Shown here: one piece after another, positions 1 through 64,000 of the stretch
How positions within the stretch are numbered: position 1 is the first letter of the stretch
How the letters are laid out: each line of letters begins with the position of its first letter
Source: Candidatus Fimenecus sp.
GTDB taxonomy: Bacteria > Bacillota > Clostridia > Oscillospirales > Acutalibacteraceae
Reading direction: 5' to 3'
NCBI GenBank assembly: GCA_045655645.1
Contig: JAZOPS010000051.1
Span: 50,536-114,535, forward strand
Length of the DNA: 64,000 nucleotides
Made by a program: the position numbers and the translations under genes
Notes under the pieces: generated by a model
What the model was told of the DNA's origin: nothing
Databases searched by the model: none
Seen by the model: only the letters and a program-made list of their open reading frames with translations

Positions 1-1
1 C

Positions 2-613
2 TGTGCCTTCACCAATCATAGCACCAGCCATAAGTGAGTCAATTATAGCAGCATCACATGTACCTGCAGCAACTTCTGAAAGGGCAGTAGCTTGGTCAAC
101 AACTTCAGTATACTGGAAGTTGTTTGCAACAGCCTGGTCTTTACCTGCTGAACCTGCTTCAACTGCGAATTTAAGGTCCTTACAATCAGCTGCTGTCTTG
201 TATTGGTCTGCCTTATCAGCAGGAACAACGATTACCTGAGCGTTATTGCAATATGGGTTTGAACAATCCATACCTGCTTTAACTTCATCAGTAAGAGTCA
301 TACCATTCCATACGCAGTCAATGTTTTTGCCGTCAAGTTCCATAATCTTGTTATCCCAGTTGATTTCAACAAATTCAACTTCAACACCAAGATATTTAGC
401 AAATGCTTTTGCCATGTCAGCATCAAAACCAATCCAGTTACCATCTTTATCTTGATAGTCCATTGGTGCGAAATCAGTAATACCAACAACGAGCTTGCCG
501 TTTGCCTTAACGTATTCCATATCAGTTGCTTCTTTATCTCCGCCACAACCTGCGAAGCAAAGAGCCATCATAAGCACTGCTATAATAACAGCAAGAATTT
601 TTTTCATTTTCAT
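2..613 (-). CDS. Polar amino-acid ABC transporter substrate-binding lipoprotein (N-terminal part; gene runs off the left edge)
   Basis: Absent from the ORF track because there is no stop in the window. My minus-strand translation from ATG 613 reads MKMKKILAVIIAVLMMALCFAGCGGDKEATDMEYVKANGKLVVGITDFAPMDYQDKDGNWIGFDADMAKAFAKYLGVEVEFVEINWDNKIMELDGKNIDCVWNGMT... It has a lipobox (LCFAGC) and family-3 solute-binding protein motifs. A GGGG RBS lies at 623-626. Confidence 0.8.
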   Translation of the reverse strand, partial: MKMKKILAVIIAVLMMALCFAGCGGDKEATDMEYVKANGKLVVGITDFAPMDYQDKDGNWIGFDADMAKAFAKYLGVEVEFVEINWDNKIMELDGKNIDCVWNGMTLTDEVKAGMDCSNPYCNNAQVIVVPADKADQYKTAADCKDLKFAVEAGSAGKDQAVANNFQYTEVVDQATALSEVAAGTCDAAIIDSLMAGAMIGEGT

Positions 614-683
614 AATTTGTTACCCCTTTTTAATATGTTAAAGTGTTAATACGGTAGTATAATACTACATTAAAAAGCATTTG

Positions 684-1217
684 TCAACTAAAATCTATTT
701 CATCTATCAATCTTTTCAATAAAAATTCCGCCTTTTGACATTCTTCTTGAGATTCTTTTGATTTTTTAAACACAAGAACAATTGACGCAGTTACGATTAC
801 TCCTAAAACTACCGCCGACATTTTATTCATAGCACCCAGACTTTGTGCATAGAAAAGATAACCCAGAACTGCACAAACTGCAAAAATATAAACCAATCTA
901 ATTAACGGGTCATATAGTCTATCATAAACCATCGTATATTCAATATATGCACCCTTTTCATCTTCACCTACATCTAAAAGATAATGATATCTATCAAAAG
1001 TCATTGGTTGAAGTTGTTTATTTCGAGTATAAACATATTTAACTTTATACATCTTATCAAGTTTATAGAATTTACCAAAAATTCCCGTCATATCATCTTC
1101 AGCAGTTGGGGTTCTAAATGTCATATTGAGTTTTTCGCGAATTTTAAGTGTTGTTGCGTCAAGATAAATCTTTTTTGTTTCACTTAATTGTTTGTAATGT
1201 AATTTATTGATTTCCAT
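684..1217 (-). CDS. Hypothetical membrane protein (two predicted TM helices near the C-terminus)
   Basis: 177-aa ORF with hydrophobic stretches IRLVYIFAVCAVLGYLFYA and AVVLGVIVTASIVLVF. I recognise no family motif. Confidence 0.5.
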   Translation of the reverse strand: MEINKLHYKQLSETKKIYLDATTLKIREKLNMTFRTPTAEDDMTGIFGKFYKLDKMYKVKYVYTRNKQLQPMTFDRYHYLLDVGEDEKGAYIEYTMVYDRLYDPLIRLVYIFAVCAVLGYLFYAQSLGAMNKMSAVVLGVIVTASIVLVFKKSKESQEECQKAEFLLKRLIDEIDFS

Positions 1218-1320
1218 TTATATCACCTTATATAATTCTATATCAAAATAATATAAGTTTCAAGTTGAAATGAAAATTAAGATGTGGTATATTTAATTGA
1301 AATCAATTTGAGGTGCTAAA

Positions 1321-2283
1321 ATGAAGAGTTTTACAATCAATAAAAACGACGCCAACCAGCGTCTTGACAAGTTTATTACAAAGAGTGTCCCATTACTTCC
1401 TAAAACACTTATGTATAAATACATAAGAATAAAAAGAATTAAGGTAAACGGAAAACGTGCTGAGATTTCAACCAGACTTAATCTCGGTGATGTTGTTGAC
1501 ATGTATATTAATGATGAATTCTTTGAGAAAGCACCTGAAAAGTATGATTTTCTTAAGGCATCTAAAAATCTCAATATTATTTATGAAGATGAAAATATTA
1601 TTCTTTGTGATAAAAAAGTTGGTGTACTCTCCCACCCTGATGACAATGAATATATTGATACATTGATTGGCAGAATCAAGCGCTATTTATATGAAAAAGG
1701 TGAATACAAACCTGACGATGAACACTCTTTTGTGCCGTCACTTGTAAACAGAATTGACCGTAACACAGGTGGTATTGTTATCGCAGCAAAAAACGCTGAA
1801 ACGCTTCGTATTCTTAACCAAAAAATGAAAGACCGTGAACTGCACAAGTTCTATCTTTGCATTGTTCATGGTGAAATAAAAGCAAAAAGTGGACTTTTAG
1901 AAGGTTATCTTGTTAAAGACGAAAGCAAAAACAAGGTTACCGTTTCTAAAAAGAAAATGGCTGACTCAAAAGAAATCCGTACAAAGTATAATGTTATTGA
2001 TACTGATGACGATTTAAGTCTTGTCGAAGTTGAACTTTTAACAGGTCGAACTCATCAAATCAGAGCACATTTTGCATCTATCGGACATCCGCTTTTAGGT
2101 GATGGTAAATATGGCACAAATGCACAAAATAAGAAATACGGCTATAAAAAGCAATTCTTATATTCATATAAACTTGTATTTGATTTCACAACGGATGCAG
2201 GAATACTTGAATACTTGAATCATAAAGAGTTTGAAGTAAATGATGTGTGGTTTAAGAATGAGTTTTATAATAAGGGATTATAA
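1321..2283 (+). CDS. RluA-family 23S rRNA pseudouridine synthase (S4 domain plus catalytic domain)
   Basis: Catalytic-region motif VNRIDRNTGGIV and the HQIRAH motif. N-terminal S4-like segment. GAGGTG RBS upstream of the ATG. Confidence 0.85.
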   Translation: MKSFTINKNDANQRLDKFITKSVPLLPKTLMYKYIRIKRIKVNGKRAEISTRLNLGDVVDMYINDEFFEKAPEKYDFLKASKNLNIIYEDENIILCDKKVGVLSHPDDNEYIDTLIGRIKRYLYEKGEYKPDDEHSFVPSLVNRIDRNTGGIVIAAKNAETLRILNQKMKDRELHKFYLCIVHGEIKAKSGLLEGYLVKDESKNKVTVSKKKMADSKEIRTKYNVIDTDDDLSLVEVELLTGRTHQIRAHFASIGHPLLGDGKYGTNAQNKKYGYKKQFLYSYKLVFDFTTDAGILEYLNHKEFEVNDVWFKNEFYNKGL

Positions 2284-2285
2284 TT

Positions 2286-3206
2286 ATGGAAATTGCTGAC
2301 AGAATTAAGCTCATTGTTGAAAATCAATTAAATACATCTGTTAAAACTGTTTCCAGACTTGGTAACGGTGCAACTGCTACTGCTTATTCTGTTGAAATTA
2401 CTGATAAACCATATAAAATTGTTGTAAAAACAGGTAAATACACAGATTTACTTTTTGAAGAAAAGAAAATGCTTGATTTTCTCGGCGGAAAAGTCGATTT
2501 TAAAATTCCACACACATATTTCTATGTAAATGAAAATGAAACAGGTTTTCTTGGAATGGAGTTTGTTGACGGTATTTGTGGAAATGACAAAAAGATACGC
2601 CATATTAAGAATAAAAAGCACCTAGCAAACAATATTATTGATTGCTTTGAAAATATGCAGAGTGTTCAAAATGATTACTTTGGTTTTTATGAAAATGCAA
2701 TTTATGACAGTTGGCAAGATTTTTATTTTGATTTTTTCAAATCTACTTATTCTTTTGCATTAGAAAAATATAATAATGGTGAAATAAAAAAGATTGTGAT
2801 TGATGCGTTAAAACTTATTGAAATTAACTTTGATAAGATTTTTAGTGAAGTGAGCAAAACCGCATGTATTTCTCATGGTGATTTTTGGGTGAACAATATG
2901 ATTGTTGACACTAAAAAATGTGAAATTGCAGGAATATTTGACCCAAATAATGTTGCATGGGTTGAACCTGAATATGAAATTTTTGCCATTACTGTTGGTT
3001 ATGGAAAAAACCTTAAACTTTATAAAACATACAAAAAGAGAAAACAAACAAGTAAATATTGTGATTTAAAAATCGAGTTGTACGCACTTATCAATGAACT
3101 TGACTGGTATAAAAAACTTGGATTTTGCCCGATGGATTATTTATATTACAGGTCAAAACGACTGATTAAACAAATTAATAAAAACAAATTAAAAAGGACG
3201 GTTTAA
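2286..3206 (+). CDS. Phosphotransferase-family kinase (APH/choline-kinase/fructosamine-kinase fold)
   Basis: Catalytic loop ISHGDFWVNNMIV (HGD..N), and a glycine-rich N-lobe with a lysine in VVKTG. Substrate unknown. Confidence 0.6.
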   Translation: MEIADRIKLIVENQLNTSVKTVSRLGNGATATAYSVEITDKPYKIVVKTGKYTDLLFEEKKMLDFLGGKVDFKIPHTYFYVNENETGFLGMEFVDGICGNDKKIRHIKNKKHLANNIIDCFENMQSVQNDYFGFYENAIYDSWQDFYFDFFKSTYSFALEKYNNGEIKKIVIDALKLIEINFDKIFSEVSKTACISHGDFWVNNMIVDTKKCEIAGIFDPNNVAWVEPEYEIFAITVGYGKNLKLYKTYKKRKQTSKYCDLKIELYALINELDWYKKLGFCPMDYLYYRSKRLIKQINKNKLKRTV

Positions 3207-3217
3207 ACCGTCCTTTT
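3191..3217. terminator. Bidirectional intrinsic terminator
   Basis: Perfect palindrome GGACGGTTTAAACCGTCC (3196-3213) flanked by an A-run and a T-run, lying between convergent genes. Confidence 0.7.
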
Positions 3218-3224
3218 GTTTATA

Positions 3225-4016
3225 TTAGCCTACGAGCCATTTATATTTTTCTACACTATAAAGTGGAATGAGTGGTAAAAGAATTGGCACTCTTTTCACA
3301 TAAGCCTGATATTCAGGGTCATTGCCATAGTTCTTATTTTGACGAATTTCAAGTCTTCTTGCTCCACCAAACATTATGTAAACAATTGCAACATAACCTG
3401 CGATTGCACAGAGCCATTGTGCCCAATGATTAAGGGCGGTAACACCCGAAACAAAAACACCAGTCCAGATAAGCACTTCGCCTAAATAGTTTGGACAACG
3501 AACAATTTTGAATAATCCAACATCACAAAATCTCTTTGGATTTTTTTGCTTGAACTTGTTCTTTGTAAAGTCAGACGCAGACTCAAGAATAATACCAAGA
3601 GCCATAATAACTGTTCCCACAATTGCTGCTGCATCAGTTTTTACGCCATTTTGCAAACGGAACAAAATTGGACAAGTCTGGCAAACATAAAGAATTGCGC
3701 ATGAAATCCAAATAAAGAATTTTGCAATGAATTTCATATCAGAGCCATCTTTGATTTCTGTCTTCATTGTATTTTGATATGATTTACTCTTTAATTCACG
3801 TCTAAGCAAATATAAGCCCAAACGCAAACCATAAACAATGCAAAGAAGTGAGAGTATGATTGTTACAACCTCTAATGATTTAAAGAACATTATAAGCATT
3901 GCAACGCCAATACCTGCAACTGCAAAACCATAGCCTATTGAAATAAACCATACAAATTTTTTGTAACCTACTGCACACATTACGAGTGCTACTACAAATG
4001 CGATTAAAAAATACAT
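3225..4016 (-). CDS. DUF1295 / steroid 5-alpha-reductase-like polytopic membrane protein
   Basis: Multi-TM protein with the C-terminal signature RCPNYLGEVLIWTG, typical of the DUF1295/ICMT-like family. Confidence 0.7.
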   Translation of the reverse strand: MYFLIAFVVALVMCAVGYKKFVWFISIGYGFAVAGIGVAMLIMFFKSLEVVTIILSLLCIVYGLRLGLYLLRRELKSKSYQNTMKTEIKDGSDMKFIAKFFIWISCAILYVCQTCPILFRLQNGVKTDAAAIVGTVIMALGIILESASDFTKNKFKQKNPKRFCDVGLFKIVRCPNYLGEVLIWTGVFVSGVTALNHWAQWLCAIAGYVAIVYIMFGGARRLEIRQNKNYGNDPEYQAYVKRVPILLPLIPLYSVEKYKWLVG

Positions 4017-4035
4017 ATTCTTCTCCTACCTTTTC

Positions 4036-6018
<1,983 letters not shown>

Positions 6019-6094
6019 TTATTTCACCTTTTATTAAATCACTTTTTATAATTATTCTCTTGTTTTTGGGGATAATGTATAAAGGTGATTTTTT

Positions 6095-6490
6095 TTGAGA
6101 AATTCGATTGTTTATTTAATAATATTTTTAGTGGGTGGAATCGGTTATGGTGCTATTGAAATATGCTTTAGAGGTTACACCCACTGGTCAATGTTACTTA
6201 CAGGCGGCTCGGCTTTTCTGTCACTTTATTTAATACACAACACATTTCCAGACACTTCAATTTTTATTAAAGCCTTGTTGGGGATGGTCGTAATTACTCT
6301 GCTTGAATTATCTGTTGGCATAATTGTCAACAGAGTTTTCTCGCTTGGTGTATGGGATTATAGTAATCTGCCATACAACTTATTAGGACAAATTTCCTTG
6401 CCATTCTCTGCTTGTTGGTATGTTTTGTCGATTATCGCTTTTTATCTATTAGATAATATTAAGCCTCTTGCTGATTTACAGAAACTCTGA
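6095..6490 (+). CDS. Small polytopic membrane protein (resembles the putative ABC-transporter type IV / DUF1113 family)
   Basis: TTG start preceded by an AAAGGTGA RBS. Four hydrophobic segments and the motif GYGAIEICFRGYTHWSM. The 3' end overlaps the convergent GH27 gene. Confidence 0.5.
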   Translation: MRNSIVYLIIFLVGGIGYGAIEICFRGYTHWSMLLTGGSAFLSLYLIHNTFPDTSIFIKALLGMVVITLLELSVGIIVNRVFSLGVWDYSNLPYNLLGQISLPFSACWYVLSIIAFYLLDNIKPLADLQKL

Positions 6491-8186
6491 AAACTTTTAC
6501 GCCGTGTGGCACAACTGTGGTATTGAGTTTATCAGTAATAATTTCTTCTGTTTTATCCCAAAGTTCAACACATTTATATGATGAAGCTTTTGGCAATGTT
6601 ACATTAACAACATTGTGAACATCTGCCATATTGCAAGTCATATATGCATTAGATTTGCCTTTATTAAAGAAACAAACTGCAACTTCATTATCTGCAAGAG
6701 GTTTAACAAGAATATCTTGGAAAAGGTTTGTTTTAATTCTCTTGCATTGAATTCCAAGTTTATCTTGGTCGATAGCAATAACATCTTTATTTGTGAGAAT
6801 TTGAAGCACCTTATTATCTTTATCAACTGTTCCATCTTCTTTGATAAAATCTCTCACATCATTACCAAGAATAAGCGGTGCAGCCATCATTGACCAAAGA
6901 GTAAAGTGAGATTTGTTCTCATCAAGGGTAAGATTACCATTGCCTACTTCAAGCATATCAGGGTCATTGAAAGCACCAGGTCTTGCATATTTGTCAAGAC
7001 GTACATTTACTTCGTATATTCCAACAACTGATGCCCAGTTAGGTTGAATATCAGGAGTCGTTCGCCAGATGTTACCTGCTTTGCCGCCCCATTTCCAAGG
7101 TTGATTCCAACCCCATTCACAAATTGAATAGAGAATTTTCTTCTCTTCACAATTATTCTCTTCTGCATATTTCTTTGTTGCGCGTGCAAGTTCTTGACCC
7201 ATTTTTTCATATTGTCTTGCAGCACTATCCATTGGAGATGCAACAGGGTTAGTAATAGAAATTGTATTAACACCTGCTTTAAGATTAATCATAATCTGAC
7301 GGCGGCCTTCACGAGAAAAGGCTTTTTGCTCTGCAATTAAGAAATCATATTCGTCTTTGCCATTAACTGTTACAACACAGAACTGACCTTTACAGGTGTT
7401 TTTACGCATAACGAGAGTTAATACATATTCCCCATCTTCTGATACTTCTACATTATTAAATTCGATTGTACCAAGTCCACTGCAAAGACCTTTAACATAG
7501 CTTTTTCCGTCTTCTTCATTGATAACTTTTGCATCACCTTTTAAAACTGCGTCTTTTGCAGGAAATTCAAGTTCAGTTTCAAGCGAACTGCCACCAATTG
7601 TAACGCTATCAATATAAGGTGCATCTGTTGGAATTAAAACATGATGACAATAGTCATATTTGAAATATTCAATTCCCCATTCTGCAAAAGTTTCTGCGTC
7701 AATTCGCTCGTTATAAAGAGATGCAGGTAAATCTTCACAAGTAAGTGTTCCGTTTGAAGAATAAATGCCAAGTTTTAAACCAAGTTTATTAACTTCTTGG
7801 GCAAGCCATTTAATGCCATGTGGGAAAGTGGTTAAGTCACCTTGCATTCTTCCATTTTCATCGCGCATTGAAGATTGCCAACAATCATCAATATTGACAT
7901 AGATGTATCCAGCATCTGCTAATCCACTATCCTTCATAGCTTTTGCCATTGTAAGAAATACATTTTCGTCAATTCGATGTCTGAACAAATTCCAGCTTGA
8001 CCAACCCATTGGAGGTGTTAAGCCAGCCCCGTTGTTATACATTTCATCTTTTGTATAGTGAATCTTTGTTTTTGCAAGTGCTTTTTTTATTTCACACTTT
8101 GGGCAAATGTCTTTTTTCTTCAAATACAAAACACCACTACCAATAGCAGCAGTAATGCCTGATGCAATTGCAAGTCCCTTTTTCAT
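6459..8186 (-). CDS. GH27 alpha-galactosidase-family enzyme with an N-terminal TM anchor and an inserted CBM-like module
   Basis: GH27 motifs MGWSSWN, NIDDCW, FKYDYC (nucleophile region), CEWG and WRTTPDI. Start trimmed to ATG 8186 (MKKGLAIASG) behind a GAGGTG RBS; the track ORF begins at 8195. Confidence 0.85.
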   Translation of the reverse strand: MKKGLAIASGITAAIGSGVLYLKKKDICPKCEIKKALAKTKIHYTKDEMYNNGAGLTPPMGWSSWNLFRHRIDENVFLTMAKAMKDSGLADAGYIYVNIDDCWQSSMRDENGRMQGDLTTFPHGIKWLAQEVNKLGLKLGIYSSNGTLTCEDLPASLYNERIDAETFAEWGIEYFKYDYCHHVLIPTDAPYIDSVTIGGSSLETELEFPAKDAVLKGDAKVINEEDGKSYVKGLCSGLGTIEFNNVEVSEDGEYVLTLVMRKNTCKGQFCVVTVNGKDEYDFLIAEQKAFSREGRRQIMINLKAGVNTISITNPVASPMDSAARQYEKMGQELARATKKYAEENNCEEKKILYSICEWGWNQPWKWGGKAGNIWRTTPDIQPNWASVVGIYEVNVRLDKYARPGAFNDPDMLEVGNGNLTLDENKSHFTLWSMMAAPLILGNDVRDFIKEDGTVDKDNKVLQILTNKDVIAIDQDKLGIQCKRIKTNLFQDILVKPLADNEVAVCFFNKGKSNAYMTCNMADVHNVVNVTLPKASSYKCVELWDKTEEIITDKLNTTVVPHGVKVFRVSVNQQEA

Positions 8187-8199
8187 AAGTAACACCTCA

Positions 8200-8238
8200 T
8201 AAAAAACAGGTCAGATATCTTTAAAACATCTGACCTGT
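8200..8238 (-). terminator. Intrinsic terminator after the ispH/rpsA fusion gene
   Basis: ACAGGTCAGAT (8206-8216) pairs with ATCTGACCTGT (8228-8238), followed by a T-run on the minus strand. Confidence 0.75.
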
Positions 8239-8265
8239 AATATTTACGGCCTTATGCCGATTTAA

Positions 8266-10281
8266 TTATTCTTCAACAGGAGCTTCAACAGCTTCTTCTG
8301 CTACTTCAGCAGGAGCTTCTTCTGTTGCTTCTGCAACTTCTTCAACTACTGGTGGCTCAAGAAGTGCTTTGATTGAAAGGCTAACTCTCTTCTTATCGAA
8401 GTCGATTTCCATAATCTTTGCTTTAACTACATCGCCAACTTTGAGAACTTCAGCTGGTGTGCCAATGTGCTTATAAGCAATTTGCGAAATGTGGATAAGA
8501 CCATCAACGCCTGGAATAATCTGTGCAAAAGCACCGAATGATGTAAGGCTAACAATCTTGCATTCAACTTCGCTATCAACTGGATAATCACGCTTGAGAA
8601 CTTCCCAAGGATTATCTTCAACTTTCTTATAGCCAAGAGAAATCTTCTTGTTTTCTCTGTCGAGTTCTTTTACATAAACTTCGATAGCGTCGCCAACTTT
8701 AACAACTTCTGATGGGTGCTTAATTCTCTGCCATGAAAGTTCAGAGATATGTACCATGCCATCAACGCCGCCAAGGTCAACGAATGCACCATAGTTTGTA
8801 AGGCTTCTAACTGTGCCTGTGTAAACAGCGCCTTCTGCGATGTTTGCCCAGAATGCATCAACAACTTCTGCTTTCTTTGCTGCTGCAACTTCACGAATTG
8901 AACCAACAACTTTTCTTCTCTGCTTGTTTACTTCGATAATCTTGTATTCAACTTCTGCTTTGAGAAGGTCTTCAAGAGAATCACTTCTTCTCATTTTTGC
9001 AAGTGAAGCAGGAACAAATACCTTAATAGCACCGCTCTGAACAAATACACCTTTGTTGTCGCCAACAATGCCAGTAACAACGCCTGTGTGAATTGTGTCG
9101 TCTGCTTCAATGTTTTCCCAAATTGCGCCACGGTCATAAAGACGCTTTGAAAGTTTGATTGTACCTTCAACGTCATTTGTCTTCATAATGCGAAGTTTGA
9201 TTTCGTCGCCAACTTTAAGCTCTGCTTTTGGGTCAGCTGATGGGTCATCGCTATATTCATCAAAAGACACATAGCCTGTATGCTTTCTGCCTGCAATTTC
9301 AACCTGAATTTCTGTTGCTGTGAATCCAACAACAGTACCGATAACATTCTGGTCAGAACTCATGTTGTTGAGTGATTCTTCAAGCATCTGCTCAAAGCCT
9401 GTCTCCTCCATATTAATTGTGTTTGTGTTTTCAAAAATCTCGGACATCGTTTTTAGTACCTCCTTAATTATACTGTCGGGAGTTGAAGCACCCGCAGTAA
9501 CGCCTATTGATTGAACATCACAAAAGGCTATGTCCAAAAGCTCTTTTGCCGTTTCAATCAAATAAGTCGGGCAATTTGGTTCACACACAGCTTTAAGTTT
9601 TGCTGTATTTGAACTTGTTCGGCCACCAATTATTATCATCATATCATTTTTTTGAGATAATAACAGAGCCTCTGCCTGTCTTTCTTCGGTCGCATTACAT
9701 ATTGTATCAAAAATAATGGCATTTGTATAGTGTAAATTTATATTTTTTACACATTTTTTCCACTCTTTTATGCTAAAAGTAGTCTGCGAAACCACAATGA
9801 ATGGTTTTTCAGGTTTAAAATCGTTATTTTTAAGAATTTCATCCAATTCTTCACAAGAATTAAATACAAAACATTCCCCTGCACAATAGCTTTTAATGCC
9901 GACAACTTCAGGATGTTTCTTATCGCCTGCAATGAGTACAGGTAAATCTGTTTTTGAATTCTCGCGTACAATTTTATGAATTTTTTTTACAAAAGGACAA
10001 GTAGCGTCAGTATAATCCAAAGAATTATTTTCACAATATTCCAACACACAACGCTCAACGCCATGTGTGCGGATGACTACCTTTTTATCTTTTGTAGCAT
10101 TTTCTATTGAGTCAAGTATGTTAACACCTTTGTTTTCAAGGTCTTCTATTACTTGTGGATTATGAATTATCGGACCAAGAGTACAAACACTAACGCCTTT
10201 GTCAACAAGGTCATATAGCATATTTACTGCTCGATTAACGCCGAAACAAAATCCTGCTGTTTTTGCAAGAGTTATCTGCAC
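8266..10281 (-). CDS. ispH: Bifunctional 4-hydroxy-3-methylbut-2-enyl diphosphate reductase (IspH/LytB) / ribosomal protein S1 fusion
   Basis: The N-terminal ~280 aa is LytB-like (FCFGVNRAV, conserved Cys residues). The C-terminal part has four S1 OB-fold repeats (GxVxxxxxxGAFV motifs). This fusion is known in Clostridia. Confidence 0.9.
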   Translation of the reverse strand: MQITLAKTAGFCFGVNRAVNMLYDLVDKGVSVCTLGPIIHNPQVIEDLENKGVNILDSIENATKDKKVVIRTHGVERCVLEYCENNSLDYTDATCPFVKKIHKIVRENSKTDLPVLIAGDKKHPEVVGIKSYCAGECFVFNSCEELDEILKNNDFKPEKPFIVVSQTTFSIKEWKKCVKNINLHYTNAIIFDTICNATEERQAEALLLSQKNDMMIIIGGRTSSNTAKLKAVCEPNCPTYLIETAKELLDIAFCDVQSIGVTAGASTPDSIIKEVLKTMSEIFENTNTINMEETGFEQMLEESLNNMSSDQNVIGTVVGFTATEIQVEIAGRKHTGYVSFDEYSDDPSADPKAELKVGDEIKLRIMKTNDVEGTIKLSKRLYDRGAIWENIEADDTIHTGVVTGIVGDNKGVFVQSGAIKVFVPASLAKMRRSDSLEDLLKAEVEYKIIEVNKQRRKVVGSIREVAAAKKAEVVDAFWANIAEGAVYTGTVRSLTNYGAFVDLGGVDGMVHISELSWQRIKHPSEVVKVGDAIEVYVKELDRENKKISLGYKKVEDNPWEVLKRDYPVDSEVECKIVSLTSFGAFAQIIPGVDGLIHISQIAYKHIGTPAEVLKVGDVVKAKIMEIDFDKKRVSLSIKALLEPPVVEEVAEATEEAPAEVAEEAVEAPVEE

Positions 10282-10919
10282 TTACATTCCTCCCAAAGAG
10301 TTGTAATCATATCCATCGTCTTTCTCGCAACCGCTTTGTTTTCAGAAGTTTTACCGTTATCGGTAAATCCCATATCTTCATATTTAAAGGCTTCACCAAA
10401 ATTGACAATAACTTTCGAACCTTTTTTATCCTTGTCTTCCATATAAATTGCAGTTGGAATAATATCTGCACCAGTATATCTTGCTATATATCCTACGCCA
10501 GATTTAGCTTCTTTAGGTGTTCCGTCTGGCGAACGAGTACCTTCGGGGAAAATGCAAAGAATTTCGCCTCTTCTTACAAGTTCAATTGCAAAATTGAGCG
10601 CTCTTTTATCACCAATGCCACGCACAACTGGAAACGCATTGAACTGAGTCATAACTTTGTTTAAAACTGGGTTTTTAAAAAGCTCGCTCTTTGCTATAAA
10701 TCTAAATCTTCTTTTTGATGCCATGCCAACAAAAAATGGGTCTAATTCTGTAACATGGTTAGGTGCAATGATAAAGCCATCATTTCTGTCAATGTTTTCT
10801 AAGCCCTCAAATTCCACCTTATAAAGTATGTTGAGAAAAACCTTTAAAACAGGTCTAACAGAATCTAACAACTTATGGTTTTTAAAATTTGTATAATCAA
10901 ATTTTGGAGTTGTAGACAT
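10272..10919 (-). CDS. plsC: 1-acyl-sn-glycerol-3-phosphate acyltransferase
   Basis: The NHxxxxD motif (APNHVTELDP) and FPEGTRS. It sits in the conserved cmk-plsC-ispH/rpsA order. Confidence 0.85.
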   Translation of the reverse strand: MSTTPKFDYTNFKNHKLLDSVRPVLKVFLNILYKVEFEGLENIDRNDGFIIAPNHVTELDPFFVGMASKRRFRFIAKSELFKNPVLNKVMTQFNAFPVVRGIGDKRALNFAIELVRRGEILCIFPEGTRSPDGTPKEAKSGVGYIARYTGADIIPTAIYMEDKDKKGSKVIVNFGEAFKYEDMGFTDNGKTSENKAVARKTMDMITTLWEECKCR

Positions 10920-11582
10920 TTAAATCTTCTCCTCGACTGTTTTAACTATTGTATTGATTGACTCTTCAAGAGTCATACCTGTTGTGTTAACAATTACTGA
11001 ATCTTCAGCAGGTTTAAGTGGTGCAATTTCACGATGCGAATCGTTATAATCACGAACTTTCAAATCTTCGAGAACTTCTTCATAAGTAACGTTACTACCC
11101 TTTTCGATGAGTTCTTTGTATCTTCTCATTGCTCTTTCTTCGGGGTCTGCTGTAAGGAAAATTTTCACTTCTGCATTTGGAAGAACAACTGTTCCTATAT
11201 CTCTGCCGTCCATAAGGCAATTATTCTTTGCAGCAATGTCTCTTTGAAGGTCAAATAAAAACGCTCTAACCGCTGGAATAGCTGATACATTTGATGCAGC
11301 CATTGAAGCTTCTGGAAGTCTGATTTCAGTTGAAACATCATCACCATTCAAGAAAACATGCTGAACACCGTCAATAAATTTAAGTTCAACTGTAATATCT
11401 TTTAAAATCGCACCAACACCATCAACATCAGTTGTAACAATTGAGTTTCTTAAGCAATAAACTCCAACTGCTCTGTAAAGAGCACCTGTATCAACATAGA
11501 TGTAACCTAATTTTTGTGCTGCTGCACGAGCAACTGTACTTTTGCCAGCACCTGCTGGTCCATCAATAGCAACATTAATCAT
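10920..11582 (-). CDS. cmk: Cytidylate kinase
   Basis: P-loop IAIDGPAGAGKST and the motif YVDTGALYRA. Confidence 0.92.
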   Translation of the reverse strand: MINVAIDGPAGAGKSTVARAAAQKLGYIYVDTGALYRAVGVYCLRNSIVTTDVDGVGAILKDITVELKFIDGVQHVFLNGDDVSTEIRLPEASMAASNVSAIPAVRAFLFDLQRDIAAKNNCLMDGRDIGTVVLPNAEVKIFLTADPEERAMRRYKELIEKGSNVTYEEVLEDLKVRDYNDSHREIAPLKPAEDSVIVNTTGMTLEESINTIVKTVEEKI

Positions 11583-11610
11583 AAAATATATCTCCCTTTA
11601 AATAAAGTTT

Positions 11611-12855
11611 TTAATAATCTTCTGATGCGCTTTTACCTGCTAATTGTCCCGTTGAGAATGCAATCTGCAAGTTAAATCCACCAGTATATCCGTCACAGTC
11701 AATTACTTCACCTGCAAAATATAATCCTTTACAAATTTTACTCTCCATTGTTTTAGGATTGATTTCGCTGATTTTTACACCACCAGATGTAACAATTGCT
11801 TCAGATATATCGTTAAAATCCATAACTGTGAGTTTAATACCCTTAATTACATCAATAAGAGCTTTTCGCATATCTTTTGTAATTTGATTTGCTTTTTCAG
11901 ATGGCTTTATGTGAGCCATCTTAAGTATCGGAACAATCAACGATTTTGGCACAAGCAATGCAAGAATATTTGAAATTGATTTATTGCTGTTATCTGCAAA
12001 ATCTCTTAAAATTCTTGCGTCTAATTTTTCGTGAGAAAGAGCAGGTTTTAAGTCAATATAAATTTCATATCTCGCCTTTTCCATGTTTCGCATGTGAGCA
12101 CTTGCCGATAAAATCATTGGCCCTGAAACACCAAAATGTGTGAAAAGCATTTCAACAAAATCGTCATATATTTCTTTCTTTTTTTGTGAGTCAACGACAC
12201 GAATTGCTACATTTTTTAGTGAAAGTCCCATGCACTCACTACAAAGACCTTCGCGACAAACAAGCGCTGAAAGTGATGGCCTTAATTCAGTTATTGTATG
12301 ACCTACACTTTTAGCGAGCTCATATCCATCACCACTTGAGCCTGTTTTAGGATAAGAAAGACCACCTGTTGCAACGATTACTGCATCAGCAAAATACTGA
12401 TTACCCGATTCAGTTTCTACACCACGAATTTCATTTTCTTCAAAAATAAGCTTAGTGACTCTTTCTGTTTTTCTTTGAACCTTGTTGATAGTTATATATT
12501 TATTTAAAGCATCAACTATATCAACTGCTTTATCACTTACTGGGAACACTCTATTACCACGCTCAACCTTAATAGGTACTCCATAATTTTCAAAGAAGTC
12601 TATTGTATCTTGCGAATTAAATGAAGAAAAAGCACCATATAAAAAGCGACCATTACCGGGAATATTTGAAATAAATTCTTGAGTATCAGCAACATTATTT
12701 GTTACATTGCATCTACCCTTGCCTGTAATCATAACTTTTCGTGCTATTTTTTCGTTTCGTTCAAACAAAACAACTTCTGCACCATTTTGTGCTGCTGCAC
12801 CTGCAGCCATTGTCCCCGCTGCACCTGCACCAATTACTATTACTTTTTTACCCAT
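11611..12855 (-). CDS. HI0933/BaiN-family NAD(P)/FAD-dependent flavoprotein
   Basis: N-terminal GAGAAG dinucleotide fold, TGKGRCNVTN, and C-terminal GLYFAGEVIDCDGYTGGFNLQ. Confidence 0.85.
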   Translation of the reverse strand: MGKKVIVIGAGAAGTMAAGAAAQNGAEVVLFERNEKIARKVMITGKGRCNVTNNVADTQEFISNIPGNGRFLYGAFSSFNSQDTIDFFENYGVPIKVERGNRVFPVSDKAVDIVDALNKYITINKVQRKTERVTKLIFEENEIRGVETESGNQYFADAVIVATGGLSYPKTGSSGDGYELAKSVGHTITELRPSLSALVCREGLCSECMGLSLKNVAIRVVDSQKKKEIYDDFVEMLFTHFGVSGPMILSASAHMRNMEKARYEIYIDLKPALSHEKLDARILRDFADNSNKSISNILALLVPKSLIVPILKMAHIKPSEKANQITKDMRKALIDVIKGIKLTVMDFNDISEAIVTSGGVKISEINPKTMESKICKGLYFAGEVIDCDGYTGGFNLQIAFSTGQLAGKSASEDY

Positions 12856-13723
12856 TATTTACACCATCTGCTTTATCATAAACCTGATATTCATCCCAAA
12901 TGCTTTCAAGTTTGTTGAAATTGTTATAAACTTCTTCACGACGACTGAATGTTACTGCAACAACAAGTGCGTTAATAAGACTCAAAGGAGCAACCAACGA
13001 ATCAACAACAGACACCATATCACTTTTTGCCACAAGAAGTGTATCAGCATATTCTGCAATTGGTGAATCAGCAGAATCTGTTATTGCAATTATTTTTGTA
13101 CCACGGTCATTTATAAAGCGCAATGCATTGATAGTCTGTTTTGAATATCTTGGAAAACTGATTGCAACGCAAACATCATTTTCACTTATTCTAAACATCT
13201 GTTCAAACATTTCACTGGCACTTGAAGTGTCAACTAAAACTACATTTTCAAAAACGGGATTAAGATAAAAATATAGAAAGCTTGCCAATGCAGCCGAACT
13301 TCTCACACCAAGAATATAAATTCTTTTTGCATTATTAATTGTTTCAACCGCTTTAGAGAATTCTGAACTTGAAACGCTATCCAAAGTTTTACGAATTAAT
13401 TCAATATCGCCATTGAGCACTTTTTTAATTGCATCTTGCTCACCGATAAGATTACTTGAAACTTCCATTCTTTGAACTGCTGTGAGTTTTGATTTAATCA
13501 TTCTTTGCAATTCTTTTTGAAGTTCAGGATATCCCTTAAAACCAATTTCAGTTGCAAAACGAACAACAGTTGACTCGCTGACGCCAACTGTTTCACCAAG
13601 TTTTGACGCTGTCATAAAAGCGGCTTTATCATAATTATCTGTAATATATTGAACAAGTTTCTTATGACCCTTTGAAAGTTTTTTATCTGTCAAATCAACT
13701 TTTGACAAAATGAAATTTTTCAT
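12848..13723 (-). CDS. MurR/RpiR-family transcriptional regulator (HTH plus SIS domain)
   Basis: N-terminal HTH_6-like segment (ASKLGETVGVSESTVVRFA) and a C-terminal SIS domain (IYILGVRSSAALA). Confidence 0.85.
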   Translation of the reverse strand: MKNFILSKVDLTDKKLSKGHKKLVQYITDNYDKAAFMTASKLGETVGVSESTVVRFATEIGFKGYPELQKELQRMIKSKLTAVQRMEVSSNLIGEQDAIKKVLNGDIELIRKTLDSVSSSEFSKAVETINNAKRIYILGVRSSAALASFLYFYLNPVFENVVLVDTSSASEMFEQMFRISENDVCVAISFPRYSKQTINALRFINDRGTKIIAITDSADSPIAEYADTLLVAKSDMVSVVDSLVAPLSLINALVVAVTFSRREEVYNNFNKLESIWDEYQVYDKADGVNNG

Positions 13724-13814
13724 CCTTAATCACCCCGAATAATAAATTATTCACTAAATAAATATACAATTTTTGTAAGAAAAAAGCAAGGGATTTTGCA
13801 AGTTTTCCTGCATT

Positions 13815-14993
13815 TTACTGCATTTTTATTGGAGCAAATTTCATTTCAGTTGAGCATGATTCAGAATTTTGCAAAATTAGATTATAAAAATCAGTTGATT
13901 TGTTTTCTAATTCAAAAACTCTGTTAGCATTTTCTGACGAAAGATTTACTATATCAGAATACACTGCAACAAAAGGTAACTTACTGTTTTTTGCTAACGC
14001 ACCCATTGTTTTGCTTGCTTTTGTATTAAATCCTAATACTCTGCAATATGTTGGAACAATTTCAAGGTCACTAGATTTTACATCAAGAATTGTTGACAAC
14101 ACTGCTCTTTTAATTCTTGTATGAGTGTATCGCTTCGTTTTGATTTCATCATAGAGTTTTGAAAGTTGAGTGTTATTTTTCACTGCAGATTTCACTCTGT
14201 TATCTAAGCCTTCACCCAGGTTTGCAATGTCAGTTAAATCGTAGTCAAGTTTTGAACGCAAAATACTGAATGCTGCTAAATCAAACTTTTCTTTAGAAAC
14301 ATATTTTCCGTCTTTTATACTGTCGTTATATAAATCCAATAAATAATCAGGAATATATTTTTCAAACGATTCATTATTGTAGATTAGTTGTCTTATATGA
14401 GTTGCAGATGCAAATTCATCAATAGCGGTAGTGTCGTTATAGCCTGCACCTTTACGGTTAATTGTTATTGGTTCAATTTTAGCACCCAATTTGCGGATTG
14501 CTTTAATGTATTCAATAGCAAGAATATTATTTGGTGTTGAAATATCACAATCAATGTTGTATTTATCAAACGCCATCTGTCGAGCAGCAGGAAAACTTAC
14601 ACCATCATTATAATGTTTTTTAACCTCATCATTAAAATCATCTCGTATTAAAACATCAACTGCTTTATTAAGAGATTTTATGTCTGCACTTTCTGTTCCA
14701 AATGCTAATTTATCGCATCCAAAATCAGATAGAATTTTAACTGCATTAAATGCGAAATATTCTGCAGACGAACTAGCATAAATAAATGGTAATTCGAGAA
14801 CAATATCAATACCACTCAAAAGTGCTGCTTTAACCCTTGTTTCTTTTGAGAAAATTGCAGGCTCTCCCCTTTGAACAAAATTACCACTCATTATTGCTAC
14901 AACAATATCATTTTCAGTTTTAACTGAGTCAATTAAATATTTGTGTCCGTTATGAAAAGGATTAAACTCACAAACAATACCGATTACTGACAT
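13815..14993 (-). CDS. tmcAL: tRNA(Met) cytidine acetate ligase (UPF0348/YlbM nucleotidyltransferase)
   Basis: GIVCEFNPFHNGHKYL HIGH-like motif. Start trimmed to ATG 14993 (MSVIG) behind a GAGG RBS. Confidence 0.8.
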   Translation of the reverse strand: MSVIGIVCEFNPFHNGHKYLIDSVKTENDIVVAIMSGNFVQRGEPAIFSKETRVKAALLSGIDIVLELPFIYASSSAEYFAFNAVKILSDFGCDKLAFGTESADIKSLNKAVDVLIRDDFNDEVKKHYNDGVSFPAARQMAFDKYNIDCDISTPNNILAIEYIKAIRKLGAKIEPITINRKGAGYNDTTAIDEFASATHIRQLIYNNESFEKYIPDYLLDLYNDSIKDGKYVSKEKFDLAAFSILRSKLDYDLTDIANLGEGLDNRVKSAVKNNTQLSKLYDEIKTKRYTHTRIKRAVLSTILDVKSSDLEIVPTYCRVLGFNTKASKTMGALAKNSKLPFVAVYSDIVNLSSENANRVFELENKSTDFYNLILQNSESCSTEMKFAPIKMQ

Positions 14994-15022
14994 AAATAAC
15001 CTCACTAAATGAAGAAAATTAC

Positions 15023-15051
15023 TTGAAATTAAATAAATACAAGTATATAAT
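15023..15051 (+). promoter_or_regulatory. Sigma-A-type promoter of ackA
   Basis: TTGAAA (15023-15028), a 17-nt spacer, then TATAAT (15046-15051). Confidence 0.6.
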
Positions 15052-15105
15052 AATATAGATTTGATTTTACTTCAAGAAAAAAGTAAAAAACGGAGGAAAT
15101 GAATA

Positions 15106-16332
15106 ATGAAAATTCTCGTTATTAACGCAGGTAGTTCTTCACTTAAATATCAACTTATTGATATGACAAATGAAGAAGTTATCGCAAAAGGTATTTGCGA
15201 AAGAGTTGGTTCTGATAATGCTTGTATCAGTTTCAAAACTCCTGACGGTGAAAAAGTTGAGTATGAAGTTCCAATGAAGAATCATACTGCTGCATTTGCA
15301 GAAGTTAAGAAAGTTCTTACTGAGGGCGATTACAAAGTTATTGATGACATTAGCGAAATTACAGCAGTTGGTCACCGCGTTGTTCAGGGTGGCGCGCTCT
15401 TCAACAAGAGTATGCTCGTAACTGACGAAGTTATCAAAGGCATTGAAGAATTGTGTGCATTAGCACCTCTTCACAACCCAGCTCATATTCAGGGTATCAA
15501 CGCAAGTATTGAACTTTTTGGTAAAGATGTTCCACAGGTTACAGTATTTGATAATGCTTTCCATAGCACAATGCCAGCAGAAGCATACACATTCCCTGTT
15601 CCTTATGAATTCTATGAAAAATATCAGGTTCGTAAATATGGTTTCCATGGTACATCACACCGCTTTGTAAGTGCTAGATGCGCAGAAGTTATGGGTAAAA
15701 ACATTGAAGACCTTAAAATTGTTACTTGTCACCTTGGCAACGGCTCATCAATCACAGCTGTTAAGGGTGGTAAGGTAATTGACACAACAATGGGTCTTAC
15801 TCCACTTGATGGTCTTATTATGGGTACTCGTTGCGGTGCTGTTGACCCATCTGCAATTCTTTATATTATGGAAAAAGAAAACCTTTCAGTTAAAGAGATG
15901 GATACTCTTCTTAACAAGAAATCAGGTATTCTTGGTATTTCAGGTGTTGGCTCTGACGACCGTGATGTTAAGGCAGAAGCTGCTTCAAACGAAAAAGGTC
16001 TTGGCGAACGTTGTGCACTTGCAAGAAACATTCTTGCATATCAGATTAAGAGATATATCGGCGCTTACACAGCTGCTATGGACGGCATTGATGCTATCGT
16101 ATTCACAGGTGGTATTGGTGAAAACGCTGATGATATTCGTGCAAAGGTTTGTAAAGAACTCACATTCCTTGGAATTGAAATTGACGAAGAATATGGCAAG
16201 ACACTTGTTAAGGGTGCTGAAGGTGAACTTTCAACACCAAACTCAAAGGTTAAGGTTTATGTTCTTCCTACAAACGAAGAACTTGTTATCGCAAGAGATA
16301 CAATGGATATCGTTAATTCACTTAACAAATAA
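15106..16332 (+). CDS. ackA: Acetate kinase
   Basis: Motifs ILVINAGSSSLKY, VGHRVVQGG and TCHLGNGSS. GGAGG RBS. Confidence 0.95.
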   Translation: MKILVINAGSSSLKYQLIDMTNEEVIAKGICERVGSDNACISFKTPDGEKVEYEVPMKNHTAAFAEVKKVLTEGDYKVIDDISEITAVGHRVVQGGALFNKSMLVTDEVIKGIEELCALAPLHNPAHIQGINASIELFGKDVPQVTVFDNAFHSTMPAEAYTFPVPYEFYEKYQVRKYGFHGTSHRFVSARCAEVMGKNIEDLKIVTCHLGNGSSITAVKGGKVIDTTMGLTPLDGLIMGTRCGAVDPSAILYIMEKENLSVKEMDTLLNKKSGILGISGVGSDDRDVKAEAASNEKGLGERCALARNILAYQIKRYIGAYTAAMDGIDAIVFTGGIGENADDIRAKVCKELTFLGIEIDEEYGKTLVKGAEGELSTPNSKVKVYVLPTNEELVIARDTMDIVNSLNK

Positions 16333-16344
16333 TTTAATTAATAA

Positions 16345-16379
16345 AAAGATTAAGCCGTGCTTTTCAGCACGGCTTTTTT
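16345..16379. terminator. Bidirectional intrinsic terminator between ackA and the GH18 gene
   Basis: GCCGTGCT (16354-16361) pairs with AGCACGGC (16366-16373), with an A-run upstream and a T-run downstream. Confidence 0.8.
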
Positions 16380-16383
16380 ATAT

Positions 16384-17778
16384 TCATTCTCTTGTTTCTA
16401 GTGAAGTTTGAACTGCTTTGAAAAGTGATAAATCGTCTTCATAGGCTACATCACAAGTATAATGCCACACCATTACGCCACCAAGACCATAATCATTTGC
16501 AAATGCTGTTTTATCCTTTATCATCTGTACACCATTAAAGCTAGTAAAAATATTACCGCTTGTGTCACCTGTCATATATGATTTCGAAATCGTATTTTTA
16601 AATGGATTGTTTTCTAAATCACCAGCAATTTGTGCATAAGACGGCCAAGCCTCATCGCCACCGTGCGTTCTACCATAAAAAGGTAATCCCAAATCACACT
16701 TTGATAAATCGTAACCACGCTTTTCAAAGTCTTTAATTGCCAAAACGCCACCAACGGTTGCAAATTCAGCATGAGAACCGTATTCACCCATATTGTCGTA
16801 TGCCATTATTTCAACTCTATCGAGAACTTTTATTGCGTCCCTTGAGATATTGCAACTCCAATGTGAGAATGCAGCGCCAAGAATATAGTCACCCAAATTA
16901 GAATCAAGTTTTACAAGAAAATCTGAATAATCTTTTTTGCTTTTTTGCTTGTAAGGATATTCATAGTCAAAAAAAATGCCATCGAACCCATAAGTTTTTA
17001 ATAAATCTAAAATACCATCAACAAGCACTTCACCATTATCAACAAATGCCCGACTATGTAGTTTTTCTTTATCAGTAGCATCTACACCATCTGGTCCTAA
17101 AATATTACAATGGATTTTCGCATTAGGATTTGTTGTTTTGATGATTTCAATAATTTCTTTGAAAATTTTATCCCCACTTACCATTTCACCATTGATGTCA
17201 AGGTCTTGAAGATATACTTTTCCGTTTTCGTCAAATCGAGCAACACCAAACAAAATTATATCTGTCAATGTGTTCATTTTTTCTATATCTATGTTCTCAT
17301 TACCATAAAACCACTGACAAACCAAATATGATGTCACACGAAAATCTTCATTCTTATTGTCTTTAACATTGAGAATGTCGATATTTTTTAAATGATATTG
17401 ACTTTCATTGGCCGAATCGATGCTAATTTTAATTGATTTGGCAGTATGCTCACCAATTTCACAGTATCGATACTCTCCTACTCTATCTTGCTCATAAACA
17501 GAAACAAATTCACCATTGTCATCTTCTAACCAGATAGAAAACTCAAAAATTTGGTTTCCTTTTTCCTTTAAAACAACTGTATCAAATGTTGTTTCTTCAG
17601 TAAAACGAATTTCAATAAATGTTCCTTCTGTTCCAACCACACCTTTTAAGTTACCGATAATTTCGGCATTTCGCATTACGCTGAAACTATCGATTTTCTC
17701 TGTTTCAAATGTTGATTGACAGGATGTGAAAGTCAATAAAATAACTAATGACAATACAATTGCGATTATTTTTTTCAT
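16384..17778 (-). CDS. GH18 glycoside hydrolase (chitinase/endo-beta-N-acetylglucosaminidase-like) lipoprotein with an N-terminal discoidin-like module
   Basis: GH18 catalytic block FDGIFFDYEYP. Lipoprotein signal MKKIIAIVLSLVILLTFTSCQS. Start trimmed to ATG 17778. Confidence 0.75.
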   Translation of the reverse strand: MKKIIAIVLSLVILLTFTSCQSTFETEKIDSFSVMRNAEIIGNLKGVVGTEGTFIEIRFTEETTFDTVVLKEKGNQIFEFSIWLEDDNGEFVSVYEQDRVGEYRYCEIGEHTAKSIKISIDSANESQYHLKNIDILNVKDNKNEDFRVTSYLVCQWFYGNENIDIEKMNTLTDIILFGVARFDENGKVYLQDLDINGEMVSGDKIFKEIIEIIKTTNPNAKIHCNILGPDGVDATDKEKLHSRAFVDNGEVLVDGILDLLKTYGFDGIFFDYEYPYKQKSKKDYSDFLVKLDSNLGDYILGAAFSHWSCNISRDAIKVLDRVEIMAYDNMGEYGSHAEFATVGGVLAIKDFEKRGYDLSKCDLGLPFYGRTHGGDEAWPSYAQIAGDLENNPFKNTISKSYMTGDTSGNIFTSFNGVQMIKDKTAFANDYGLGGVMVWHYTCDVAYEDDLSLFKAVQTSLETRE

Positions 17779-17833
17779 TTTTTCTAACCCCCATATATCA
17801 AATGGCGATGAAGTTCCCTCCACCGCCATTTTA

Positions 17834-19492
17834 TCAATATGCTTTAATCAATTCTTCGTCTGCTGCAACTTTTTGGCCCGGTTTTTTAGCAACTGCAAAA
17901 GCAATGTTCTTCGAATGGTCACCCACACGCTCAAAGTCGATGAGAGTGTTCACAAACATCATACCAGCACGAGTTTCACAGTGTTCTTCATTAAGACGGC
18001 GAAGATGTGCATTCTGATATTTTTCTTTGAGATTATCTGAAGCGGTTTCAAGAGTTTCAATACGCTTTGCCTCTTCGATTGTGAGTTCTTGCTTTTCAAA
18101 TGAATCAATTGAAGCGTTAAGCAATTCAACAACACATTTACGCATTGTTTCAAGTTCTGCAACCGCCTCGTCAGAAATTGCAAGTTTTTCATTACTGCGC
18201 ACTACTGCTGCTTCACTAAGGTTAACCGCGTGGTCACCGATACGTTCAATATCATTGATTACATGGAACAATCTACCGATATATTTAGCATCTGAATAGT
18301 CCAAATCAAGCGCATTGATTTTAACAAGGTTTCTGGTGATTCCGTGGTTCAAGAAGTTAATAACTTCTTCAACAGATTCAATCTTTTCACCTTTTGAAGT
18401 ATCGTTATTTATAAGCGCTGTTGCTGCACGGTCAAAGTTATCCCTTGCAAGTTTTGCCATTCTGACAACTTCTTTACCAATCTGTTCAACAGCAACCGGT
18501 GGTGTTGTAAGAAGATGTGAGTCATAGAATTTAAATTCAAGTTTTGAATCTTCTGGTTCTTTATCAGGCACAAGAATACAAGCCATTTTGATAATCCAAT
18601 TTGCAAATGGGAACAAAACAATTGTATTAACAACATTGAAGATAATATGAGCTGTTGAAATTTGCGCTGATACATTATCACTTATACTCTCAAGCCATGT
18701 AGTATATGGTGTAAATGCGGTAATAAGCAAGAATATTACTGTACCAATAACATTGAAAAGCAAGTGCATAACTGCAGTTCTTTTTGAATTTGTTTTTGAA
18801 CCTGCCGCTGAAAGAAGTGCAGTAACACAAGTACCAATATTCTGTCCTAAAAGGATATAAACAGCAAACTCAATTGGAACAAGACCTTGAAGCGCAAGTG
18901 CCTGTAAAATACCGATACTTGCTGAAGAACTTTGAATAATTGCTGTGAGCACAAGACCAATGAGAACACCAACAAACGGATTGCTGAAATTTGTCATAAA
19001 GTATGTGAATACTTCTGATTCGCCCAATGGTGCCATACCATAAGCCATTAACTCCATACCAACAAAAAGCATACCAAATCCTGCAACTGTTTGCCCGATA
19101 TGTTTTACGATATCTTTTTTAACAAAAAGCATTGCGAACACACCAATAAGCAAAGCAACTGGTGCAATCATACCTAAATCCATTGCAATAAGCACGCTGG
19201 TAACAGTTGTACCAATATTGGCACCCATAATAACACCAACAGCTTGAGCAAGATTCATAAGCCCTGCATTAACGAAACCAACAACCATAACTGTTGTTGC
19301 TGATGAACTTTGAATTACTGCAGTAACAAGTGCGCCCATAATAACTGCTAAAAATCGGTTTTTAGTAAGGACGCCTAAAATCTTTTTCATTTTTGAGCCA
19401 GCTGCATATTCAAGTCCCTGACCCATAGCATCAATACCGTAAAGGAACAAACCTATACCAGTAAAAAATGACAATACGTTCATTACTTCCAT
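17834..19492 (-). CDS. Na/Pi cotransporter-family protein with a C-terminal PhoU-like domain
   Basis: Duplicated QSSSA(T/S) motifs in the TM region, and C-terminal PhoU-like helices (ERIGDHAVN, ERVGDHSKN). Confidence 0.85.
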   Translation of the reverse strand: MEVMNVLSFFTGIGLFLYGIDAMGQGLEYAAGSKMKKILGVLTKNRFLAVIMGALVTAVIQSSSATTVMVVGFVNAGLMNLAQAVGVIMGANIGTTVTSVLIAMDLGMIAPVALLIGVFAMLFVKKDIVKHIGQTVAGFGMLFVGMELMAYGMAPLGESEVFTYFMTNFSNPFVGVLIGLVLTAIIQSSSASIGILQALALQGLVPIEFAVYILLGQNIGTCVTALLSAAGSKTNSKRTAVMHLLFNVIGTVIFLLITAFTPYTTWLESISDNVSAQISTAHIIFNVVNTIVLFPFANWIIKMACILVPDKEPEDSKLEFKFYDSHLLTTPPVAVEQIGKEVVRMAKLARDNFDRAATALINNDTSKGEKIESVEEVINFLNHGITRNLVKINALDLDYSDAKYIGRLFHVINDIERIGDHAVNLSEAAVVRSNEKLAISDEAVAELETMRKCVVELLNASIDSFEKQELTIEEAKRIETLETASDNLKEKYQNAHLRRLNEEHCETRAGMMFVNTLIDFERVGDHSKNIAFAVAKKPGQKVAADEELIKAY

Positions 19493-19505
19493 ATCTTTCT
19501 ACTCC

Positions 19506-21089
19506 TTATTTTGTCATTTTAATTTTTTCATTATATTTGAATTCATTACCTCGATTACCAAGATGGAAAGTAGATTTATTTCTTACTTTGAACCACATCT
19601 TTTTCTCAATTCTTGAATAATTGATATTTTTTGATTTCATATACATCTTGAAGAAATCAAGGCGTTTATAGAAATCTTTATAATTCTTAAACTTATCTTC
19701 AGTCCACGCACCCTCGGCAAATGCAAAGATTCTTGGATATACTGCAAACTGCCAAGCCTTTTCGTTATCAATCCATTCTGACCAAGATTCAAACTCTACA
19801 CCAAGGACTTTTTTATCATTTACAAATCCTGATTTTGCTACATTGTAGTTGTAAACTTTTTTAAGCGGTGCACTTGCATAAGAATAATCAAAATACAAAG
19901 TAGGACAAGTTGACACAATAAATTTGCGCTTATCGTTTTCTTTTTTTACCCATGCAGGTGTGCGATAAATCCAATAGTGACCGATAATATCACTGTCTGT
20001 ATTTTCACCGATACCATCGTTCCATTCTATACTTTTTTTACCTAATTTTTTGAGCATATTATTAAGACGATTATTAAAATACACCTGCAAATCTTTACCT
20101 TTTTCAAGACCAAGTTCTTGCATTTTCTGTTTACATACGGGACAATCTCTTTCCCAGATTTTATGACCTTTTGCCGCTTCGTCACCACCCATGTGGAAAT
20201 ATTCATACGGAAACAATTCACAAACTTCTGTGAGAAGCTTCTCAACAAAATCATAGGTTTCTTCTTGACCAGCACAAAGGACATCTTTAGTAATTCCGTT
20301 TTCACAGAATACTTCATATTCGCCTTTAAGACAAGAAAGTTCAGGATAAGCCGCAAGAATAGCAACAGTATGTCCTGGTAAATCGATTTCAGGAATTATA
20401 TCAATACACAAGTTCTTTGCATATTCAACAATTTCACGGATTTCACTCTTTTTATAATAATGAAAATACTCTTTGCCATCCTTTGACATTTCAGGATAAA
20501 GAAGATTGTTACATCCACCAAGAAGTTCATACTTTCTTTTACTACTGATTTCGTTGAGAAGTGGAAAAACTTCACTTTCAATTCTGTACCCTTGGTCATC
20601 ACTTAAATGCCAATGAAATTTGTTAAGTTTCAATAAAGCCATACTGTCAAGTGCACGCTTTACTGCATCAACACCAAAAAAGTGACGTGCTTCATCCATC
20701 ATTCCACCACGATATGAGAATTTGGGATAATCATAAATATCCGCACCATTTAAAACTGCAATACCGCTCTCTTTTTTTGATTGCATAATCATAATTTTGA
20801 GAGTTATAGCACCATAAAATGCACCGTTCACATCTGATGCACTAATTACGATACCATCATTGCTGATTTTTAATTTATAACCTTCACTATGAATAGTATT
20901 ATCTTTATTAATTTTGATTGCACCATTCTGCGCATCTTTTTTTGTCTGTAAAAATTGAGAAAGATAATTCCCTGCTTTTACAAAATCAGGATTGCAAAGA
21001 ACAGCAGTTTCAGGTGTTACTGTGTATGTACCATCTAAAACTTCATATTTTTGTGGTTTAGGAATAATGCTATATTTAGGTGCTTTCAT
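19506..21089 (-). CDS. GH20 beta-N-acetylhexosaminidase
   Basis: Motifs HWHLSDDQGYR and FHMGGDEA (catalytic D-E). No signal peptide seen. Confidence 0.85.
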   Translation of the reverse strand: MKAPKYSIIPKPQKYEVLDGTYTVTPETAVLCNPDFVKAGNYLSQFLQTKKDAQNGAIKINKDNTIHSEGYKLKISNDGIVISASDVNGAFYGAITLKIMIMQSKKESGIAVLNGADIYDYPKFSYRGGMMDEARHFFGVDAVKRALDSMALLKLNKFHWHLSDDQGYRIESEVFPLLNEISSKRKYELLGGCNNLLYPEMSKDGKEYFHYYKKSEIREIVEYAKNLCIDIIPEIDLPGHTVAILAAYPELSCLKGEYEVFCENGITKDVLCAGQEETYDFVEKLLTEVCELFPYEYFHMGGDEAAKGHKIWERDCPVCKQKMQELGLEKGKDLQVYFNNRLNNMLKKLGKKSIEWNDGIGENTDSDIIGHYWIYRTPAWVKKENDKRKFIVSTCPTLYFDYSYASAPLKKVYNYNVAKSGFVNDKKVLGVEFESWSEWIDNEKAWQFAVYPRIFAFAEGAWTEDKFKNYKDFYKRLDFFKMYMKSKNINYSRIEKKMWFKVRNKSTFHLGNRGNEFKYNEKIKMTK

Positions 21090-21832
21090 TATTCAATCTC
21101 CTTTAATACTTGACGGCAAAAATCAGGAATATCTGTAATCAATGCGTCGCATCCCCATTTTGCAAGTCGAATAATATCTTCTTTAAGGTTAACTGTCCAT
21201 GGATTAACTGCAATTCCAAGATTATGCAGTTCTATTATTTCTTTATGTGTAATCAAATCTCTGTGTGGATGTGCTGCATCAGCCTTTAATTGTTGGCAAT
21301 ACTTAGCCACACCAAAAGTCATAATCTCATTACCTAACTCATCATTTTCATAAAGAAGACCTGTTTTTAAGTTCTTGTCTATTTCTTTGACTTGTCTGAT
21401 ACATTCAGGGTCAAAACAAGATATGATTGAGTTTTTCTCAATGCCAAATTTATAAACTTCTTCAACAACTCTTTTAACAAGGTCACTGTCTTTTTGTGGT
21501 GCTTTAATCTCGATATTGATTAAATTCATGTTTTTAACTAAAGATAAAAGTTCAGCAAGTGTTGGTAGTGTTACACCTTTAAAGTCATTAGAAAAATAAG
21601 AACCGAAGTCCAATTGGCGTAATTCTGCAAAAGTCATTTCGTCAATAGAACCCTTACCGTTTGATGTAGCATCAACAGTATAGTTATGACAAATAACGAT
21701 TTCGCCGTCCTTACACAAATGAACGTCGGTTTCGATTCCGTCTGCGTTAAATTGTATCGCTTTCTCAAAAGCAGGTAATGTGTTTTGCGGTGCTACTTTA
21801 TTTGCGCCGCGATGTGCTAACACAAGGGGCAT
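21089..21832 (-). CDS. Glycerophosphodiester phosphodiesterase
   Basis: VLAHRGA and IETDVH motifs. Start trimmed to ATG 21832 behind an AAGGAG RBS. The stop overlaps the GH20 start (TAATG). Confidence 0.85.
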   Translation of the reverse strand: MPLVLAHRGANKVAPQNTLPAFEKAIQFNADGIETDVHLCKDGEIVICHNYTVDATSNGKGSIDEMTFAELRQLDFGSYFSNDFKGVTLPTLAELLSLVKNMNLINIEIKAPQKDSDLVKRVVEEVYKFGIEKNSIISCFDPECIRQVKEIDKNLKTGLLYENDELGNEIMTFGVAKYCQQLKADAAHPHRDLITHKEIIELHNLGIAVNPWTVNLKEDIIRLAKWGCDALITDIPDFCRQVLKEIE

Positions 21833-21927
21833 AGTCTCCAACTCCTTGGATGAATAATCGCAGTAATCAAAAAATTCCAAATTACCACAAGATTATATTA
21901 CCAAAAAAGTACACCATTTGTAAAGTA

Positions 21928-22536
21928 TTATTTTCTTTTCAGCAAATCTTCTAAAATTTCAACTATTTTGAATTTGAATTTATATTTTTCGCTATTGGTT
22001 ACAATATCAGTTTCGTCATCATTTAGCACATCTGAAAGTTCACATTCAGCATTAGCAGCAGGTAAACACATGGGTGGGAACATCACACACCACCAATTTT
22101 GTCCTTGCCCTTCCCCTATTACTACTTTTACTGCGGTGTAGTATCCAGCAGGTAAAGTAACAGAGTTATCATAAATTCGGGTTTTGAAATATTCTTCACC
22201 AACTGTGATTTTTACTTGATAATCAAAACCTTCTTTTTTTATAGTTTCAAGTGCAACATCTTCAAGCTCTTTTATATGTGGTACAAGTATTTTTTCTGCA
22301 TCCTTACTTGTAACTGAACCATCAAAAAGTTCTTTGCCTTCTTTTAACACAGCATCTCGCACTTTAAGTTTTAGCTCTTGGTCTTCAACGCTATCCGAAT
22401 TGGCAATTACATGCATGCGAAGCATTTTATCTCTAATACTATCACATTGTTTTGAAAATGCATTTACATTTATTACGCAACAAAGTACTAATGCAATTAA
22501 AACTGATATTTCAATTCTAAATATTGTTTTTTTCAT
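21928..22536 (-). CDS. spoIIR: Stage II sporulation protein R
   Basis: Motifs LRMHVIANSDS and QNWWCVMFPPMC are characteristic of SpoIIR. N-terminal signal/anchor present. Confidence 0.85.
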   Translation of the reverse strand: MKKTIFRIEISVLIALVLCCVINVNAFSKQCDSIRDKMLRMHVIANSDSVEDQELKLKVRDAVLKEGKELFDGSVTSKDAEKILVPHIKELEDVALETIKKEGFDYQVKITVGEEYFKTRIYDNSVTLPAGYYTAVKVVIGEGQGQNWWCVMFPPMCLPAANAECELSDVLNDDETDIVTNSEKYKFKFKIVEILEDLLKRK

Positions 22537-22590
22537 AAATTCACTCCTTTGAGTGAATTATTGACATATTAAAATACTTTTAAACAAAAG

Positions 22591-22812
22591 AAAAAGACGC
22601 AACAAGTGCGTCCATAAAGGGTCCCCCACAAAGTCGGTTGCGGTGAATACTAACCTGCATGTTAAGCAGGTGGGTGCTTTCCGTTTTGTATCTGTGCTCC
22701 CTTCGTCCGTCAATATGACGGGAGGTCTGCTCCCAACAAAGCGAGTATAAGCTCCCTTTTAGTGAGTGTTGGGTTAATATCATCCGCAGTTATCGGGCTT
22801 CGCAGGGTATTA
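22591..22812 (-). ncRNA. Candidate structured small RNA with its own intrinsic terminator (rod-like fold; possibly 6S RNA)
   Basis: Non-coding gap, more G+C-rich than its flanks. Minus-strand CCCUGCGAAG (22798-22807) pairs with CUUUGUGGGG (22624-22633). CUGCGGAUGAUAUUAACC (22772-22789) pairs with GGUUAGUAUUCACCGCAA (22638-22655), giving a long closing rod about 185 nt end to end. Terminator stem at 22596-22612 plus a T-run. The class is not verified. Confidence 0.4.
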
Positions 22813-22836
22813 TTATTTTTTCAAAAACTAATGAAA

Positions 22837-23133
22837 TTACTCTTCGTCAAATGCAAAAAGTTCTGAAAGTCTTTCTTCAAAAATTTTGCCAATTTCGTTG
22901 AATTCGTTATCGTCTTCGATTGGCTCTAAATATGTTTCGCCATCTTCTTCACAAACTTTGAGAATGATAAGTTCACCATCATCGTCAAGAATTTCTTCTG
23001 CTTCGTCATATACAGGAAGAAGTGCAACATATTTTGCTGTATCTGTTTCAATTCTGTCAAGTTCTTCAAAAACGTGTTCAACACCGTTTTCATCTATAAC
23101 TGACACAAGGTCTGGATTGAATTCTTCACTCAT
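22837..23133 (-). CDS. DUF1292 (YrzB/UPF0473) family small acidic protein
   Basis: 98 aa, with motifs IDENGVEHVFEELDRIE and KYVALLP typical of DUF1292. Confidence 0.75.
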   Translation of the reverse strand: MSEEFNPDLVSVIDENGVEHVFEELDRIETDTAKYVALLPVYDEAEEILDDDGELIILKVCEEDGETYLEPIEDDNEFNEIGKIFEERLSELFAFDEE

Positions 23134-23160
23134 ATTAATACTCCTTTAATTTAACTTCAA

Positions 23161-23829
23161 TTATAATACGTATACGCCTGATTCAAGAACAACAATTTCT
23201 TTGCCACAAGAGCGCAAATATTTATAAACTGGTTCATCAAAAATTCTGAAATCATTAACTGAATAATCGTTAAGATTGATTGTGCGAACTTTATTTGAGT
23301 CTCTGTTACAAATAAACAACTCGTTATCATATTTTGAAATTGATATTGGATGTTCAAATGTATTGGAGTCTTTTGAACCAATTCTCATACTGAATTTTTT
23401 GTGTGAAACTGAATAACTAACAACACAGTTAAGGTCAGGGATAACACTCCAAATCTGACGGTCATCATAAACTGCACCACAGATTTCACAACCTTGATAA
23501 AGCAAGTCACTTGACCAGACCATATCACCTGTTGGAGAGAAGAAACCAGTTTCACCACTTGGATAGACAACAACCACCTGTTTTGATGGTAAGATGTCAG
23601 CATCACAAGAAACATAGTCACCTAACTGCTCTGCTATTTTTTTGTATTCCGGACCAAATTTATTTAAAAGATAAACACTTTTGGTAACCGGTGTATTTTG
23701 CATTCTTTTTATATCGTATCCATAAAAACTAACTCTTGCAGAACCGTTTTCAAGAGTTTTTTTTCGAGTGTAAATGATACCGTTTGAGAATGCGATGATG
23801 TCATAAATCGAATCAGAAATTTTCTGCAT
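23161..23829 (-). CDS. Hypothetical protein (beta-rich, no recognised motif)
   Basis: 222-aa ORF with coding-like composition and no signal peptide. Confidence 0.5.
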   Translation of the reverse strand: MQKISDSIYDIIAFSNGIIYTRKKTLENGSARVSFYGYDIKRMQNTPVTKSVYLLNKFGPEYKKIAEQLGDYVSCDADILPSKQVVVVYPSGETGFFSPTGDMVWSSDLLYQGCEICGAVYDDRQIWSVIPDLNCVVSYSVSHKKFSMRIGSKDSNTFEHPISISKYDNELFICNRDSNKVRTINLNDYSVNDFRIFDEPVYKYLRSCGKEIVVLESGVYVL

Positions 23830-23918
23830 AAACTCACCGCTATATATAAAATTTAATTTAGTATTCTTTGTGTTTTTATATTGTACTATTTTTTTCTCAA
23901 TCGGTCAATATGATAAAC

Positions 23919-24086
23919 TTAACAATTTTGTCTTAATTTATTCTTGCATTTTTCATCTTTATTCAGACACTCTTTATTGGTGCAATAAATTTTACACTCA
24001 CCATCAGCATTACATATTTCTTCAAAAATCACATTCTTCCCAAAATGTGTGCAAAATTGTTCATAAGTCTTTTTAATCTCTGCCAC
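23919..24086 (-). CDS. Possible small Cys-rich protein (~55 aa)
   Basis: GTG 24086 is preceded by AAGAGGTGA. The product MAEIKKTYEQFCTHFGKNVIFEEICNADGECKIYCTNKECLNKDEKCKNKLRQNC has 7 Cys. No family recognised. Confidence 0.3.
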   Translation of the reverse strand: MAEIKKTYEQFCTHFGKNVIFEEICNADGECKIYCTNKECLNKDEKCKNKLRQNC

Positions 24087-24175
24087 AAAATCACCTCTTA
24101 TAATTTCTATGCATAAATACATTATTTAAACAATAAAAATATTATGTCCAAAAAATATTTTTTTGAGGTGAAAAA

Positions 24176-24439
24176 ATGCAATCGGCAAATGTTTTTCTTG
24201 GTATAATTTTTTCGATTTATACAATTATCGTTTTCATAACATATATAAAATCAAAAAAGTTTTTTACAGCATTACTTTTAACTGCTATGCAAGGCATTTG
24301 TGCTCTTTTTGCAGTAAATTTTATTGGCAAATTCATTGAAGTGCATATACCTGTTAACTATTGGACGCTTGGACTTTCTTCAATTGGTGGTGTTGCAGGT
24401 GTAATTCTTATGTTATTATGCGACATTTTTATGTGTTGA
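24176..24439 (+). CDS. bofA: Pro-sigma-K processing inhibitor BofA family protein
   Basis: 87 aa with two TM segments. The segment VHIPVNYWTLGLSSIGGVAGV matches the conserved BofA block (B. subtilis HVPINLVTTAISGILGIPG). GAGGTG RBS. Confidence 0.65.
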   Translation: MQSANVFLGIIFSIYTIIVFITYIKSKKFFTALLLTAMQGICALFAVNFIGKFIEVHIPVNYWTLGLSSIGGVAGVILMLLCDIFMC

Positions 24440-24517
24440 AATCCCTAAAAAAGTATGCTAAAATATTGTCGAAAAAGGACGCTTGCGTCCACTAACTTTT
24501 ATTAATCAGGAGTATTT

Positions 24518-25156
24518 ATGGATACTTTTTCACTTGCAATCGAACTTTTAGGCGTTATTGCTTTTGCAATTTCTGGTGCTATGGTTGCCATTAGACGAAA
24601 AACTGACCTTTTTGATGTTATTCTTCTTGCGATTATCACGGCTTGTGGTGGCGGTCTTACAAGAGATGTCATTTTTAGCATCTCACCCCCTGCTGTTTTC
24701 ACAAGCCAACACCATCTTCTCATCTGCTTACTCGTTGCTCTTTTAGTTTTTCTGTGTGCAAAGGCTTTTAAAAAGTTTTATCTTGAAAATGAAACTAAAA
24801 TTGAGCATATAAACGATGTTTTCGACGCATTGGGTCTTGGGGCATTTGCTGTTATCGGTGTTAAGGTTGCAATTCAGAATGGTTATACTGACAACGGCTT
24901 GATTTGTGTGAGTTGTGGTGTAATCACTTGTATCTGCGGTGGTATGCTAAGAGATGTTCTCACAAACTCCACGCCTTTTGTGCTTGTTAAGAGAATTTAT
25001 GCCATTGCAGCTATTGCTGGTGCTTTGACATATTACATAATGTTTATTTTAAGCATAAATGACAATATTGCAATTGTTGCAGGTACACTCGTTACATTTA
25101 TTTTGAGAATTCTTGCAATGACATTCAAATGGAATATGCCAAAGGCGATAGATTGA
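24518..25156 (+). CDS. TRIC/UPF0126 (YadS-like) trimeric intracellular cation channel family protein
   Basis: Duplicated UPF0126 motif (AISGAMVAI...GGGLTRDV and GVITCICGGMLRDV). Confidence 0.8.
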   Translation: MDTFSLAIELLGVIAFAISGAMVAIRRKTDLFDVILLAIITACGGGLTRDVIFSISPPAVFTSQHHLLICLLVALLVFLCAKAFKKFYLENETKIEHINDVFDALGLGAFAVIGVKVAIQNGYTDNGLICVSCGVITCICGGMLRDVLTNSTPFVLVKRIYAIAAIAGALTYYIMFILSINDNIAIVAGTLVTFILRILAMTFKWNMPKAID

Positions 25157-25160
25157 AACA

Positions 25161-25204
25161 AAAAAAATTAAAGACACCTACTTTTTGGTAGGTGTCTTTT
25201 TTAT
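25161..25204. terminator. Bidirectional intrinsic terminator
   Basis: AGACACCTAC (25172-25181) pairs with GTAGGTGTCT (25188-25197), flanked by an A-run and a T-run, between convergent genes. Confidence 0.8.
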
Positions 25205-25839
25205 TCTTCAGTTTCTTCAACTTTAACTTTTGCTTTATTCTTTTTAACAGGTTTAACAACCACATCAACTGGTTTATTTGCCTCTTCTTTTTCTTCGCGA
25301 ACTTTGTCGGCGATTGCTTTCTTTTTGAAATGTTCTTCATTTCTCTGTTTATGCTCTTCTTCAAGTTTTGCTGCAATGTCGCGAGCACGCTTGAAGTGAC
25401 CACCCATTTTGATAAGGAACAAATCCATATCTTCAGGAGAAATTTCAACATATCTTTTTTCTTTATTGCCGCTATCTATTGAATAATGATAATAACCAAT
25501 AACTAGTTTCTCTTTTGAGAGTGATGCTTGTTTGGTGTTCTTGTTTTTATTAACAGGTTTGTTATCAATCTCAAAAATATTACCATAGCCAATTCTTATT
25601 CTTATAAAAGGCCATTGGTGAATAAATATTGCTTTATCTTCAAGGACATAATATGTATTGAAAACTAATGGCAACAAAAAAACAACATCAACGATTATAA
25701 GGAAAATGCCCAAACCGTTTGTAAGACCTTTATAATAAAGGAAATATGACAAAACAAACAAGCCAATAATCAAAAGATGATATATTGCCAAAGCTATATA
25801 AAGTGCAGGGCTTATTTTACTTTTGAATTTAGTCTTCAC
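25201..25839 (-). CDS. Membrane protein with a bacterial PH-like (YdbS-type) domain and a Lys/Glu-rich tail
   Basis: Two TM helices followed by a ~90-aa domain, then a KE-rich tail. Start trimmed to GTG 25839 behind a GGGAG RBS. The long N-terminal extension in the track overlaps the divergent gene and looks non-coding. Confidence 0.55.
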   Translation of the reverse strand: MKTKFKSKISPALYIALAIYHLLIIGLFVLSYFLYYKGLTNGLGIFLIIVDVVFLLPLVFNTYYVLEDKAIFIHQWPFIRIRIGYGNIFEIDNKPVNKNKNTKQASLSKEKLVIGYYHYSIDSGNKEKRYVEISPEDMDLFLIKMGGHFKRARDIAAKLEEEHKQRNEEHFKKKAIADKVREEKEEANKPVDVVVKPVKKNKAKVKVEETEE

Positions 25840-25864
25840 ACAAATCACTCCCGGAGGTTTTGTT

Positions 25865-26215
25865 TTGAATAATGTTAAAAAGTTTTTCGTTGGAACACTA
25901 ATTGGTGCAACAAATATAATTCTCGGCGCTGGTGGTGGAATGCTAACTGTTCCATTATATTGCAAATTAGGTATGGAACAAAGCAAAGCTCAAATCAACG
26001 CAGTTGCAACAATTCTTCCTATTACAATCATTAGTTCAATTATATATCTTCTGAACGGCAATGTCAACTTATCGGATGCTTATGTTTTCTTATTACCCGG
26101 ACTTTTGGGTAGTGTTATCGGTACTTTTTTAATCAAACGAATCAGCAATAATGCTCTATCTTTCATTTTTGCAATATTTATGATTTGGTCGGGAGTGAGA
26201 CTTTTTATAAAATGA
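25865..26215 (+). CDS. TSUP (TauE/SafE) family half-size transporter, N-terminal half
   Basis: Four TM segments and the GAGGGMLTVP motif. TTG 25865 lies 7 nt after GGAGG (25853-25857). Confidence 0.65.
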   Translation: MNNVKKFFVGTLIGATNIILGAGGGMLTVPLYCKLGMEQSKAQINAVATILPITIISSIIYLLNGNVNLSDAYVFLLPGLLGSVIGTFLIKRISNNALSFIFAIFMIWSGVRLFIK

Positions 26216-26571
26216 GTATGACTTTATCAATTATCGCAGGTTTTTTAGCAGGAATTATAGGTTCAATGGGTTTCGGTGGTGGTGGAATACTTATAATATT
26301 TCTAGTTGTATTTGCAAATGTTCCACAAATCACGGCACAAGGTATAAACTTAATTTTCTTTATCCCCTGCGCTATTCTGTCAGTAATTATTTATACCGTG
26401 AAAAAGCAAATTGATTTTAAAGAAATTACGCCTGTTATATTAGGTGGAATATTAGGTGCTATTCCCGCGAGCTTTCTTTTGAATCTAATTGACACCCGTT
26501 ATCTTTCAAAAATATTTGCCGTTTTTTTGATTTCTATGGGCATTATATCGATTATGAAAATAAAAAAATAA
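26212..26571 (+). CDS. TSUP (TauE/SafE) family half-size transporter, C-terminal half
   Basis: Four TM segments and the GFGGGGILIIF motif. ATG 26212 overlaps the stop of the preceding half (ATGA). Confidence 0.65.
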   Translation: MSMTLSIIAGFLAGIIGSMGFGGGGILIIFLVVFANVPQITAQGINLIFFIPCAILSVIIYTVKKQIDFKEITPVILGGILGAIPASFLLNLIDTRYLSKIFAVFLISMGIISIMKIKK

Positions 26572-26630
26572 TATTGTATCAAAATGTTTTATATGTTAAA
26601 ATTATCCTATCAAAATTAGGTGGGATTCTT

Positions 26631-29105
26631 ATGAAAAAAAGCAAAAAAATATTATTAGGAATTTTAGGCACACTTATTTCTCTTGTTATAATTCTGGGTG
26701 TAGCTTTTATGATTATAAAAGTACCAACACTCACTATTGATTTTTCAAAGCAATCAGAATTAACAGGTCGTGCTTCGGGATTCCTTTATGGACTTGCTGA
26801 AAACGAAGTACCAACAAGTGAAATTACAGAGAGTATTGCAATAAACACGCTTGCAACAAAGCCTGCGGGTGGACTTCAGCACCCAATTGGTGATGTTAAT
26901 CAAGTGTATAAAACATTCACTAACGCAGGTGGTGAATATCTTTTCATTTATACGCAAGATATGTATGATACTTGGTATTATCAGTTTGACAGTCTTGAGC
27001 TTTACAATGAGCGTGTAAAGAAAACTGTTACTGAAATGGAAAATTCAGAATATAAAGACAAGTTAGTTTATTGCATTTATAACGAAATGGACAATGGTGT
27101 GTGGTTTGGCAATCATTGGGAAGAAGCGAATCGTTATAAATTCTATGATGCATGGAAATCTACATATCAAGTGGTTAAAGACATAAATCCCGATGCTAAG
27201 ATTGCAGGTCCGGGACATTGTGGTTACAATTATGATTGGAATAAAGAATTTTTGACTTATTGCAAAGAAAATAATTGTATGCCTGATATGTTTGTATGGC
27301 ACGAGCTCAATGGTGAATATTCAGTTTATTGGATGGAGTATCGTTTTAATGAGTTCAATGAAATGTGTGATGAATTAGGTGTTGAGAGATTACCTATCTG
27401 TATTTCTGAATACGGACTTATGCAGACTAATGGCATCCCTGGTGAATCTGTTAAATGGATATCCCGTCTTGAATCTAGCGATGTTTATGGTTGTGTTGCA
27501 TATTGGAGACTTGCTAACAACCTTGCAGAAACTGTTGCTGACGATGTGACACCTAACTCAAACTATTGGGTTTACAAATTCTATGCTGATATGAAAGGTA
27601 AGGAATTAGATGTTACAGAATGGGATTTATTCCACAGTAATATTGGCAATTGGCTCAAAGGTAAATATCCACTTCTAAACAAGGGATTTATTGGCATGTC
27701 ATCTTTTGACGAAAATGAAAAGAAATTCTATATCCTTGCCGGTGGTAGCGCAGAAGACAGCAACATAAAAATTGAAAATATTGATGAAAAATATTTAAAA
27801 AATGGTGACAAGGTTACAGTTAAGGTAATTTATGTTGATTTCAAAGGTCTTGGTGGTGCAGTTTATTCCCCTGAAGACTGCATGACAGAAATTGTTAAGG
27901 TTTCGGGTAATGCGATTAAGTTCACTCTACCTTGTGAGCGTGAAAGTCAATCATATTTTATTGAGATTACACCTTATGACAACGAAGAAGAAATCAAGAA
28001 TGAAAATCGTACACTTCGTTTTGAGGCAGAAGATGCAAAATTTGATGGCAATGCTTTTGTGCCCGAATGGATTTCTTATGCAAGTTCAAAGGGTTTAGTT
28101 GTTAAAGGTCTTGATAAGGAAAGCACAATCAAATTCACAGTTGATGTAGATAAAGCTGGACTTTACGCACTTGATTTTGTTTATGCAAATGCTGGTGTCG
28201 AGGCTGGAAGAATTACTGCTGATACACAGATTTCGATAAATGGTGGTGAACAAAATGTAAAATTCCCGTCATCAATCAAAGACGAATATATGGAATGTGT
28301 TACAATTACAGCAGAACTAAAAAAAGGTAAAAATACAATTTATATTAATGTACTTAATGATGCGGTATTGACACTTGATTTTATTGATGTTTCTCCATTC
28401 GATGATACTAATCCAGACATTTACTTTGCACCATTACAATCTAGAAATGCTGACGAAAATGAAAATACTTGGTCAGTGGTTGTGCCTTACGATACCACTT
28501 ATCAAATTAAATTGTCAAAACTTACTACAAAATTAACTGTAAACGGAATTGATAAAATATCATCAAGTGATACCGATAGCGTATTCTTGCATCGTGGTTA
28601 TAATAAAATTGTTTTAGATAATAACACTGCTATTGAACAAATTGGTCTTTATTCAAAAACATTTACACTTTCAACCATCTCCCCTGCTGATATGAAAATA
28701 TTTAACGGTGCTACTGTTGAAGATGATGCAAATACAACAAGTGGCAAACGAATCGGTTGGATTGCATCTGATAAAGGTAGTTATGCTACATTTAATGTAA
28801 ATGTAAAAGAAGCAGGTTATTATAATTTCACTATTGAATACGCAAACAACCAAGAAGGCGGATATCACGACTATAATGTTGACCTTGTTGAGCGTTATAT
28901 CACCTTTACTGTAAATGGTGAAAACCGTGGTAATCACTTCTTCCGTAGCACATATAGTTGGGAGCATTATAAGACAAAAACTGTTGTACTTTATTTAGAA
29001 GCTGGTGACAATGAAATCAAGCTTTCAAACGATGGTTCATACAGTTTTAACAACAAAGTAACCTATGCACCAAATATAGGTAGTATTCAGGTAAATCCAT
29101 TCTAA
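26631..29105 (+). CDS. Membrane-anchored or secreted glycoside hydrolase (clan GH-A-like TIM barrel) with two C-terminal CBM6/CBM35-type modules
   Basis: Start at ATG 26631 (MKKSKKILLGILGTLISLVIILG) behind an AGGTGGG RBS. Candidate acid/base site IYNEMDNG and nucleophile ISEYG. Two CBM-like modules start at RFEAEDAKFDGNA and at FNGATVEDDANTTSGKRIGW. GH family not assigned. Confidence 0.65.
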   Translation: MKKSKKILLGILGTLISLVIILGVAFMIIKVPTLTIDFSKQSELTGRASGFLYGLAENEVPTSEITESIAINTLATKPAGGLQHPIGDVNQVYKTFTNAGGEYLFIYTQDMYDTWYYQFDSLELYNERVKKTVTEMENSEYKDKLVYCIYNEMDNGVWFGNHWEEANRYKFYDAWKSTYQVVKDINPDAKIAGPGHCGYNYDWNKEFLTYCKENNCMPDMFVWHELNGEYSVYWMEYRFNEFNEMCDELGVERLPICISEYGLMQTNGIPGESVKWISRLESSDVYGCVAYWRLANNLAETVADDVTPNSNYWVYKFYADMKGKELDVTEWDLFHSNIGNWLKGKYPLLNKGFIGMSSFDENEKKFYILAGGSAEDSNIKIENIDEKYLKNGDKVTVKVIYVDFKGLGGAVYSPEDCMTEIVKVSGNAIKFTLPCERESQSYFIEITPYDNEEEIKNENRTLRFEAEDAKFDGNAFVPEWISYASSKGLVVKGLDKESTIKFTVDVDKAGLYALDFVYANAGVEAGRITADTQISINGGEQNVKFPSSIKDEYMECVTITAELKKGKNTIYINVLNDAVLTLDFIDVSPFDDTNPDIYFAPLQSRNADENENTWSVVVPYDTTYQIKLSKLTTKLTVNGIDKISSSDTDSVFLHRGYNKIVLDNNTAIEQIGLYSKTFTLSTISPADMKIFNGATVEDDANTTSGKRIGWIASDKGSYATFNVNVKEAGYYNFTIEYANNQEGGYHDYNVDLVERYITFTVNGENRGNHFFRSTYSWEHYKTKTVVLYLEAGDNEIKLSNDGSYSFNNKVTYAPNIGSIQVNPF

Positions 29106-29136
29106 AAATATTTATATATTGTGTTAAATATTTGAC

Positions 29137-29167
29137 AAAAAAAGGCACTTTTTAGTGTCTTTTTTTG
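29137..29167 (+). terminator. Intrinsic terminator
   Basis: AGGCACT (29143-29149) pairs with AGTGTCT (29154-29160), including one G:T pair, followed by TTTTTT. Confidence 0.65.
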
Positions 29168-29204
29168 CTATTGTGCCAAAATTATTTTTATTATTTCTTT
29201 TCTA

Positions 29205-29233
29205 TTGATAATACTATATTTATAATGTATAAT
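29205..29233 (+). promoter_or_regulatory. Sigma-A-type promoter of the decarboxylase operon
   Basis: TTGATA (29205-29210), a 17-nt spacer, then TATAAT (29228-29233). Confidence 0.55.
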
Positions 29234-29306
29234 TATCACAATACAAATTAAATTGGGAAATATTTGTATTTTAAGAATTTAAACATGTGTTTGGAGGCAA
29301 AAAACT

Positions 29307-30689
29307 ATGAAAGTACAGTTTACTGAAACCGTATTAAGAGATGCTAACCAGTCACTTATTGCGACAAGAATGCCGTTCGAAGATTTCGCACCTGTTCTTG
29401 AAAACCTCAATAAAGCTGGATACTATTCTCTTGAATGCTGGGGCGGTGCTACATTCGACTCATGTCTTCGCTACCTTAACGAAGACCCATGGGTAAGACT
29501 TCGTAACATTAAGGCAAAGTGTCCTGACACTAAGCTTCAGATGCTTCTTCGTGGTCAGAACCTTTTAGGTTACAAGCACTATCCAGATGATGTTGTTAGA
29601 ATGTTTGTTAAAAAGAGTATCGAAAACGGTATTGATGTTATCAGAATTTTCGACGCACTTAACGATGTTCGCAACATACAAGTAGCAGTTGATGAAACAA
29701 TTAAAAATGGTGCAATCGCATCAGGTGCTATTTCTTACACAACAAGCCCTGTTCACACACTTGAGAACTATGTGGCTCTTTGTAAAGAAATGAAAGAAAT
29801 GGGTTGCTCAACAATTTGTATCAAAGATATGGCAGGCGTTATGACTCCTGTTGAAGCAAAAGACCTTGTTGGTGCAATCAAAGATGCAATGCCTGAAATG
29901 CCAGTTATTCTTCACACTCACTGCACAACAGGTATGGCTTATATGACAATTCTTAAAGCAGTTGAAGCTGGTTGTGATATTATTGACACAGCAACATCTT
30001 GCTTCTCAGGTGGTACTGCACAACCTGCAACAGAAACTCTTTATGACGCTCTCACAGGTCTTGGCTATGAAACAGGTCTTGACAGAGATACATTAAAGGC
30101 TGTTAACGACCACTTCAAGCCACTTCGTGACCAGTATCTTGCATCAGGACTTTTAAAGCCAAAAGCACTTGTAACTGATACAGACGCTTTAACTTATAAA
30201 GTTCCAGGTGGCATGCTTTCTAATATGATGGCAAACCTTGAAGATATGAATGCTCTTGACAGAATGGAAGAAGCTCTTCTTGAAATTCCTCAAGTTCGTA
30301 AAGATATGGGTTATCCTCCACTTGTTACTCCTCTTAGCCAGATGGTTGGTAACCAAGCTGTTACAAATGTACTTGTTGGTGAAAGATATAAGAACATTTC
30401 AAAAGAAATCAAGGCTTATATCAAGGGTGAATATGGTAAGGCTCCTGGCGAAATCGACGCTGACCTTCAGAAGAAAGTTCTTGGTGACGACGAGCCTGTA
30501 ACATGCCGTTTTGCTGATACTCTTGAACCAGCATTTGAACAAACAAAGGCTGAACTTGGCGATGTAGCTAAATCTGATGAAGATGTTCTTTCATACATTG
30601 CATTCCCTCAGCAAGCAGAAAAATTCTTTGAAGCAAGAGCTGAAAAAGAAAAGAATACATTCAGATATTCAATTAAAAAAGTAGATTAA
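29307..30689 (+). CDS. Oxaloacetate decarboxylase alpha-type carboxyltransferase (5S/PycB-like), lacking a biotinyl domain
   Basis: TIM-barrel carboxyltransferase motifs TETVLRDANQSL, LECWGGATFD and IKDMAG, plus a HTHCTTG metal site. It ends before any biotin-carrier domain. Confidence 0.85.
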   Translation: MKVQFTETVLRDANQSLIATRMPFEDFAPVLENLNKAGYYSLECWGGATFDSCLRYLNEDPWVRLRNIKAKCPDTKLQMLLRGQNLLGYKHYPDDVVRMFVKKSIENGIDVIRIFDALNDVRNIQVAVDETIKNGAIASGAISYTTSPVHTLENYVALCKEMKEMGCSTICIKDMAGVMTPVEAKDLVGAIKDAMPEMPVILHTHCTTGMAYMTILKAVEAGCDIIDTATSCFSGGTAQPATETLYDALTGLGYETGLDRDTLKAVNDHFKPLRDQYLASGLLKPKALVTDTDALTYKVPGGMLSNMMANLEDMNALDRMEEALLEIPQVRKDMGYPPLVTPLSQMVGNQAVTNVLVGERYKNISKEIKAYIKGEYGKAPGEIDADLQKKVLGDDEPVTCRFADTLEPAFEQTKAELGDVAKSDEDVLSYIAFPQQAEKFFEARAEKEKNTFRYSIKKVD

Positions 30690-30702
30690 GGAGAGACGAA
30701 AT

Positions 30703-31173
30703 ATGACCTTTGGCGAAGCTTTAAACGTTTCTGCAACTGGCTTTATCGTTGTTCTTATTATTCTTGCTTTACTTGCTTGTATTATTGTTGTTCTCTCAAA
30801 AGCAATTAGAATGTTTGACGGTGACAACAAGAATAAGAAAGCTGATAAAAAAGAAGAGAAAATCTCTACACCAGCTTCTGAGCCTGTGAAAGCAGCTCCT
30901 GTTGCACCACCACAGACAACTCAGATTCCTGCTGGATTAGAATTATATAAAACAAGCGAAAAGACAGCTGCAACAATTATGGCAATTGTTAGTCATGAAA
31001 GTGGTATTCCACTTAATAGACTCGCATTCAGTTCAATCAGACTTGTTGATGACCTTGAACTTTACAAAACAGACGACAAGACCGCTGCAACAATCATGGC
31101 TATCGTTAGCCATCAGAGCGGAATCCCACTCGATAGACTTGTTTTCAAGTCAATTAAACTTATTGAGAAATAA
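30703..31173 (+). CDS. OadG-like gamma subunit (N-terminal TM helix) with a duplicated C-terminal module
   Basis: N-terminal TM segment [19 protein letters not shown]. Two tandem ~39-aa copies of LELYKT(S/D)(E/D)[12 protein letters not shown](E/Q)SGIPL(N/D)RL.F.SI(R/K)L. Confidence 0.65.
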
Positions 31174-31187
31174 AGGAGATTATTAAA

Positions 31188-31604
31188 ATGAAATATGTTG
31201 TTACATTAAACGGTATGGATTATGAAGTTGAAGTAAACGAGCTCAGCGAAGCTATGGTTACTTCTGTTGTACCTACAGCTGCTCCTGTTGCAGTTGTTGC
31301 TCCAGCACCTGTAGCTGCTCCTGTTGCAGCACCTGTTGTTGAAGCTGCTCCAGCGCCTGTTGCCCCTGCAGCACCTGTTGCAGTTGGTGACGGAACAAAA
31401 GTTACTGCTCCAATGCCTGGTACAGTTCTTTCAGTTAACATTTCAAACGGTCAATCAGTAAACGAAGGTGACGTTCTTTTCATTCTCGAAGCTATGAAGA
31501 TGGAAAACGAAATCGTTGCTCCTTGCGCTGGCACAGTTAAGCAAGTTATTGCTACAAAAGGCGCATCAGTTGCTACTGACGAAGTTCTTGCAGTTATCGG
31601 CTAA
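31188..31604 (+). CDS. Biotin carboxyl carrier protein (biotinyl domain with an Ala/Pro-rich linker)
   Basis: EAMKMENEI biotinylation motif and a long APVA-repeat linker. Confidence 0.9.
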
Positions 31605-31618
31605 TCGGAGGCTAAAAT

Positions 31619-32794
31619 ATGTCAATCATTAATGCACTCATTGATTTATTCAATGATTCCAATTTTTTAAACCTTGCGTGGCAAAATTGGGTAATGATTC
31701 TTGTGACATTTGTCCTTTTCTACTTAGCTGTTGTAAAGAAATTTGAACCATTACTTTTATTGCCAATCGCATTTGGTATGCTTCTTGTTAACATTTATCC
31801 TGAAATTATGTATGACCCACTTATGATGTCATCTTATGAAGGTGAAGTTGTCGAAGGTGCTCATTGGTATGACGCAGGTGTTTTAAGACTTATCTATGCC
31901 GGCGTTAAATCAAGTATCTTCCCTTGCCTTATCTTCATGGGCGTTGGTGCAATGACAGACTTCGGTCCTCTTCTTGCTAACCCATCAAGCCTTTTGCTTG
32001 GTGCTGCTGCTCAGTTGGGTATTTATGTTGCATTCTTACTTGCAATCCTTTCAGGACAGTTCACACCACAAGAAGCTGCATCTATCGCTATTATCGGTGG
32101 TGCAGACGGTCCTACTGCAATTTTCCTTACTGGTAAACTTGCTCCACAACTTTTAGGACCAATCGCAGTTGCTGCTTATTCATATATGGCGTTGATTCCT
32201 CTTATTCAACCGCCTATTATGAAAGCTCTCACAACTAAAAAAGAACGCGAAATCAAGATGAATCAGCTTCGCACAGTTAGTAAAGCTGAAAAAATCATCT
32301 TCCCAATTGTTGTTACTGTTATCTGTGTTCTTATTCTTCCATCAGTTGCTCCCCTTCTTGGTTTCCTTATGCTTGGTAACCTTTTCAAAGAAAGTGGTGT
32401 TACTGACAGACTTTCAGACACAGCACAGAACGCACTTTGCAACATCGTAACAATCCTTCTTGGTGTTACTGTTGGTGCAACTGCAGAAGGTAGAACATTC
32501 CTTGACCTTAAAACATTGCTTATTATCGGTCTTGGTTTGATTGCATTTGCATTCTCAACAGCTGGTGGTGTTCTCTTTGCTAAGCTTCTCAATGTTGTTA
32601 CAGGTGGCAAAGTTAACCCACTTATTGGTTCAGCTGGTGTTTCTGCTGTTCCTATGGCTGCTCGTGTTTCACAGGTTGAGGGTAGAAAGTATAACCCTTC
32701 AAACTTCCTTTTGATGCACGCAATGGGTCCCAACGTTGCAGGTGTTATCGGTTCTGCTGTTGCAGCAGGTTTCTTGCTTTCACAATTCGGTTAA
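31619..32794 (+). CDS. Na+-translocating decarboxylase beta subunit (OadB/GcdB/MmdB family)
   Basis: Polytopic membrane protein with [11 protein letters not shown] and [14 protein letters not shown] motifs typical of the beta subunit. Confidence 0.9.
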
Positions 32795-32814
32795 TTCAAA
32801 CACATTTGAATATA

Positions 32815-32849
32815 GAAAAAACCGTAGTCGATTTGACTACGGTTTTTTT
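32815..32849. terminator. Bidirectional intrinsic terminator
   Basis: ACCGTAGTC (32821-32829) pairs with GACTACGGT (32835-32843), flanked by an A-run and a T-run. Confidence 0.8.
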
Positions 32850-33522
32850 ATATCTTTATGAGAATTGGATTTCGAATTTTAATCGTATCAGGTGTCACAG
32901 CACAATCATAAGCTAGTGGAATTACACCATTTTCTTTTGCTTGTTTCAATGCATCGGCAAACTGTGGATGTGTTTCTTTATTAGGTTCAAAGTATTTCAC
33001 ATCTAACATCTGAACAACAAATAAAACATAGGCTTTAAACCCCTCTTTAACAGCTTTTTGCAGTTCATTGAGATGTTTAACTCCACGCTCGGTTGGAGCA
33101 TCAGGAAAGCGCACTACGCCATCATTTTCAAGAGTTACGCCTTTGACTTCTATGAAAATCTTTTCCGTTTCAGTTTCAATATAAATATCAAAGCGAGAGT
33201 TTCCGTACTTGTATTCGGGTTTTATCTTTTTAATATCACTAAAAAGTTTTGGCATAAATTCAAGTGCAACTTTATTCACGACTTGACTATCCATATTGAT
33301 TAGTCTGTCGCCCTTTTGCACTGCAATAAGGTCATATCCTGTTTTTCTGTTTGGGTTAGAGCTTTTTTCAAGATAAACTGTTGAACCTTTTAAAAGCAAT
33401 TCTCGGCATCTACCAGTGTTTTTTACATGGCATACTTCTTCTTTGCCATTTATATCACAAATTGCAATAAAACGATTAGGTCTTTCAAGAAAAATACCTT
33501 TTATAATGTTTTCATATTTCAT
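32848..33522 (-). CDS. sfsA: Sugar fermentation stimulation protein SfsA (nuclease-fold DNA-binding protein)
   Basis: Motifs RPNRFIA, CHVKNTGRCRELL and EVKGVTL. Confidence 0.85.
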   Translation of the reverse strand: MKYENIIKGIFLERPNRFIAICDINGKEEVCHVKNTGRCRELLLKGSTVYLEKSSNPNRKTGYDLIAVQKGDRLINMDSQVVNKVALEFMPKLFSDIKKIKPEYKYGNSRFDIYIETETEKIFIEVKGVTLENDGVVRFPDAPTERGVKHLNELQKAVKEGFKAYVLFVVQMLDVKYFEPNKETHPQFADALKQAKENGVIPLAYDCAVTPDTIKIRNPILIKI

Positions 33523-33530
33523 AATTCACC

Positions 33531-33561
33531 AAAAAAGACGGTGGTAAAACCTACCACCGTC
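33531..33561 (-). terminator. Intrinsic terminator after the GPH transporter gene
   Basis: GACGGTGGTA (33537-33546) pairs with TACCACCGTC (33552-33561), with a T-run on the minus strand. Confidence 0.75.
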
Positions 33562-33579
33562 CGATATTTTATAAATCGA

Positions 33580-35148
33580 TTATTCAGCTTTAGCAGCTTC
33601 TTTTCTTGCAGCAATTTCCGCAACCATCTGTGCCTGTTTCTTTTCTGTAATTGTGTAGAAAAGCATTGGGATGATTGTACCAACCATACTGAGAGCACCA
33701 GCAAGAATAAGAACATTCCAAAGTGTCTGTTCACCTTCTGGTGTAATTGCAGGAGTTGCTTCCGGGTTAATCTTTGCCCAGCTGAATGCCATAACACCAA
33801 CGAAAGCACCAACAGCCATACCAACCTTATTGATAAGAGTCTGCATAGCGAAGCAAATACCTTCACCACGTTCGCCTGTTTTCCATTCAAGGTAGTCAAC
33901 TGTGTCACCAATCATAGCATATGTGATGATGTTGTTAACACCCTGTGGGATACCAAGAAGAACAAGACCGATAGCACAAACAACAAGTTTCCATGGAGCA
34001 TCGTAACCGATGAAGTACATAGCAAACATAACTACTGCGCCAAGTACATGAACACCAATATATGCCCATTTCTTTGTAAATTTCTTTGACATCCAAGGAA
34101 CGAGAATTGAAGCTACAAGACCACCTGGAACAACCATAAGAGTGATAAGACCATACAAACCTTCGTCTTTAAGAACATATTTTGCGAAGTAAAGACCACC
34201 TGTGTATGTATAAACCATTCTTGCGCCACCGAGAACACCTGAAATAACAACAAGAAGAAGTTCTTTATTCTTGAAGAGGAGCTTCAAGTTGTGACCAAGA
34301 CTTGGTGGTGCATCTGTTGTTGTGAAACGTTCTCTTGTGTGTTTAAAGCCATAGAAGAACATTGGAATTGCTGTGATAGTAAATACAAGAGCACAGATAA
34401 AGTATGTGTATTTAAGTGTGTCCGCATTATCCTGAATGAATTCTGGCATAACTGTACCAATAAATGTTTTTGCTTGTTCAGCTGTAACACCAAGGTCAGC
34501 TACAATCTTATCAATATCATTTTCTGTATATTTGAATTTTGAAGTAACTGCACCAGTGATAATTGGAACACCAACTGTAACAAGACCTGCACCTAATGTG
34601 CAAAGAAGACGAGTGATTGTAAGAAGATTACCACGAACTACTGTGTCATTTGACATACAAGTTGAGAGGCCCCAATAAGGAACGTCAGCAATTGTGTATG
34701 CAACAGACCACATTGTATAAATAGCTGCGATAATAACGAATGTTGAAAGTGTTTTTGCTGGCAATGGAATAAAGCATGCAATTGTCATTACAGCAATTGG
34801 AATAGCCATCCATTTAAGATATGGACGACATTTACCCCACTTGGTTCTGGTTCGGTCAACAACTGAGCCCATGATAGGGTCATTAAGTGCGTCAAAAATA
34901 CGAACGCCGAGCATTAAGAAAGCAACCGCTGTTGCACCATTAAGGGCACCAAAGATCCCACCTTCCTGAACACTACCAAAAAGGAGAGCATCAGTCATAA
35001 AGATTGTGATATATGAACCGATGATTGTGCAAATAAAGTTCTGGCCAAAACCTGTTACACCATAAGCAAGTGCTTCTTTTGGTTGAAGACTTGAAGGGTC
35101 ATTAGGATTTGTACCGTAGAGCTTATGCAAAAGGTTATTGAGTTTCAT
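33580..35148 (-). CDS. Glycoside-pentoside-hexuronide (GPH):cation symporter family MFS transporter
   Basis: GPH signature DALNDPIMGSVVDRTRTKWGKCRPYL and 12 TM-like segments. Confidence 0.85.
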   Translation of the reverse strand: MKLNNLLHKLYGTNPNDPSSLQPKEALAYGVTGFGQNFICTIIGSYITIFMTDALLFGSVQEGGIFGALNGATAVAFLMLGVRIFDALNDPIMGSVVDRTRTKWGKCRPYLKWMAIPIAVMTIACFIPLPAKTLSTFVIIAAIYTMWSVAYTIADVPYWGLSTCMSNDTVVRGNLLTITRLLCTLGAGLVTVGVPIITGAVTSKFKYTENDIDKIVADLGVTAEQAKTFIGTVMPEFIQDNADTLKYTYFICALVFTITAIPMFFYGFKHTRERFTTTDAPPSLGHNLKLLFKNKELLLVVISGVLGGARMVYTYTGGLYFAKYVLKDEGLYGLITLMVVPGGLVASILVPWMSKKFTKKWAYIGVHVLGAVVMFAMYFIGYDAPWKLVVCAIGLVLLGIPQGVNNIITYAMIGDTVDYLEWKTGERGEGICFAMQTLINKVGMAVGAFVGVMAFSWAKINPEATPAITPEGEQTLWNVLILAGALSMVGTIIPMLFYTITEKKQAQMVAEIAARKEAAKAE

Positions 35149-35178
35149 AAAATCCCTCTTTCATAATATAATGAAAAT

Positions 35179-35207
35179 ATTATATCACAACGAATTATTT
35201 AATTCAA
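35179..35207 (-). promoter_or_regulatory. Sigma-A-type promoter of the GPH transporter gene
   Basis: Minus strand reads TTGAAT (35207-35202), a 17-nt spacer, then TATAAT (35184-35179), with an extended-10 TG. Confidence 0.6.
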
Positions 35208-35244
35208 TGTTTTTTAACAAAAAATGAACAGAAAAAAGCATTAA

Positions 35245-35278
35245 AAAACTCCCCTATTTTCATAGGAGAGTTTAATTT
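35245..35278 (-). terminator. Intrinsic terminator after the M28 peptidase gene
   Basis: CTCCCCTAT pairs with ATAGGAGAG (one mismatch), with a T-run on the minus strand. Confidence 0.6.
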
Positions 35279-35286
35279 TTAGAAAA

Positions 35287-36501
35287 TTACTGTTTTGCGC
35301 CGTTGTCAAACATTTCAAGAGTTTTAACACTTGCTGCAAAGCAATCTGCAAGACATCCTTTATTGAGTTTTTCAGGAGTATCAAGTCTTGTATGATAGAA
35401 ATCAGGAAGTGCGTGGTTAAGAGCTGTAACACCTGTTGAACGCATGCCTGCTTGTGCGAATGCTGCTGAGTCAGTTGCACCGCCAAGTGGTGGAACAACA
35501 CCCTTGCCACAGTGAATGCCGAGTTCCTGACAAGCTTCATAGTAAAGGTCTGAAACATCTTTATCAACTTTAACTGTTGAGTTAAGGTCACGATAGTTTA
35601 CCTGCATATATTCAGGTTGTGTGATTGTATCATAAGAATAAACAAACGTTGGAACATCATTAAATTCATGAGCATGTGCTTCACACCATGCTTTAGCACC
35701 ACGAAGACCTGCTTCTTCTGAACCTGTGAGAACAACACCGATTTCTGTGTTTTCAAGTTCAATACCTTCTTCTTTAAGTGCTTTAAGAATTGCGATACCG
35801 ATATAGCAACCTGAGAGGTTATCATTAGCGCCATCAACAACTCTCTTTTTGTTCCACATAAAGTAGAGACCAAACCAGAATGGAACAAAGATAAGTCCCC
35901 AAAGACCAAGTTTTGTTGCAAGTGCAGCATCAGCACCACCTAATTTAATTGCAGCGATAACAATCATATAAATTGCACCAATAATGCAAAGGAACATATG
36001 AATGTCAAAACCAAGATATGTAAACTTATATTTGAATGGCCATTCCCAAGTTGCGTCAGGGTGACCGTTGAAGATAATTCTTCTTTTTACTTCGCCTGTT
36101 GGTTTCTTGAAACCAGCTGCATTGTGACCTGTTAATTCTTTGAAGCATTTATCAAGTGTTTTCTTGTAAAGACCGAATTGTAATACACAAAGAGTAAGAC
36201 CAACCACAATGAAAATGATTGAAAGTACAGGCATAAAGAAATATGATGCAAGTGCTAAGAAACAGCAAGTGATTGTAAAGTAAATCCAACCATAGAATGA
36301 GTCGGGATTTTCTTTGAACTCGTCAACATAAACTTCGTCACAACCCAAGTCTTTCAACTGGTCTGCCATATATTCGCAAGCCTGTTGTTCACCTTTTGTA
36401 CCTGGAGCTCTTTTTTCAAATTTTGTACAGATATGAGTGATTTCGTCAATCATAAACTGCGCAGCTTCATCTTTTTTGTCAATAATCTTTCTTAAATCCA
36501 T
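35287..36501 (-). CDS. M28-family metallopeptidase with internal TM segments
   Basis: Zinc-site blocks FNGHPDATWEW, DGANDNLSG and GSEEAGLRGAKAW. Several hydrophobic helices lie between the N-terminal region and the catalytic domain. Confidence 0.75.
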   Translation of the reverse strand: MDLRKIIDKKDEAAQFMIDEITHICTKFEKRAPGTKGEQQACEYMADQLKDLGCDEVYVDEFKENPDSFYGWIYFTITCCFLALASYFFMPVLSIIFIVVGLTLCVLQFGLYKKTLDKCFKELTGHNAAGFKKPTGEVKRRIIFNGHPDATWEWPFKYKFTYLGFDIHMFLCIIGAIYMIVIAAIKLGGADAALATKLGLWGLIFVPFWFGLYFMWNKKRVVDGANDNLSGCYIGIAILKALKEEGIELENTEIGVVLTGSEEAGLRGAKAWCEAHAHEFNDVPTFVYSYDTITQPEYMQVNYRDLNSTVKVDKDVSDLYYEACQELGIHCGKGVVPPLGGATDSAAFAQAGMRSTGVTALNHALPDFYHTRLDTPEKLNKGCLADCFAASVKTLEMFDNGAKQ

Positions 36502-36561
36502 GAAGATTCCCCTTCCAAAATTTATGTTAATATTTTATCACATTAAATTGTAAAATGCAAT

Positions 36562-36590
36562 AAAAAAAGCAGACTAAAAGTCTGCTTTTT
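36562..36590. terminator. Intrinsic terminator closing the ten-gene surface-protein operon
   Basis: GCAGACT (36569-36575) pairs with AGTCTGC (36579-36585), with an A-run and a T-run on both sides. Confidence 0.8.
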
Positions 36591-36600
36591 AATTAAACCT

Positions 36601-38601
36601 TTATTCAGCAATAACTTCGCGTTCATCTTCTTCGTCTTTTTTTCGTTTAAAGATAATTAGAATAACGAAAAACAAGCTCAAAGCCATTAATGAAATAATT
36701 GTAATTGGTTGACCAAAGTACTCAACGAATGTGTATGGAATATCAATAATAGGAACATCTTTTTTAGGTCCTCCGATTGTGATTACAACGCCATCGTTAT
36801 CTTCGTCACCATCAGGTGTTCCGTCATAATCATCAATATGTCCGTCGCCGTCTGAATCGGGGTCTTTTGAATCAGTGATACCATCATTATCGTCATCGTC
36901 GTCATCCTTATCAGGAATACCGTCGCCGTCTGTATCCTTTTTATCATCATCGCCGTCATCGTCATTGTCACCATCATAAAGTGGTCCGTCAGGAAGACCA
37001 TCGTTATCGTCATCGTCGTCTTCGATATCAGGAATACCATCACCATCAGTATCACGCTCCGGACTGTCGGAGTCATCTACATCAGGAATTCCGTCACCGT
37101 CGTCGTCTGCGTCCCTATCGTCATCAATGCCGTCATTGTCGTCATCATCGTCGATTCTGTCAGGTGTACCATCACCATCTGTATCACGGTCAGGATGGTC
37201 AGGGTCGTCCCTATCTGGAATGCCGTCGTTATCATCATCTGAATCGTCGTCATCCTTTATGCCATCGTTATCGTCATCGTCGTCGATTCTGTCAGGCGTA
37301 CCATCACCGTCTGTATCACGGTCAGGATGGTCAGGGTCATCTTTATCGGGAATACCGTCGCCATCATCATCAGGGTCAGGAATATTATTTAAATCATCAT
37401 TTCCATCAGGAAGACCGTCGTTGTCATCATCGTCGTCAACGCTGTCGGGAATACCGTCACCGTCTGTATCACGGTCAGGATGGTCAGGGTCGTCCTGGTC
37501 AAGAATACCGTCGTTATCGTCGTCAGTATCTTTTGTATCAAAAATACCGTCGTCATCATCGTCAGGGTCACTTCTATCAGGAACACCGTCACTATCTGTG
37601 TCACGGTCAGGATGATTCGGGTCGTTTTTATCAGGTATGCCGTCGCCGTCGTCATCTAAGTCATTGTCGTCATCGAGTCCATCATTATCGTCATCAGGGT
37701 CGATTGCATCCGGCAAACCATCGCCGTCTGTATCACGATTTGGGTGGTCAGGGTCATCCTTATCAAGAATTCCGTCACCATCATCATCAGGGTCAGGAGT
37801 TACATTAGGATTTGGGATATCAGGGTCACCATCAGGGTCTTTAAACTCAGGAACATTAGGGTCCCCCGGGTCAGTATCGTCTGGGTCCTTATCAGGAATT
37901 CCATTCTTGTCATTATCTACAATGCTAAAATCTAAATAAATCTTTTCAGCATCAAAAGGAACAAGTACAACTTGTGTGCCATCAGATGCAGTTGTAAGAG
38001 TTACTTCTTTAACATCGGCTCTTTCAATTACAAAAGAAACGTTTGCAAGAACTTCGCCATCTTTTGAAATTGTAACAAGATGTTTACCATCAGCAATATC
38101 TTTCACAAGATATCGTCCATCAGCATTGGTTTTTGCTGTTACACCGCCAAAGTCAAAGCTTAGCTCGGCACCTTTGACTTCTTTCTTACCAAGATAAACA
38201 GTACCTTCAATATCCACCTTGCTACACTTATCATTAGGGTCAGAAGAACATTTTTCAAAAACAACTTTAACAAAGACATCATTAACAATATTTGTAATTT
38301 TAAGATTGCCACTGACAAATTGTTCTGTAACATCAGCGCCATTTACTTCAATGCTTTCAATGTGATAGCCGTTTTCATAAATTACGCCAAGGTCGATTTC
38401 ACCAAATCTATTAATATTAAATTGTGTACCATCAGGGCATAACTTACCATTTACAAGCACATAACCGCCATCATTATAAATAACGGTAACTGAGTGCTCA
38501 TAAGGAACTGATGTTGAAATAACCGTATTCCCGGCAAATGCTGGTATCGCCATAACAAACACCATAGCTAAAGCCACAATGATACTTATTGCTTTTTTCA
38601 A
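36601..38601 (-). CDS. Secreted, C-terminally tail-anchored protein with a CarboxypepD_reg-like Ig module and a long array of thrombospondin type-3-like calcium-binding repeats
   Basis: TTG start behind an AAGGAGGTGG RBS. Signal peptide MKKAISIIVALAMVFVMAIPAFA. Ig-like block GTVYLGKKEVKGAEL...NADGRYLVKDIADGKHLVTISKDG. About 23 DxDxDG-type loops by my count (DTDGDGIPD, DDDNDGLPD...). C-terminal TM segment ISLMALSLFFVILIIF plus KRKKDEEDE. No LPXTG. Confidence 0.8.
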   Translation of the reverse strand: MKKAISIIVALAMVFVMAIPAFAGNTVISTSVPYEHSVTVIYNDGGYVLVNGKLCPDGTQFNINRFGEIDLGVIYENGYHIESIEVNGADVTEQFVSGNLKITNIVNDVFVKVVFEKCSSDPNDKCSKVDIEGTVYLGKKEVKGAELSFDFGGVTAKTNADGRYLVKDIADGKHLVTISKDGEVLANVSFVIERADVKEVTLTTASDGTQVVLVPFDAEKIYLDFSIVDNDKNGIPDKDPDDTDPGDPNVPEFKDPDGDPDIPNPNVTPDPDDDGDGILDKDDPDHPNRDTDGDGLPDAIDPDDDNDGLDDDNDLDDDGDGIPDKNDPNHPDRDTDSDGVPDRSDPDDDDDGIFDTKDTDDDNDGILDQDDPDHPDRDTDGDGIPDSVDDDDDNDGLPDGNDDLNNIPDPDDDGDGIPDKDDPDHPDRDTDGDGTPDRIDDDDDNDGIKDDDDSDDDNDGIPDRDDPDHPDRDTDGDGTPDRIDDDDDNDGIDDDRDADDDGDGIPDVDDSDSPERDTDGDGIPDIEDDDDDNDGLPDGPLYDGDNDDDGDDDKKDTDGDGIPDKDDDDDDNDGITDSKDPDSDGDGHIDDYDGTPDGDEDNDGVVITIGGPKKDVPIIDIPYTFVEYFGQPITIISLMALSLFFVILIIFKRKKDEEDEREVIAE
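36790..37930 (-). repeat. Degenerate coding tandem repeats (about 129-nt / 43-aa super-repeat of three DxDxDG loops)
   Basis: Repeating unit DPDHPDRDTDGDG.PD..DDDDDNDG..D..D.DDDGDGIPD.D. It produces long spurious ORFs in the other frames and on the other strand. Confidence 0.85.
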
Positions 38602-38647
38602 TGAAATCCACCTCCTTAACTAATTCTTTTTAGAAAAATTACGGAGT

Positions 38648-39148
38648 TTATGATTCAGAATACTCTACAGTATATGTGATTGTACCTGTATATGCACCAA
38701 CTGGAGCAGCTCCGAACCCTGCAACTGTAATTGTTGCGTCTGTTCCACCCATATCAGATGCTTTTGCACCATCATTTACGCCTGTAAATGTTGTTTCGCC
38801 TGCACCTGTAAGTGTATATTTAAGTGTTGCTGTTGTATCAGCATTAGTCATAACACCGTTGTTTGCGTCATCAGTATCAGCATCATAAGCAACATCAACA
38901 TTAACCGAAGCACCAACAAGAAGTTGTGATGTAACTGAATAGCTTGCATCATAAGCTGTTGTTTCGTCACCCCAAACAACTGAAATTGTTGCAGGGATTT
39001 GAACTGTGTATGATGCGTCTGTTGTTGCATCATAAGTTGTTTCAACATTAACAATATTTTCACCGACAACAGCTGTTTCTGCAAATGCAGGAACTGTAAC
39101 TGCCATCATCATAACGAGTGCTAATGCAATAGAAATAATCTTTTTCAT
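38648..39148 (-). CDS. Small secreted beta-rich protein, paralog 1 of 7 (unnamed family)
   Basis: Signal peptide MKKIISIALALVMMMAVTVPAFA. Family motifs YTVQIPATISVVWG, YSVTSQL..GASVNVDV and VGAYTGTITYTVEY. AAGGAG-type RBS. Closest of the seven to the C-terminal domain of the giant. Confidence 0.8.
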   Translation of the reverse strand: MKKIISIALALVMMMAVTVPAFAETAVVGENIVNVETTYDATTDASYTVQIPATISVVWGDETTAYDASYSVTSQLLVGASVNVDVAYDADTDDANNGVMTNADTTATLKYTLTGAGETTFTGVNDGAKASDMGGTDATITVAGFGAAPVGAYTGTITYTVEYSES

Positions 39149-39167
39149 AATAAATTACTCCTTTGAA

Positions 39168-39656
39168 TTAAGCGATTTCTGCTGTAAATGTAAGAGTGTC
39201 TGTGTAGCTATCGATTGCAACTGATTTCCAATCGTTAAGAGCAACTTTAACTGTTACCTTTGCTGTATCATCATAAACTGCTGAATCTGCTGTGAATATT
39301 GCATTTTCAAGTGTGTAACCAAGTGAGCCACCTGCTGTGCTTGTCATTTTATAAGCACCATCAGCGTCAGTTACTGTAACCTTAACTGCGTCACCTGTTT
39401 TAAGCTGACTTGCAACTGCATATTCAATGTCAGTTGAAGTTGCTTCCCAAGGAAGTGTCTGAGTTGCAGGGATTGTAACTGTATACCAAGCTGCCTCAGT
39501 ATCACCAATACCGTCATTGTCAGTATCTTTCTTTGTATCTGTATTGATTATTGTATCACTACCTGCATTTGAGCCACCTGTAACAGCTGCAAAAGCAGGA
39601 ACACAGATTGCCATCATCATTACAATAGCCATAGCAATTGCTAAAATCTTTTTCAT
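39168..39656 (-). CDS. Small secreted beta-rich protein, paralog 2 of 7 (has an N-terminal DTDNDGIGD calcium-loop motif)
   Basis: Signal peptide MKKILAIAMAIVMMMAICVPAFA. Motifs YTVTIPATQTLPW, YAVASQLKTGDAVKVTV and W..VAIDSYTDTLTFTAE. Confidence 0.8.
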   Translation of the reverse strand: MKKILAIAMAIVMMMAICVPAFAAVTGGSNAGSDTIINTDTKKDTDNDGIGDTEAAWYTVTIPATQTLPWEATSTDIEYAVASQLKTGDAVKVTVTDADGAYKMTSTAGGSLGYTLENAIFTADSAVYDDTAKVTVKVALNDWKSVAIDSYTDTLTFTAEIA

Positions 39657-39682
39657 TTTAATTACCTCTTTTATGAAATCTA

Positions 39683-40165
39683 TTAAATATCTGTAAGCTC
39701 TGCATTGAATGTTAATGTTCCCACATAATTATCAATTGATGCTTTCTCCCAATTAGTAGTAGGAATCTGCACCATTACGCTTGATGTTTCTGCGTTTTCA
39801 GGAAGAATAACAGAATTTTTTGTAGTGTATTCTGTTGTACCCTCTTTTAAAGAATATTCAAGGAATGCGGTATTAGTAGCATTTTTCATTTTACCATCAG
39901 TATCAGCAGTTACCGTAACTTTTACACCTTTTCCTGTTGCCAATTGACTGTAAACTGAATATTCAATTTCTTCTTCTGTTTGTCCCCAAGTAATTGTAGC
40001 AGTAGCAGGTATTGTTACTGTAAAAGATGCACCAACTGTTGAACCGTCAACTCTTACAGGGGTACTGCCCATTGATGTAGTTGCATCAAGAGTGGCTGCA
40101 AAAACTGGAACGCAGATTATAAACATCAGCACAAATGCCAGAGCTAATGAAAGTATTTTTTTCAT
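39683..40165 (-). CDS. Small secreted beta-rich protein, paralog 3 of 7
   Basis: Signal peptide MKKILSLALAFVLMFIICVPVFA. Motifs FTVTIPATATITWG, YSVYSQLATGKGVKVTV and W..ASIDNYVGTLTFNAE. Confidence 0.8.
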   Translation of the reverse strand: MKKILSLALAFVLMFIICVPVFAATLDATTSMGSTPVRVDGSTVGASFTVTIPATATITWGQTEEEIEYSVYSQLATGKGVKVTVTADTDGKMKNATNTAFLEYSLKEGTTEYTTKNSVILPENAETSSVMVQIPTTNWEKASIDNYVGTLTFNAELTDI

Positions 40166-40187
40166 ATTAAGCCCTCATTTCAAACAA

Positions 40188-40658
40188 TTAAGCGTTAACG
40201 AGCTCTGCTGTAAATGTGATTGTTCCTTCATAAGTAGCGATTGAAGCTGCTGCCCATTCACCTGCATCAATTGTAAGGTTGAATGTGTGAGACTCATTGT
40301 TTACAACTGCACTATTTGCAATACCTGTTGTAGCGTCAGCAACTGCAAATTCGATTGTTTCGTTTGCAGCGTTTGTAAGGTCTTTTGCCTTTTCAAGTGA
40401 AACCTTAACGCGTTTGTCGGTCTGCACCTGGCTTGTAATCTTATACGCTCCTGCTTTTGTTGTATCACCCCAAGTAAGGTCAACTGCTGCAGGAATTTCA
40501 ACTGAGTATGTTCCATCGCCTTTGTCTGCAACACCGTCAACTAAAACTGTTGAACTGCCTGACTGTGCATTAACATCAAGTGTTTTTGTAGCAAAAGCAG
40601 GAACACAAATTGCCATCATCATAATGAGGGCAAGAACTAATGAAATAATCTTTTTCAT
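40188..40658 (-). CDS. Small secreted beta-rich protein, paralog 4 of 7
   Basis: Start trimmed to ATG 40658 (MKKIISLVLALIMMMAICVPAFA), 8 nt after AGGAG. Motifs YSVEIPAAVDLTWG, YKITSQVQTDKRVKVSL and W..ASIATYEGTITFTAE. Confidence 0.8.
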   Translation of the reverse strand: MKKIISLVLALIMMMAICVPAFATKTLDVNAQSGSSTVLVDGVADKGDGTYSVEIPAAVDLTWGDTTKAGAYKITSQVQTDKRVKVSLEKAKDLTNAANETIEFAVADATTGIANSAVVNNESHTFNLTIDAGEWAAASIATYEGTITFTAELVNA

Positions 40659-40682
40659 AAAATGCATCTCCTGACCATTAAA

Positions 40683-41159
40683 TTATGCATCAACAACTGT
40701 TGATGTGAATGTAAGTGTATCGCTATATGTATCAATAGCTGCTGCATTCCAAACTGTTGCATCAACATTGATACTATAATTAAATGTTGCATTTGTAACA
40801 ACAGGACCTGTTGTTTTACCTGTAGTTGTACCGCCAAGAGTATAAGCAAGAGTAGCGTTATCAGCGTTTACCATGTTAAGTCCGTCGCCTGTATCAGCAA
40901 CCACAACCTGAACTGCTTTACCTGTTCTAAGGTTTGAATTAACTTTATAATCAAAGTTTGTTGTTGCAGTGCCCCAAACAATGTTCATTGTTGCAGGATA
41001 AGTAACTGTATAAGTACCATCGCCTGTAATTGCAGATGTATCTGTCTGAACTGTTGCAGTACCTGACTGTACATTAGCGTTGAGTTCTTCTGCAAAAGCA
41101 GGAACCATAACAACCATCATCATAACGAGTGCCATTACTAAAGAAATAACTTTTTTCAT
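40683..41159 (-). CDS. Small secreted beta-rich protein, paralog 5 of 7
   Basis: Signal peptide MKKVISLVMALVMMMVVMVPAFA. Motifs YTVTYPATMNIVWG, YKVNSNLRTGKAVQVVV and W..AAIDTYSDTLTFTS. Confidence 0.8.
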   Translation of the reverse strand: MKKVISLVMALVMMMVVMVPAFAEELNANVQSGTATVQTDTSAITGDGTYTVTYPATMNIVWGTATTNFDYKVNSNLRTGKAVQVVVADTGDGLNMVNADNATLAYTLGGTTTGKTTGPVVTNATFNYSINVDATVWNAAAIDTYSDTLTFTSTVVDA

Positions 41160-41189
41160 AATCTATATCTCCTTTTATTATTTATAAAA

Positions 41190-41690
41190 TTATACTCTTT
41201 CAATTTCTGCTGTATATGTGATAATATCACTGTATTCTTCAACAACTGCTGTATTCCAGTTATCTGCAGAAATTGCAACTGTAACCGTCTTTGTTGCTGC
41301 AGGGTAAATTGTAGGAACATCTGCTGAGAAAGTAATGCCTTCACCTGCAAGTGCGTAAGGGATTTCATAAGCACTGTCAACAGTTTTCATAACTAATGCG
41401 CCTGACACTGTAACTTTAACTCTGCCATCTCTCTTAAGGTGTGATTCAACTGTGTATGAAACATCAGTTTCTTCTGTACCCCAAGGAATTGTTGTGTCAG
41501 CAGGGATTGTAATTGTGTATTCTTCTGCTTCTTTGTCGCCGACACCATCACCATCAGTGTCTTTTAATGTTGATGTGTCGATAACTACGTCTGCACTGTC
41601 AGGATTAGCGTTAAGTTCAACTGCAAATGCTGGAACCATAACAGCCATCATCATAACAAGTGCCATTGCGAATGATAAAATCTTTTTCAT
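41190..41690 (-). CDS. Small secreted beta-rich protein, paralog 6 of 7 (has an N-terminal DTDGDGVGD calcium-loop motif)
   Basis: Signal peptide MKKILSFAMALVMMMAVMVPAFA. Motifs YTITIPADTTIPWG, YTVESHLKRDGRVKVTV and W..AVVEEYSDIITYTAE. Confidence 0.8.
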   Translation of the reverse strand: MKKILSFAMALVMMMAVMVPAFAVELNANPDSADVVIDTSTLKDTDGDGVGDKEAEEYTITIPADTTIPWGTEETDVSYTVESHLKRDGRVKVTVSGALVMKTVDSAYEIPYALAGEGITFSADVPTIYPAATKTVTVAISADNWNTAVVEEYSDIITYTAEIERV

Positions 41691-41724
41691 AATATATTAC
41701 TCCTTTTTAAGATTAAAATACATA

Positions 41725-42174
41725 TTAAACTGCGTCGGTGTATTCAGCAGTGAATGTTAAAATGTCACTGTGTTTACCACTTGCAGCGTAAAGCCATTCT
41801 GTTTCTTCAACCTCTACTGAAAGAGTGAAACTTTCACCATAATCACCGGGGAAGAAAGAGATGTCTTCGCTAAGCAAACTGTATGCAATAGTTTTTTCGC
41901 TATCCGCCTCGTTTACCAGTTTGAAATCATTTTGTGAAGAAACTGAAACCTTTACCATCTTACTAGGTTCAATAAGCATTTTGGTTGCCGTTACTTCACC
42001 AATGTCCATAGCAGTTGTTTGCCACGGAATTTCAATATCTGCAGGATAAGTTAGTTCGTATTCTGCTCGGTCAGCCTTTGTGGAAATTTCCATAGACTGA
42101 CTACTAGCGAATACCGGCATAATGCAAAGTACAAGCATTACAGCCGCTAATCCTACTGAAAAGAATTTTTTCAT
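41725..42174 (-). CDS. Small secreted beta-rich protein, paralog 7 of 7 (most divergent)
   Basis: Start trimmed to ATG 42174 (MKKFFSVGLAAVMLVLCIMPVFA), 9 nt after GGAGGAG. Motifs YELTYPADIEIPW, KMVKVSV and W..AASGKHSDILTFTAE. Confidence 0.75.
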   Translation of the reverse strand: MKKFFSVGLAAVMLVLCIMPVFASSQSMEISTKADRAEYELTYPADIEIPWQTTAMDIGEVTATKMLIEPSKMVKVSVSSQNDFKLVNEADSEKTIAYSLLSEDISFFPGDYGESFTLSVEVEETEWLYAASGKHSDILTFTAEYTDAV

Positions 42175-42195
42175 TTCTGTCATCTCCTCCCCTTA

Positions 42196-45100
42196 TTAAC
42201 TTGTTATGTCGACTGTATAAGTCAACTGCGTACTATATGCGCCAACAGGAACGCTGTTCCAACCTGTAACTGTAATGCTTGGTGCATTGGTTGGTTTTGT
42301 TCCATCGGCTACATCGCCCGTAAATCTTTCTGTACCAAAATTAGCCTTTGAATAAGCTAATTCATAAGTAACTCCTGTGTCGTCATTGATAAGTTTATCA
42401 GTTCCATCATTGCTTACTGAGCTTACGCTTACTAAAAGCACATTACTACCAAGCGTTGCTTTAACAGAATACGAAACATCAACAGGACCGTTTGTATCCC
42501 AATCAATATCAACTTTTGCAGGGATTTCAACTTCATAGATGATTGGGTCTGTACCATTTGTTGACTGGAAAACAACATCAACTTCTATTACTTCAAGAAT
42601 ATTACTTGAATCTGCAAGAACTTCTGAAATATCTGTTCCGTCAGCAGTTTTCTCTGCCACAACAGCAGAATCAACTGCATAGAATTTAAGTGTGTTTGTA
42701 TAAGTTGAACCTGTCGGCACTTTTGCTGCCTCGGATGCGTCAACACTAATTGTATAAGGATACCTTGTAATGCTTGATGAGTCACCATTGTTATAAGAAG
42801 CAACCCACGCTGTAACTATTCCATCTGCATTCTGATAGTCTACAAGACCATCTGCGGTAACACCGTTATACATCAAGTCTTCGAAAGCTTTGTATGTTGA
42901 ACCGCCTGTTTGAGTCCATTTAAGGCTTGACTGTGCATAAAGTTCAACACTTCTGTTAAGTCTTGTTGCAACATAACTTAAGTCGATATATGCAGTATAT
43001 TGCATTTTTTCCGCTGAATCGTTATTAAGCACAATTTTTTCAAGTGCCGCGTTAGATTCATTTACTGATGCAAAGCCCTCTATATGTGGTAAGAGAAGTG
43101 CTAGGTCTGCATAAGCGTAGTTAAGTTCATCAACGAGAGCATATCGTCTTAAGAATGCCTCATATTGACCTAAACAATACTCAATTTCATTAAGAGTAGA
43201 TGTATCAAGCACCGTTTTTGCCGCAATTTTAGACGAAACATCTGAATATGCATCTTTAATTCGTTTTTCGTATGTAACGATACCACCTAGAACAGTTTCA
43301 CCTGCTTTTGGTACAATAGTTGTTGAGTTATCATAAATAGCTTCCGCAGCATCGTACATATTCATATATGCGGCAGCCGTGTCAGTATCATCAGACAAAA
43401 ACATCTTACCAAAAACGCTTATATCGGCATACATATCTGTATAGTATTTCAGAGCGTTTACAGTATCTCCATTTTCGTCTGTAATTTCTGCTTTATAACT
43501 AACCATTCTCAAAAAGTCTTTTGCATCAACTACTCCGTCACCATTGTTATCATCTTCAGTGTCAATGATTCTGTCAGCATCTTCGTCAGAATGAGAACTC
43601 AAGCCATAAATATTTATGATGTTTGACTTAAATGTTGCAACATCTGCGATGATACCGTCTTTTTCAACGCCCTCATGAACATCTGCATCGCCGCCAATAA
43701 GTATTGCACGATTTGCAGCATTATAGGCATTGTAAAGTGCATTATATTCATCCGTGTACCCTGATTCAAAGGTTACGCCGTCTTTATACATAAATGCATT
43801 TCTTTCTGCAATACTTAGTCGGTGTAAACCTTTTTCATAAATTGTAACTACCTGAGCCGCTTCTTCAATACTTGCAAAGCCTAATTGTTGTAAATAATTT
43901 TCTTTGTGTTCTTTATACAAATCATGGATAGATTCACTGTTAACAGAGTACGTTTTTGCTACTGCTGAAATTTCAGCTATATCTGTTTGCAGTTGTTGTA
44001 TCGCTGTAGCATCCGCTGTTGCTGTGTAATAAGGTTGCCATTGCTCTTTCTTTATTTCGTTAGTGTAGTCCGTATAAAGAGCTCTGTATTTTTTCTCAAG
44101 TATTTCTTCTTTACAGTATTTAACTTCAGGAATTCCTTTTTGGTAATCCGAAAGTGCTAAAAAAGCATTATTACATGCCTCAAATGATGCCTTGAATTCT
44201 GTCTCCGAAGCATACGGGTCAATAGTTGAAACCATTTTTTCAAAGTTATTTGAGTCAACAGTCTTAACTCCAAAATACTCATCCATATTAGTAATATAGA
44301 TTCCATTATCCTGATTTAATTCGCCGTTACAGTTTGTGTTATTACTTACACGAGTTTGACATTTAGGGTCATAAGTGAAGCCTAAACCATCAATAACAAC
44401 TTTCTTGCCCTCGTTATTATTAGACTCATCCCAAACCGAAACCTTAACCTGTTTAATCTTATATCCATCATCAAGAATGTTGTCAAGGTATTCAAAGTTT
44501 TTATCCAGATTAGCCACACCGCCATCAGTTGGAATTCTAAAGCATGTAAGAGGAATACGAATAAAGCCTTTGTAACCTTGTAATGTATTAAGTTCAGAAG
44601 GCGCAATTGTACAAATACCAGGGTCAACTTCTCTATAAAATGTATGTGCTGCCTCAATATCAGTTTGCGTAATTTTTAGCTGTTGTTTTTCCCATTCACC
44701 ATTTTTATCAAGAAGATAAATAACCGGGAATTCACCCTCTCTGCCAGCACAGAAATAACAGTTTACATCTTTTCCATTTGAATCAGAAAGAATAAACTTA
44801 ACGTTAAAATTAAGATTGCTTACCTCTGAAAAGTCAACATACATTACGAAAGAATTAGGAATAACACCTTCACCATATCTAGTTTTAACTTCTTCTTCCG
44901 TACCTTGCGAAGCATTAGTTTTAACTGCAATACCACTCAAATCAAGTCCGGGAAGATTTCCCCAAGTATCTGCCTCTGCACCTAAATAGGTTGTTGAAAG
45001 AGTAGCAATTTTCCAGTCTTTATTTGCAGGGTCGCATACCAGATTTCCCTTAAGGTTAATCATTGCACCTAATGAATTATTAAATCCTTTATTTGTAATC

Positions 45101-47652
45101 TGAGCATCCATTCTTGAGAAGTATGTTCCCAAGCTACTATCAACAGTTTCACCTGTAGGTCTATAATCGTACGGTGACCAACCAATAGCTGTACCGCCCC
45201 ATTCACCAGGTTGGTCGATAACCTTACCCGAAACATATGTTGTGAAATTACCTGTACTATTTATATCGGTAGGTTTATTGTCTTGGTATGCAGGATAGTC
45301 ATCATAGTACATATCCGACAACTGACCGTATGAATAATTTGTTTCAAAGTCGTTGAATGGGATAAATGGATAAGCACCGATTGACTGACCTGTCTTAACC
45401 TCTTCACCAACAATAAAATCATAAAGTTCAAGGAATTTTGCTTTTGCATCTGCACCAAGCAATTCGTGGTGAGAAAGGTTAAATGTTTCATAAATTGCCA
45501 TCAACTGTTTAAGTGTTGACTGTAATTCTTTATCTGTATGGTCTATAAACTCAGGATTGGGGAGTTTTTCAATTTCATTCTCAAAATAAACAACGGCATT
45601 GTAGTTAGATGCAGCATCATCTGAATAAACAAAACCATGGAATTGCTCGACTAATTTATATCTATTATATGCCTCTGTATGGCCCAGAGTTTTCAACTTT
45701 TCAATAGCTTGTTCAACTTTGTCTTCATTTGAAAGAGCTGAACTGTTATTTATGCCAAAACATTCAATATAATTAATGATAATGTCATCAATCATATCCT
45801 TTGCACCAAAGTCGTTAAGTGAAGGAATTTCACCAAAATATTGCATTATATATTGTGCAACTGCCTTTGGAACTTCAGTAGTTCTGTCATAGAAGCCTGA
45901 CATTTTGATACCATAAGTACCACTATTATTGTTAGATATATTAACTTCCGAAGGGAATGCTAATGAGGAAGTTGAAACTACATATCCATTAGCATCAAAA
46001 TCAGCGCTACTACCAATATTTTTTTTGCAGAACATTACTTGGTCAATGTAGAAAGATTTATGAACTGAGTCCGCTGACCAATCTGCAACCTGAACACCTG
46101 CGGAAACAAGGTCTTCAATAGCAAATTGAGGGTCTGTAACTGTATATGTAGTTCCACTTACCGAAACTACATTAGCATCACTTAGAATTTTACCCATTTC
46201 ATGAGTATTTGTTTGGAAAATTCTAGTTGATTTCTCAGTACGGTCATAAATAATATATGCATTGTTTATATTTGTTCCTGCTGTGTTTACCTTAAATCCA
46301 ACTTTTGAATCATAAGTCTCTGATGCTACTGTTCTTGTATTGCCCTCAGCATCTTGAAGGACCAATGTTGAGCCTGATGGGAAATAGTGCTTATTGGCAT
46401 AAGCGTTAAGGCTATTTGCATTACCATTACCTTCACTTTCCCAGTTGCCCATATCATTATCTGCAACAATATATTGGTCAGATTGTAAAAGAAAGTAATC
46501 GATAGGGATACGAACAAATCCTTTATAACCCGAAAGATTTGTGAAATAACCATCAGTCATCGAGGTTGATTCCCAAAGGCCATCAGCATTCTGAATATAA
46601 ATTCCGTTGCTTATTGTTCCCGTGTTTTTCCCAGCTACTGCCGCAGTTGAGAAAGTTGTGCCATAGTGTGATGTGTAGTTTGTAGTGTCATCTCTCCAGT
46701 GTTCGACACTTTTTTCGTTAGCTGATAAAGTGAATGCAAATTTATTAATTTGAACACGACTTAAGTCAACATAAAACCAAACTTCTTCAGCATTTGTAAA
46801 ATCATAGTGGTCACGGCTCCATGTAGTTGTTCCTACATAAGGTGTTCCGTTGTATGCATTAGCAATCCAATAACGATAGCCAGCACTACCATTATAACCC
46901 ATGCCAGCCATCTGACCATTAACATCAATTAACTCCGCACTCTGACGTTCGGAATAGTCTGGTACCGTTGCACCGTTATTAGACTGCGAATTGCTCTTAT
47001 CAACATCCGCATTACCCTTTTGCTCAAAAAGAAGCATTTCACGAACAATCCAGCTCTCATTAGGAGAAAAGTCGTCGTTAATAATGTAATAAGGTGTTTC
47101 TGAAAGGAGTGTATGAATTTTATCTGATACCCAACCATCGCTATCTACAGCCTGAATTGATATGTCATAACTTGACTCAATTTTATAGCCTTCAAGTCCT
47201 GTGAATGCACCCGGCCAATAATAGATTGAGTTAGGCAAGTTGTTTCCTTCTGTATTGTCAACTGTAAATGTTCCTCCTGCAGGAGTTGTAGATTGACTTA
47301 CATCAATATTTTCTGTCCAGATTGGTTCGTGATTACCGTCATCATCCATTCTTGTAATTTCAAAAATGTAATTTGTAATCCTCTTTTTAGATGGACTTGC
47401 TGCAGTATAACTATCCCATGTTGCCGCAGGGGTTGCATGTGGGAATGAAACCTTTATACTACCATCAACATTAAGAGTTGCAATAAAGGATGTATTAGAC
47501 GCAGCATTGTTGCTACCGTCACCCCAATATGGTGCAGGGTCATAAGCACCTCCACCGATGGCTCCAGCCATCATAAGTGGAACAGATGTAACAATCATTA
47601 CAACCGCTAATATGAGCGCTATACACTTTTTGGAAGATAATTTTTTCTTCAT
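42196..47652 (-). CDS. Giant secreted protein (1818 aa) whose C-terminal ~125 aa is a copy of the small-paralog domain
   Basis: Signal peptide MKKKLSSKKCIALILAVVMIVTSVPLMMAGA. Two internal homologous modules (YVDLSRV...GYKGFVRIPIDYF and YVDFSEV...GYKGFIRIPLTCF). Long Tyr/Ala/Glu-rich regions that look helical. One EF-hand/dockerin-like loop, DDNNGDGVVDAKD. The C-terminus (YEVEIPAKVDIDW ... VSYSVKATL ... W..VPVGAYSTQLTYTVD) matches the paralog motifs. No enzyme motif recognised. Confidence 0.85.
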   Translation of the reverse strand: MKKKLSSKKCIALILAVVMIVTSVPLMMAGAIGGGAYDPAPYWGDGSNNAASNTSFIATLNVDGSIKVSFPHATPAATWDSYTAASPSKKRITNYIFEITRMDDDGNHEPIWTENIDVSQSTTPAGGTFTVDNTEGNNLPNSIYYWPGAFTGLEGYKIESSYDISIQAVDSDGWVSDKIHTLLSETPYYIINDDFSPNESWIVREMLLFEQKGNADVDKSNSQSNNGATVPDYSERQSAELIDVNGQMAGMGYNGSAGYRYWIANAYNGTPYVGTTTWSRDHYDFTNAEEVWFYVDLSRVQINKFAFTLSANEKSVEHWRDDTTNYTSHYGTTFSTAAVAGKNTGTISNGIYIQNADGLWESTSMTDGYFTNLSGYKGFVRIPIDYFLLQSDQYIVADNDMGNWESEGNGNANSLNAYANKHYFPSGSTLVLQDAEGNTRTVASETYDSKVGFKVNTAGTNINNAYIIYDRTEKSTRIFQTNTHEMGKILSDANVVSVSGTTYTVTDPQFAIEDLVSAGVQVADWSADSVHKSFYIDQVMFCKKNIGSSADFDANGYVVSTSSLAFPSEVNISNNNSGTYGIKMSGFYDRTTEVPKAVAQYIMQYFGEIPSLNDFGAKDMIDDIIINYIECFGINNSSALSNEDKVEQAIEKLKTLGHTEAYNRYKLVEQFHGFVYSDDAASNYNAVVYFENEIEKLPNPEFIDHTDKELQSTLKQLMAIYETFNLSHHELLGADAKAKFLELYDFIVGEEVKTGQSIGAYPFIPFNDFETNYSYGQLSDMYYDDYPAYQDNKPTDINSTGNFTTYVSGKVIDQPGEWGGTAIGWSPYDYRPTGETVDSSLGTYFSRMDAQITNKGFNNSLGAMINLKGNLVCDPANKDWKIATLSTTYLGAEADTWGNLPGLDLSGIAVKTNASQGTEEEVKTRYGEGVIPNSFVMYVDFSEVSNLNFNVKFILSDSNGKDVNCYFCAGREGEFPVIYLLDKNGEWEKQQLKITQTDIEAAHTFYREVDPGICTIAPSELNTLQGYKGFIRIPLTCFRIPTDGGVANLDKNFEYLDNILDDGYKIKQVKVSVWDESNNNEGKKVVIDGLGFTYDPKCQTRVSNNTNCNGELNQDNGIYITNMDEYFGVKTVDSNNFEKMVSTIDPYASETEFKASFEACNNAFLALSDYQKGIPEVKYCKEEILEKKYRALYTDYTNEIKKEQWQPYYTATADATAIQQLQTDIAEISAVAKTYSVNSESIHDLYKEHKENYLQQLGFASIEEAAQVVTIYEKGLHRLSIAERNAFMYKDGVTFESGYTDEYNALYNAYNAANRAILIGGDADVHEGVEKDGIIADVATFKSNIINIYGLSSHSDEDADRIIDTEDDNNGDGVVDAKDFLRMVSYKAEITDENGDTVNALKYYTDMYADISVFGKMFLSDDTDTAAAYMNMYDAAEAIYDNSTTIVPKAGETVLGGIVTYEKRIKDAYSDVSSKIAAKTVLDTSTLNEIEYCLGQYEAFLRRYALVDELNYAYADLALLLPHIEGFASVNESNAALEKIVLNNDSAEKMQYTAYIDLSYVATRLNRSVELYAQSSLKWTQTGGSTYKAFEDLMYNGVTADGLVDYQNADGIVTAWVASYNNGDSSSITRYPYTISVDASEAAKVPTGSTYTNTLKFYAVDSAVVAEKTADGTDISEVLADSSNILEVIEVDVVFQSTNGTDPIIYEVEIPAKVDIDWDTNGPVDVSYSVKATLGSNVLLVSVSSVSNDGTDKLINDDTGVTYELAYSKANFGTERFTGDVADGTKPTNAPSITVTGWNSVPVGAYSTQLTYTVDITS

Positions 47653-47692
47653 TACTTCTCTTCCTTTCTGTTTCTAATCTATATAAAGTAAT

Positions 47693-48511
47693 TTATTTTA
47701 CAATAAGGTCTGTTTTTACTACAAAATTGTTAAGCGGAGTTCTTGCCTGGTCATAAGAATATGGCTGCTGATGAACTATCGCCTTGTATTCGCCCGCTTC
47801 AAGTGAACGGGAAATGTTAAATCTTGAAACTGAATAACCCGGTTGAACAAGCCCTGACTGATAAAGTTTTTCATCGCTTGCATCAATAACACCGTTTTCA
47901 TTGTTGTCAAGGTAGATTGTAAATACTACAAAACAGATATCTTTATTTTTTTCAGAGTTTGAAAGGATAAAGTTCTGCTCAACCTGACCTGCTTTGAAAT
48001 TAATCTGAGCAATACCATTCATTGTGACATTCTTTGAGCCCATATCTTCAACTTTATCTGGTAAATCAAGTTCACCTAAACCTTGTTGCTGATTGACATC
48101 AAGAATACTTGGAGTTGTTGTGGTTGGCTCTTCATCACCACCATCAATCAATATTCCGAGACCTGAAATTAATCCCGCAAGCACTAAAAGGCCAAGCACG
48201 ATTAACATAACAAATGCAAGAATATTATCTTTTTTAACTGCGATAAATGAGCCAGACTCAAGTTCAATATAGCCTATTGTCTTATATCTTGCAGAAGATG
48301 TTGGTTTATAAACTATTTCTTCAATATCATTTGAAGTGATTGTGCCGATTTCATCTTTACCATAAGCCAACTGACCGACAACACGGATACCTCCGTCTGG
48401 ATAAAGAGCTTTCATCTCTTTAGCAGTATAATACCCCTGTTCAAAGCCCGTCTCTTTATTGTAATATAATTCTGTATAGTCGTTACCGTTTTTAATAATA
48501 AATATTGCCAA
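47693..48511 (-). CDS. Bitopic membrane protein: cytoplasmic N-domain, one TM helix, extracellular Ig-like domain with an EF-hand-like loop (first gene of the operon)
   Basis: Start trimmed to TTG 48511, 7 nt after GGGAGGG; the ATG given in the track lies inside the promoter. TM segment ILAFVMLIVLGLLVLAGLISGLGILI, a Thr-rich linker, and the loop DNNENGVIDASD. Confidence 0.7.
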   Translation of the reverse strand: MAIFIIKNGNDYTELYYNKETGFEQGYYTAKEMKALYPDGGIRVVGQLAYGKDEIGTITSNDIEEIVYKPTSSARYKTIGYIELESGSFIAVKKDNILAFVMLIVLGLLVLAGLISGLGILIDGGDEEPTTTTPSILDVNQQQGLGELDLPDKVEDMGSKNVTMNGIAQINFKAGQVEQNFILSNSEKNKDICFVVFTIYLDNNENGVIDASDEKLYQSGLVQPGYSVSRFNISRSLEAGEYKAIVHQQPYSYDQARTPLNNFVVKTDLIVK

Positions 48512-48569
48512 AACGATACCCTCCCAAAAATAAATATAATTGAAGATAATATTACTATTATAACAAAAT

Positions 48570-48598
48570 ATTTTACCCCTTTTTATAATATTTGTCAA
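48570..48598 (-). promoter_or_regulatory. Near-consensus sigma-A promoter of the ten-gene operon
   Basis: Minus strand reads TTGACA (48598-48593), a 17-nt spacer, then TAAAAT (48575-48570). It lies about 55 nt upstream of the TTG start. Confidence 0.7.
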
Positions 48599-48773
48599 TG
48601 AAAACTTTAAAAAAACATATAATAAATTCCACGCAAATTCAACAATTTCTGCAAGTTCTATTAAACAGGATTATAATATATATTAATTAGTATTAAAATG
48701 AGTAAAAAATAAGAACCCGACCTTTCAACGGATTTAAAATGCGGATGTTTTTTCGGAATCTTGTTGTTTCATA

Positions 48774-48809
48774 ATAAAAAATCCCGAATGATTTCTCATT
48801 CGGGATTTT
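48774..48809 (-). terminator. Intrinsic terminator immediately after tRNA-Leu
   Basis: AATCCCGAATGA (48780-48791) pairs with TCATTCGGGATT (48796-48807), with a T-run on the minus strand. Confidence 0.85.
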
Positions 48810-48896
48810 TGGTGCCGGTGACCGGGGTCGAACCGGTACGGTATCGCTACCACTGGATTTTGAGTCCAGCACGTCTGCCAATTCCATCACACCGGC
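48810..48896 (-). tRNA. tRNA-Leu (anticodon CAA), class II with a long variable arm and a genomically encoded CCA
   Basis: Minus strand reads GCCGGTGTGATGGAATTGGCAGACGTGCTGGACTCAAAATCCAGTGGTAGCGATACCGTACCGGTTCGACCCCGGTCACCGGCACCA. Acceptor stem GCCGGTG/CACCGGC. Anticodon stem CTGGA/TCCAG with loop CTCAAAA. Variable-arm hairpin GGTA-GCGA-TACC. T-loop TTCGACC. Confidence 0.93.
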
Positions 48897-48913
48897 ATTT
48901 ATGTGACTGTGAT

Positions 48914-48942
48914 ATTATATGAAATTATTTTAAAATTGTCAA
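48914..48942 (-). promoter_or_regulatory. Consensus sigma-A promoter of tRNA-Leu
   Basis: Minus strand reads TTGACA (48942-48937), a 17-nt spacer, then TATAAT (48919-48914). It ends 17 nt upstream of the mature tRNA 5' end. Confidence 0.75.
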
Positions 48943-48983
48943 TAGAAAAAGGGACATATTTTAAAAATAGTCCCCTTTAGCAC

Positions 48984-49775
48984 TTAAAAAATATGTTTCC
49001 ATTTTTCACTTTTACGGAATGAAAAATAATCGTCACCATGACCTATGATTATATGGTCATTAAGTCTTATTCCAACAGCCTCAAGTGCGTCTGCCATATC
49101 AATTGTTGCATTTATATCTTTTGTTGATGGTGCTGTTATTCCAGACGGATGATTGTGCACAAGAATAACACTTGCAGCATTTGAAAGAATTGCATATTCT
49201 GTTATCTTTCGGTTATTTATCATTGTGGCATTGACTGTGCCTTCGCTGATTTTATCAAATCGCAACATTTTACAATTGATATCAAGACAAAGCAGCCAAA
49301 GTTCTTCTTGGGTTAATCCTTTAAAATGTGACGCAACATATTTGGCCACTAACTCTGAACTATTTAAACGAACTTCATCACGATTCAACTTATCTTTTTC
49401 ATATTCTCTAAATAATTCTGGCATCAATTTGATAAGTAAAGCACTTCGCTCACCTATCCCCTTTACTTTGCACAGTTCTTCATAATCAGCATCAAAAACC
49501 TCGGACAAAGAACCAAAACGATTTATTAAAGCATGTGCTTCTTCATTTGTATCTTTAACAGGAATACTATGAAAAAGCAACAATTCAAGTATATTATGGT
49601 CATGAAAATTTTCGAGACCTTCTTTTAAAAATCTTTCACGAATTCTTTGTCGATGCCCTTCATGAACGTTAGTTTTTTCTTTTTTCGGCTTTGATGGTTT
49701 CTTTAAAACATTACCCTCAATCGAAAGTTTTTCTCGTTTTTTATGTTCATACATATCAGGCGCTTTTCTTGCCAT
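48984..49775 (-). CDS. radC: RadC-family protein (JAB/MPN domain) with a Lys-rich N-terminal extension
   Basis: HhH-like segment ELCKVKGIGERSA and JAMM-like motif VILVHNHPSG. Confidence 0.85.
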   Translation of the reverse strand: MARKAPDMYEHKKREKLSIEGNVLKKPSKPKKEKTNVHEGHRQRIRERFLKEGLENFHDHNILELLLFHSIPVKDTNEEAHALINRFGSLSEVFDADYEELCKVKGIGERSALLIKLMPELFREYEKDKLNRDEVRLNSSELVAKYVASHFKGLTQEELWLLCLDINCKMLRFDKISEGTVNATMINNRKITEYAILSNAASVILVHNHPSGITAPSTKDINATIDMADALEAVGIRLNDHIIIGHGDDYFSFRKSEKWKHIF

Positions 49776-49777
49776 GG

Positions 49778-50323
49778 TTATTTAAACACCCTTTTTACAT
49801 ATTTTTGCCATCTTATTAAATATGCTGTGACTAATCTTGTTAATGCAATATCATAGAGCACAAAAACTATATTACCAACAAACAACAATCCTGGCAAAGC
49901 CCATTTACCCAAAAAATCAATATCATCAAAAGAAATCATAAACACTTTTGCTACGATTAAATATGAAACAATCATTGCAATATTAAATATGATATATTTT
50001 ATAATCCAAGATGTTATTCTGCCTGTTTTTCTTTCAATGAAACTCTTGATTATAGGGTAATACCCAAAGAATGCCGCATACATAACTGCGGCTTCTTTAT
50101 CTGCAACAACCAACAAAGAGAGAATTGATACAGCGACATATATAGCACTTGCAAACGCAGGGCTTATTTCAATAACGATGGCCATTAAAAGCCCACCACA
50201 TATTGCAGGAATGGCATAAGTAAGAGTCGGGATTAACCCCGTTGAAAACATTAACACTATTGATAAAGCAGCAATTATTCCACCAAATGCTGCTTTGAAC
50301 GAACGGAATTTATTATCTCTCAT
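49778..50323 (-). CDS. Hypothetical polytopic membrane protein (5-6 TM; ECF S-component-like in size and shape, family not recognised)
   Basis: 181 aa and hydrophobic throughout. Tightly packed between the J-like gene and radC. Confidence 0.5.
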   Translation of the reverse strand: MRDNKFRSFKAAFGGIIAALSIVLMFSTGLIPTLTYAIPAICGGLLMAIVIEISPAFASAIYVAVSILSLLVVADKEAAVMYAAFFGYYPIIKSFIERKTGRITSWIIKYIIFNIAMIVSYLIVAKVFMISFDDIDFLGKWALPGLLFVGNIVFVLYDIALTRLVTAYLIRWQKYVKRVFK

Positions 50324-50324
50324 A

Positions 50325-50921
50325 TCAGCAACATGGGATTAAATCCCCACCCATACATTCACAACAACAGTCAGCACAGATTAAGCCCTGACAGATGTCG
50401 CAAGTGTCACAATCTGATGAATGACGAGATGTTCTGTAACCACCATTAGCATTTGTGTTCATTGAATTGAATGCTGCAGCATATTCGCTGTTTGATGGTT
50501 CCATTCTGCAAGCAGTCTGATAGCAACGATATGCTTCATTGAGCCAACCGCGACGCTGATGAATCATACCCTTTAAATAATGCCACTCAGCTGAGCGCAT
50601 ATTATTAGGAATGCCATCAAGAATTGTTTCAGCATCATCAATTCTGCCGCTGTTTATTCTCTGTCTAACATCAAAAAACTGTGATGTGCCTTGATTATAA
50701 GAAGAATTTGAATTATTATAATAAGCTCCCGTGCCCCTTATCTCATTGAGAACATAGTCATAAGCCTCGTTAAGCTCATTCATTCGGAATGCTTTTTCTT
50801 CATCTGTTCCTGATGAATTTTGGATGCTTGCTGCAATACTTCTATAAGCATCCATAACCTGTTGTTCGGTTGCGTTTCGGTTTAAACCGAGGTATTCGTA
50901 AGGATTAGTCACTCTTCTCAC
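50325..50921 (-). CDS. J-domain-like / TPR-like protein with a C-terminal Cys-cluster tail
   Basis: The N-terminus NPYEYLGLNRNATEQQVMDAYRSIA resembles J-domain helices I and II, but no HPD tripeptide follows. TPR-like middle region (AEWHYLKGMIHQRRGWLNEAYRCYQTA). Tail CDTCDICQGLICADCCCECMGGDLIPCC. Confidence 0.65.
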   Translation of the reverse strand: MRRVTNPYEYLGLNRNATEQQVMDAYRSIAASIQNSSGTDEEKAFRMNELNEAYDYVLNEIRGTGAYYNNSNSSYNQGTSQFFDVRQRINSGRIDDAETILDGIPNNMRSAEWHYLKGMIHQRRGWLNEAYRCYQTACRMEPSNSEYAAAFNSMNTNANGGYRTSRHSSDCDTCDICQGLICADCCCECMGGDLIPCC

Positions 50922-51750
50922 CTCTGTATTTTTGGATAATTCTTTCCAACTGATAGTTCAAACCGTCATAAACGATATTATCTATAATCGGTGTGAACCT
51001 ATTGAATGTTACATTTTGCATTACTGTTGTAAGCTCGCCAACAGATAGCCTTATTGAGATTTTTGCGTCTTCTTCTATATTCTGTGAATTCTTGAACGGA
51101 TTAAACGAGCCTAACTTTATATCGTCTTTGTAATCGTCAAAAGCATCAAGAAAATAGACAACACGACCTAATTGATAGCCAAACTTTCGGCTTTTTTCTG
51201 CTAATTCTTCGTCTTCGTCAAAAGAGAATAACCAAGCAAGCATTTTAGCCGTCGGGTCTGCTGATTTATCAAGGCTTATTTCATTATCTTTCTCGACTTC
51301 AAACTGCTCTTGCATTCCCTTTTCAATTGTTTTGTAAACTTTGGGTTGCTTTTTGATTGCTTTATTTTTAAGCAAAACAAAATAAGGCAAGAGAAAATAC
51401 AAAAACAACTTTTTAAATGTTTTGCTATCGTTAAGATTATCTTTTAGTTTAAAATATGCCAGAATTACTGTGATGGCGCTTGCTTTTTTATAGACATCAC
51501 TATAACAAGTGATTTTTAAACATTTTTTGCAAGGATTAAATGTGCAACGGGATTGTTCGGCATTTGTTTTAACATTTCTTATCCCCATTTTATAGAGCAC
51601 ATAAAAAGCACCGTCATAGCTTAAAAGAAATCGTGACAAGAGCCCATATTCTTTGCCCATTTCTTTGCAAAGGGTACAATAAACACCCTTATAGGCTTCA
51701 TAATCTTTAATTTTAAGTTCAGGTTTATAAGCAGTTACATATCCGAACAT
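50905..51750 (-). CDS. DUF5685-family protein
   Basis: The N-terminus MFGYVTAYKPELKIKDYEAYKGVYCTLCKEMGKEYG matches my recollection of DUF5685. It overlaps the downstream J-like gene by 17 nt. Confidence 0.6.
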   Translation of the reverse strand: MFGYVTAYKPELKIKDYEAYKGVYCTLCKEMGKEYGLLSRFLLSYDGAFYVLYKMGIRNVKTNAEQSRCTFNPCKKCLKITCYSDVYKKASAITVILAYFKLKDNLNDSKTFKKLFLYFLLPYFVLLKNKAIKKQPKVYKTIEKGMQEQFEVEKDNEISLDKSADPTAKMLAWLFSFDEDEELAEKSRKFGYQLGRVVYFLDAFDDYKDDIKLGSFNPFKNSQNIEEDAKISIRLSVGELTTVMQNVTFNRFTPIIDNIVYDGLNYQLERIIQKYRGEKSD

Positions 51751-51753
51751 AAA

Positions 51754-52620
51754 TTATTTTGAAATCCCCTTTAATACGGTTTTTGCAACAAATGGTTTGT
51801 TCATTGTATAAATGTGAATGCCGTTAACACCATTTTCTAAAAGTTCGTTAATTTGTGTTATTGCATAGTCAAGACCTGCTTTTTCAAGGTCGGTTGGACT
51901 ATCTTTATATTTTTCAAGGAAGTCACTCACCTTTTCAGGAATTTTTGTGCCTGAAAGGCTAATGATACGGTCAATTTGCTTTATATTAGTTATTGGCATT
52001 ATTCCCGCAAATATGGGTGCGTAAATTCCCTTTTTTCTAACCTTTTCTAAAAAATCATAGAAGATTTTGTTATCATAGAAAAGTTGCGTAATAAAGAAAT
52101 CAACACCACAATCAAATTTGATTTTCAAGTTATCAATATCTTTTTCTAAACTATCACATTCAGGGTGGCATTCGGGATAACATGCACCACCGATATCAAA
52201 ATAACCATATTCTTTTATGTGTGAAACCAAATCACTTGCATAAGTATAATATTCACCTTGGGGTTTCACGAAGTCTTTAGGAATATCGCCACGCATAGCG
52301 AGAATATTATCAATATTGTTTTCTTTAAGTGTGTTGAGAATACTGTCGATTTTATCTTTTGGAGTTGATGCACAAGTTAAGTGTGCCAATGCCGTTGTGT
52401 CTAACTTATTTTTAATGAGTGATGCGATTTTTGTTGTATACTGGCTTGTGCCACCGCCTGCACCATAAGTAACACTCATAAAATCGGGATTAAAAGCAGC
52501 TAATTCACGAACTGACCATTCAATGCTGTCAAATGCAGAGTCAGTTTTTGGAGGAAAAACCTCAAAGGAAACTAACTGGTCTTTAACCATAAGTTTTTCA
52601 GTAATTCTCATATCATTCAC
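51754..52620 (-). CDS. metF: 5,10-methylenetetrahydrofolate reductase
   Basis: Motifs FEVFPPKT, SVTYGAGG and AHLTC. 288 aa. AAGGTGA RBS. Confidence 0.88.
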   Translation of the reverse strand: MNDMRITEKLMVKDQLVSFEVFPPKTDSAFDSIEWSVRELAAFNPDFMSVTYGAGGGTSQYTTKIASLIKNKLDTTALAHLTCASTPKDKIDSILNTLKENNIDNILAMRGDIPKDFVKPQGEYYTYASDLVSHIKEYGYFDIGGACYPECHPECDSLEKDIDNLKIKFDCGVDFFITQLFYDNKIFYDFLEKVRKKGIYAPIFAGIMPITNIKQIDRIISLSGTKIPEKVSDFLEKYKDSPTDLEKAGLDYAITQINELLENGVNGIHIYTMNKPFVAKTVLKGISK

Positions 52621-52688
52621 CTTGAATTATAATAGCATATTTGAAAAATTTTAGCAAGATAATGATTATTTATTTACATATTATTTAC

Positions 52689-52720
52689 AAAAAAGAGGGC
52701 GATTGGTGAATCGCCCCTAC
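52689..52720 (-). terminator. Intrinsic terminator after the GltD-fusion gene
   Basis: GGGCGATT (52697-52704) pairs with AATCGCCC (52709-52716), with a T-run on the minus strand (52694-52689). Confidence 0.8.
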
Positions 52721-52724
52721 AATA

Positions 52725-55355
52725 TTATTTAAAAAGTTTGCTTGCGTTGATGATGTCGTCGTTTATGACTTTGCCTGTTGGAGTTGCATTGACTGCTTTT
52801 TCTGCTTCGGCAGTTAAGTCACTATATGGTGAGTAGAGTTTGTTGTTTACATATTCTGCAGAGCTAACGCTATTAAAGATTGCGTTTTGCACTCTCTTGT
52901 TACCATATTTATCAAAGAATGTTCCGTTTTCACAATATGTGGAAGTTTCAATTGCATTTTCACATTCCCCATTATACTGTGGAACACTAAGCTTTGAAAT
53001 TGCGTAGTAGTTTGCATCTGTTTCTTTGGCAGTTGTAAAGATTTGCTTTTTATTTTCTTCTGCATACTTTTTAAGAACAAAGGCTGTTTCTGTTGAAGTT
53101 CTGCCACTTATTACGATTGTATCATTTTTAAGTAATGCATCGAAATCAATTGTTTGTTTTTGCTCGTTGAGTACGCCAAAACGACCACCTTTACAAAGAA
53201 TACCATTGCCAACAGGTAATGCTCGGGTAACAGTTGAGCCAATATAACGATAATCAATATCGCAAAGGTTTGAACAGTTTGTGCAAATACTGATTTTTGA
53301 ATTTTCTTTAACAGAAACACTCTTTGTAAATGAAGTTTTTTCGCGTAATGCACCTGTTGGGCAGAGTGCAACGCATTGACCACAAGCAATACATTCAGTT
53401 TCTTTGAGATGTTTACCTAACTCTGGCTCAACAAAGGTGTTAAATCCGCGGTTTATAAGTCCGATTGCGGATTTGCCCATAACTTCTTCGCAAACTCTTA
53501 CACAAAGTCCGCAAAGGATGCATTTATCTGTATTTCTACTGATTAAATCATTTGCATTTTCCTGATTACGGTTATGCTTTTCACCTGCAAATCTTGATGG
53601 CTTTACATCATAATCATTTGCATAGGAAATAAGTTTACATTCAAAGTAATCGTGACAACCACATTCAAGGCAACGATTTGCCTCTTTTTTAGCCTGTTCT
53701 TCGGTGAAACCGAAATTCACTTCTTTAAAGTTTGTTTTTCTGTCGGTAGGTGCCATGTGTGGCATTTTTGCTCTTGAAGATTTTTCATATTTCGAATAAT
53801 CAATAGCGTTGCTATTCTGCTCAACAAAATATGGCTTCTTGTATCCTATTGTTTCGCCGTTTAAATATCTGTCGATTACAACGGATGCTTTCTGAGCCTC
53901 ACCGATTGCTGCGATTGCAATATCAGCACCCTTATTTGTAGCATCACCTACTGCAAACACGCCGTCAAGTGATGTTGTAAATCGGCTTTCATCTGCTGAA
54001 ATTGTATTTTTACGAGTTGCTTCAAGGCTTTCAAAACCGTTAAGATTCGGATACTGACCGATTGCCATAATCACTGAATCAAGCTCGATTGTTTCGGTTG
54101 CGCCTTCAATTGCAACAGGTCTGCGACGACCACTTTCGTCAGGCTCGCCGAGTTCCATTTTTTGGAGTACAACGCCGTTGAGTTTACCATTTTCGCCTGT
54201 AAATTCAATAGGATTTGTAAGGAATTTATATACTACGCCCTCTTCTTCTGACTCAAGAATTTCTTGAGGATCAGCAGGCATTTCGTCCTTTGTACGACGA
54301 TAAATAACATAAACATTTTCTGCACCAAGACGCACAGCAACACGGCAAGCGTCCATTGCTGTGTTACCGCCACCGCAGACTGCAACATTTTTACCGATTT
54401 TAGGTCTATTACCAAGGGCAACTTCACGAAGGAAGTCGATTCCACCCCATACGCCGTCAAGGTCTTCACCCTGAACTCGCATTTTACTGCTGTTCCAAGC
54501 ACCGATTGCAACAAGAGTCGCATGAAAATCATTCTTAATTTCTTCAAATGTGATGTCTTTACCGATATTTACGTTGTTTTTGAGTGTAACACCCATATCT
54601 TCAATAAGCTTGATTTCTTTATCAAGAACTGCTTTTGGAAGTCTGTATTCAGGGATACCATAACGAAGCATACCGCCCATTTTTGGCATCTGTTCAAATA
54701 CAGTTACACTGTGTCCCTGTTTACAAAGGAAATATGCTGCTGTAAGACCTGCAGGGCCACCACCGATAATTGCAACTTTTTTGTTTGTATTAGGTTCGAT
54801 TTCAGGAATATATGTTTCACCGTGCAAGTCCATATCGGCAACAAAACTTTTAAGAAATGCGATTGAAATCGGCTCATCAACATACTGTCTGCGACATTGT
54901 TTTTCACAAGGATGAGGACAAATTCTGCCGATTGATGCAGGAAGCGGCAATTTTTCTTTAATAAGCTTAACTGCCTCTGTATATTCACCGTTAGCAATAA
55001 GTCCAACATATCCCTGACAGTTTGTTCCTGCAGGACAAGCCTTACTGCAAGGTGCAACACAGTCGCCTGTATGGTCAGAGAGTAAAAGTTCAAGAGCAAC
55101 CTTTCGTGATGCCTTTACTCGTTCAGTCTGTGTATGTACTACCATACCTTCAGCTACTTTTGTTGAACAAGCACGAAGGAGTTTCGGAATACCCTCAACC
55201 TCAACTGTACACAGTCCACAAGCACCGTAAAGTTCAACTCTGCCATCATAACAGAGATTAGGAATTTTTATTCCGTTCTGTGTGGCAACATTGAGTATTG
55301 TTGAGCCTTCTTGTGCTTCTATCTTTTTTCCGTCAATAGTTAATGTAATACTCAA
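52725..55355 (-). CDS. Multidomain iron-sulfur flavoprotein: 2Fe-2S ferredoxin module, GltD/NfnB-like FAD/NAD(P)H oxidoreductase, and NuoG/FdhA-like Fe-S modules (StnC-like)
   Basis: N-terminal 2Fe-2S module (CYDGRVELYGACGLCTV...LRACST). GltD-type Fe-S site (CPHPCEKQCRR). Two Rossmann motifs (VAIIGGGPAGLTAA and VAVCGGGNTAMDA). C-terminal 4Fe-4S motifs (CILCGLCVRVC, CIACGQCVALCP) and a Molybdop_Fe4S4-like segment (ICTNCSNLCD). No molybdopterin or H-cluster domain. Confidence 0.75.
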   Translation of the reverse strand: MSITLTIDGKKIEAQEGSTILNVATQNGIKIPNLCYDGRVELYGACGLCTVEVEGIPKLLRACSTKVAEGMVVHTQTERVKASRKVALELLLSDHTGDCVAPCSKACPAGTNCQGYVGLIANGEYTEAVKLIKEKLPLPASIGRICPHPCEKQCRRQYVDEPISIAFLKSFVADMDLHGETYIPEIEPNTNKKVAIIGGGPAGLTAAYFLCKQGHSVTVFEQMPKMGGMLRYGIPEYRLPKAVLDKEIKLIEDMGVTLKNNVNIGKDITFEEIKNDFHATLVAIGAWNSSKMRVQGEDLDGVWGGIDFLREVALGNRPKIGKNVAVCGGGNTAMDACRVAVRLGAENVYVIYRRTKDEMPADPQEILESEEEGVVYKFLTNPIEFTGENGKLNGVVLQKMELGEPDESGRRRPVAIEGATETIELDSVIMAIGQYPNLNGFESLEATRKNTISADESRFTTSLDGVFAVGDATNKGADIAIAAIGEAQKASVVIDRYLNGETIGYKKPYFVEQNSNAIDYSKYEKSSRAKMPHMAPTDRKTNFKEVNFGFTEEQAKKEANRCLECGCHDYFECKLISYANDYDVKPSRFAGEKHNRNQENANDLISRNTDKCILCGLCVRVCEEVMGKSAIGLINRGFNTFVEPELGKHLKETECIACGQCVALCPTGALREKTSFTKSVSVKENSKISICTNCSNLCDIDYRYIGSTVTRALPVGNGILCKGGRFGVLNEQKQTIDFDALLKNDTIVISGRTSTETAFVLKKYAEENKKQIFTTAKETDANYYAISKLSVPQYNGECENAIETSTYCENGTFFDKYGNKRVQNAIFNSVSSAEYVNNKLYSPYSDLTAEAEKAVNATPTGKVINDDIINASKLFK

Positions 55356-57101
55356 TTATTTCACCTCCACAGCATTAAAGCGACAAACTGATACACAGTT
55401 GCCACATTTAATACATTTTTCCATATCAATAACATGAGCATTTTTGACTGTTCCGCTGATTGCACCAACAGGACATTTCTTTGCACAGAGTGTACAGCCT
55501 TTACAAGCATCTGCATTAATTTCAAACCTGAGAAGACTTGTACATTCGTGTGCAGCACATTTTTTATCGACAATATGCTCAACATATTCGTTTTTAAAGT
55601 ATTTCAAAGTTGTAAGAACAGGGTTTGGCGCTGTCTGACCAAGTCCACACAATGCACCGTCTTTAATTGCAAGACAAAGTTCTTCTAAAAGTTCAATGTC
55701 TTCTTCCTTACCGTTACCCTCTGTAATACGAGTAAGAATTTCAAGCATACGCTTTGTACCCAGACGACAATGAACACATTTACCACAAGATTCTTTTGCA
55801 GTAAAATCAAGGAAAAAACGAGCCATTTCAACCATGCAAGTGCTGTCATCCATAACAACCATGCCGCCTGAACCCATAATTGCACCAGTAGCCGATAATG
55901 CTTTATAGTCAATTACGGTATCAAGTAATTCGGCAGGGATACAACCACCTGACGGGCCACCCATCTGTACAGCCTTGAAGTTTTTGTCATTTTTGATACC
56001 GCCACCGATGTCAAAAATAACATCGCGTAAGGTTTTACCCATTGGGATTTCAACAAGTCCACCGCGTTTGATTTTACCTGTAAGAGCAAAAACCTTTGTA
56101 CCCTTGCTCTTTTCTGTACCCATTGATGAGAAAGCGTTTCCACCGTTGAGTATAATCCAACTTACATTAGCAAATGTTTCAACATTATTGATATTTGATG
56201 GTTTGTGCCAATAACCTGACTGTGCAGGGAATGGTGGTTTAAGTCGAGGCATACCACGAGAACCTTCAAGAGACTCAATAAGTGCTGTCTCTTCACCACA
56301 TACAAATGCACCTGCACCTGCTTTGATTCTAAAATCGCAAGAAAATGAAGTACCCATAATATTCTTACCGATAAAACCATTTGCTTTGGCTTGGTCGATA
56401 GCATTTTGTAATCTGCGAATTGCGAGTGGATATTCTGCTCGGACATAGACGATTGCTTCACTAGCACCTATTGCATAAGCACCGATGAGCATACCTTCAA
56501 TAAGGTTGTGTGGGTCACTCTCTATAACTGCTCTGTCCATAAATGCACCCGGGTCACCCTCGTCAGCATTACAAATTAGATATTTTGTTTCGTCCTTTGA
56601 CTGACGGGCAGCATTCCACTTAAACCATGTAGGGAAACCTGCACCACCACGACCTGCAAGACCTGAAATCTTGATTTCTTCGATTACATCTTCAGGTGAC
56701 ATTGTTGTAAGGACTTTTTGGAGTGCCTTATATCCGTCGTCGTTTGTATAATCCTCAATGATTTCAGGGTTAATCACACCACAATGACGGAGAGCAATTC
56801 TTGTCTGCTTATCCAAAAAAGATTTATCATCGTCGCTTATTTCATATTCATTTACCGATATTAAATCATTGCTATTAACTGCATTTGCGATTTTCTCTGC
56901 AATTTCACTGTTAACTTTTACAAATCTGTGAAGTCCGTCATCAGCATAAACATCAACGATAGGTTCGAGGTAGCACATACCAATACAACCAGTTACGGTA
57001 AGATGATTATTATTCAAATCAAGGGTTGAATTTAAAATGTCATATACTTTTTGAGCACCTGCAGCAATACCACAACTGCCTTGTCCAACTGCTATTTTCA
57101 T
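55356..57101 (-). CDS. NuoF/HydB-like NAD(H)-binding FMN iron-sulfur subunit
   Basis: N-terminal thioredoxin-like 2Fe-2S module, GLAGRGGAGFPT, a SLBB domain, ESCGKCVHCR (N3 cluster), and two C-terminal ferredoxin motifs (CKGCTLCAKKCP, CIKCGNCVSVC). Confidence 0.88.
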   Translation of the reverse strand: MKIAVGQGSCGIAAGAQKVYDILNSTLDLNNNHLTVTGCIGMCYLEPIVDVYADDGLHRFVKVNSEIAEKIANAVNSNDLISVNEYEISDDDKSFLDKQTRIALRHCGVINPEIIEDYTNDDGYKALQKVLTTMSPEDVIEEIKISGLAGRGGAGFPTWFKWNAARQSKDETKYLICNADEGDPGAFMDRAVIESDPHNLIEGMLIGAYAIGASEAIVYVRAEYPLAIRRLQNAIDQAKANGFIGKNIMGTSFSCDFRIKAGAGAFVCGEETALIESLEGSRGMPRLKPPFPAQSGYWHKPSNINNVETFANVSWIILNGGNAFSSMGTEKSKGTKVFALTGKIKRGGLVEIPMGKTLRDVIFDIGGGIKNDKNFKAVQMGGPSGGCIPAELLDTVIDYKALSATGAIMGSGGMVVMDDSTCMVEMARFFLDFTAKESCGKCVHCRLGTKRMLEILTRITEGNGKEEDIELLEELCLAIKDGALCGLGQTAPNPVLTTLKYFKNEYVEHIVDKKCAAHECTSLLRFEINADACKGCTLCAKKCPVGAISGTVKNAHVIDMEKCIKCGNCVSVCRFNAVEVK

Positions 57102-57592
57102 TCTGCATTCTCCCCTTTCTGTAATTCTTTGAAAATGCTGATTACTTTTTCAGGAGTGAGAGAACCATAAGTTTCATCGTTAATCATCATTACAGGTGAT
57201 AAACTGCAGCAACCTAAACATGCTACATTTTTAAGTGTAAAAAGTCCGTCAGCAGTTGTTTCGCCGTCTTTAATACCTAAATATTCATTGATTGTTTTTT
57301 CAATCTGCAATGAGCCGTTAACATGGCACGCTGTACCCTGACAAAGCATAATAAGATATTTACCCACAGGCTGTAAACGGAACTGTGAATAGAATGTTGC
57401 AACACCCATAATTTTTGTTACTTTAATCCCTGTTCTTTGAGAGATATATAAAATCACATCAACAGGCAAATATCCATAAATATCCTGTGCATTCTGTAAT
57501 ATAGTAATAAGGCTACCTGCTACGGTGGCATATTTTTCTAAACAAGGTTCAAGAAGTGAAAAATCATTGTTTTTCTGACAGTTGCAGTTCAT
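57098..57592 (-). CDS. NuoE/HydC-like thioredoxin-fold 2Fe-2S subunit
   Basis: CQGTACHVNG ... CLGCCSLSP cluster motif. 4-nt overlap with the nuoF-like gene. Confidence 0.88.
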   Translation of the reverse strand: MNCNCQKNNDFSLLEPCLEKYATVAGSLITILQNAQDIYGYLPVDVILYISQRTGIKVTKIMGVATFYSQFRLQPVGKYLIMLCQGTACHVNGSLQIEKTINEYLGIKDGETTADGLFTLKNVACLGCCSLSPVMMINDETYGSLTPEKVISIFKELQKGENAE

Positions 57593-57742
57593 AACAAACC
57601 TCCGAAAATTAAACTATATATATAATAATATAATCCACTTATTTTTTCAAATATAAAATGTTGTAAATGTGAAAAAAATATCGACTTTATGAAGAAAAAA
57701 GTATATAATAAATATAAACAAATTTATGAATGGGGAATTATT

Positions 57743-58423
57743 TTGAAAAAGTATTTATATGAAATGCATTTTCACACAAAAAACACAAGTAACTGTGCCA
57801 ATGTGCCAGCAGAAATTGCAGTTGAAGAATATATTAAAGCAGGATATGACGGGATTATTGTTACTGACCATTTGAGTCCATCAACTTATATGAATTTCGG
57901 TCGTGAATTGATGTCTTGGAAGAAAAAAGTTGACTTTTTCTTGCGTGGTTATAAAAAAGCTCTTGAAACTGCAAACGGAAGAATAAATGTGCTTTTGGGT
58001 ATGGAATTAAGATTCAAAACAAGCGAGGGTGAAAACGATTATCTTGTTTATGGAATTACAGAAGAGTTTTTATATTCATACCCCAATTTGCTCAACATGA
58101 ACAGTAAAACTTTTTATAAATTAGCACAAAAAAATGGATTTTTAGTATTTCAGGCTCACCCATTCAGAGTTGGTATGAAAGTCACTAATCCAAAGTGTCT
58201 TGATGGTGTTGAAATCTTTAATGGTAACCCAAGACACAACTCAAGCAATGATATTGCCGAAATGTGGGCAAAAAAATATGACCTTATGGTCACATCAGGT
58301 TCGGATTACCATGAAATTGAAGATTTGGGGTCTGGTGGAATATGGTTTAATAAAGAGATTAAGAATAATAAAACTTTAGTTGAAGAATTGTTAAAGAAAG
58401 ATTATGAAATAAAGAGAAAATAA
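57743..58423 (+). CDS. PHP-domain metal-dependent phosphoesterase
   Basis: EMHFHT motif at the N-terminus, later QAHPFR and SGSDYH. Start provisionally at TTG 57743 after GGGGA; the track ORF starts at 57689. Confidence 0.7.
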   Translation: MKKYLYEMHFHTKNTSNCANVPAEIAVEEYIKAGYDGIIVTDHLSPSTYMNFGRELMSWKKKVDFFLRGYKKALETANGRINVLLGMELRFKTSEGENDYLVYGITEEFLYSYPNLLNMNSKTFYKLAQKNGFLVFQAHPFRVGMKVTNPKCLDGVEIFNGNPRHNSSNDIAEMWAKKYDLMVTSGSDYHEIEDLGSGGIWFNKEIKNNKTLVEELLKKDYEIKRK

Positions 58424-58442
58424 AATTTGCGAGATTTTTGAC

Positions 58443-58473
58443 TGAGGGATAATTAATATCCCTCATTTTTTTT
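58443..58473 (+). terminator. Intrinsic terminator after the PHP gene
   Basis: TGAGGGATA (58443-58451) pairs with TATCCCTCA (58457-58465), followed by TTTTTTTT. Confidence 0.8.
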
Positions 58474-58505
58474 ACAAAAAACTTAAATCACGTATAAACA
58501 AGCAA

Positions 58506-58534
58506 GAAAAAAGGGACTTAAAAAAGTCCCTTTT
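58506..58534 (-). terminator. Intrinsic terminator after the LRR/dockerin gene
   Basis: AGGGACTT (58512-58519) pairs with AAGTCCCT (58524-58531), with a T-run on the minus strand. Confidence 0.75.
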
Positions 58535-58553
58535 ACATATAATTTTCAATTTA

Positions 58554-61500
58554 TTAATACTCTTCATCTCGTTTAGGAAGATCTGCAACCATTTGTGTGT
58601 TAACACTAACAGTATCATTCAGCATTTCAGCAAGATAAAGGTCAAGATAAATTGCATCGAACGAATCTACTGCCCCATCTTGGTTAATATCTGCTTTCGC
58701 TAACTCTTCTTCTGTTGGTACATAAGCAAGAGTAGTTATAGCTACAATAATGTCATAATCATCTGTATCAATTACACCATCATTGTTTATATCACCTAAA
58801 ACAGTATCCAATGCAGGTACAGATTCAGTTTCAACATTTCCACAATCTGCACAAGTACGTTGATTTTTACCTTCACGCTCAAATTTAGGTTTAAGCACTA
58901 CCTGCCATTCACCGTAATTATGTTGTGATTCGATTGTAACATATTCAAAATATCCACAATCATCACACATATGATATCCTGTACCAGCCTGTGTACAGGT
59001 TGGCACTACTGTATATGTAATTTCACCATATCTATGGTCAGTAATTTCAACTACAGTTACATCAGTTTTCGCATCACAACGAGAACAATGGCGTGACTTA
59101 CGACCTTCATCAGAACAAGTTGGTTCTATATCTATTGTCCATTCAGTTGAGAAATCATGACCCAGTGCAGATAATGTTTCTACTTCTGTTTCTCCACAAA
59201 CTGAACATGCTCGAGTATGTAATCCATCACTTTCACATTGTCGAGCAGTTACAACATTCCAATCTTCAAAGTCATGTCCTGTTGCATCAACAACAGTTTC
59301 GTTAAATTTTTCACCACATAACAGACAAGGTTGATATTTACTACCCTCTGTTGTGCAAGTTGGTTCTATATCAACTGTCCATTCTGTTGAAATATCGTGA
59401 GTAAGTGCAGGAATCACTTCCGATTCGACTGCTTCGCATACAAGGCAAGTGCGAGTCTGTAAACCTTCAACACCACAAGATGGCATTGTTTCAGTTGTCC
59501 ACCCACCAAAGCTATGGTCAACCTTCTCTATAACAGTTATGTCAAATTTTTCGCCACACAACAAACAATGATGTGATTTACTACCTTCTGTTATACAAGT
59601 TGGCTCCACATCAACAGTCCATTCTGTTGAAATGTTGTGCGATAATGCAGGGATTACCTTTATTTCAACAACACCACACACTGAACAAGTGCGTGACTGT
59701 GAGCCTTCCACACCACAAGTCGGTAAGTTATCCATCTTCCAACTACCATAAGAATGTTCTGTCATCTCAATAACGGTTACGTCGAATTTTTCATTACAAA
59801 TTGAACAGTGATGTGACTTACTGCCTTCTTCTGTACAAGTTGCTTCTTTGTCAATAGTCCATTCTGTTGAAATGTTGTGCGATAATGCAGGGATTACCTT
59901 TGTTTCAACAGCACCACACACTGAACAAGTGCGTGACTGTGAGCCTTCTATGCCACAGCTTGGTAATCCGACAAGTGTCCATTTGCCGTATGTATGAGTA
60001 CCTGTTTCTGTCAACGGGTCAATAGGTGTAACATCTGTTGTTGCATCGCAATTAATACAATGGCGAGACTTGCTACCAGCCTCACTACACGTAGGTTCGA
60101 TATCAACAGTAAAGTTAGTCGAATAGCTGTGAGCAACCACAGGCACTGTTTGTTTTGAAACTATACCACAATATGAACAAGTGGCTTGTTTTTCACCATT
60201 AGAAACACATGTTGGGTCTTTTGTAACTACCCAATCACCATTAACATGATTACCTAATTTATAATTTATTGTTGCATCATATAATGAGGAATTATCATCA
60301 TCAATGAAAATATTATTCCATTGACATTTTGTGCCCGTATAGTTGACTGTTGCAAGTTGTGAGCAGTAATAAAATGCACCCTCACCAATTGTTATCACGC
60401 TATCGGGTATTGTTATATTTGTAAAACAAGAAGACGTAAACGCACAATATTCAATTGTTGTTACACCATTAGGAATCGTTAGACTTGTAAGGCTGATGCA
60501 GTTAGAGATCGCATATTCACCAATCGTTGTTACACCTTTAGGAATTATTATACTTTTAAGACTTGTACAATCGCGAAATAGATGATCACTAATTGTTGTA
60601 ATACTATCAGAAAGTGTTACATTAACAAGGTTTCTACAACAAAAAAATGCCCCTTCTCCAATAAACGTCACACTATCAGGAATTGTTATACTTGTAAGGT
60701 TGCCAAAATAGGCAAAAGCTGAACTCTCAATCGATAATACACTATCAGGAATTGTTACACTTGCAAGGTTGCCACAATGGGCAAAAGCATTTTTATCAAT
60801 TGTTGTTACTGTGTCGGGAATTACATAACTTGTGCTTGAATTATTCATCGGATATTGTATTAATGTAGTTTTATTTTTGTTAAATAGTACTCCATTTGAA
60901 TCACTTGAATAATATTTATTATTACTATTAACTTTTATATTTGTCAGGCTTGAGCATTTATAAAAAATATAATCACCTATCGACGTAACACTATTAGGTA
61001 TTGTTATTTTTGTTAGTGAACTGCATTCATAAAAAGCATCAGCACATATTGTTGTAACAGTATTGGGAATTGTTACACTTGTAAGGTTAGTACATTTATA
61101 AAATGCTTGACTTGCAATAAGTTTTGTTCCTGTCTTTATTGTGCATGAACCAAGAGCCGTTTCCACATCTATTAAGTAATTATCAATGTAAAGTACATAG
61201 TCTTCCCAATTTGACCAATCATGATAATAAGCCGTATTATTAAATGCATACGGTCCAATTGATATTATACTATCAGGTATTGTTATATTTGCGAGACTTG
61301 TACAACTTTGAAATGCGCACTTCCCAATTGATATAACACTATCAGGAATTATTATACTTGTGAGACTTGTACAATCATCAAAAGCGTTATCGGCAATACT
61401 CTTTGTGCCTGTCTTTATTGTGTATGAACCCGAAATGGTATTTTTTGCATCTATTAAATGATTATTAATATAAAGCACGTCATTTTCCCAATTTGATTCA

Positions 61501-61892
61501 TCTTTATAATATGCAGTAGTTTCAAAGACAGAATATGCAATTTCTGTTACACTATCAGGAATTATTATTCTTTCTAATGATGTGCAAACATAGAAAGCAT
61601 CTTCACCAATTGATGTTACACTATCAGGGATTACTATACTTGTAAGGCTTCTACGAAACTCAAATGCGCGACCACCGATTGCAGTTATTGTATAACCATC
61701 TATTTTTGATGGTATTTCAAGTTCAGTTGCATGACCTGTATATTCCGTAATCCGAGCAGTTTTGTCTGAATAACTGATTATTTCATATGCATAATCACCA
61801 TAAGTAAGAGCTTCAGATTGAATCTGAGTGAACGGAATTGCAACGAAAATAATTGCAATTGAAAGAAATATAGATAATATCTTGCGTTTCAT
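58554..61892 (-). CDS. Secreted BspA-type leucine-rich-repeat protein with 12 Cys-containing mini-repeats and a C-terminal type-I-like dockerin
   Basis: Start trimmed to ATG 61892 (MKRKILSIFLSIAIIFVAIPF) after GGGGG. LRR units of the form SLTSITIPDSVTSIGxxAFxxC. 12 units of the form H.Y..W.....P(T/S)C...G...R.C..CG by my count. Dockerin segment GDINNDGVIDTDDYDIIV ... ADINQDGAVDSFDAIYLDLYL. Confidence 0.85.
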   Translation of the reverse strand: MKRKILSIFLSIAIIFVAIPFTQIQSEALTYGDYAYEIISYSDKTARITEYTGHATELEIPSKIDGYTITAIGGRAFEFRRSLTSIVIPDSVTSIGEDAFYVCTSLERIIIPDSVTEIAYSVFETTAYYKDESNWENDVLYINNHLIDAKNTISGSYTIKTGTKSIADNAFDDCTSLTSIIIPDSVISIGKCAFQSCTSLANITIPDSIISIGPYAFNNTAYYHDWSNWEDYVLYIDNYLIDVETALGSCTIKTGTKLIASQAFYKCTNLTSVTIPNTVTTICADAFYECSSLTKITIPNSVTSIGDYIFYKCSSLTNIKVNSNNKYYSSDSNGVLFNKNKTTLIQYPMNNSSTSYVIPDTVTTIDKNAFAHCGNLASVTIPDSVLSIESSAFAYFGNLTSITIPDSVTFIGEGAFFCCRNLVNVTLSDSITTISDHLFRDCTSLKSIIIPKGVTTIGEYAISNCISLTSLTIPNGVTTIEYCAFTSSCFTNITIPDSVITIGEGAFYYCSQLATVNYTGTKCQWNNIFIDDDNSSLYDATINYKLGNHVNGDWVVTKDPTCVSNGEKQATCSYCGIVSKQTVPVVAHSYSTNFTVDIEPTCSEAGSKSRHCINCDATTDVTPIDPLTETGTHTYGKWTLVGLPSCGIEGSQSRTCSVCGAVETKVIPALSHNISTEWTIDKEATCTEEGSKSHHCSICNEKFDVTVIEMTEHSYGSWKMDNLPTCGVEGSQSRTCSVCGVVEIKVIPALSHNISTEWTVDVEPTCITEGSKSHHCLLCGEKFDITVIEKVDHSFGGWTTETMPSCGVEGLQTRTCLVCEAVESEVIPALTHDISTEWTVDIEPTCTTEGSKYQPCLLCGEKFNETVVDATGHDFEDWNVVTARQCESDGLHTRACSVCGETEVETLSALGHDFSTEWTIDIEPTCSDEGRKSRHCSRCDAKTDVTVVEITDHRYGEITYTVVPTCTQAGTGYHMCDDCGYFEYVTIESQHNYGEWQVVLKPKFEREGKNQRTCADCGNVETESVPALDTVLGDINNDGVIDTDDYDIIVAITTLAYVPTEEELAKADINQDGAVDSFDAIYLDLYLAEMLNDTVSVNTQMVADLPKRDEEY
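59090..60060 (-). repeat. 240-nt-period coding tandem repeats (about 4 copies); the two copies at 59581-59710 and 59821-59950 are nearly identical
   Basis: Direct comparison shows 59616-59661 identical to 59856-59901, and the next ~50 nt differ at 2 positions. Copies further left are more diverged. Confidence 0.85.
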
Positions 61893-61923
61893 ACACACGC
61901 CCCCAATATAATTATACATTGTA

Positions 61924-61952
61924 ATTATAGACCTATTAATTTCCTTTGTCAA
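61924..61952 (-). promoter_or_regulatory. Consensus sigma-A promoter of the LRR/dockerin gene
   Basis: Minus strand reads TTGACA (61952-61947), a 17-nt spacer, then TATAAT (61929-61924). Confidence 0.75.
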
Positions 61953-61963
61953 ACAAAAACAGT

Positions 61964-61997
61964 GAAAAAATGAGGGTGATTCGTGAATCACCCCTAC
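61964..61997 (-). terminator. Intrinsic terminator closing the GC-rich intergenic element
   Basis: GGGTGATTCGTGAATCACCC (61974-61993), with the stem GGGTGATTC pairing with GAATCACCC and a T-run on the minus strand. Confidence 0.8.
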
Positions 61998-62039
61998 GAA
62001 TGTAACTTTTTGTTTTATAAATCGGAGTTTATTGGGGAG

Positions 62040-62262
62040 TTTAATGGGTGTCCGTTCTCGGCTCCCTCTGACGAGGGAGCTGTCGAGCGAAAGCGAGACT
62101 GAGGGAGAGATTTAGTGAGCAGTAAAACTATCTCTCCCTCCGTCATTTTCTTGCGAAAATGCCACCTAATTCTCACCTGCCGGTTCGGTCGGTGCTTCTG
62201 CTTCGCAGAGGTGTCCACCGGACACCCGCACCTCGTCAGAGGGAGGCATAAACACACCATTC
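62040..62262. other. G+C-rich, hairpin-dense intergenic element of unknown function (candidate ncRNA or repeat element)
   Basis: It lies between the transketolase terminator and a second terminator. At least six local hairpins are present: 62061-62080, 62101-62140, 62144-62161, 62175-62194, 62197-62209 and 62210-62226. There are also two crossed inverted-repeat pairs (62046-54 with 62219-27; 62063-77 with 62231-45). The track ORF 62015..62260 looks spurious. Confidence 0.5.
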
Positions 62263-62299
62263 AAACTCACCGACAAATTATAATTTGAATAAAAAGAAA

Positions 62300-62331
62300 G
62301 AAAAAGGGACGATGCACTCATCGTCCCCTAC
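62300..62331 (-). terminator. Intrinsic terminator after the transketolase genes
   Basis: GGGACGATG (62306-62314) pairs with CATCGTCCC (62319-62327), with a T-run on the minus strand. Confidence 0.8.
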
Positions 62332-62335
62332 ATTA

Positions 62336-63283
62336 TTATTTCTTTAATTCAACTGCTGCTTTGCATTTTGCAACGATATTTGCAGCGTCGAGTCCGAATT
62401 CGTGAAGAAGTTGAACTGCTGGACCTGATTTACCGAATGTATCTTCAACACCTACACGAAGTACAGGGACAGGAACTGTTTCACAAACTACTTCTGCAAC
62501 TGCTGAGCCGAGACCACCGATTACATTGTGTTCTTCTGCAGTAACGATTACGCCTGTTTTCTTTGCACTTTCGATTACAAGTTCACGGTCAATAGGTTTG
62601 ATTGTTGCCATATTAACAACTCTTGCATTAATACCTTCAGCTTTGAGTTCTTCATAAGCCATAAGTGCTTCGTTAACCATAAGGCCTGTTGCGATGATTG
62701 TTACATCGTCACCCTCTTTAAGGACAGAGCCTTTACCAATTTCAAACTTATAGTTTTCATCGAATACTCTTGGCACTGCAAGACGGCCAAATCTCATATA
62801 AACTGGGCCTTCATGCTCTGCCGCTGCCATAACGCAAAGTCTTGCTTCAACATCATCGGCAGGGTTAAGGATAACCATATTTGGAATTGTTCTCATAAGA
62901 CCAATGTCTTCACAGCACTGATGGCTTGCACCATCTTCACCAACAGAGATTCCTGCATGAGTTGCGCCGATTTTAACATTAAGATTTGTATAACTGATTG
63001 AGTTTCTAACCTGTTCAAATGCACGACCTGCTGCGAACATTGCGAATGATGATGCGAAAACTGTATATCCTGCACTTGCAAGACCAGCTGCAACGCCCAT
63101 CATATTGCCTTCTGCAATACCACAATCAATAAACTTTTCAGGGTGCTCTTTTTTGAACATACCTGTTTTTGTTGCAGCAGCCAAGTCTGCATCAAGAACA
63201 AGAATTTTAGCGTCTGTATTACCTAATTCAACAAGTGCTTTACCATAAGCATCACGAGTTGCTGTTTTAATTACTTCGCTCAT
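62336..63283 (-). CDS. Transketolase, C-terminal (pyrimidine-binding plus C-terminal domain) subunit
   Basis: Start trimmed to ATG 63283 (MSEVIKTATRDAYGK) after GGAGGGTG. Motifs IAEGNMMGVAAGLA and GEDGASHQ. Confidence 0.9.
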   Translation of the reverse strand: MSEVIKTATRDAYGKALVELGNTDAKILVLDADLAAATKTGMFKKEHPEKFIDCGIAEGNMMGVAAGLASAGYTVFASSFAMFAAGRAFEQVRNSISYTNLNVKIGATHAGISVGEDGASHQCCEDIGLMRTIPNMVILNPADDVEARLCVMAAAEHEGPVYMRFGRLAVPRVFDENYKFEIGKGSVLKEGDDVTIIATGLMVNEALMAYEELKAEGINARVVNMATIKPIDRELVIESAKKTGVIVTAEEHNVIGGLGSAVAEVVCETVPVPVLRVGVEDTFGKSGPAVQLLHEFGLDAANIVAKCKAAVELKK

Positions 63284-63284
63284 T

Positions 63285-64000
63285 TTATACACCCTCCAAT
63301 TCATTAAGTTTTGCAGTAAGTTCTGCTACTGCCTGATTATAAAGTTCTTCATTTGGTGCTGCACCGTGCCAGTTAACTTGATTTTCCATATAAGAAACGC
63401 CCTTGCCCTTAATTGTCTTTGCAACGATTGCTGTTGGTTTGCCTTTGCAAGCCTTTGCAGCTTCAAATGCACTTTCGATTTCATCAAGGTTGTTACCATC
63501 AATTTCAATTGTATTGAAACCGAATGCTGTAAACTTTTCAGGAATTGGATATGGTGAGTTAACTTCTTCGATTGTACCATCAATCTGAAGATTATTATTG
63601 TCAACGATAACTACAAGGTTATCAAGTTTCTTTGCATTTGCAAACATTGCTGCTTCCCAAACCTGACCTTCTTCGATTTCACCGTCACCAAGAATTGTGT
63701 AAACTCTGAAATCTTTATTATCAAGTTTTGCTGCGAGAGCCATACCAACTGCTGCAGAAATGCCCTGACCAAGTGAGCCTGTACTCATATCTACACCTGG
63801 CACACATTTCATACTTGGGTGACCCTGAAGATAAGAATCAGCTTTACGAAGTGTTTTCATATCTTCTGTTGGGAAAAAGCCTTTAAGTGCAAGTGTTGCA
63901 TAAAGAGCAGGTGCTGCGTGACCTTTTGAAAGAACAAATCTGTCACGGTCGTCCCATTTTGGATTTGATGCATCAACTTTCATCTCTACATTGTAAAGAT
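63285..64000 (-). CDS. Transketolase, N-terminal (thiamine-diphosphate-binding) subunit; 5' end beyond the right edge
   Basis: Motifs SKGHAAPALYA, GSLGQGISAAVGMA and GDGEIEEGQVWEA. The reading frame stays open to the window edge. Confidence 0.9.
   Translation of the reverse strand, partial: LYNVEMKVDASNPKWDDRDRFVLSKGHAAPALYATLALKGFFPTEDMKTLRKADSYLQGHPSMKCVPGVDMSTGSLGQGISAAVGMALAAKLDNKDFRVYTILGDGEIEEGQVWEAAMFANAKKLDNLVVIVDNNNLQIDGTIEEVNSPYPIPEKFTAFGFNTIEIDGNNLDEIESAFEAAKACKGKPTAIVAKTIKGKGVSYMENQVNWHGAAPNEELYNQAVAELTAKLNELEGV

Follow-up and report, generated by a model that had tools for sequence, protein, structure and literature searches.

What would a gut bacterium build from ten adjacent genes that encode secreted and membrane proteins and no enzyme? 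The question is raised by an operon in a gut MAG of the uncultured Candidatus Fimenecus (class Clostridia), contained in the 64,000-nucleotide stretch of DNA analysed here, which we call the window. The original prediction, made from the letters alone, came close in assigning it to a Ruminococcus-type clostridium. ORF analysis bears out ten genes on one strand in the order g1, giant, seven paralogs and g10, with gaps of 19-46 nt and a GGAGG/AAGGAG-type RBS in every gap. The features of the locus are as follows.

36562..48598, minus strand: ten-gene operon
48570..48598, minus strand: promoter-like site TTGACA-17-TAAAAT, 5' of g1, matching the consensus at 11/12 positions
47693..48511, minus strand: g1, a 272-aa bitopic membrane protein with a TTG start at 48511
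48146-48223, minus strand: g1 TM helix, residues 97-122
42196..47652, minus strand: g2, the giant, an 1818-aa secreted protein and proposed tip adhesin
42537..47500, minus strand: strain-hypervariable passenger cassette, giant residues ~51-1705
42565..42600, minus strand: giant strand ILEVIEVDVVFQ, residues 1685-1696, candidate in-cis donor strand
42196..42543 including the stop codon, minus strand: giant C-terminal pilin-like domain, residues ~1704-1818
41725..42174, minus strand: g3, 149 aa, first pilin-like paralog, mature N-terminus SSQSMEIST
41190..41690, minus strand: g4, 166-aa pilin-like paralog, N-terminal strand DVVIDT, then a DTDGDGVGD loop
40683..41159, minus strand: g5, 158-aa pilin-like paralog, profile E=1e-52
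40188..40658, minus strand: g6, 156-aa pilin-like paralog, counted from MKK
39683..40165, minus strand: g7, 160-aa pilin-like paralog, chosen for modelling
39168..39656, minus strand: g8, 162-aa pilin-like paralog with a DTDNDGIGD loop
38648..39148, minus strand: g9, 166 aa, last pilin-like paralog
36601..38601, minus strand: g10, 666 aa, with a signal peptide
38509-38532, minus strand: g10 mature N-terminus GNTVISTS, resembling pilin N-terminal extensions
36832-37788, minus strand: g10 repeat block, 22 D.D.DG..D repeats, 45% Asp
36649-36705, minus strand: g10 C-terminal TM helix, followed by a short charged tail
36562..36590, minus strand: intrinsic terminator, 12-bp stem, dG -14.6 kcal/mol, z = -4.7 against shuffles, then a U-run

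The terminator had been called strong, and its folding energy and U-run confirm this. The near-consensus promoter is also present and well placed, lying 3' of the terminator of an upstream tRNA-Leu and ~55 nt before the g1 RBS (GGGAGG) and TTG start. However, matches of this grade are no rarer here than in shuffled sequence, so it is position, and not the motif, that backs the putative promoter. The 301-aa ORF listed for g1 begins inside the promoter, too far upstream; gene callers give 272 aa. The short gaps, and the presence of just one promoter and one terminator at the outer ends, favour co-expression of the paralogs. Sec signal peptides are found on all products but the bitopic g1. Searched against the curated Pfam and NCBIfam families, none of the ten products gives a match that passes the cut-off, and none contains a W-x-L motif or, as predicted, LPXTG. 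The description as an enzyme-free, undescribed, putative surface system is supported, and its analogies to csc/WxL clusters and to strand-exchange fibres survived our tests. Membership of the WxL family itself was rejected, PF13731, DUF916, DUF3324 and W-x-L motifs all being absent.

A synteny survey of ~56 species-level genomes or loci shows that the order g1, giant, 4-11 paralogs and g10 is kept across most of them. Orthologues of g1 are present in 59/62 loci, immediately before the giant in gene maps; giants that are 1640-1900 aa long and carry the paralog domain at the very end recur (exhaustive search; 56 genomes); and g10 orthologues end the operon in 54 loci. The membrane-anchored partners are strictly co-conserved with the other operon genes. 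Within the array, the first, second and last paralogs are positional orthologues across genera, and the middle grows and shrinks. In the surveyed species g3, the most conserved paralog, heads the array behind the giant, and g4 is second in nearly all. The conserved neighbours of the operon in the species-level loci compared include no sortase, SipW, chaperone or usher. The operon is found in dozens of related species and is unannotated in all of them.

The predicted relationship between the small proteins and the giant is confirmed. The seven secreted paralogs (149-166 aa, spanning 38648-42174) and the end of the secreted giant share a domain of ~125 aa, aligning at 21-33% identity, and the giant's copy, which is kept between strains, gives a profile match at E=3e-21. 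Three elements are invariant: a Pro-Ala pair in the first core strand (consensus YTVTIPA), one Trp and, within the C-terminal strand (consensus Y.DTLTFTAE), one Thr; the C-terminal strand signature of g9, PVGAY..ITYTV, is common to the giant's domain. The domain represents a family that lacks annotation and comprises about 800 clusters when grouped at 50% identity, and elsewhere it lies C-terminal on other passengers, e.g. LRR and ubiquitin-like domains.

Structure prediction gives this domain a fold like that of chaperone-usher pilins. The PDB was searched with Foldseek using AF2 models of g7 and of the giant's last 335 residues. For g7 (pLDDT 85.6, core >90), the top matches are almost only chaperone-usher pilins, namely the CsuE pilin domain (E=5e-4), CfaB, PsaA, HdaB, MyfA, PapA, DraE, FimH/FimF/FimG and the PapG pilin domain; the donor-strand archaeal thread 7pnb is also among the matches. 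For the giant model, which covers its last two domains (pLDDT 85.7), the top 14 matches are made up of FimH with the FimG extension (E=3.5e-7), FimH-FimC, in-cis complemented CfaB-CfaB/CfaE-CfaB fusions, CsuE and FocH. The single domain reaches a modest TM-score of 0.54 and the two-domain model one of 0.22-0.29, and Ig-like sandwiches resemble a wide range of structures. Of the folds and families named in the original prediction, a pilin fold of the chaperone-usher type is predicted, but profile comparisons found no sequence-level link to pilin families, and no WxL, DUF916 or DUF3324.

Before the domain, the small paralogs carry a flexible extension of ~15-20 residues with a conserved alternating-hydrophobic phi-x-phi-x-T strand motif (SM.IST in g3-type, DV.I.T in g4-type and V.V.T in other paralogs); a simple phi-x-phi-x-[T/S..] test gives a modest enrichment, 160/401 extensions versus 115/401 in shuffles. 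The first 20 mature residues of the g7 model are disordered (pLDDT <50). The ILEVIEVDVVFQ strand of the giant, whose position matches that of the paralogs' extension, comes out ordered in the AF2 model (model residues 202-213, pLDDT >90), where it lies between the penultimate and pilin domains. A segment that is disordered in the free paralog is predicted to be ordered in its giant equivalent, where the preceding domain is available in cis.

We propose, with about an even chance of being right, that the operon encodes a fibre whose parts are exported through Sec and joined by donor-strand exchange, with neither chaperone nor usher; a hypervariable adhesin would form its tip, and a membrane anchor would donate the last strand. 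Such a fibre would assemble independently of sortase on the Gram-positive surface of gut Clostridia, through beta-strand complementation between pilin-like Ig domains. The giant, exported first, would become the distal tip, its C-terminal pilin domain accepting the extension of g3, the putative adaptor; g4 to g9 would each put their extension into the previous subunit, a fixed order being suggested by the conserved gene order. Finally g10, with its pilin-type N-terminal strand and no pilin domain, would occupy the last subunit's groove, and its own C-terminal TM helix would hold the fibre at the membrane. The role of g1 may be that of a membrane-tethered assembly or holding factor. From a conserved cytoplasmic N-domain (motif YPxGG..VVGQ) its chain runs through the TM helix and a linker rich in Thr to a beta-rich domain of ~120 aa outside the cell, and g1 has no match in Pfam, the PDB or profile searches.

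Two similarities within the loci bear on this pairing. The N-terminal motif of g10 is closest to the first paralog's extension in 18/44 loci, against ~15% by chance, and the giant's pilin domain is nearest to the array's last paralog in 26/44, though these donor/acceptor statistics depend on short motifs. They suggest two acceptor-like domains paired with two similar donor strands. As predicted, g10 is tail-anchored and rich in DxDxDG loops; after its N-terminus come two beta-sandwich domains, the second prealbumin/CarboxypepD_reg-like, and the repeats give weak matches to TSP3-type repeats (5wtl, E=0.003; thrombospondin-1, E=0.22). In this organism the acidic block would act as a wall-spanning spacer, probably stiffened by Ca2+. 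Calcium dependence is not a core property of the system, as had originally been suggested, because the long repeat is missing from most orthologues, which at 293-365 aa comprise two beta-sandwich domains and a TM helix; it is possibly missing from a conspecific strain's g10 too.

Comparison of conspecific strains separates a constant from a variable part of the locus. Against contigs L001, L003 and L006 the passenger has no detectable blastn similarity, whereas the flanks, including the pilin domain, are 93-97% identical. Passenger protein identity is 28-29% between conspecific strains (71% for L004), and nothing but the passenger is swapped. Strains with entirely different giants have paralogs that are 99-100% identical, and the paralogs are therefore not the variable element. 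The ILEVIEVDVVFQ strand belongs, with domain X, to the variable side of the boundary at which strains recombine. That this boundary falls exactly at the shared domain argues that the domain makes a conserved protein-protein contact, and passenger-only replacement fits a putative two-part design, in which a conserved module for incorporation is linked to a variable one for binding. The ~1650-residue passenger would bind an external ligand and, under diversifying selection, be swapped from strain to strain. Pfam searches of 18 diverse giants gave no family; in the giant here, two repeated beta-rich modules, marked by GYKGF(I/V)RIP motifs, could be carbohydrate-binding.

In architecture the WxL/WxLIP cluster comes closest, though every test of WxL membership failed. 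These clusters of Lactobacillales and Bacillales comprise a small WxL, a large WxL and a WxLIP (DUF916-DUF3324-TM) protein, and AlphaFold predicts that a WxLIP strand completes the incomplete WxL sandwich (PMC10599100, PMC9772566). Shared with our operon are domain-only small proteins, a large protein with the domain C-terminal to adhesin-like passengers, a partner with two Ig-like domains, a C-terminal TM and a strand predicted to complete the sandwich, and the lack of sortase or enzyme (PMC10599100, PMC9772566). The published model is a non-polymeric peptidoglycan platform, which counts against a fibre. We consider it rather unlikely that the paralogs and the giant's C-domain are peptidoglycan-binding wall modules that display the adhesin with no fibre, g10 donating a stabilising strand to each as a WxLIP analogue. 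The published layout, with its two-Ig-like TM protein of 337-365 aa, and the size and domains of most g10 orthologues favour this, as does the resemblance of passengers elsewhere (LRR domains, adhesin-like giants) to those of large WxL proteins. On the other hand, PF13731, DUF916 and DUF3324 are absent from the window proteins, 121 family members and 10 g10 orthologues, the sole WxL match (E=0.85) being in one sequence, and W-x-L motifs are missing from the operon products. A platform also leaves unexplained the 4-11 distinct, fixed-order paralogs, where WxL clusters typically have one small WxL, and the pilin-type extension on each; the fold matches favour polymerising pilins. Further differences are the absence of PF06030 and PF11797, a host in Clostridia rather than Bacilli, a large protein of about 1800 aa against 500-1000 aa, the extra bitopic g1 and the chaperone-usher pilin-like predicted fold.

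Two further readings seem improbable to a similar, greater degree. The paralogs might be interchangeable stalk or coat subunits, forming e.g. homopolymeric fibres or a sheath, with one or a few used at a time and switched by regulation. Variable mid-array copy number and the diversifying pressure evident in the giant's allelic replacement would suit such antigenic variation, but the near-identity of the paralogs where giants differ completely, the orthology of the first, second and last positions and the evidence for co-expression all speak against it. Alternatively, the products may be unassembled, soluble or wall-associated binders of dietary or host glycans, their pilin likeness a generic Ig-fold coincidence. 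The modest TM-scores, a weak profile match to 7kwb, a glycan-binding protein of the Bacteroides surface (E=0.14), and the giant's GYKGF(I/V)RIP modules are consistent with this; against it, pilins rank top for both independent models, the membrane-anchored partners are strictly co-conserved, and recombination stops exactly at the shared domain.

The proposed fibre shares with chaperone-usher pili (type 1/P, CFA/I class 5, archaic Csu) the predicted subunit fold, an N-terminal extension with a beta-strand motif, a tip protein with a C-terminal pilin domain, several specialised subunits in fixed order and, as proposed for g10, a strand-donating terminator that is no normal subunit. In the P-pilus pathway that terminating component is PapH. 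Unlike those pili, the system has no periplasmic chaperone, usher, outer membrane or detectable sequence homology, would be anchored through a TM protein and has a proposed tip protein six times the size of FimH.

Precedents for such assembly exist in monoderms and archaea, where fibres form by strand donation without a chaperone: TasA/TapA of Bacillus subtilis (PMC9674648, PMC10151520), archaeal threads (PMC9715654), bundling pili, cannulae (10.1101/2024.12.30.630787) and CPR Pam pili (10.64898/2026.03.03.709456). They resemble the proposed fibre in having Sec-exported subunits that polymerise, through donor-strand complementation, on the outside of a single membrane, and in TasA fibres the accessory protein TapA supplies a subunit with the strand at its own N-terminus (PMC9674648, PMC10151520). 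The camelysin-like TasA fold and family differ, however, with no Peptidase_M73 match or SipW here, and our operon has a multi-paralog array and a giant putative tip protein. Sortase-assembled Gram-positive pili differ in that LPXTG, a sortase gene and the pilin motif are all absent here, and BcpA ranked only 31st in the fold search with the giant's C-terminal model. They share the tip-shaft-base gene logic and a Gram-positive surface location (predicted here), and the second domain of g10 is weakly prealbumin/SpaA/SdrD_B-like.

This ten-gene operon is genuine and conserved, and encodes a surface system that has no annotation at all. Most likely its products make up a new fibre or display apparatus that works by strand complementation in gut Clostridia and bears a giant adhesin varying between strains. 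In agreement with the original prediction, the genes lie as ten consecutive minus-strand ORFs with gaps of 19-46 nt, and a GGAGG/AAGGAG-type RBS is present in every intergenic gap. Nine of the ten products carry Sec signal peptides. The features of the locus, from upstream to downstream, are as follows.

48810-48896, minus strand, tRNA-Leu(CAA) gene (within 48775-48942), just upstream of the operon promoter
48598-48570, minus strand, promoter-like site TTGACA-17-TAAAAT, 11/12 consensus match
47693-48511, minus strand, g1, bitopic membrane protein, ORF of 272 aa
42196-47652, minus strand, g2, the secreted giant, ORF of 1818 aa
41725-42174, minus strand, g3, small secreted paralog, ORF within the 149-166 aa set
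41190-41690, minus strand, g4, small secreted paralog, ORF within the 149-166 aa set
40683-41159, minus strand, g5, small secreted paralog, ORF within the 149-166 aa set
40188-40658, minus strand, g6, small secreted paralog, ORF within the 149-166 aa set
39683-40165, minus strand, g7, small secreted paralog, ORF within the 149-166 aa set
39168-39656, minus strand, g8, small secreted paralog, ORF within the 149-166 aa set
38648-39148, minus strand, g9, small secreted paralog, ORF within the 149-166 aa set
36601-38601, minus strand, g10, membrane-anchored protein, ORF of 666 aa
36590-36562, minus strand, operon terminator, 12-bp stem (-14.6 kcal/mol, z = -4.7), then a U-run

The proposed strong terminator at 36590-36562 is real by its folding. 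The near-consensus promoter is sustained in part: the site lies where it should, downstream of the tRNA-Leu(CAA) gene and its terminator and upstream of the GGGAGG RBS and TTG start of g1, but it is credible by position alone, because matches of equal quality are as frequent in shuffled sequence. A 301-aa form of g1 from the ORF listing was rejected, as its start falls inside the promoter and 272 aa agrees with independent gene calls on related contigs. The tRNA gene has a perfect TTGACA-17-TATAAT promoter of its own (48942-48914) and a terminator hairpin.

When the seven paralogs are aligned with the giant's final ~125 residues, identities are 21-33%, which bears out the proposal that the giant ends in the paralogs' domain, here called the pilin-like domain. 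Three features of it are invariant: the first core strand (consensus YTVTIPA) contains Pro-Ala, a Trp follows just after that strand in a conserved '(I/L)xW' stretch (e.g. IPW, ITW), and the C-terminal strand (consensus Y.DTLTFTAE) contains a Thr. An exhaustive profile search returned 797 cluster representatives at 50% identity (E<=1e-3), 266 of which reach E<=1e-10. Most are secreted proteins of 150-180 aa; in a second group, giants of 1640-1870 aa, the domain sits at the very end of the chain, and a third consists of other fusions, such as those that join BspA-type leucine-rich repeats or a secreted ubiquitin-like domain to it. Since the leucine-rich-repeat relatives also end in the pilin-like domain, it appears to be a general C-terminal module for display or incorporation.

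The original suggestion that these proteins are undescribed also stands, with no Pfam or NCBIfam family above cut-off in the ten operon proteins, 121 diverse paralog relatives, 18 giants, 10 g10 orthologues or 10 g1 orthologues. PDB searches by profile and by single sequence yielded nothing beyond signal-peptide artefacts (Fab leader sequences) and matches to TSP3 repeats, and in profile-profile comparison neither the extracellular domain of g1 nor the N-terminal domains of g10 proved related to the pilin-like domain. Database names of the operon products are 'hypothetical protein' or absent, and neither this family nor any strand-exchange pilus of Clostridia turned up in searches of the literature.

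Scanning species-representative genomes with the giants' alignment located 56 loci, nearly all of them in gut MAGs (Candidatus Fimenecus, Ruminococcaceae UBA bins, Eubacterium sp. CAG:180 and Acutalibacter); the exact g7 is also present on GCA_045632525.1 (Ca. Fimenecus sp.). Gene order is kept among loci with a complete operon, running g1, giant, 4-11 small paralogs, g10, while the flanking genes differ from locus to locus. Across the 56 loci no additional gene is conserved at the operon, nor do its neighbours include a conserved gene for a sortase, a SipW-type peptidase or anything resembling a chaperone or usher. The paralogs behave as positional orthologs. A g3-type gene, the most conserved of them (37-99% identity to g3), opens the array in essentially every locus; a g4-type gene comes second in nearly all, and the array usually closes with a g9-type gene, with changes in copy number located mid-array.

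Conservation of the array is set against the behaviour of the giant. Between conspecific contigs, protein identity is 99-100% for the paralogs and nucleotide identity 93-97% for the flanks, whereas nucleotide similarity vanishes exactly between window positions 47500 and 42537, corresponding to giant residues ~51 to ~1705. This passenger region is 28-29% identical in protein sequence to the conspecific alleles, and an allele of intermediate similarity (71%) is found in one strain. Such a pattern marks the giant as a conserved module for incorporation coupled to a diversifying one for binding, and the sharp cassette boundary speaks for conserved partners in contact with the shared domain. Because its strain-specific replacement is bounded by a conserved incorporation domain, the giant probably helps to determine specificity towards hosts, diet particles, phages or partner cells, which would make it of use as a strain marker and as a target for functional metagenomics.

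Structure prediction likens the pilin-like domain to chaperone-usher pilins. The AlphaFold2 model of mature g7 (pLDDT 85.6) is confident over residues 21-137 (>90) and disordered over the first 20 (<50), and chaperone-usher pilins rank top when it is searched against the PDB with Foldseek. The match to the CsuE pilin domain has E=5e-4 and TM 0.54 over the whole query; others include CfaB, PsaA, HdaB, MyfA, PapA, DraE, the FimH and PapG pilin domains, and a donor-strand archaeal thread subunit. For the giant's last 335 residues (pLDDT 85.7), the 14 best matches are all two-domain chaperone-usher adhesins or engineered tandem pilins with in-cis donor-strand complementation, among them FimH with the FimG extension (E=3.5e-7), FimH-FimC, CfaB-CfaB and CfaE-CfaB fusions, CsuE and FocH; their TM-scores are low (0.22-0.29), as expected with differing domain orientation, so these matches are evidence of fold class only. 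In the second model the strand ILEVIEVDVVFQ (residues 1685-1696), which takes the position that the disordered N-terminal extension has in the paralogs, is ordered (pLDDT >90) and follows a 23-residue helical linker behind the last strand of the penultimate domain, GSTYTNTLKFYAVD, itself a degenerate copy of the family's C-terminal motif. Its modelled geometry is that of an in-cis donor strand, from which we infer the strand pairing itself. This strand travels with the variable part of the giant, since similarity between alleles resumes at the first core strand of the pilin-like domain.

The extensions of the small paralogs are candidate donor strands. Mature N-termini of g3-type proteins share the strand motif SM(E/T)IST and those of g4-type proteins DV(I/V)I(K/N)T, with V.V.T and related motifs in the remaining paralogs. 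A crude regex test matched 160/401 extensions vs 115/401 in shuffles; because this enrichment is only modest, the donor-strand argument rests on positional conservation. A motif of this kind also opens mature g10 (GNTVISTS, ESMELKT or NVNLST), ahead of VP..H.ITV.YN(D/E)GGY, and the N-terminus of g10 is closest to the first paralog's extension in 18/44 loci, vs ~15% by chance. The giant's pilin-like domain, in turn, is closest to the last paralog in 26/44 loci. There are thus two similar putative acceptors (the giant's C-terminal domain and the g9-type subunit) and two similar putative donors (the g3-type subunit and g10), a pattern that fits g3 plugging into the giant and g10 into the last subunit.

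The putative anchor itself has two beta-sandwich domains between a signal peptide and a TM helix. In the window, g10 carries 22 D.D.DG..D repeats (45% Asp) ahead of its C-terminal TM helix and charged tail, with weak sequence matches to TSP3-type repeat proteins. Most orthologues are only 293-365 aa long, and the acidic block is therefore best regarded as an optional spacer rather than part of the core; the proposed calcium dependence does not survive as a core property of the system. On the conspecific contig L006 (10692-10699) the whole D-rich block (window 36801-37826) is missing, giving a g10 of 322 aa vs 666 aa; either this strain has truly lost the repeats or they collapsed in short-read assembly. 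In g4 (DTDGDGVGD, 41568-41621) and g8 (DTDNDGIGD, 39534-39587), a single DxDxDG loop also separates the N-terminal strand from the core.

The closest architectural match is the WxL (csc) cluster of Lactobacillales and Bacillales, to which the original prediction had likened the operon. Both combine, in one cluster, small domain-only proteins with a large protein carrying the domain C-terminally, a likeness of architecture that does not imply homology. The overall layout of g10 resembles that of the WxL partner protein (DUF916, DUF3324 and TM helix), and AlphaFold predictions have a WxLIP strand completing the WxL sandwich (PMC10599100, PMC9772566). The second domain of g10, however, is weakly CarboxypepD_reg/prealbumin-like (6/10 orthologues, best E=5.7e-6), and neither DUF916 (PF06030) nor DUF3324 (PF11797) matches g10 or nine orthologues. 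The WxL profile (PF13731) matches none of the ten window proteins (hmmscan, E<=1) and none of 121 family members at E<=0.01, nor does it appear at E<=10 among the best 25 of 129 weak families; one g10 orthologue gives E=0.85, which is noise. A W.L regex found nothing in the ten products, so the two adjacent-strand Trp-x-Leu motifs of WxL are lacking, as had been noted. The architectural half of the comparison therefore holds, and the operon works like a WxL cluster but cannot be classified as one, because the PF13731, W-x-L, DUF916 and DUF3324 tests all failed.

By predicted fold the subunits resemble chaperone-usher pilins, but the system has no chaperone, usher or outer membrane, its host belonging to the monoderm Clostridia. 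Pfam and NCBIfam gave no match to a PapD-like periplasmic chaperone or outer-membrane usher in the operon, and none is added by a conserved extra gene at the 56 loci. Against fimbrial families (Fimbrial, SCPU, Fimbrial_CS1 and others), one of 121 members touches Fimbrial_CS1 (E=0.0044), with nothing consistent among the matches listed. The TasA/TapA fibres and the archaeal and CPR strand-donation fibres are alike in cell biology but differ in subunit family: a TasA/camelysin assignment, considered earlier, fails in that Peptidase_M73/TasA matches neither the window proteins (Pfam, NCBIfam) nor 121 family members (Pfam), and no SipW-like gene is conserved near the operon. Features of sortase-dependent pili are likewise missing, with no LPXTG in the ten products, as originally reported, and no conserved adjacent sortase. 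A phage origin was rejected after a viral fold library returned only uncharacterised or weak matches. An Ena-like spore appendage was set aside, given no Enas/DUF3992 signal except one match at E=0.13 and an operon promoter of the housekeeping sigma-70 type.

We propose that a fibre would be assembled tip-first by strand complementation, with the giant as its tip, g3 to g9 as ordered subunits, g10 as a strand-donating terminator and membrane anchor, and g1 as a putative assembly or holding factor. In this species the TSP3-like block of g10 would serve as a wall-spanning, probably Ca2+-binding spacer. That strand complementation via the pilin-like domain couples giant, paralogs and anchor seems to us probable, while the case for a true polymer is evenly balanced. 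More tentatively, and at somewhat less than an even chance, the operon may represent an unrecognised class of Gram-positive pilus: a donor-strand-exchange heteropolymer of chaperone-usher-like pilins, self-assembling on the outer side of a single membrane without chaperone, usher or sortase, its 4-11 paralogs ordered by the specificity of extension and groove, with a strand-donating membrane cap and a strain-swapped tip adhesin of ~1800 residues. It could also supply the structural link that is missing between true strand-exchange pili and the WxL surface clusters of Bacilli. Among gut Clostridia, Candidatus Fimenecus and its relatives are common and uncultured, and the operon is kept in dozens of species, its family of ~800 sequence clusters having no Pfam model. 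If the fibre model is true, Gram-positive pili have a new assembly route, the chaperone-usher pilin fold and strand exchange work without chaperone or usher in monoderm bacteria, and WxL clusters are worth re-examining as possible polymers.

Several further observations concern the giant and the wider family. The exact 1818-aa giant allele (42196-47652) occurs on one contig only in a 15-billion-protein collection, in which the neighbouring paralogs are found on 7-33 contigs. Near residues 1356-1410 the giant has an EF-hand/dockerin-like stretch, DTEDDNNGDGVVDAKD, with weak Dockerin_1 and calmodulin matches. Two homologous internal modules, at residues ~285-385 (window ~46500-46800) and ~935-1035 (~44550-44850), are marked by AEEVWFYVDLS...GYKGFVRIPI and SFVMYVDFSEV...GYKGFIRIPL; these are the most conserved stretches across giants and may be ligand-binding beta-sandwiches. 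Outside the window, BspA-type leucine-rich repeats precede the same C-terminal pilin-like domain in three family members (P0132, P0157 and P0160). Two others (P0229 and P0236) consist of a signal peptide, a clear ubiquitin-like domain (MQIF..TLEV...GIPP..Q.L...GK.LEDG.TL.DY.I) and a relative of the pilin-like domain, and judged by their sequences would constitute a secreted, surface-displayed bacterial ubiquitin fold.

Follow-up and report, generated by a model that had tools for sequence, protein, structure and literature searches.

Seven small tandem genes in the window, the 64,000-nt stretch of DNA analysed here, encode real, ancient and ordered paralogs that belong to no known family. We lean, with modest confidence, towards the view that they are the subunit genes of an operon building a surface fibre or stalk-like heteropolymer on Candidatus Fimenecus, a single-membrane gut Clostridium. 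We favour a heteropolymeric surface fibre or complex with subunits in a fixed order, joined by beta-strand complementation; the operon has the look of a pilus or surface-complex system not described before, independent of both usher and sortase.

A tandem array of small secreted paralogs

Seven tandem ORFs on the minus strand (38648–42183) encode secreted paralogs of 149–166 aa, exactly where the preliminary description had placed them. Intergenic gaps measure 19–34 nt, and an AGGAG-type ribosome-binding site precedes each gene. A family HMM matches all seven copies (E = 1e-43 to 1e-50) and an eighth at the C-terminus of a 1818-aa ORF (42196–47652); nothing else was matched in the whole window. 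The preliminary description numbered the copies by window coordinates (P1 = 38648, P7 = 41725), opposite to transcription; we number them in the order of transcription. Gene 1 (P7; 41725–42183, probable MKK start at 42174) is of a divergent first-position type and has the shortest N-terminal segment. Gene 2 (P6; 41190–41690) carries a Ca-binding-like loop, DTDGDGVGD, between the N-strand and strand A, and gene 6 (P2; 39168–39656) carries a DTDNDGIGD loop. Between them lie gene 3 (P5; 40683–41159), which was used for structure prediction, gene 4 (P4; 40188–40667, probable MKK start at 40658), and gene 5 (P3; 39683–40165). Gene 7 (P1; 38648–39148) is of a last-position type, with F for W and the ending ...TITYTVEY, and is the small paralog closest to the C-terminal domain of the 1818-aa protein (48–61 bits against such domains of giants).

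Near-identical signal peptides were confirmed across the array, although the literal pattern written for them fits only two of the seven exactly. The 5´ coding DNA is likewise conserved: the first 69 nt are 64–84% identical among six genes and only 52–58% identical for the 41725 gene, which had been singled out as more divergent. The description of small, secreted, beta-rich proteins is supported. The mature parts share 26–50% pairwise identity (25–92 bits), lack Cys in all seven chains and diverge strongly between the motifs, as described. The second of the three proposed motifs stands with its spacing. The first and third are real, with spacings off by one: the x4 of the first is x3 ([YF]-x-[VIL]-x-[IY]-P-A-x3-[ILV]-x-W), and the x3 of the third should be x4 ([WF]-x2-[AVS]-x4-[YH]-x-[DGT]-x-[LI]-T-[FY]-[TN]-[AVS]). 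The N-terminal segment noted after the cleavage site proved to be conserved family-wide, with the consensus G-D-[VAT]-[ITV]-[VI]-K-T-[DS]-T; all family sequences (100%) have a hydrophobic residue at position 14, and 86% have Thr at position 16. Across the family it is not the loops that are most conserved but parts with a structural or interface role: the N-strand, strand A and the C-terminal strand.

The small proteins have no match in Pfam, NCBIfam, PHROG or PDB sequences, and no sequence-level link to the chaperone-usher, TasA or WxL families was found. Clustered at 50%, their family comprises 837 representatives. In the best 150 of them each protein has a single copy of the domain, located without exception at its very C-terminus, and none has in-chain tandem copies; the domain has multiplied as separate genes. 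In larger members the domain is preceded by N-terminal parts that are giant or consist of BspA-type LRRs, a layout similar to that of two-domain tip adhesins, and giants of 1226–1866 aa with this domain at their end are found repeatedly in the family. Members joining LRR or ubiquitin to the domain are orphan genes outside such operons and adjoin peptidoglycan genes (PBP/PAP2 and MurL/Mur-ligase/M14).

Predicted fold and placement of the N-terminal strand

AF2 predicts a beta-sandwich for the gene 3 product (pLDDT 97, pTM 0.84). About 20 of the top 29 Foldseek matches in the PDB are chaperone-usher pilins of several subfamilies (CfaB, PsaA/MyfA/Caf1, CsuA/B, the CsuE pilin domain, PapA/E/G and FimF/G), with weak scores (E = 4e-3 to 1e-1, TM 0.35–0.53); the donor-strand archaeal thread 7pnb is also listed. 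The earlier suggestion that the N-terminal segment could act as a donor strand is thus supported as far as the fold is concerned, since chaperone-usher pilins, which rely on a donor strand, lead the PDB matches. In the AF2 model the monomer forms a complete fold, with its own N-terminus in place at pLDDT 95–96; a self-sufficient monomer, which the preliminary description had named as evidence against strand donation, is thus plausible. Ig-like sandwiches match promiscuously in structure searches.

The N-strand gives the strongest covariation signal in the family, with pair 12-31 at rank 1 and 16-37 at rank 6, joined by 14-29, 12-128, 11-121 and 13-123. These pairs place it between strands A and F, in the donor-strand groove. 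The register (12-31, 14-29, 19-26), whose turn holds a conserved Gly, is as compatible with a within-subunit hairpin as with a swapped strand. It implies that the N-strand runs parallel to strand F, which in classical chaperone-usher pili is the chaperone-type orientation and not the subunit-to-subunit one. We infer that the strand is exchanged between subunits, in trans.

A conserved ten-gene operon

The operon runs from a chaperone-like gene through the giant and the seven small genes to a transmembrane (TM) anchor, and its upstream boundary is a tRNA gene (48813–48896). Upstream of the first gene lies a sigma-70-type promoter-like site on the minus strand (TTGACA-17-TAAAAT, 48570–48598, 11/12 matches), which by its sequence is a promoter of the vegetative sigma-70 type; the 'TTG start' of a 301-aa ORF is its -35 hexamer. 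The cassette, with five to seven small genes, recurs in two distant loci, L002 and L005, whose flanks are unrelated. Gene 1 scores 134 bits against the first small gene of L002 and 68 bits against that of L005, compared with 31–49 bits against its own paralogs. Gene 2 matches gene 2 of L002 (120 bits) and gene 3 of L005 (79 bits), and gene 7 matches the last small gene of both loci (74 bits each). That the first, second and last genes have orthologs at corresponding positions indicates that the array is old and ordered. The preliminary description had offered either heteropolymer subunits or a repertoire of binding specificities; orthology by position in two loci favours the former and disfavours the latter.

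The first gene (47693–48514, minus strand; GTG start at 48514 after GGGAGGG) encodes a 273-aa membrane protein with a cytoplasmic beta domain (residues 1–96), a TM helix (98–123), a disordered acidic/Thr linker and an extracellular seven-strand Ig-like domain (170–272). Its homologs are 272–280 aa long, and it has no match in Pfam. The AF2 model (pLDDT 85.7) retrieves mostly chaperone-usher chaperones from the PDB, with CsuC as the best match (6fqa_A, E = 7.9e-4) besides FaeE, Caf1M, FimC and DraB; the matching part is probably the ectodomain. Independently of the pilin fold, this neighbouring membrane protein matches the cognate chaperones of such pilins, which supports the donor-strand reading. 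The best site of a pilin N-strand PSSM in this protein is the last strand, NNFVVKTDLI (8.7 bits, background 4e-4), and the last strand is also the best match in 53 of 78 homologs. The protein is a candidate membrane-tethered chaperone or assembly factor.

The secreted giant of 1818 aa (42196–47652, minus strand) bears the eighth domain copy in its last ~140 aa (about 42196–42630; E = 1.4e-43 at residues 1684–1824), and the rest has no match in Pfam, PDB or PHROG. Upstream of the domain, giants have a strand-turn-strand A arrangement of their own, which counts against the fibre reading; in its favour, the best N-strand PSSM match in each C-terminal region lies outside the N-strand position. The protein is a candidate distal or tip adhesin.

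The last gene (36601–38601, minus strand) encodes a 666-aa protein that presumably serves as an anchor or stalk. It has a signal peptide of the same type as the small proteins, the mature N-terminus GNTVISTSVPYEH, beta domains with a weak CarboxypepD_reg match, a spacer of 22 Asp-rich DxDxDGxxD repeats (46% Asp; DNA repeat array 36998–37656), and a C-terminal TM helix followed by the tail KRKKDEEDE. Its 59 homologs (140–420 aa, full-length about 300–420 aa) mostly share these ends and have far fewer repeats. The best N-strand PSSM match in the window's anchor is at the first mature residue (12.0 bits, background 1.3e-4), whereas in most homologs it is internal. No LPXTG was found near the C-terminus of any of the ten operon products, and none matches a sortase family above threshold.

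Proposed assembly, alternatives and known systems

In the proposed mechanism, subunits would be exported by Sec, cleaved after AFA and folded as pilin-like beta-sandwiches whose last strand (...Y-x-D-T-L-T-F-T-A-E) ends at a free C-terminus. The conserved N-terminal strand (consensus VIVKTDT) would dock in the groove between strands A and F. In the assembled state a neighbouring subunit would supply this strand, by donor-strand exchange or a TasA-like runaway strand swap, and the subunits would polymerise head to tail in a fixed order, presumably that of the genes. The 1818-aa protein, with the same terminal domain, would be the distal adhesin. At the membrane, subunits would be held or primed by the 273-aa protein, whose extracellular Ig-like domain resembles PapD/CsuC-type chaperones. 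The fibre would end in, and be tethered by, the product of the last gene, with a C-terminal TM helix as its anchor; the Asp-rich spacer of this protein, probably Ca-binding, would be long enough to cross the wall. Neither usher nor sortase would take part.

An unlikely but serious alternative is a non-filamentous surface complex of the WxL/Csc type, in which the C-terminal domain would dock to the cell wall or to a partner. The wall would bear the giant together with each small protein in one or a few copies, and no long polymer would form; membrane-anchored Ig-like proteins would hold the complex, the N-terminal parts of the giant would be displayed, and strands may be inserted between a TM protein and the domain. 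The operon organisation mirrors WxL clusters (PMC9772566, PMC10599100), the orphan LRR and ubiquitin genes lie beside peptidoglycan genes, the predicted monomer fold appears complete, and on inspection the C-terminal [FY]-T-[AV] that follows Y-x-[DG]-T-[LI]-T looks like a degenerate form of the second WxL motif. However, even at E <= 10 a search of 128 members gave no match to Pfam WxL, nor any to DUF916 or DUF3324 for either TM protein. The dual W-x-L motif does not occur here, one or two small genes are typical of WxL clusters against five to seven ordered ones in this operon type, and the best fold matches are polymerising pilins. Moreover, 99% of Firmicute WxL proteins occur in Bacilli (PMC9772566, PMC10599100).

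It is improbable that the array is a diversified ligand-binding repertoire of independent monomeric secreted proteins without subunit contacts. The strong divergence between motifs, the complete and confident AF2 monomer and a weak profile match to the surface glycan-binding protein BtSGBP-B (E = 0.014) would fit such binders, but a repertoire of fast turnover is hard to reconcile with orthologs kept in position at distant loci. Further points against such binders are the strict linkage to the chaperone-like protein, giant and anchor, the concentration of conservation in structural or interface strands and the single, always C-terminal domain. Cohesins are normally tandem modules inside a single scaffoldin, the opposite of the layout here, and we give very little credence to a cellulosome-type scaffold in which these proteins are cohesin-like and bind partners with dockerins. 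The window does encode an LRR_5 protein with a type I dockerin (58554–61991, E = 1.4e-6), a stretch of the giant faintly resembles a dockerin (E = 0.53), and two cohesins appear at ranks 37 and 43 of the Foldseek list; the cohesin matches are weak (probability 0.10–0.57, TM 0.20–0.40) and well below the pilins, and no family member matches Pfam Cohesin.

The proposed fibre resembles chaperone-usher pili (Fim, Pap, Csu, CFA/I, Caf1/Psa) in its subunits of ~135 aa with a predicted beta-sandwich best matching their pilins, conserved N- and C-terminal strands with a free C-terminus, a large adhesin with a C-terminal pilin domain, several ordered minor subunits per operon and an Ig-like chaperone-matching protein. 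Those systems are Gram-negative, whereas the host here has a single membrane and the operon lacks an usher. Their chaperones have two soluble domains instead of one Ig-like ectodomain with a TM helix and a cytoplasmic domain, and no sequence similarity to the operon proteins was detected. The TasA fibres of Bacillus subtilis, which assemble by runaway strand swap, and archaeal bundling pili or threads share single-membrane cells, beta-sandwich subunits and usher-less donation of an N-terminal strand; in the monomer, this strand can lie on the subunit it belongs to. They are homopolymers of one major subunit, and the operon logic here differs; no family member matches Pfam Peptidase_M73/TasA, and no SipW-type signal peptidase or TapA is present in the operon.

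The closest parallels are the WxL clusters and the Pam pilus of CPR bacteria. WxL clusters encode small domain-only proteins, a large one in which adhesin or LRR domains precede the C-terminal domain, and an Ig-like protein whose C-terminus is a TM helix; for a hairpin strand of the latter protein, AF2 predicts insertion beside the WxL N-terminal strand (PMC9772566, PMC10599100). The clusters of Lactobacillales and Listeria share with our operon the always C-terminal domain, an irregular linker to the N-terminal strand and predicted strand insertion. The operon differs in having no WxL motifs or matches to Pfam WxL, DUF916 or DUF3324, two different TM proteins, no LPXTG partner and a host in Clostridia, not Bacilli. 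Pam pili, reported as exclusive to CPR, have Ig-like pilins and a tip subunit, PapD-like chaperones held in the membrane by a TM helix, and a terminator that starts with a strand at its N-terminus and is anchored by a TM helix at its C-terminus (bioRxiv 10.64898/2026.03.03.709456). Their pilins contain disulfides and have two domains, an N-terminal sandwich of nine strands and a truncated Ig domain, with the donor strand in the linker (bioRxiv 10.64898/2026.03.03.709456), whereas the subunits here are single-domain and Cys-free; the TM helix of Pam chaperones is C-terminal and here precedes the ectodomain. Compared by description, both systems are usher-less and belong to bacteria that lack an outer membrane, and the Ig-like acceptor domains and donor strand of Pam pili would have counterparts here. 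We count this precedent of an usher-less pilus with TM-anchored chaperones and terminator in support of an ordered surface fibre.

The ten-gene unit and its order

The small pilin-like genes occupy the middle of a ten-gene unit on the minus strand, in which the gaps between genes measure 19–46 nt and contain no terminator-like site. A sigma-70-like promoter (48598-48570, minus strand) precedes the unit directly downstream of a tRNA gene (48813-48896, minus strand), which is probably served by a perfect TTGACA-17-TATAAT site at 48942-48914. The first gene encodes a 273-aa membrane protein (48514-47693, minus strand). Its homologs measure 272–280 aa, and the longer ORF that is listed mechanically at this position starts within the -35 box. 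The second gene, located before the seven small genes on the same strand, encodes an 1818-aa giant (42196-47652). The last gene (38601-36601, minus strand) encodes a 666-aa anchor, which comprises a paralog-like signal peptide, beta domains, 22 DxDxDGxxD repeats and a C-terminal transmembrane (TM) helix followed by KRKKDEEDE.

The seven tandem paralogs claimed in the preliminary description are found as described, as minus-strand ORFs within 38648-42183. Each encodes 149–166 aa, is preceded by an AGGAG-type ribosome-binding site and is separated from its neighbor by 19–34 nt. Numbered here in the order of transcription, which reverses the earlier labels, they are gene 1 (P7, 41725-42183), gene 2 (P6, 41190-41690), gene 3 (P5, 40683-41159), gene 4 (P4, 40188-40667), gene 5 (P3, 39683-40165), gene 6 (P2, 39168-39656) and gene 7 (P1, 38648-39148), all on the minus strand. 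Start coordinates place the giant and gene 1 in a common reading frame, and likewise genes 2, 3 and 4. The mature parts are 26–50% identical to each other and free of Cys in all seven proteins, as had been stated. The signal peptides are of the ordinary AFA type; their near identity and the conservation of the 5´ coding DNA are borne out by the first 69 nt, which are 64–84% identical among six of the genes. All three motifs reported for the mature chains are real, but two spacings had been miscounted by one residue and should read PA-x3-[ILV]-x-W and W-x2-[AVS]-x4-[YH]. An HMM built from the paralogs recovers each copy (E = 1e-43 to 1e-50) and identifies an eighth at the C-terminus of the 1818-aa ORF. 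No further copy was detected when the window was searched with the family HMM.

The same cassette recurs in two distant loci with unrelated flanks. In one (L002), the membrane protein measures 269 aa, the giant 1745 aa and the anchor 323 aa, with six small genes in the array. In the other (L005), the corresponding sizes are 276, 1863 and 394 aa, and the small genes number five. The first small gene of the array matches its counterparts with 134 bits (L002) and 68 bits (L005), compared with 31–49 bits for its own paralogs. The second (120 and 79 bits, respectively) and the last (74 bits in both) also match their counterparts, and this positional orthology indicates that the array is ancient and that its order is set, from a defined first to a defined last member. 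Judged from these alignments, the array is neither a recent expansion nor a shuffling repertoire. The signal peptides at 38648-42183, compared with those of L002, exhibit 70–76% amino acid identity within a genome versus 57% between positional orthologs or between genomes. The difference is a modest indication that the 5´ ends have evolved in concert or have adapted to the host's secretion machinery.

Several other features are located in the window. A 6S RNA gene is present at 22619-22811 (minus strand, 62.8 bits). Glycan-degrading genes are abundant nearby (16384-21089, 6459-8195 and 26574-29105), encoding GH18, GH20, alpha-galactosidase and CBM6/35 proteins. This neighborhood fits a gut commensal that forages on host or dietary glycans, for which a surface adhesin fiber would make sense. 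A 1145-aa BspA-type LRR protein (58554-61991, minus strand) bears a type I dockerin (E = 1.4e-6); the organism may possess a cohesin-dockerin display system, and no cohesin was identified in the window.

Architecture of the pilin-like family

The small proteins, the giant and the first gene product exhibit no match to a known family in Pfam, NCBIfam, PHROGs or PDB sequence and profile searches. The anchor yields only weak sub-threshold matches, to CarboxypepD_reg and to an OmpA-family chain (E = 0.0033). When 128 family members were compared with Pfam at E ≤ 10, only signal-peptide artefacts (LPAM_1 and DUF4245) were returned, and no WxL, Fimbrial, Cohesin or TasA family was among the matches. 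The PDB sequence and profile matches consist of Fab chains, which are hit through a bacterial signal peptide, and BtSGBP-B at 0.014. When 1.84 billion cluster representatives were searched with a profile, 837 reached E ≤ 1e-3 and 280 of them E ≤ 1e-10; these are representatives at 50% clustering. The family alignment contains no conserved 7-mer, and a related-locus scan with one paralog as the query matched the source MAG alone, a Candidatus Fimenecus genome of gut Clostridia to which the window is identical. Where the sources give names, these read 'hypothetical protein [Clostridia bacterium]', and no description of this Clostridial pilin-like family was found in the literature.

Among the 150 best of the 837 representatives, the domain occurs once per protein and always at the extreme C-terminus. 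It is never repeated within a chain and is multiplied as separate genes instead, as would be expected if every copy required free termini of its own. This pattern of one domain per chain is unusual for Ig-like adhesin modules. Within these 150 proteins, the smallest class (~140–190 aa) consists of the domain alone, and the giants measure 1226–1866 aa. Proteins of ~460–470 aa contain BspA-type LRRs in the two scanned members with a match, and those of ~240–300 aa contain a ubiquitin-like domain in the one member with a match.

One ubiquitin-type member (P0234, a cluster of 118 proteins) is a 238-aa bacterial protein in which the pilin-like C-terminal domain is fused to ubiquitin of the eukaryotic type (Pfam ubiquitin, E = 2e-26). 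Its gene (9001-9717 in locus L009 and 2819-3535 in locus L010) is an orphan that directly follows MurL and Mur-ligase genes and adjoins an M14 peptidase gene. BspA-type LRR proteins (P0138 and P0153, ~470 aa; 4044-5465 in locus L007) end in the pilin-like domain with its N-strand region included, and their genes are orphans that adjoin PBP-transpeptidase and PAP2 genes. The LRR proteins could be alternative adhesins for the fiber, or they could point to a wall-docking role of the domain.

Predicted structures and the N-strand

The mature form of gene 3 was modeled with AF2 from a 128-sequence alignment. The model (pLDDT 97, pTM 0.84) is a beta-sandwich with strands at residues 25–30, 43–54 and 58–66, several short strands between 72 and 92, and a strand at 97–108. 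A short helix (111–116) leads to the last, F-like strand (126–134) at the end of the 135-residue chain. Confidence is also high for the placement of residues 1–24, where DSSP assigns just two bridge residues. The predicted monomer is complete with its own N-terminus included. A Foldseek search of the PDB yields no match with E under 1e-3. Its best-ranked entries, at E ≥ 4e-3 and TM ≤ 0.53, are nearly all chaperone-usher pilins (CfaB, PsaA, the CsuE pilin domain, PapA, CsuA/B, PapE, FimG/F, MyfA, the PapG pilin domain and Caf1), and a donor-strand archaeal thread is also among the matches. A phage origin was rejected, as the viral fold library returned nothing significant for the model.

The N-strand, the conserved N-terminal segment of the mature subunit, is among the conserved elements of the family. 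Its consensus is G-D-[VAT]-[ITV]-[VI]-K-T-[DS]-T, followed by a variable loop often with D-G. In genes 2 and 6, the loop between the N-strand and strand A contains one DTDGDGVGD-type motif each, which resembles the anchor repeats. Mean-field DCA (289 sequences, Neff 160) identifies residues 12 and 31 as the strongest coupling in the whole protein and ranks 16-37 sixth. Together with further couplings (14-29, 19-26, 12-128, 11-121 and 13-123), these pack the N-strand between strand A in antiparallel orientation and the C-terminal strand in parallel orientation. The site so predicted is the groove in which chaperone-usher pilins take their donor strand. The couplings would suit a hairpin within a single subunit and contacts in trans after a TasA-like strand swap equally well.

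Elsewhere in the operon, the best match of an N-strand PSSM coincides with the first mature residue of the window's anchor (12.0 bits, background 1.3e-4) and with the last strand of the 273-aa membrane protein (8.7 bits, background 4e-4), the latter also in 53 of 78 homologs. In most anchor homologs, the best match is internal, and in the C-terminal regions of the giants it lies outside the N-strand position. The PSSM scans are downweighted because the N-terminal match is not general among the anchor homologs, and their evidence is suggestive only.

In the model of the 273-aa chaperone-like protein (56 homologs, pLDDT 85.7), a beta domain in the cytoplasm is followed by a TM helix, then by a disordered linker and an extracellular domain of seven strands. 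Its Foldseek matches in the PDB are mostly chaperone-usher chaperones (CsuC at E = 7.9e-4, FaeE, Caf1M, FimC and DraB), with other Ig-like domains interspersed, and no Pfam PapD match was found in this protein. Judging from strand count and alignment length, the ectodomain is probably the part that matches the chaperones. At the level of predicted folds, two neighboring genes that match the two partner classes of one machine, each weakly, are hard to dismiss as chance. In the highly conserved cytoplasmic domain (residues 1–96, ~96 aa), numerous Gly, Pro and Lys positions are invariant; the presence of this domain hints that regulation or coupling could act from the cytoplasm. The extracellular part contains a single invariant Cys (C194), and neither the cytoplasmic domain nor the C194 region matches a known family.

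The ectodomain also bears a DNNENGVID loop with invariant Asp residues, which is related to the DTDGDGxxD motif of the anchor. Calcium may take part in assembly, by analogy with archaeal cannulae. The 22 anchor repeats are thrombospondin-type-3-like motifs with 46% Asp, encoded by a DNA tandem array at 36998-37656 with periods of 132 and 285 nt. Compared with 59 homologs of at most 420 aa, the anchor of 666 aa is far longer, a difference suggestive of recent stalk elongation specific to this strain.

Proposed assembly and comparison with known systems

The pilin-like proteins of the locus are secreted and bear one domain per chain. Their operon is conserved and has a defined order, and it also encodes a chaperone-like membrane protein, a giant that ends in the pilin-like domain and a membrane-anchored, Asp-rich stalk protein. 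In the assembly that we propose, the subunits would join head to tail through strand complementation in the A/F groove, the giant would be distal, and the anchor would terminate the structure and tether it across the wall. At the membrane, the first gene product would cap subunits with its ectodomain. We lean slightly towards this strand-complemented heteropolymer. Several observations run counter to it: the subunit is modeled as a complete monomer, the giants possess a strand-turn-strand A arrangement of their own ahead of the domain, and the genes joining the domain to LRRs or ubiquitin are orphans that adjoin peptidoglycan genes outside such operons.

The main rival is a non-polymerising surface complex of the WxL/Csc kind, which we regard as rather unlikely. 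WxL clusters of Lactobacillales combine small domain-only proteins, a large protein that ends in the domain behind adhesin or LRR domains, and an Ig-like TM protein; a mobile N-terminal strand and AF2-predicted strand insertion are also described (PMC9772566, PMC10599100). The operon logic is the same here, with an always C-terminal domain in a cluster of small and large domain proteins, and the likeness in the mode of working is real. However, WxL proteins are defined by two W-x-L motifs and Pfam WxL (PF13731), whereas the present family displays ...I-x-W-G... and ...T-[FY]-T-[AV], and Pfam WxL is matched neither by the 128 members (E ≤ 10) nor by the proteins encoded in the window. The WxLIP partner consists of DUF916, DUF3324 and a TM helix, in contrast to the TM proteins here, which match neither family and are predicted to be Ig-like or beta-rich with TM helices. 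Two other readings fit the data poorly: that the paralogs are monomeric binding proteins seems improbable, and that they are cohesin-like modules seems very improbable.

For a long time, donor-strand pili were believed to depend on the chaperone-usher machinery of Gram-negative bacteria. That the principle works without an outer membrane is demonstrated by TasA, by archaeal threads and by the recent CPR Pam pili. Strand-complemented surface fibers or complexes are known as a principle, and what is new is the family and its host range. Extending the heteropolymer reading beyond this locus, we tentatively propose, as a possibility short of a probable one, that gut Clostridia possess a widespread and unrecognised class of usher-less, sortase-independent heteropolymeric pili. 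These would combine chaperone-usher-like pilins, strand exchange, a membrane-tethered single-domain chaperone, ~1800-aa tip adhesins and a Ca-binding stalk tether. They would parallel the chaperone-usher and Pam systems on the Firmicute side and might link these structurally to WxL clusters. If true, uncultured gut Clostridia, which are abundant human and animal commensals, would have a new adhesion organelle, and hundreds of 'hypothetical' genes (837 unannotated representatives) and ~1800-aa orphan proteins would gain a role. It would also offer a testable model for ordering several subunits in single-membrane bacteria without usher or sortase, and may illuminate the assembly of WxL clusters. 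If the proteins are instead non-polymerising wall-docked modules, they still define a new Clostridial surface-display system.

Sortase-assembled Gram-positive pili require an LPXTG signal and a pilin-specific sortase; among the ten operon products, no LPXTG-like motif is found near the C-terminus and no sortase family matches above threshold. TasA/camelysin fibers are defined by Peptidase_M73/TasA membership in a SipW/TapA context, and no corresponding Pfam or NCBIfam match is present. F-ENA/ENA spore appendages, with DUF4183/DUF3992 trimers, head-neck architecture, hook peptides and a spore context, were rejected in view of the sigma-70-type promoter here. Chaperone-usher pilins, whose Ig-like fold lacks a C-terminal G strand of its own and whose N-terminal extension enters the next subunit, provide the best, albeit weak, Foldseek matches. 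The chain here ends on an F-like strand, and its own N-terminus is confidently placed in the model. No Fimbrial, SCPU or similar Pfam match (seven paralogs and 128 family members) and no PDB sequence match was obtained. Where those systems use a two-domain periplasmic PapD-like chaperone, the candidate here displays just one Ig-like domain outside the cell, carried by a TM helix. The usher is an outer-membrane protein, whereas the host is a Clostridium, and the ten operon products include no usher match or large beta-barrel.

Pam pili, described in a 2026 preprint (bioRxiv 10.64898/2026.03.03.709456) and reported to be exclusive to CPR bacteria, have Ig-like acceptor domains and PapD-like chaperones anchored by a TM helix; their terminator, likewise TM-anchored, bears an N-terminal strand. 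The Pam pilin has two domains, an N-terminal sandwich and a truncated Ig C-terminal domain, with the linker as donor strand, whereas the subunits here are single-domain (~135 aa mature) and Cys-free. The chaperone-like protein is single-domain with a membrane topology opposite to that of Pam, and the anchor is rich in Ca motifs. The resemblance of the anchor's N-terminus to the subunit N-strand is significant in the window's anchor and not general among its homologs. Compared by description, both kinds of membrane-anchored partner, a candidate chaperone and a candidate terminator, are present here by architecture. The Pam pilus is the closest mechanistic analogue of the Clostridial system.

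Follow-up and report, generated by a model that had tools for sequence, protein, structure and literature searches.

The window, i.e. the whole stretch of 64,000 nucleotides of Candidatus Fimenecus sp. that was analysed, encodes on its reverse strand a secreted protein of 1,818 aa (the giant; ORF 42196-47652, -), followed by seven small secreted proteins that are paralogs of one another. The locus raises the question whether the end of the giant is a copy of the domain that forms these small proteins and, if so, which task such a copy would fulfil behind a very large passenger.

The array starts with p7 (152 aa, 41725..42183, -; 151 bits with the HMM), which is the first gene after the giant in all loci. 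It is followed by p6 (166 aa, 41190..41690, -), p5 (158 aa, 40683..41159, -), p4 (159 aa, 40188..40667, -), p3 (160 aa, 39683..40165, -), p2 (162 aa, 39168..39656, -), and p1 (166 aa, 38648..39148, -), which closes the array and is the nearest relative of the giant’s C-terminal domain (C-domain). The small proteins share one layout, in which the signal peptide is followed by a conserved N-terminal beta strand (consensus V-x-T, e.g. TIINTDT or AIVKTST), a variable, often Asp/Gly-rich linker, and a domain of ~120-135 aa. The N-terminal linkers of p6 and p2 harbor the loops DTDGDGVGD and DTDNDGIGD, respectively. Small paralogs and giant end 2-6 residues past the last strand without a sorting signal, and no anchoring signal was found in any of them. 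Among the 7-11 paralogs there is no obvious candidate for a major subunit, an observation that weighs against a stalk built from them. The genes of the giant and p7 lie in frame; a read-through chain of C-domain and p7 was rejected because two stop codons separate them (that of the giant at 42196-42198, -).

Judged from the alignments, the giant ends in ~130 residues that are truly homologous to the domain forming the seven proteins encoded downstream. An HMM of the seven mature paralogs matches residues 1689-1817 (42202-42588, -) with 53.8 bits (E 1e-18 in a search of this single target) and finds the giant’s C-terminus only, the best other 138-aa window scoring 2.3 bits. BLASTP with composition-based statistics aligns residues 1706-1815 with residues 47-162 of p1 at 37% identity over 119 columns (E 1.5e-10, 50 bits). 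The p6, p2, p7, and p5 proteins align colinearly over the same span with 28-34% identity; p3 is matched weakly (21% identity, E 2), and p4 aligns with residues 1689-1718 only. The preliminary description, which had proposed a terminal copy of the small-paralog domain, is confirmed by the profile match, and the family peptides quoted there are all located in the giant ORF and the p1 ORF. It had also named the one explanation that would undo the claim, namely that the similarity is a chance product of Thr/Val/Ala/Asp-rich composition; the region is indeed rich in V, T, S, and D, but the C-terminal 138 aa score 61.3 bits against a mean of 0.8 (sd 1.7) and a maximum of 10.5 for 1,989 scored composition-preserving shuffles, the BLASTP E-value of 1.5e-10 already includes the composition correction, and a C-terminal match is present again in every giant examined, so that BLASTP, paralog HMM, and shuffle control rule out a composition artefact with a probability left over that is practically nil.

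As delimited by HMM, BLASTP, shuffle control, AF2 model, and Foldseek, the C-domain comprises aa 1685-1818 (42199..42600, -), including the preceding strand of aa 1685-1696 (42565-42600, -). The segment IEVDVVFQS, said earlier to sit where the paralogs have their N-terminal segment, does align to the N-terminal strand of the paralogs in the HMM, and AF2 models it as part of a 12-residue beta strand with a pLDDT of ~86. The proposed closeness to p1 is borne out as well. This paralog is the best small-protein match of the C-domain in the window and in 23 of 24 related loci (those holding a giant’s C-domain). Among 228 domain copies placed in an NJ tree without bootstrap, the 24 giant C-domains are monophyletic and adjoin a sister clade of 38 p1-type copies; the mean distances of the giant C-domains to p1 and p2 types are similar.

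By its sequence, the domain is an undescribed family of gut Clostridia, Thr/Val/Asp-rich and extracellular. No Pfam or NCBIfam model matches it, the cassette proteins yielding sub-threshold noise only. The Pfam scan of 127 family members returned signal-peptide-driven matches alone, apart from true LRR_5 and ubiquitin passengers. A PDB sequence search with the family profile was without a match, and a literature search on donor-strand pili in Firmicutes, Bacillota, and Clostridia yielded no description of the family. The position of the domain is strict: it is C-terminal in 150 of the 150 representatives listed, out of 787 members at E<=1e-3. It is found behind giants, LRR_5 passengers (BspA-type leucine-rich repeats), and ubiquitin-like passengers. 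A related-locus search with the LRR fusion detected an unrelated LRR protein only. The ubiquitin-fusion genes are solitary, and docking of their products would therefore have to occur in trans.

The predicted structures point to a particular class of proteins. In the AF2 model of p1, aa 45-166 reach a pLDDT >90, and the N-terminal strand of the paralogs shows low confidence in the monomer model. All of the top 12 PDB matches of p1 in Foldseek are chaperone-usher pilins or adhesins, among them CS17, the PapG pilin domain, FimG, FimF, FimH, AfaE, and SefD (E 0.03-0.2, probability up to 0.96). The C-domain of the giant is modelled as all-beta with a pLDDT of 85-95. When the last 294 residues (aa 1525-1818) are modelled and compared, the top 14 matches consist entirely of two-domain chaperone-usher adhesins and tandem pilins (FimH, FocH, CsuE, CfaB-CfaB, CfaE-CfaB, PapG), 13 of them with E 2e-6 to 2e-4 and the 14th with E 1.5e-3, at a low global TM of 0.22-0.33 for the two-domain model. 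Single-domain matches are weak overall (E 0.03, TM 0.37-0.48), those of the giant to the FimH pilin domain, CfaB, and CS17 having a TM of 0.46-0.48. The domain is thus predicted to be an Ig-like beta sandwich that resembles chaperone-usher pilins most.

In front of the C-domain, the giant consists mostly of a passenger (aa ~32-1548, 43009..47559, -) that varies strongly between strains. It contains no recognisable domain according to sequence searches of Pfam, NCBIfam, and PDB; self-BLAST detects no internal repeats, and no exact match to the giant is on record in the assembly collection. A PDB sequence search with the giant was equally negative. One dockerin/EF-hand-like loop (aa 1368-1410) remains below threshold (E 0.53, 11 bits vs a Pfam cut-off of 22.9). 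The passenger is preceded by a signal peptide (approximately 47560..47652, -; MKKKLSSKKCIALILAVVMIVTSVPLMMAGA...), and the first 16 aa of the giant are identical in strain L001 although the passenger is divergent there. Between passenger and C-domain lies a pre-C beta domain (aa ~1540-1661, 42670..43035, -), defined by AF2 strands (pLDDT up to 92 at aa 1650-1661) and by the two-domain Foldseek matches, which extend over it; two short helices follow (aa 1662-1680, 42613-42669, -). Its terminal hairpin is weakly in register with that of the family (hhalign P 0.008, probability 5%), and the equivalent region in the giants of the loci L058 and L099 gives weak in-register HMM matches of 10-12 bits. 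A homologue search with the last 294 aa recovered three fragments only, leaving the alignment of this region shallow. Possibly, and this is a tentative reading, the pre-C domain represents a degenerate second copy of the C-domain fold.

The genetic context is conserved. The order membrane protein, giant, 5-11 small paralogs, and Asp-rich membrane-anchored protein recurs in 52 assemblies, all of them MAGs, from Ca. Fimenecus, Fimivicinus, Ruminococcaceae, and other gut Clostridia. In 23 loci, 5-11 small paralogs follow a giant that ends in the domain, a large domain-ended protein precedes the array wherever the available sequence extends that far, and the order of paralog types is syntenic across loci. 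Only the two flanking products of the cassette carry a TM anchor. The upstream membrane protein (~272-301 aa; 301 aa in the window, 47693..48598, -) is encoded directly upstream of the giant in 19 loci with 56-99% identity. Its N-domain is cytoplasmic, and beyond a single TM helix lies a beta-rich extracellular domain of ~150 aa; the protein has no match in Pfam or in a PDB sequence search and may be an assembly or anchoring factor. The 666-aa protein (36601..38601, -), a candidate membrane anchor or stalk, is encoded directly after the last paralog in 19 loci, and 15 orthologues were aligned. It bears a paralog-like signal peptide, a conserved strand at the mature N-terminus (TVISTSVPYEH), two beta domains, ~370 aa of DxDxDG (thrombospondin-type-3-like) repeats, and, towards the C-terminus, an IPxT[FL][AV]E motif with a TM helix and the tail KRKKDEE behind it. 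Pfam detects a weak CarboxypepD_reg match, and the sole PDB sequence match is the TSP3-like, OmpA-family entry 5wtl. Upstream of the cassette, a promoter-like site (48914..48942, -) matches TTGACA-17-TATAAT in 12 of 12 positions; it is a consensus match only, and the number of such sites in the region is not above chance.

Comparison between strains shows that the parts of the giant have separate histories. In the near-identical strain L001, the small paralogs are 96-100% identical to those of the window and the giant passenger is 26-35% identical, with a breakpoint between the two giants in the middle of the C-domain. Across loci, the identity of the C-domain is uncorrelated with that of the passenger (rho -0.08 and 0.01) and correlates with that of the adjacent small paralogs (rho 0.39-0.51). 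By these data, passenger and C-domain recombine as separate modules, and the C-domain follows the local set of small paralogs. Mere linkage could account for its co-inheritance with the paralogs.

What the domain does is best described, with a probability of roughly 55% for the reading as a whole, as non-covalent docking or polymerisation that links the giant to a stalk of paralogs. The small proteins would assemble into a short ordered heteromeric stalk, probably via beta-strand complementation. The giant would enter this stalk by its C-terminal domain, as FimH, PapG, or CsuE join pili, and display its 1,500-aa passenger, which would be exchangeable between strains. The 666-aa Asp-rich TM protein would tether the assembly to the membrane and span the wall. 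Going by the models, the C-domain is probably a plug that joins an exchangeable head to the stalk of small proteins. The earlier suggestion of a tip adhesin or docked cargo is supported in this respect, though unproven: the combination of passenger and domain, with an array of subunit-only proteins behind it, is conserved in every related locus whose contig extends far enough, the predicted fold of the giant’s last 294 residues comes closest to FimH, FocH, CsuE, CfaE-CfaB, and PapG, recombination is modular, and other passengers occur on the same domain.

The closest parallel is provided by the tip adhesins of chaperone-usher pili (FimH, FocH, PapG, CsuE, CfaE). These place the passenger N-terminally and a pilin-type Ig-like domain C-terminally, the pilin domain is homologous to separately encoded small subunits, and variation is greater in the adhesin part than in the pilin domain, as is the case here. 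The giant shows this layout in its sequence architecture and in its predicted structure. For the subunit fold as predicted, the best PDB matches are chaperone-usher pilins, and a conserved N-terminal strand, which might complement a neighbouring subunit, is present. The systems differ in that sequence similarity as well as chaperone and usher genes are missing here, the passenger comprises 1,500 aa instead of ~160-200 aa, and 5-11 different small subunits are encoded. Neither the cassette nor its neighbours contain a Pfam domain of a PapD-like chaperone or an outer-membrane usher; Pfam Fimbrial (PF00419) matches none of the window proteins and does not occur in the family list of the 127 members. 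The host class Clostridia is monoderm and possesses neither periplasm nor outer membrane. Moreover, the giant retains an equivalent of the subunits’ N-terminal strand, and this ‘donor’ strand is also kept in the LRR and ubiquitin fusions. Since a strict FimH-type tip subunit needs no donor strand, the retained segment could be no more than the domain’s own first strand.

Donor-strand polymers that form without a chaperone are known. Archaeal cannulae are chaperone-free, Ca-assisted donor-strand polymers (doi 10.1101/2024.12.30.630787), and TasA is reported to be another. Together with TapA fibres of Bacillus, archaeal bundling pili, and threads, these usher-free systems have secreted beta-sandwich subunits with an N-terminal donor strand. 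The Ca2+ sites at the interfaces of cannulae are reminiscent of the Asp/Gly-rich, Ca-loop-like linkers and the TSP3-repeat anchor of the cassette. In contrast to the present system, polymers of this kind consist essentially of one subunit type and have no giant that bears a passenger. No Peptidase_M73/TasA match was obtained in Pfam or NCBIfam, no TasA-type entry is among the best 50 Foldseek matches, and no SipW-type signal peptidase gene lies in the neighbourhood. A Pfam search of cassette and neighbours revealed no chaperone, usher, sortase, or SipW-type peptidase at all, which counts against the docking reading. Sortase pili are not indicated either, with no LPXTG-type sorting signal on paralogs or giant and no sortase domain in cassette or neighbours. 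Cohesin-dockerin display is characterised by a type I dockerin with a duplicated Ca-binding repeat on the cargo and cohesin modules on a scaffold; here, Pfam yields the single sub-threshold dockerin-like loop and no cohesin match. F-ENA appendages with the tip protein F-BclA and the F-Anchor are Firmicute fibres in which cap and tether are accessory proteins that dock through an element also present in the subunits, but they have a head-neck fold with N-terminal hook peptides, are made by the mother cell, and are bound to the spore (PMC11844507). The parts of the cassette, by contrast, all carry Sec signal peptides and have another predicted fold. F-ENA and quinone-transporting filaments are, according to the respective papers, different systems.

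The alternative that survives best, though we regard it as unlikely, is a platform of the WxL type, in which the domain would bind the wall (peptidoglycan or polysaccharide) and each protein would stick to it alone, perhaps stabilised by a strand of the membrane partner as WxLIP does, without a fibre. In the WxL/Csc systems of Lactobacillales and Bacillales, with a small CscB, a large CscC, and WxLIP (DUF916-DUF3324-TM), the cluster architecture is alike: small proteins composed of signal peptide and domain stand beside a large protein that ends in the domain and bears host-binding passengers, LRRs among them, in front of it, and the partner combines Ig-like domains with a C-terminal TM helix. 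The 666-aa protein is a topological analogue of WxLIP, given its signal peptide, beta domains, and C-terminal TM helix. WxL clusters typically hold one small WxL protein. The WxL domain is C-terminal, measures 160-190 aa, and has two conserved Trp-x-Leu motifs; LRR passengers are also borne by some large WxL proteins (PMC9772566), and a strand-insertion contact between WxL and WxLIP is predicted (PMC10599100). The shared cluster logic (PMC9772566, PMC10599100), the invariably C-terminal domain, the LRR passengers, and the solitary ubiquitin-fusion genes, which suggest that the domain can work without an adjacent array, speak for such a platform. Against it, none of the 127 family members contains two W-x-L motifs and three contain one, the window copies reading WGD, WGT, WDT, WNS etc. 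WxL (PF13731), DUF916, and DUF3324 have no Pfam match in the eight window proteins (E<=1), do not occur among the 25 most-hit families of the 127 members at E<=10, and, as far as DUF916/DUF3324 are concerned, are not matched in the flanking membrane proteins either. In structure, chaperone-usher pilins are matched best; no WxL chain ranks in the first 50, and the listed chain of 9i25 is WxLIP with a probability of 0.21. The domain is also shorter, there is no LPxTG partner, the class is Clostridia, and many small paralogs stand in place of one. A pure wall anchor, finally, would leave 5-11 passenger-less paralogs in kept order unexplained. Membership in the WxL family is refuted by the missing motifs, the missing Pfam matches, and the top structural matches. 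The likeness to CscC versus CscB drawn in the preliminary description consequently holds as an architectural parallel, with small proteins made up of signal peptide and domain, a large protein that ends in the domain, and a partner anchored by a C-terminal TM helix, and fails as an assignment to the WxL proteins.

Considerably less probable is that giant and paralogs are independent secreted proteins that never interact; duplication and fusion would then have distributed a domain that serves only as a stable beta-sandwich ‘stalk’ or as a decoy. Ig-like domains are widely used as building blocks, and the composition and extracellular location of the family would suit this view. It is contradicted by the strict C-terminal position in every architecture, by the gene order with flanking membrane proteins kept in at least 19 loci, and by the decoupled histories of passenger and C-domain, which together argue for a specific conserved function of the module with its neighbours. 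Besides, the giant, having no anchor signal, would otherwise be released.

Within the docking reading, a more specific picture is put forward tentatively, as a conjecture with somewhat less than even odds. Gut Clostridia (Oscillospirales-type MAGs) might assemble a pilus-like stalk, with neither chaperone nor usher nor sortase, from 5-11 pilin-fold subunits that are encoded in the order of assembly and joined by donor strands. It would have a Ca-binding, Asp-rich membrane root and a cap with a strain-swapped passenger, be it the 1,500-aa ‘dark’ adhesin, LRRs, or a secreted ubiquitin-like domain. An assembly principle like that of chaperone-usher pili would thereby be at work in monoderm bacteria. 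If docking proves true, an unannotated surface-display system of abundant uncultured gut Clostridia has been identified, and the principle by which a pilin domain plugs an adhesin into Gram-negative chaperone-usher pili extends to monoderm bacteria and does not depend on the classical machinery. Strains could then swap the exposed head and yet keep the plug. Secreted ubiquitin-like and LRR cargoes would be shown by the same plug, which would be relevant to host interaction. Proteins of ~1,700 aa that are otherwise dark matter would become accessible by this handle, with the C-terminal domain as an easy query for finding every cargo that the system carries.

The preliminary description, made from the sequence alone, had proposed that the giant, a secreted protein of 1,818 aa, ends in a copy of the domain that makes up each of the seven small secreted paralogs (p1-p7), and this observation is confirmed by BLASTP, a hidden Markov model (HMM), and a shuffle control. 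Every peptide quoted there is found in the sequence, and the three family motifs (Y-x-V-x-I-P-A...W; L-x-Y-x-L; W...Y-x-x-T-[LI]-T-[FY]-T) appear in the same order in the last ~130 aa, the C-domain. In BLASTP with composition-based statistics, giant residues 1706-1815 align with p1 47-162 at 37% identity (E 1.5e-10). p6, p2, p7, and p5 align colinearly with the same span (28-34% identity), p3 aligns weakly (21%, E 2), and for p4 the match is confined to residues 1689-1718. The HMM of the seven mature paralogs finds a sole match in the giant, at 1689-1817 (53.8 bits, E 1e-18 with a single target). In their native order the C-terminal 138 aa reach 61.3 bits, every other 138-aa segment of the giant stays at or below 2.3 bits, and shuffled C-termini (n=1,989 scored) yield a mean of 0.8 (sd 1.7) and a maximum of 10.5 bits; the similarity thus survives the check for compositional bias. 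The paralogy can also be traced in the DNA, at 42498-42532. The claimed closeness to p1 holds as well: for the giant C-domain, p1 ranks first among the small paralogs of the window, as it does in 23/24 related loci holding a giant C-domain. In a neighbor-joining tree without bootstrap (228 domain copies), the 24 C-domains of giants form a single clade whose sister comprises 38 p1-type copies, and the mean distances of the giant C-domains to the p1 and p2 types are close.

The giant gene (42196-47652) is part of a tight cassette on the minus strand (36.6-48.6 kb), in which all genes are co-directional. The cassette further comprises a single-pass membrane protein of 301 aa (47693-48598), the paralogs (152-166 aa) in the order p7 to p1 (41725-42183 down to 38648-39148), and a 666-aa protein (36601-38601), whose signal peptide resembles those of the paralogs and is followed by two beta domains, DxDxDG repeats (~370 aa), and a C-terminal transmembrane helix. 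A promoter-like site of sigma-70 type (48914-48942; perfect 12/12 TTGACA-17-TATAAT) precedes the 301-aa gene, whose annotated TTG start is ~300 bp away. Since orthologues of the 301-aa protein comprise 272-273 aa, translation probably begins downstream of the annotated position. Long plus-strand ORFs opposite the 666-aa gene (36981-37808 and 37127-37615), His/Arg- or Ser-rich, were rejected as genes, as they are shadows of its GAY-codon repeat region. Housekeeping genes (RadC, MTHFR, MFS transporter, oxaloacetate decarboxylase) flank the cassette, and an M28-family peptidase with transmembrane segments (35287-36501) adjoins it, recurring in 12 related loci at 88-90% or 30-34% identity. This M28 neighbor excepted, Pfam/NCBIfam gave no supra-threshold domain in the cassette proteins or in five further giants. 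A single dockerin/EF-hand-like loop, DTEDDNNGDGVVDAKDFLRMV, at giant residues 1368-1410 (43423-43551) is sub-threshold in Pfam (E 0.53). PDB sequence searches returned no relative, the sole label of the family in the sources checked is 'hypothetical protein', and no description of it was found in the literature searched.

The nearest genomes were assembled from metagenomes (MAGs) and belong to 'Candidatus Fimenecus' and to unnamed gut or caecal Clostridia. A protein of 1,632-1,835 aa ending in the domain and followed directly by 5-11 small paralogs is present in 23/23 loci where the contig reaches, and the array is bordered by the 301-aa protein in 19 loci and by the Asp-rich transmembrane protein (666 aa in the window) in 19 loci. 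The order of paralog types is kept across related loci. Arrays of 9-11 paralogs harbor an internal p1-like copy (loci L006, L007, L009, L011, L013, L014, L016, L019-L023) and look like two modules (p7 p6 p6' p5 .. p1' and p4 p3 p2 p1), the 7-gene array of the window being a shorter version. A degenerate DNA pattern for YT[VI]TIPA...W retrieved 66 true stretches from 52 assemblies, among which the layout of large protein and array recurs; they include Ca. Fimivicinus, Ruminococcaceae UBA bins, Eubacterium sp. CAG:180, Ruminococcus sp., Oscillospiraceae, an Anaerovoracaceae bin, and a bin labelled Butyrivibrio crossotus. When 1.84 billion representatives were searched with the profile, 787 family proteins passed E<=1e-3, and 255 passed E<=1e-10; in 150/150 family proteins listed, the domain is located at the extreme C-terminus. 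It is preceded by BspA-type LRR_5 passengers in P0130, P0149, and P0160 (~465 aa; Pfam E 4e-87), which keep the paralog-type N-terminal strand between passenger and domain, and elsewhere by secreted ubiquitin-like domains (~235-253 aa; Pfam ubiquitin E 1e-20 to 2e-26; P0233 and P0241, two clusters with 118 and 146 member sequences). The ubiquitin-fusion genes stand solitary (L028-L031, L044, L061, L079, L086, L104) in Ca. Fimenecus stercoravium, Oscillospiraceae, Anaerovoracaceae, and the 'Butyrivibrio crossotus' bin; the complete Oscillospiraceae chromosome OZ007023.1 encodes such a fusion (L086) and, elsewhere, a giant plus array (L058).

The AF2 model of p1 (43-sequence alignment; mean pLDDT 80.7) exceeds 90 over an all-beta domain (aa 45-166) and reaches only ~53 in the N-terminal strand (aa 32-36). 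All of its 12 best PDB matches, weak ones (E 0.03-0.2, probability up to 0.96, TM score 0.37-0.48), are chaperone-usher pilins or adhesins (CS17, PapG pilin domain, FimG, FimF, FocH/FimH, AfaE, DaaE, SefD). In the model of giant residues 1525-1818 (pLDDT 76; C-domain 85-95), a pre-C beta domain (~1540-1661) is followed by two short helices, then by LEVIEVDVVFQS (1685-1696), modelled confidently as a strand of 12 residues, and finally by the C-domain. The best PDB matches of this model (14/14) are two-domain chaperone-usher tip adhesins or tandem pilins (FimH, FocH, CsuE, CfaB-CfaB, CfaE-CfaB, PapG), 13 of them with E between 2e-6 and 2e-4 (probability 0.96-1.00) and the last with E 1.5e-3. The low global TM score against two-domain adhesins (0.22-0.33) suggests a different domain orientation in the predicted model; single pilin domains reach 0.46-0.48. 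Possibly the pre-C domain is itself a second, degenerate copy of the family domain: its terminal hairpin aligns with that of the family in register (hhalign P 0.008, probability only 5%), and in several other giants the HMM matches the corresponding region weakly, again in register (up to 11.6 bits).

A docking or polymerisation module is the best explanation for the family domain (probability about 0.55). The earlier reading of the giant as a tip adhesin or docked cargo is partly supported, namely by the subunit-type C-terminal domain, the predicted fold matches, and the modularity, the interactions themselves being proposed. The accompanying comparison with large versus small WxL proteins (CscC versus CscB) is apt as an architectural analogy, but WxL membership fails on motifs and Pfam, and WxL chains are missing from the top structural matches of the p1 and giant models. 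A WxL-like platform binding the wall without polymerisation is kept as an unlikely alternative.

Exchange of passengers bears on the docking or polymerisation reading. At the related locus L001, which comes from a near-identical strain, the small paralogs are 96-100% and the flanking proteins 99% identical to those of the window. The passenger of its giant (1905-6953) is only 26-35% identical to that of the window giant, with the first 16 residues identical and the last 85 ~95% identical. These jumps at both ends indicate that the allele was replaced between the signal peptide and the mid C-domain, where the second breakpoint falls; the first lies at ~residue 17. L019 and L021 present the reverse case (passenger 62-73%, C-domain only 39-45% identical to the window giant). 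Across 253 pairs of loci, the identity of the C-domain shows no correlation with that of the passenger (rho -0.08 and 0.01) and correlates with that of the adjacent small paralogs (rho 0.39-0.51), to which linkage could contribute. Such decoupling would be expected of a C-domain that has to match the subunits of its own locus and of an exposed head that can be swapped freely; that the proteins are merely unrelated secreted Ig-like proteins without interaction appears quite improbable. Compositional chance is refuted by the shuffle control.

As a docking or polymerisation module, the domain would allow the small paralogs to form a short, ordered, hetero-oligomeric stalk, joined by the giant via its C-terminal domain and tethered to the membrane by the Asp-rich transmembrane protein, whose mature N-terminus carries a conserved short strand (TVISTSVPYEH, KLTTEVPYEH or QIGTTVPTEH). 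Beta-strand complementation would be the most plausible glue, because the predicted fold agrees with it, each paralog begins with a conserved strand ahead of a variable linker, donor-strand polymers that assemble with Ca and without a chaperone are known, and comparable strand insertion is predicted for the WxL system (PMC10599100). As a counter-point, the giant and the LRR and ubiquitin fusions all retain the strand, so the domain may start with it as with any ordinary strand. In their N-terminal linkers, p2 (39486-39527) and p6 (41521-41563) each hold one DTD(G/N)DG(I/V)GD loop, a possible Ca2+ site, which resembles, in DNA as well, the thrombospondin-type-3-like (TSP3-like) repeats of the 666-aa protein; these Asp/Gly-rich loops and the TSP3-type anchor repeats hint at Ca2+ involvement. 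The C-terminus of the 666-aa protein (36601-36790) and of 15 orthologues shows a conserved IPxT[FL][AV]E, a transmembrane helix, and a KRKKDEE(D/E)-rich tail, which looks like a sorting signal; no sortase/exosortase genes were seen nearby, and NCBIfam sorting-domain models gave no match. The giant resembles a known kind of protein, an adhesin or cargo bearing a subunit-type C-terminal plug, and the observation generalises to a conserved surface system of gut Clostridia without annotation, which would be notable if chaperone-usher-like assembly in a monoderm proves true.
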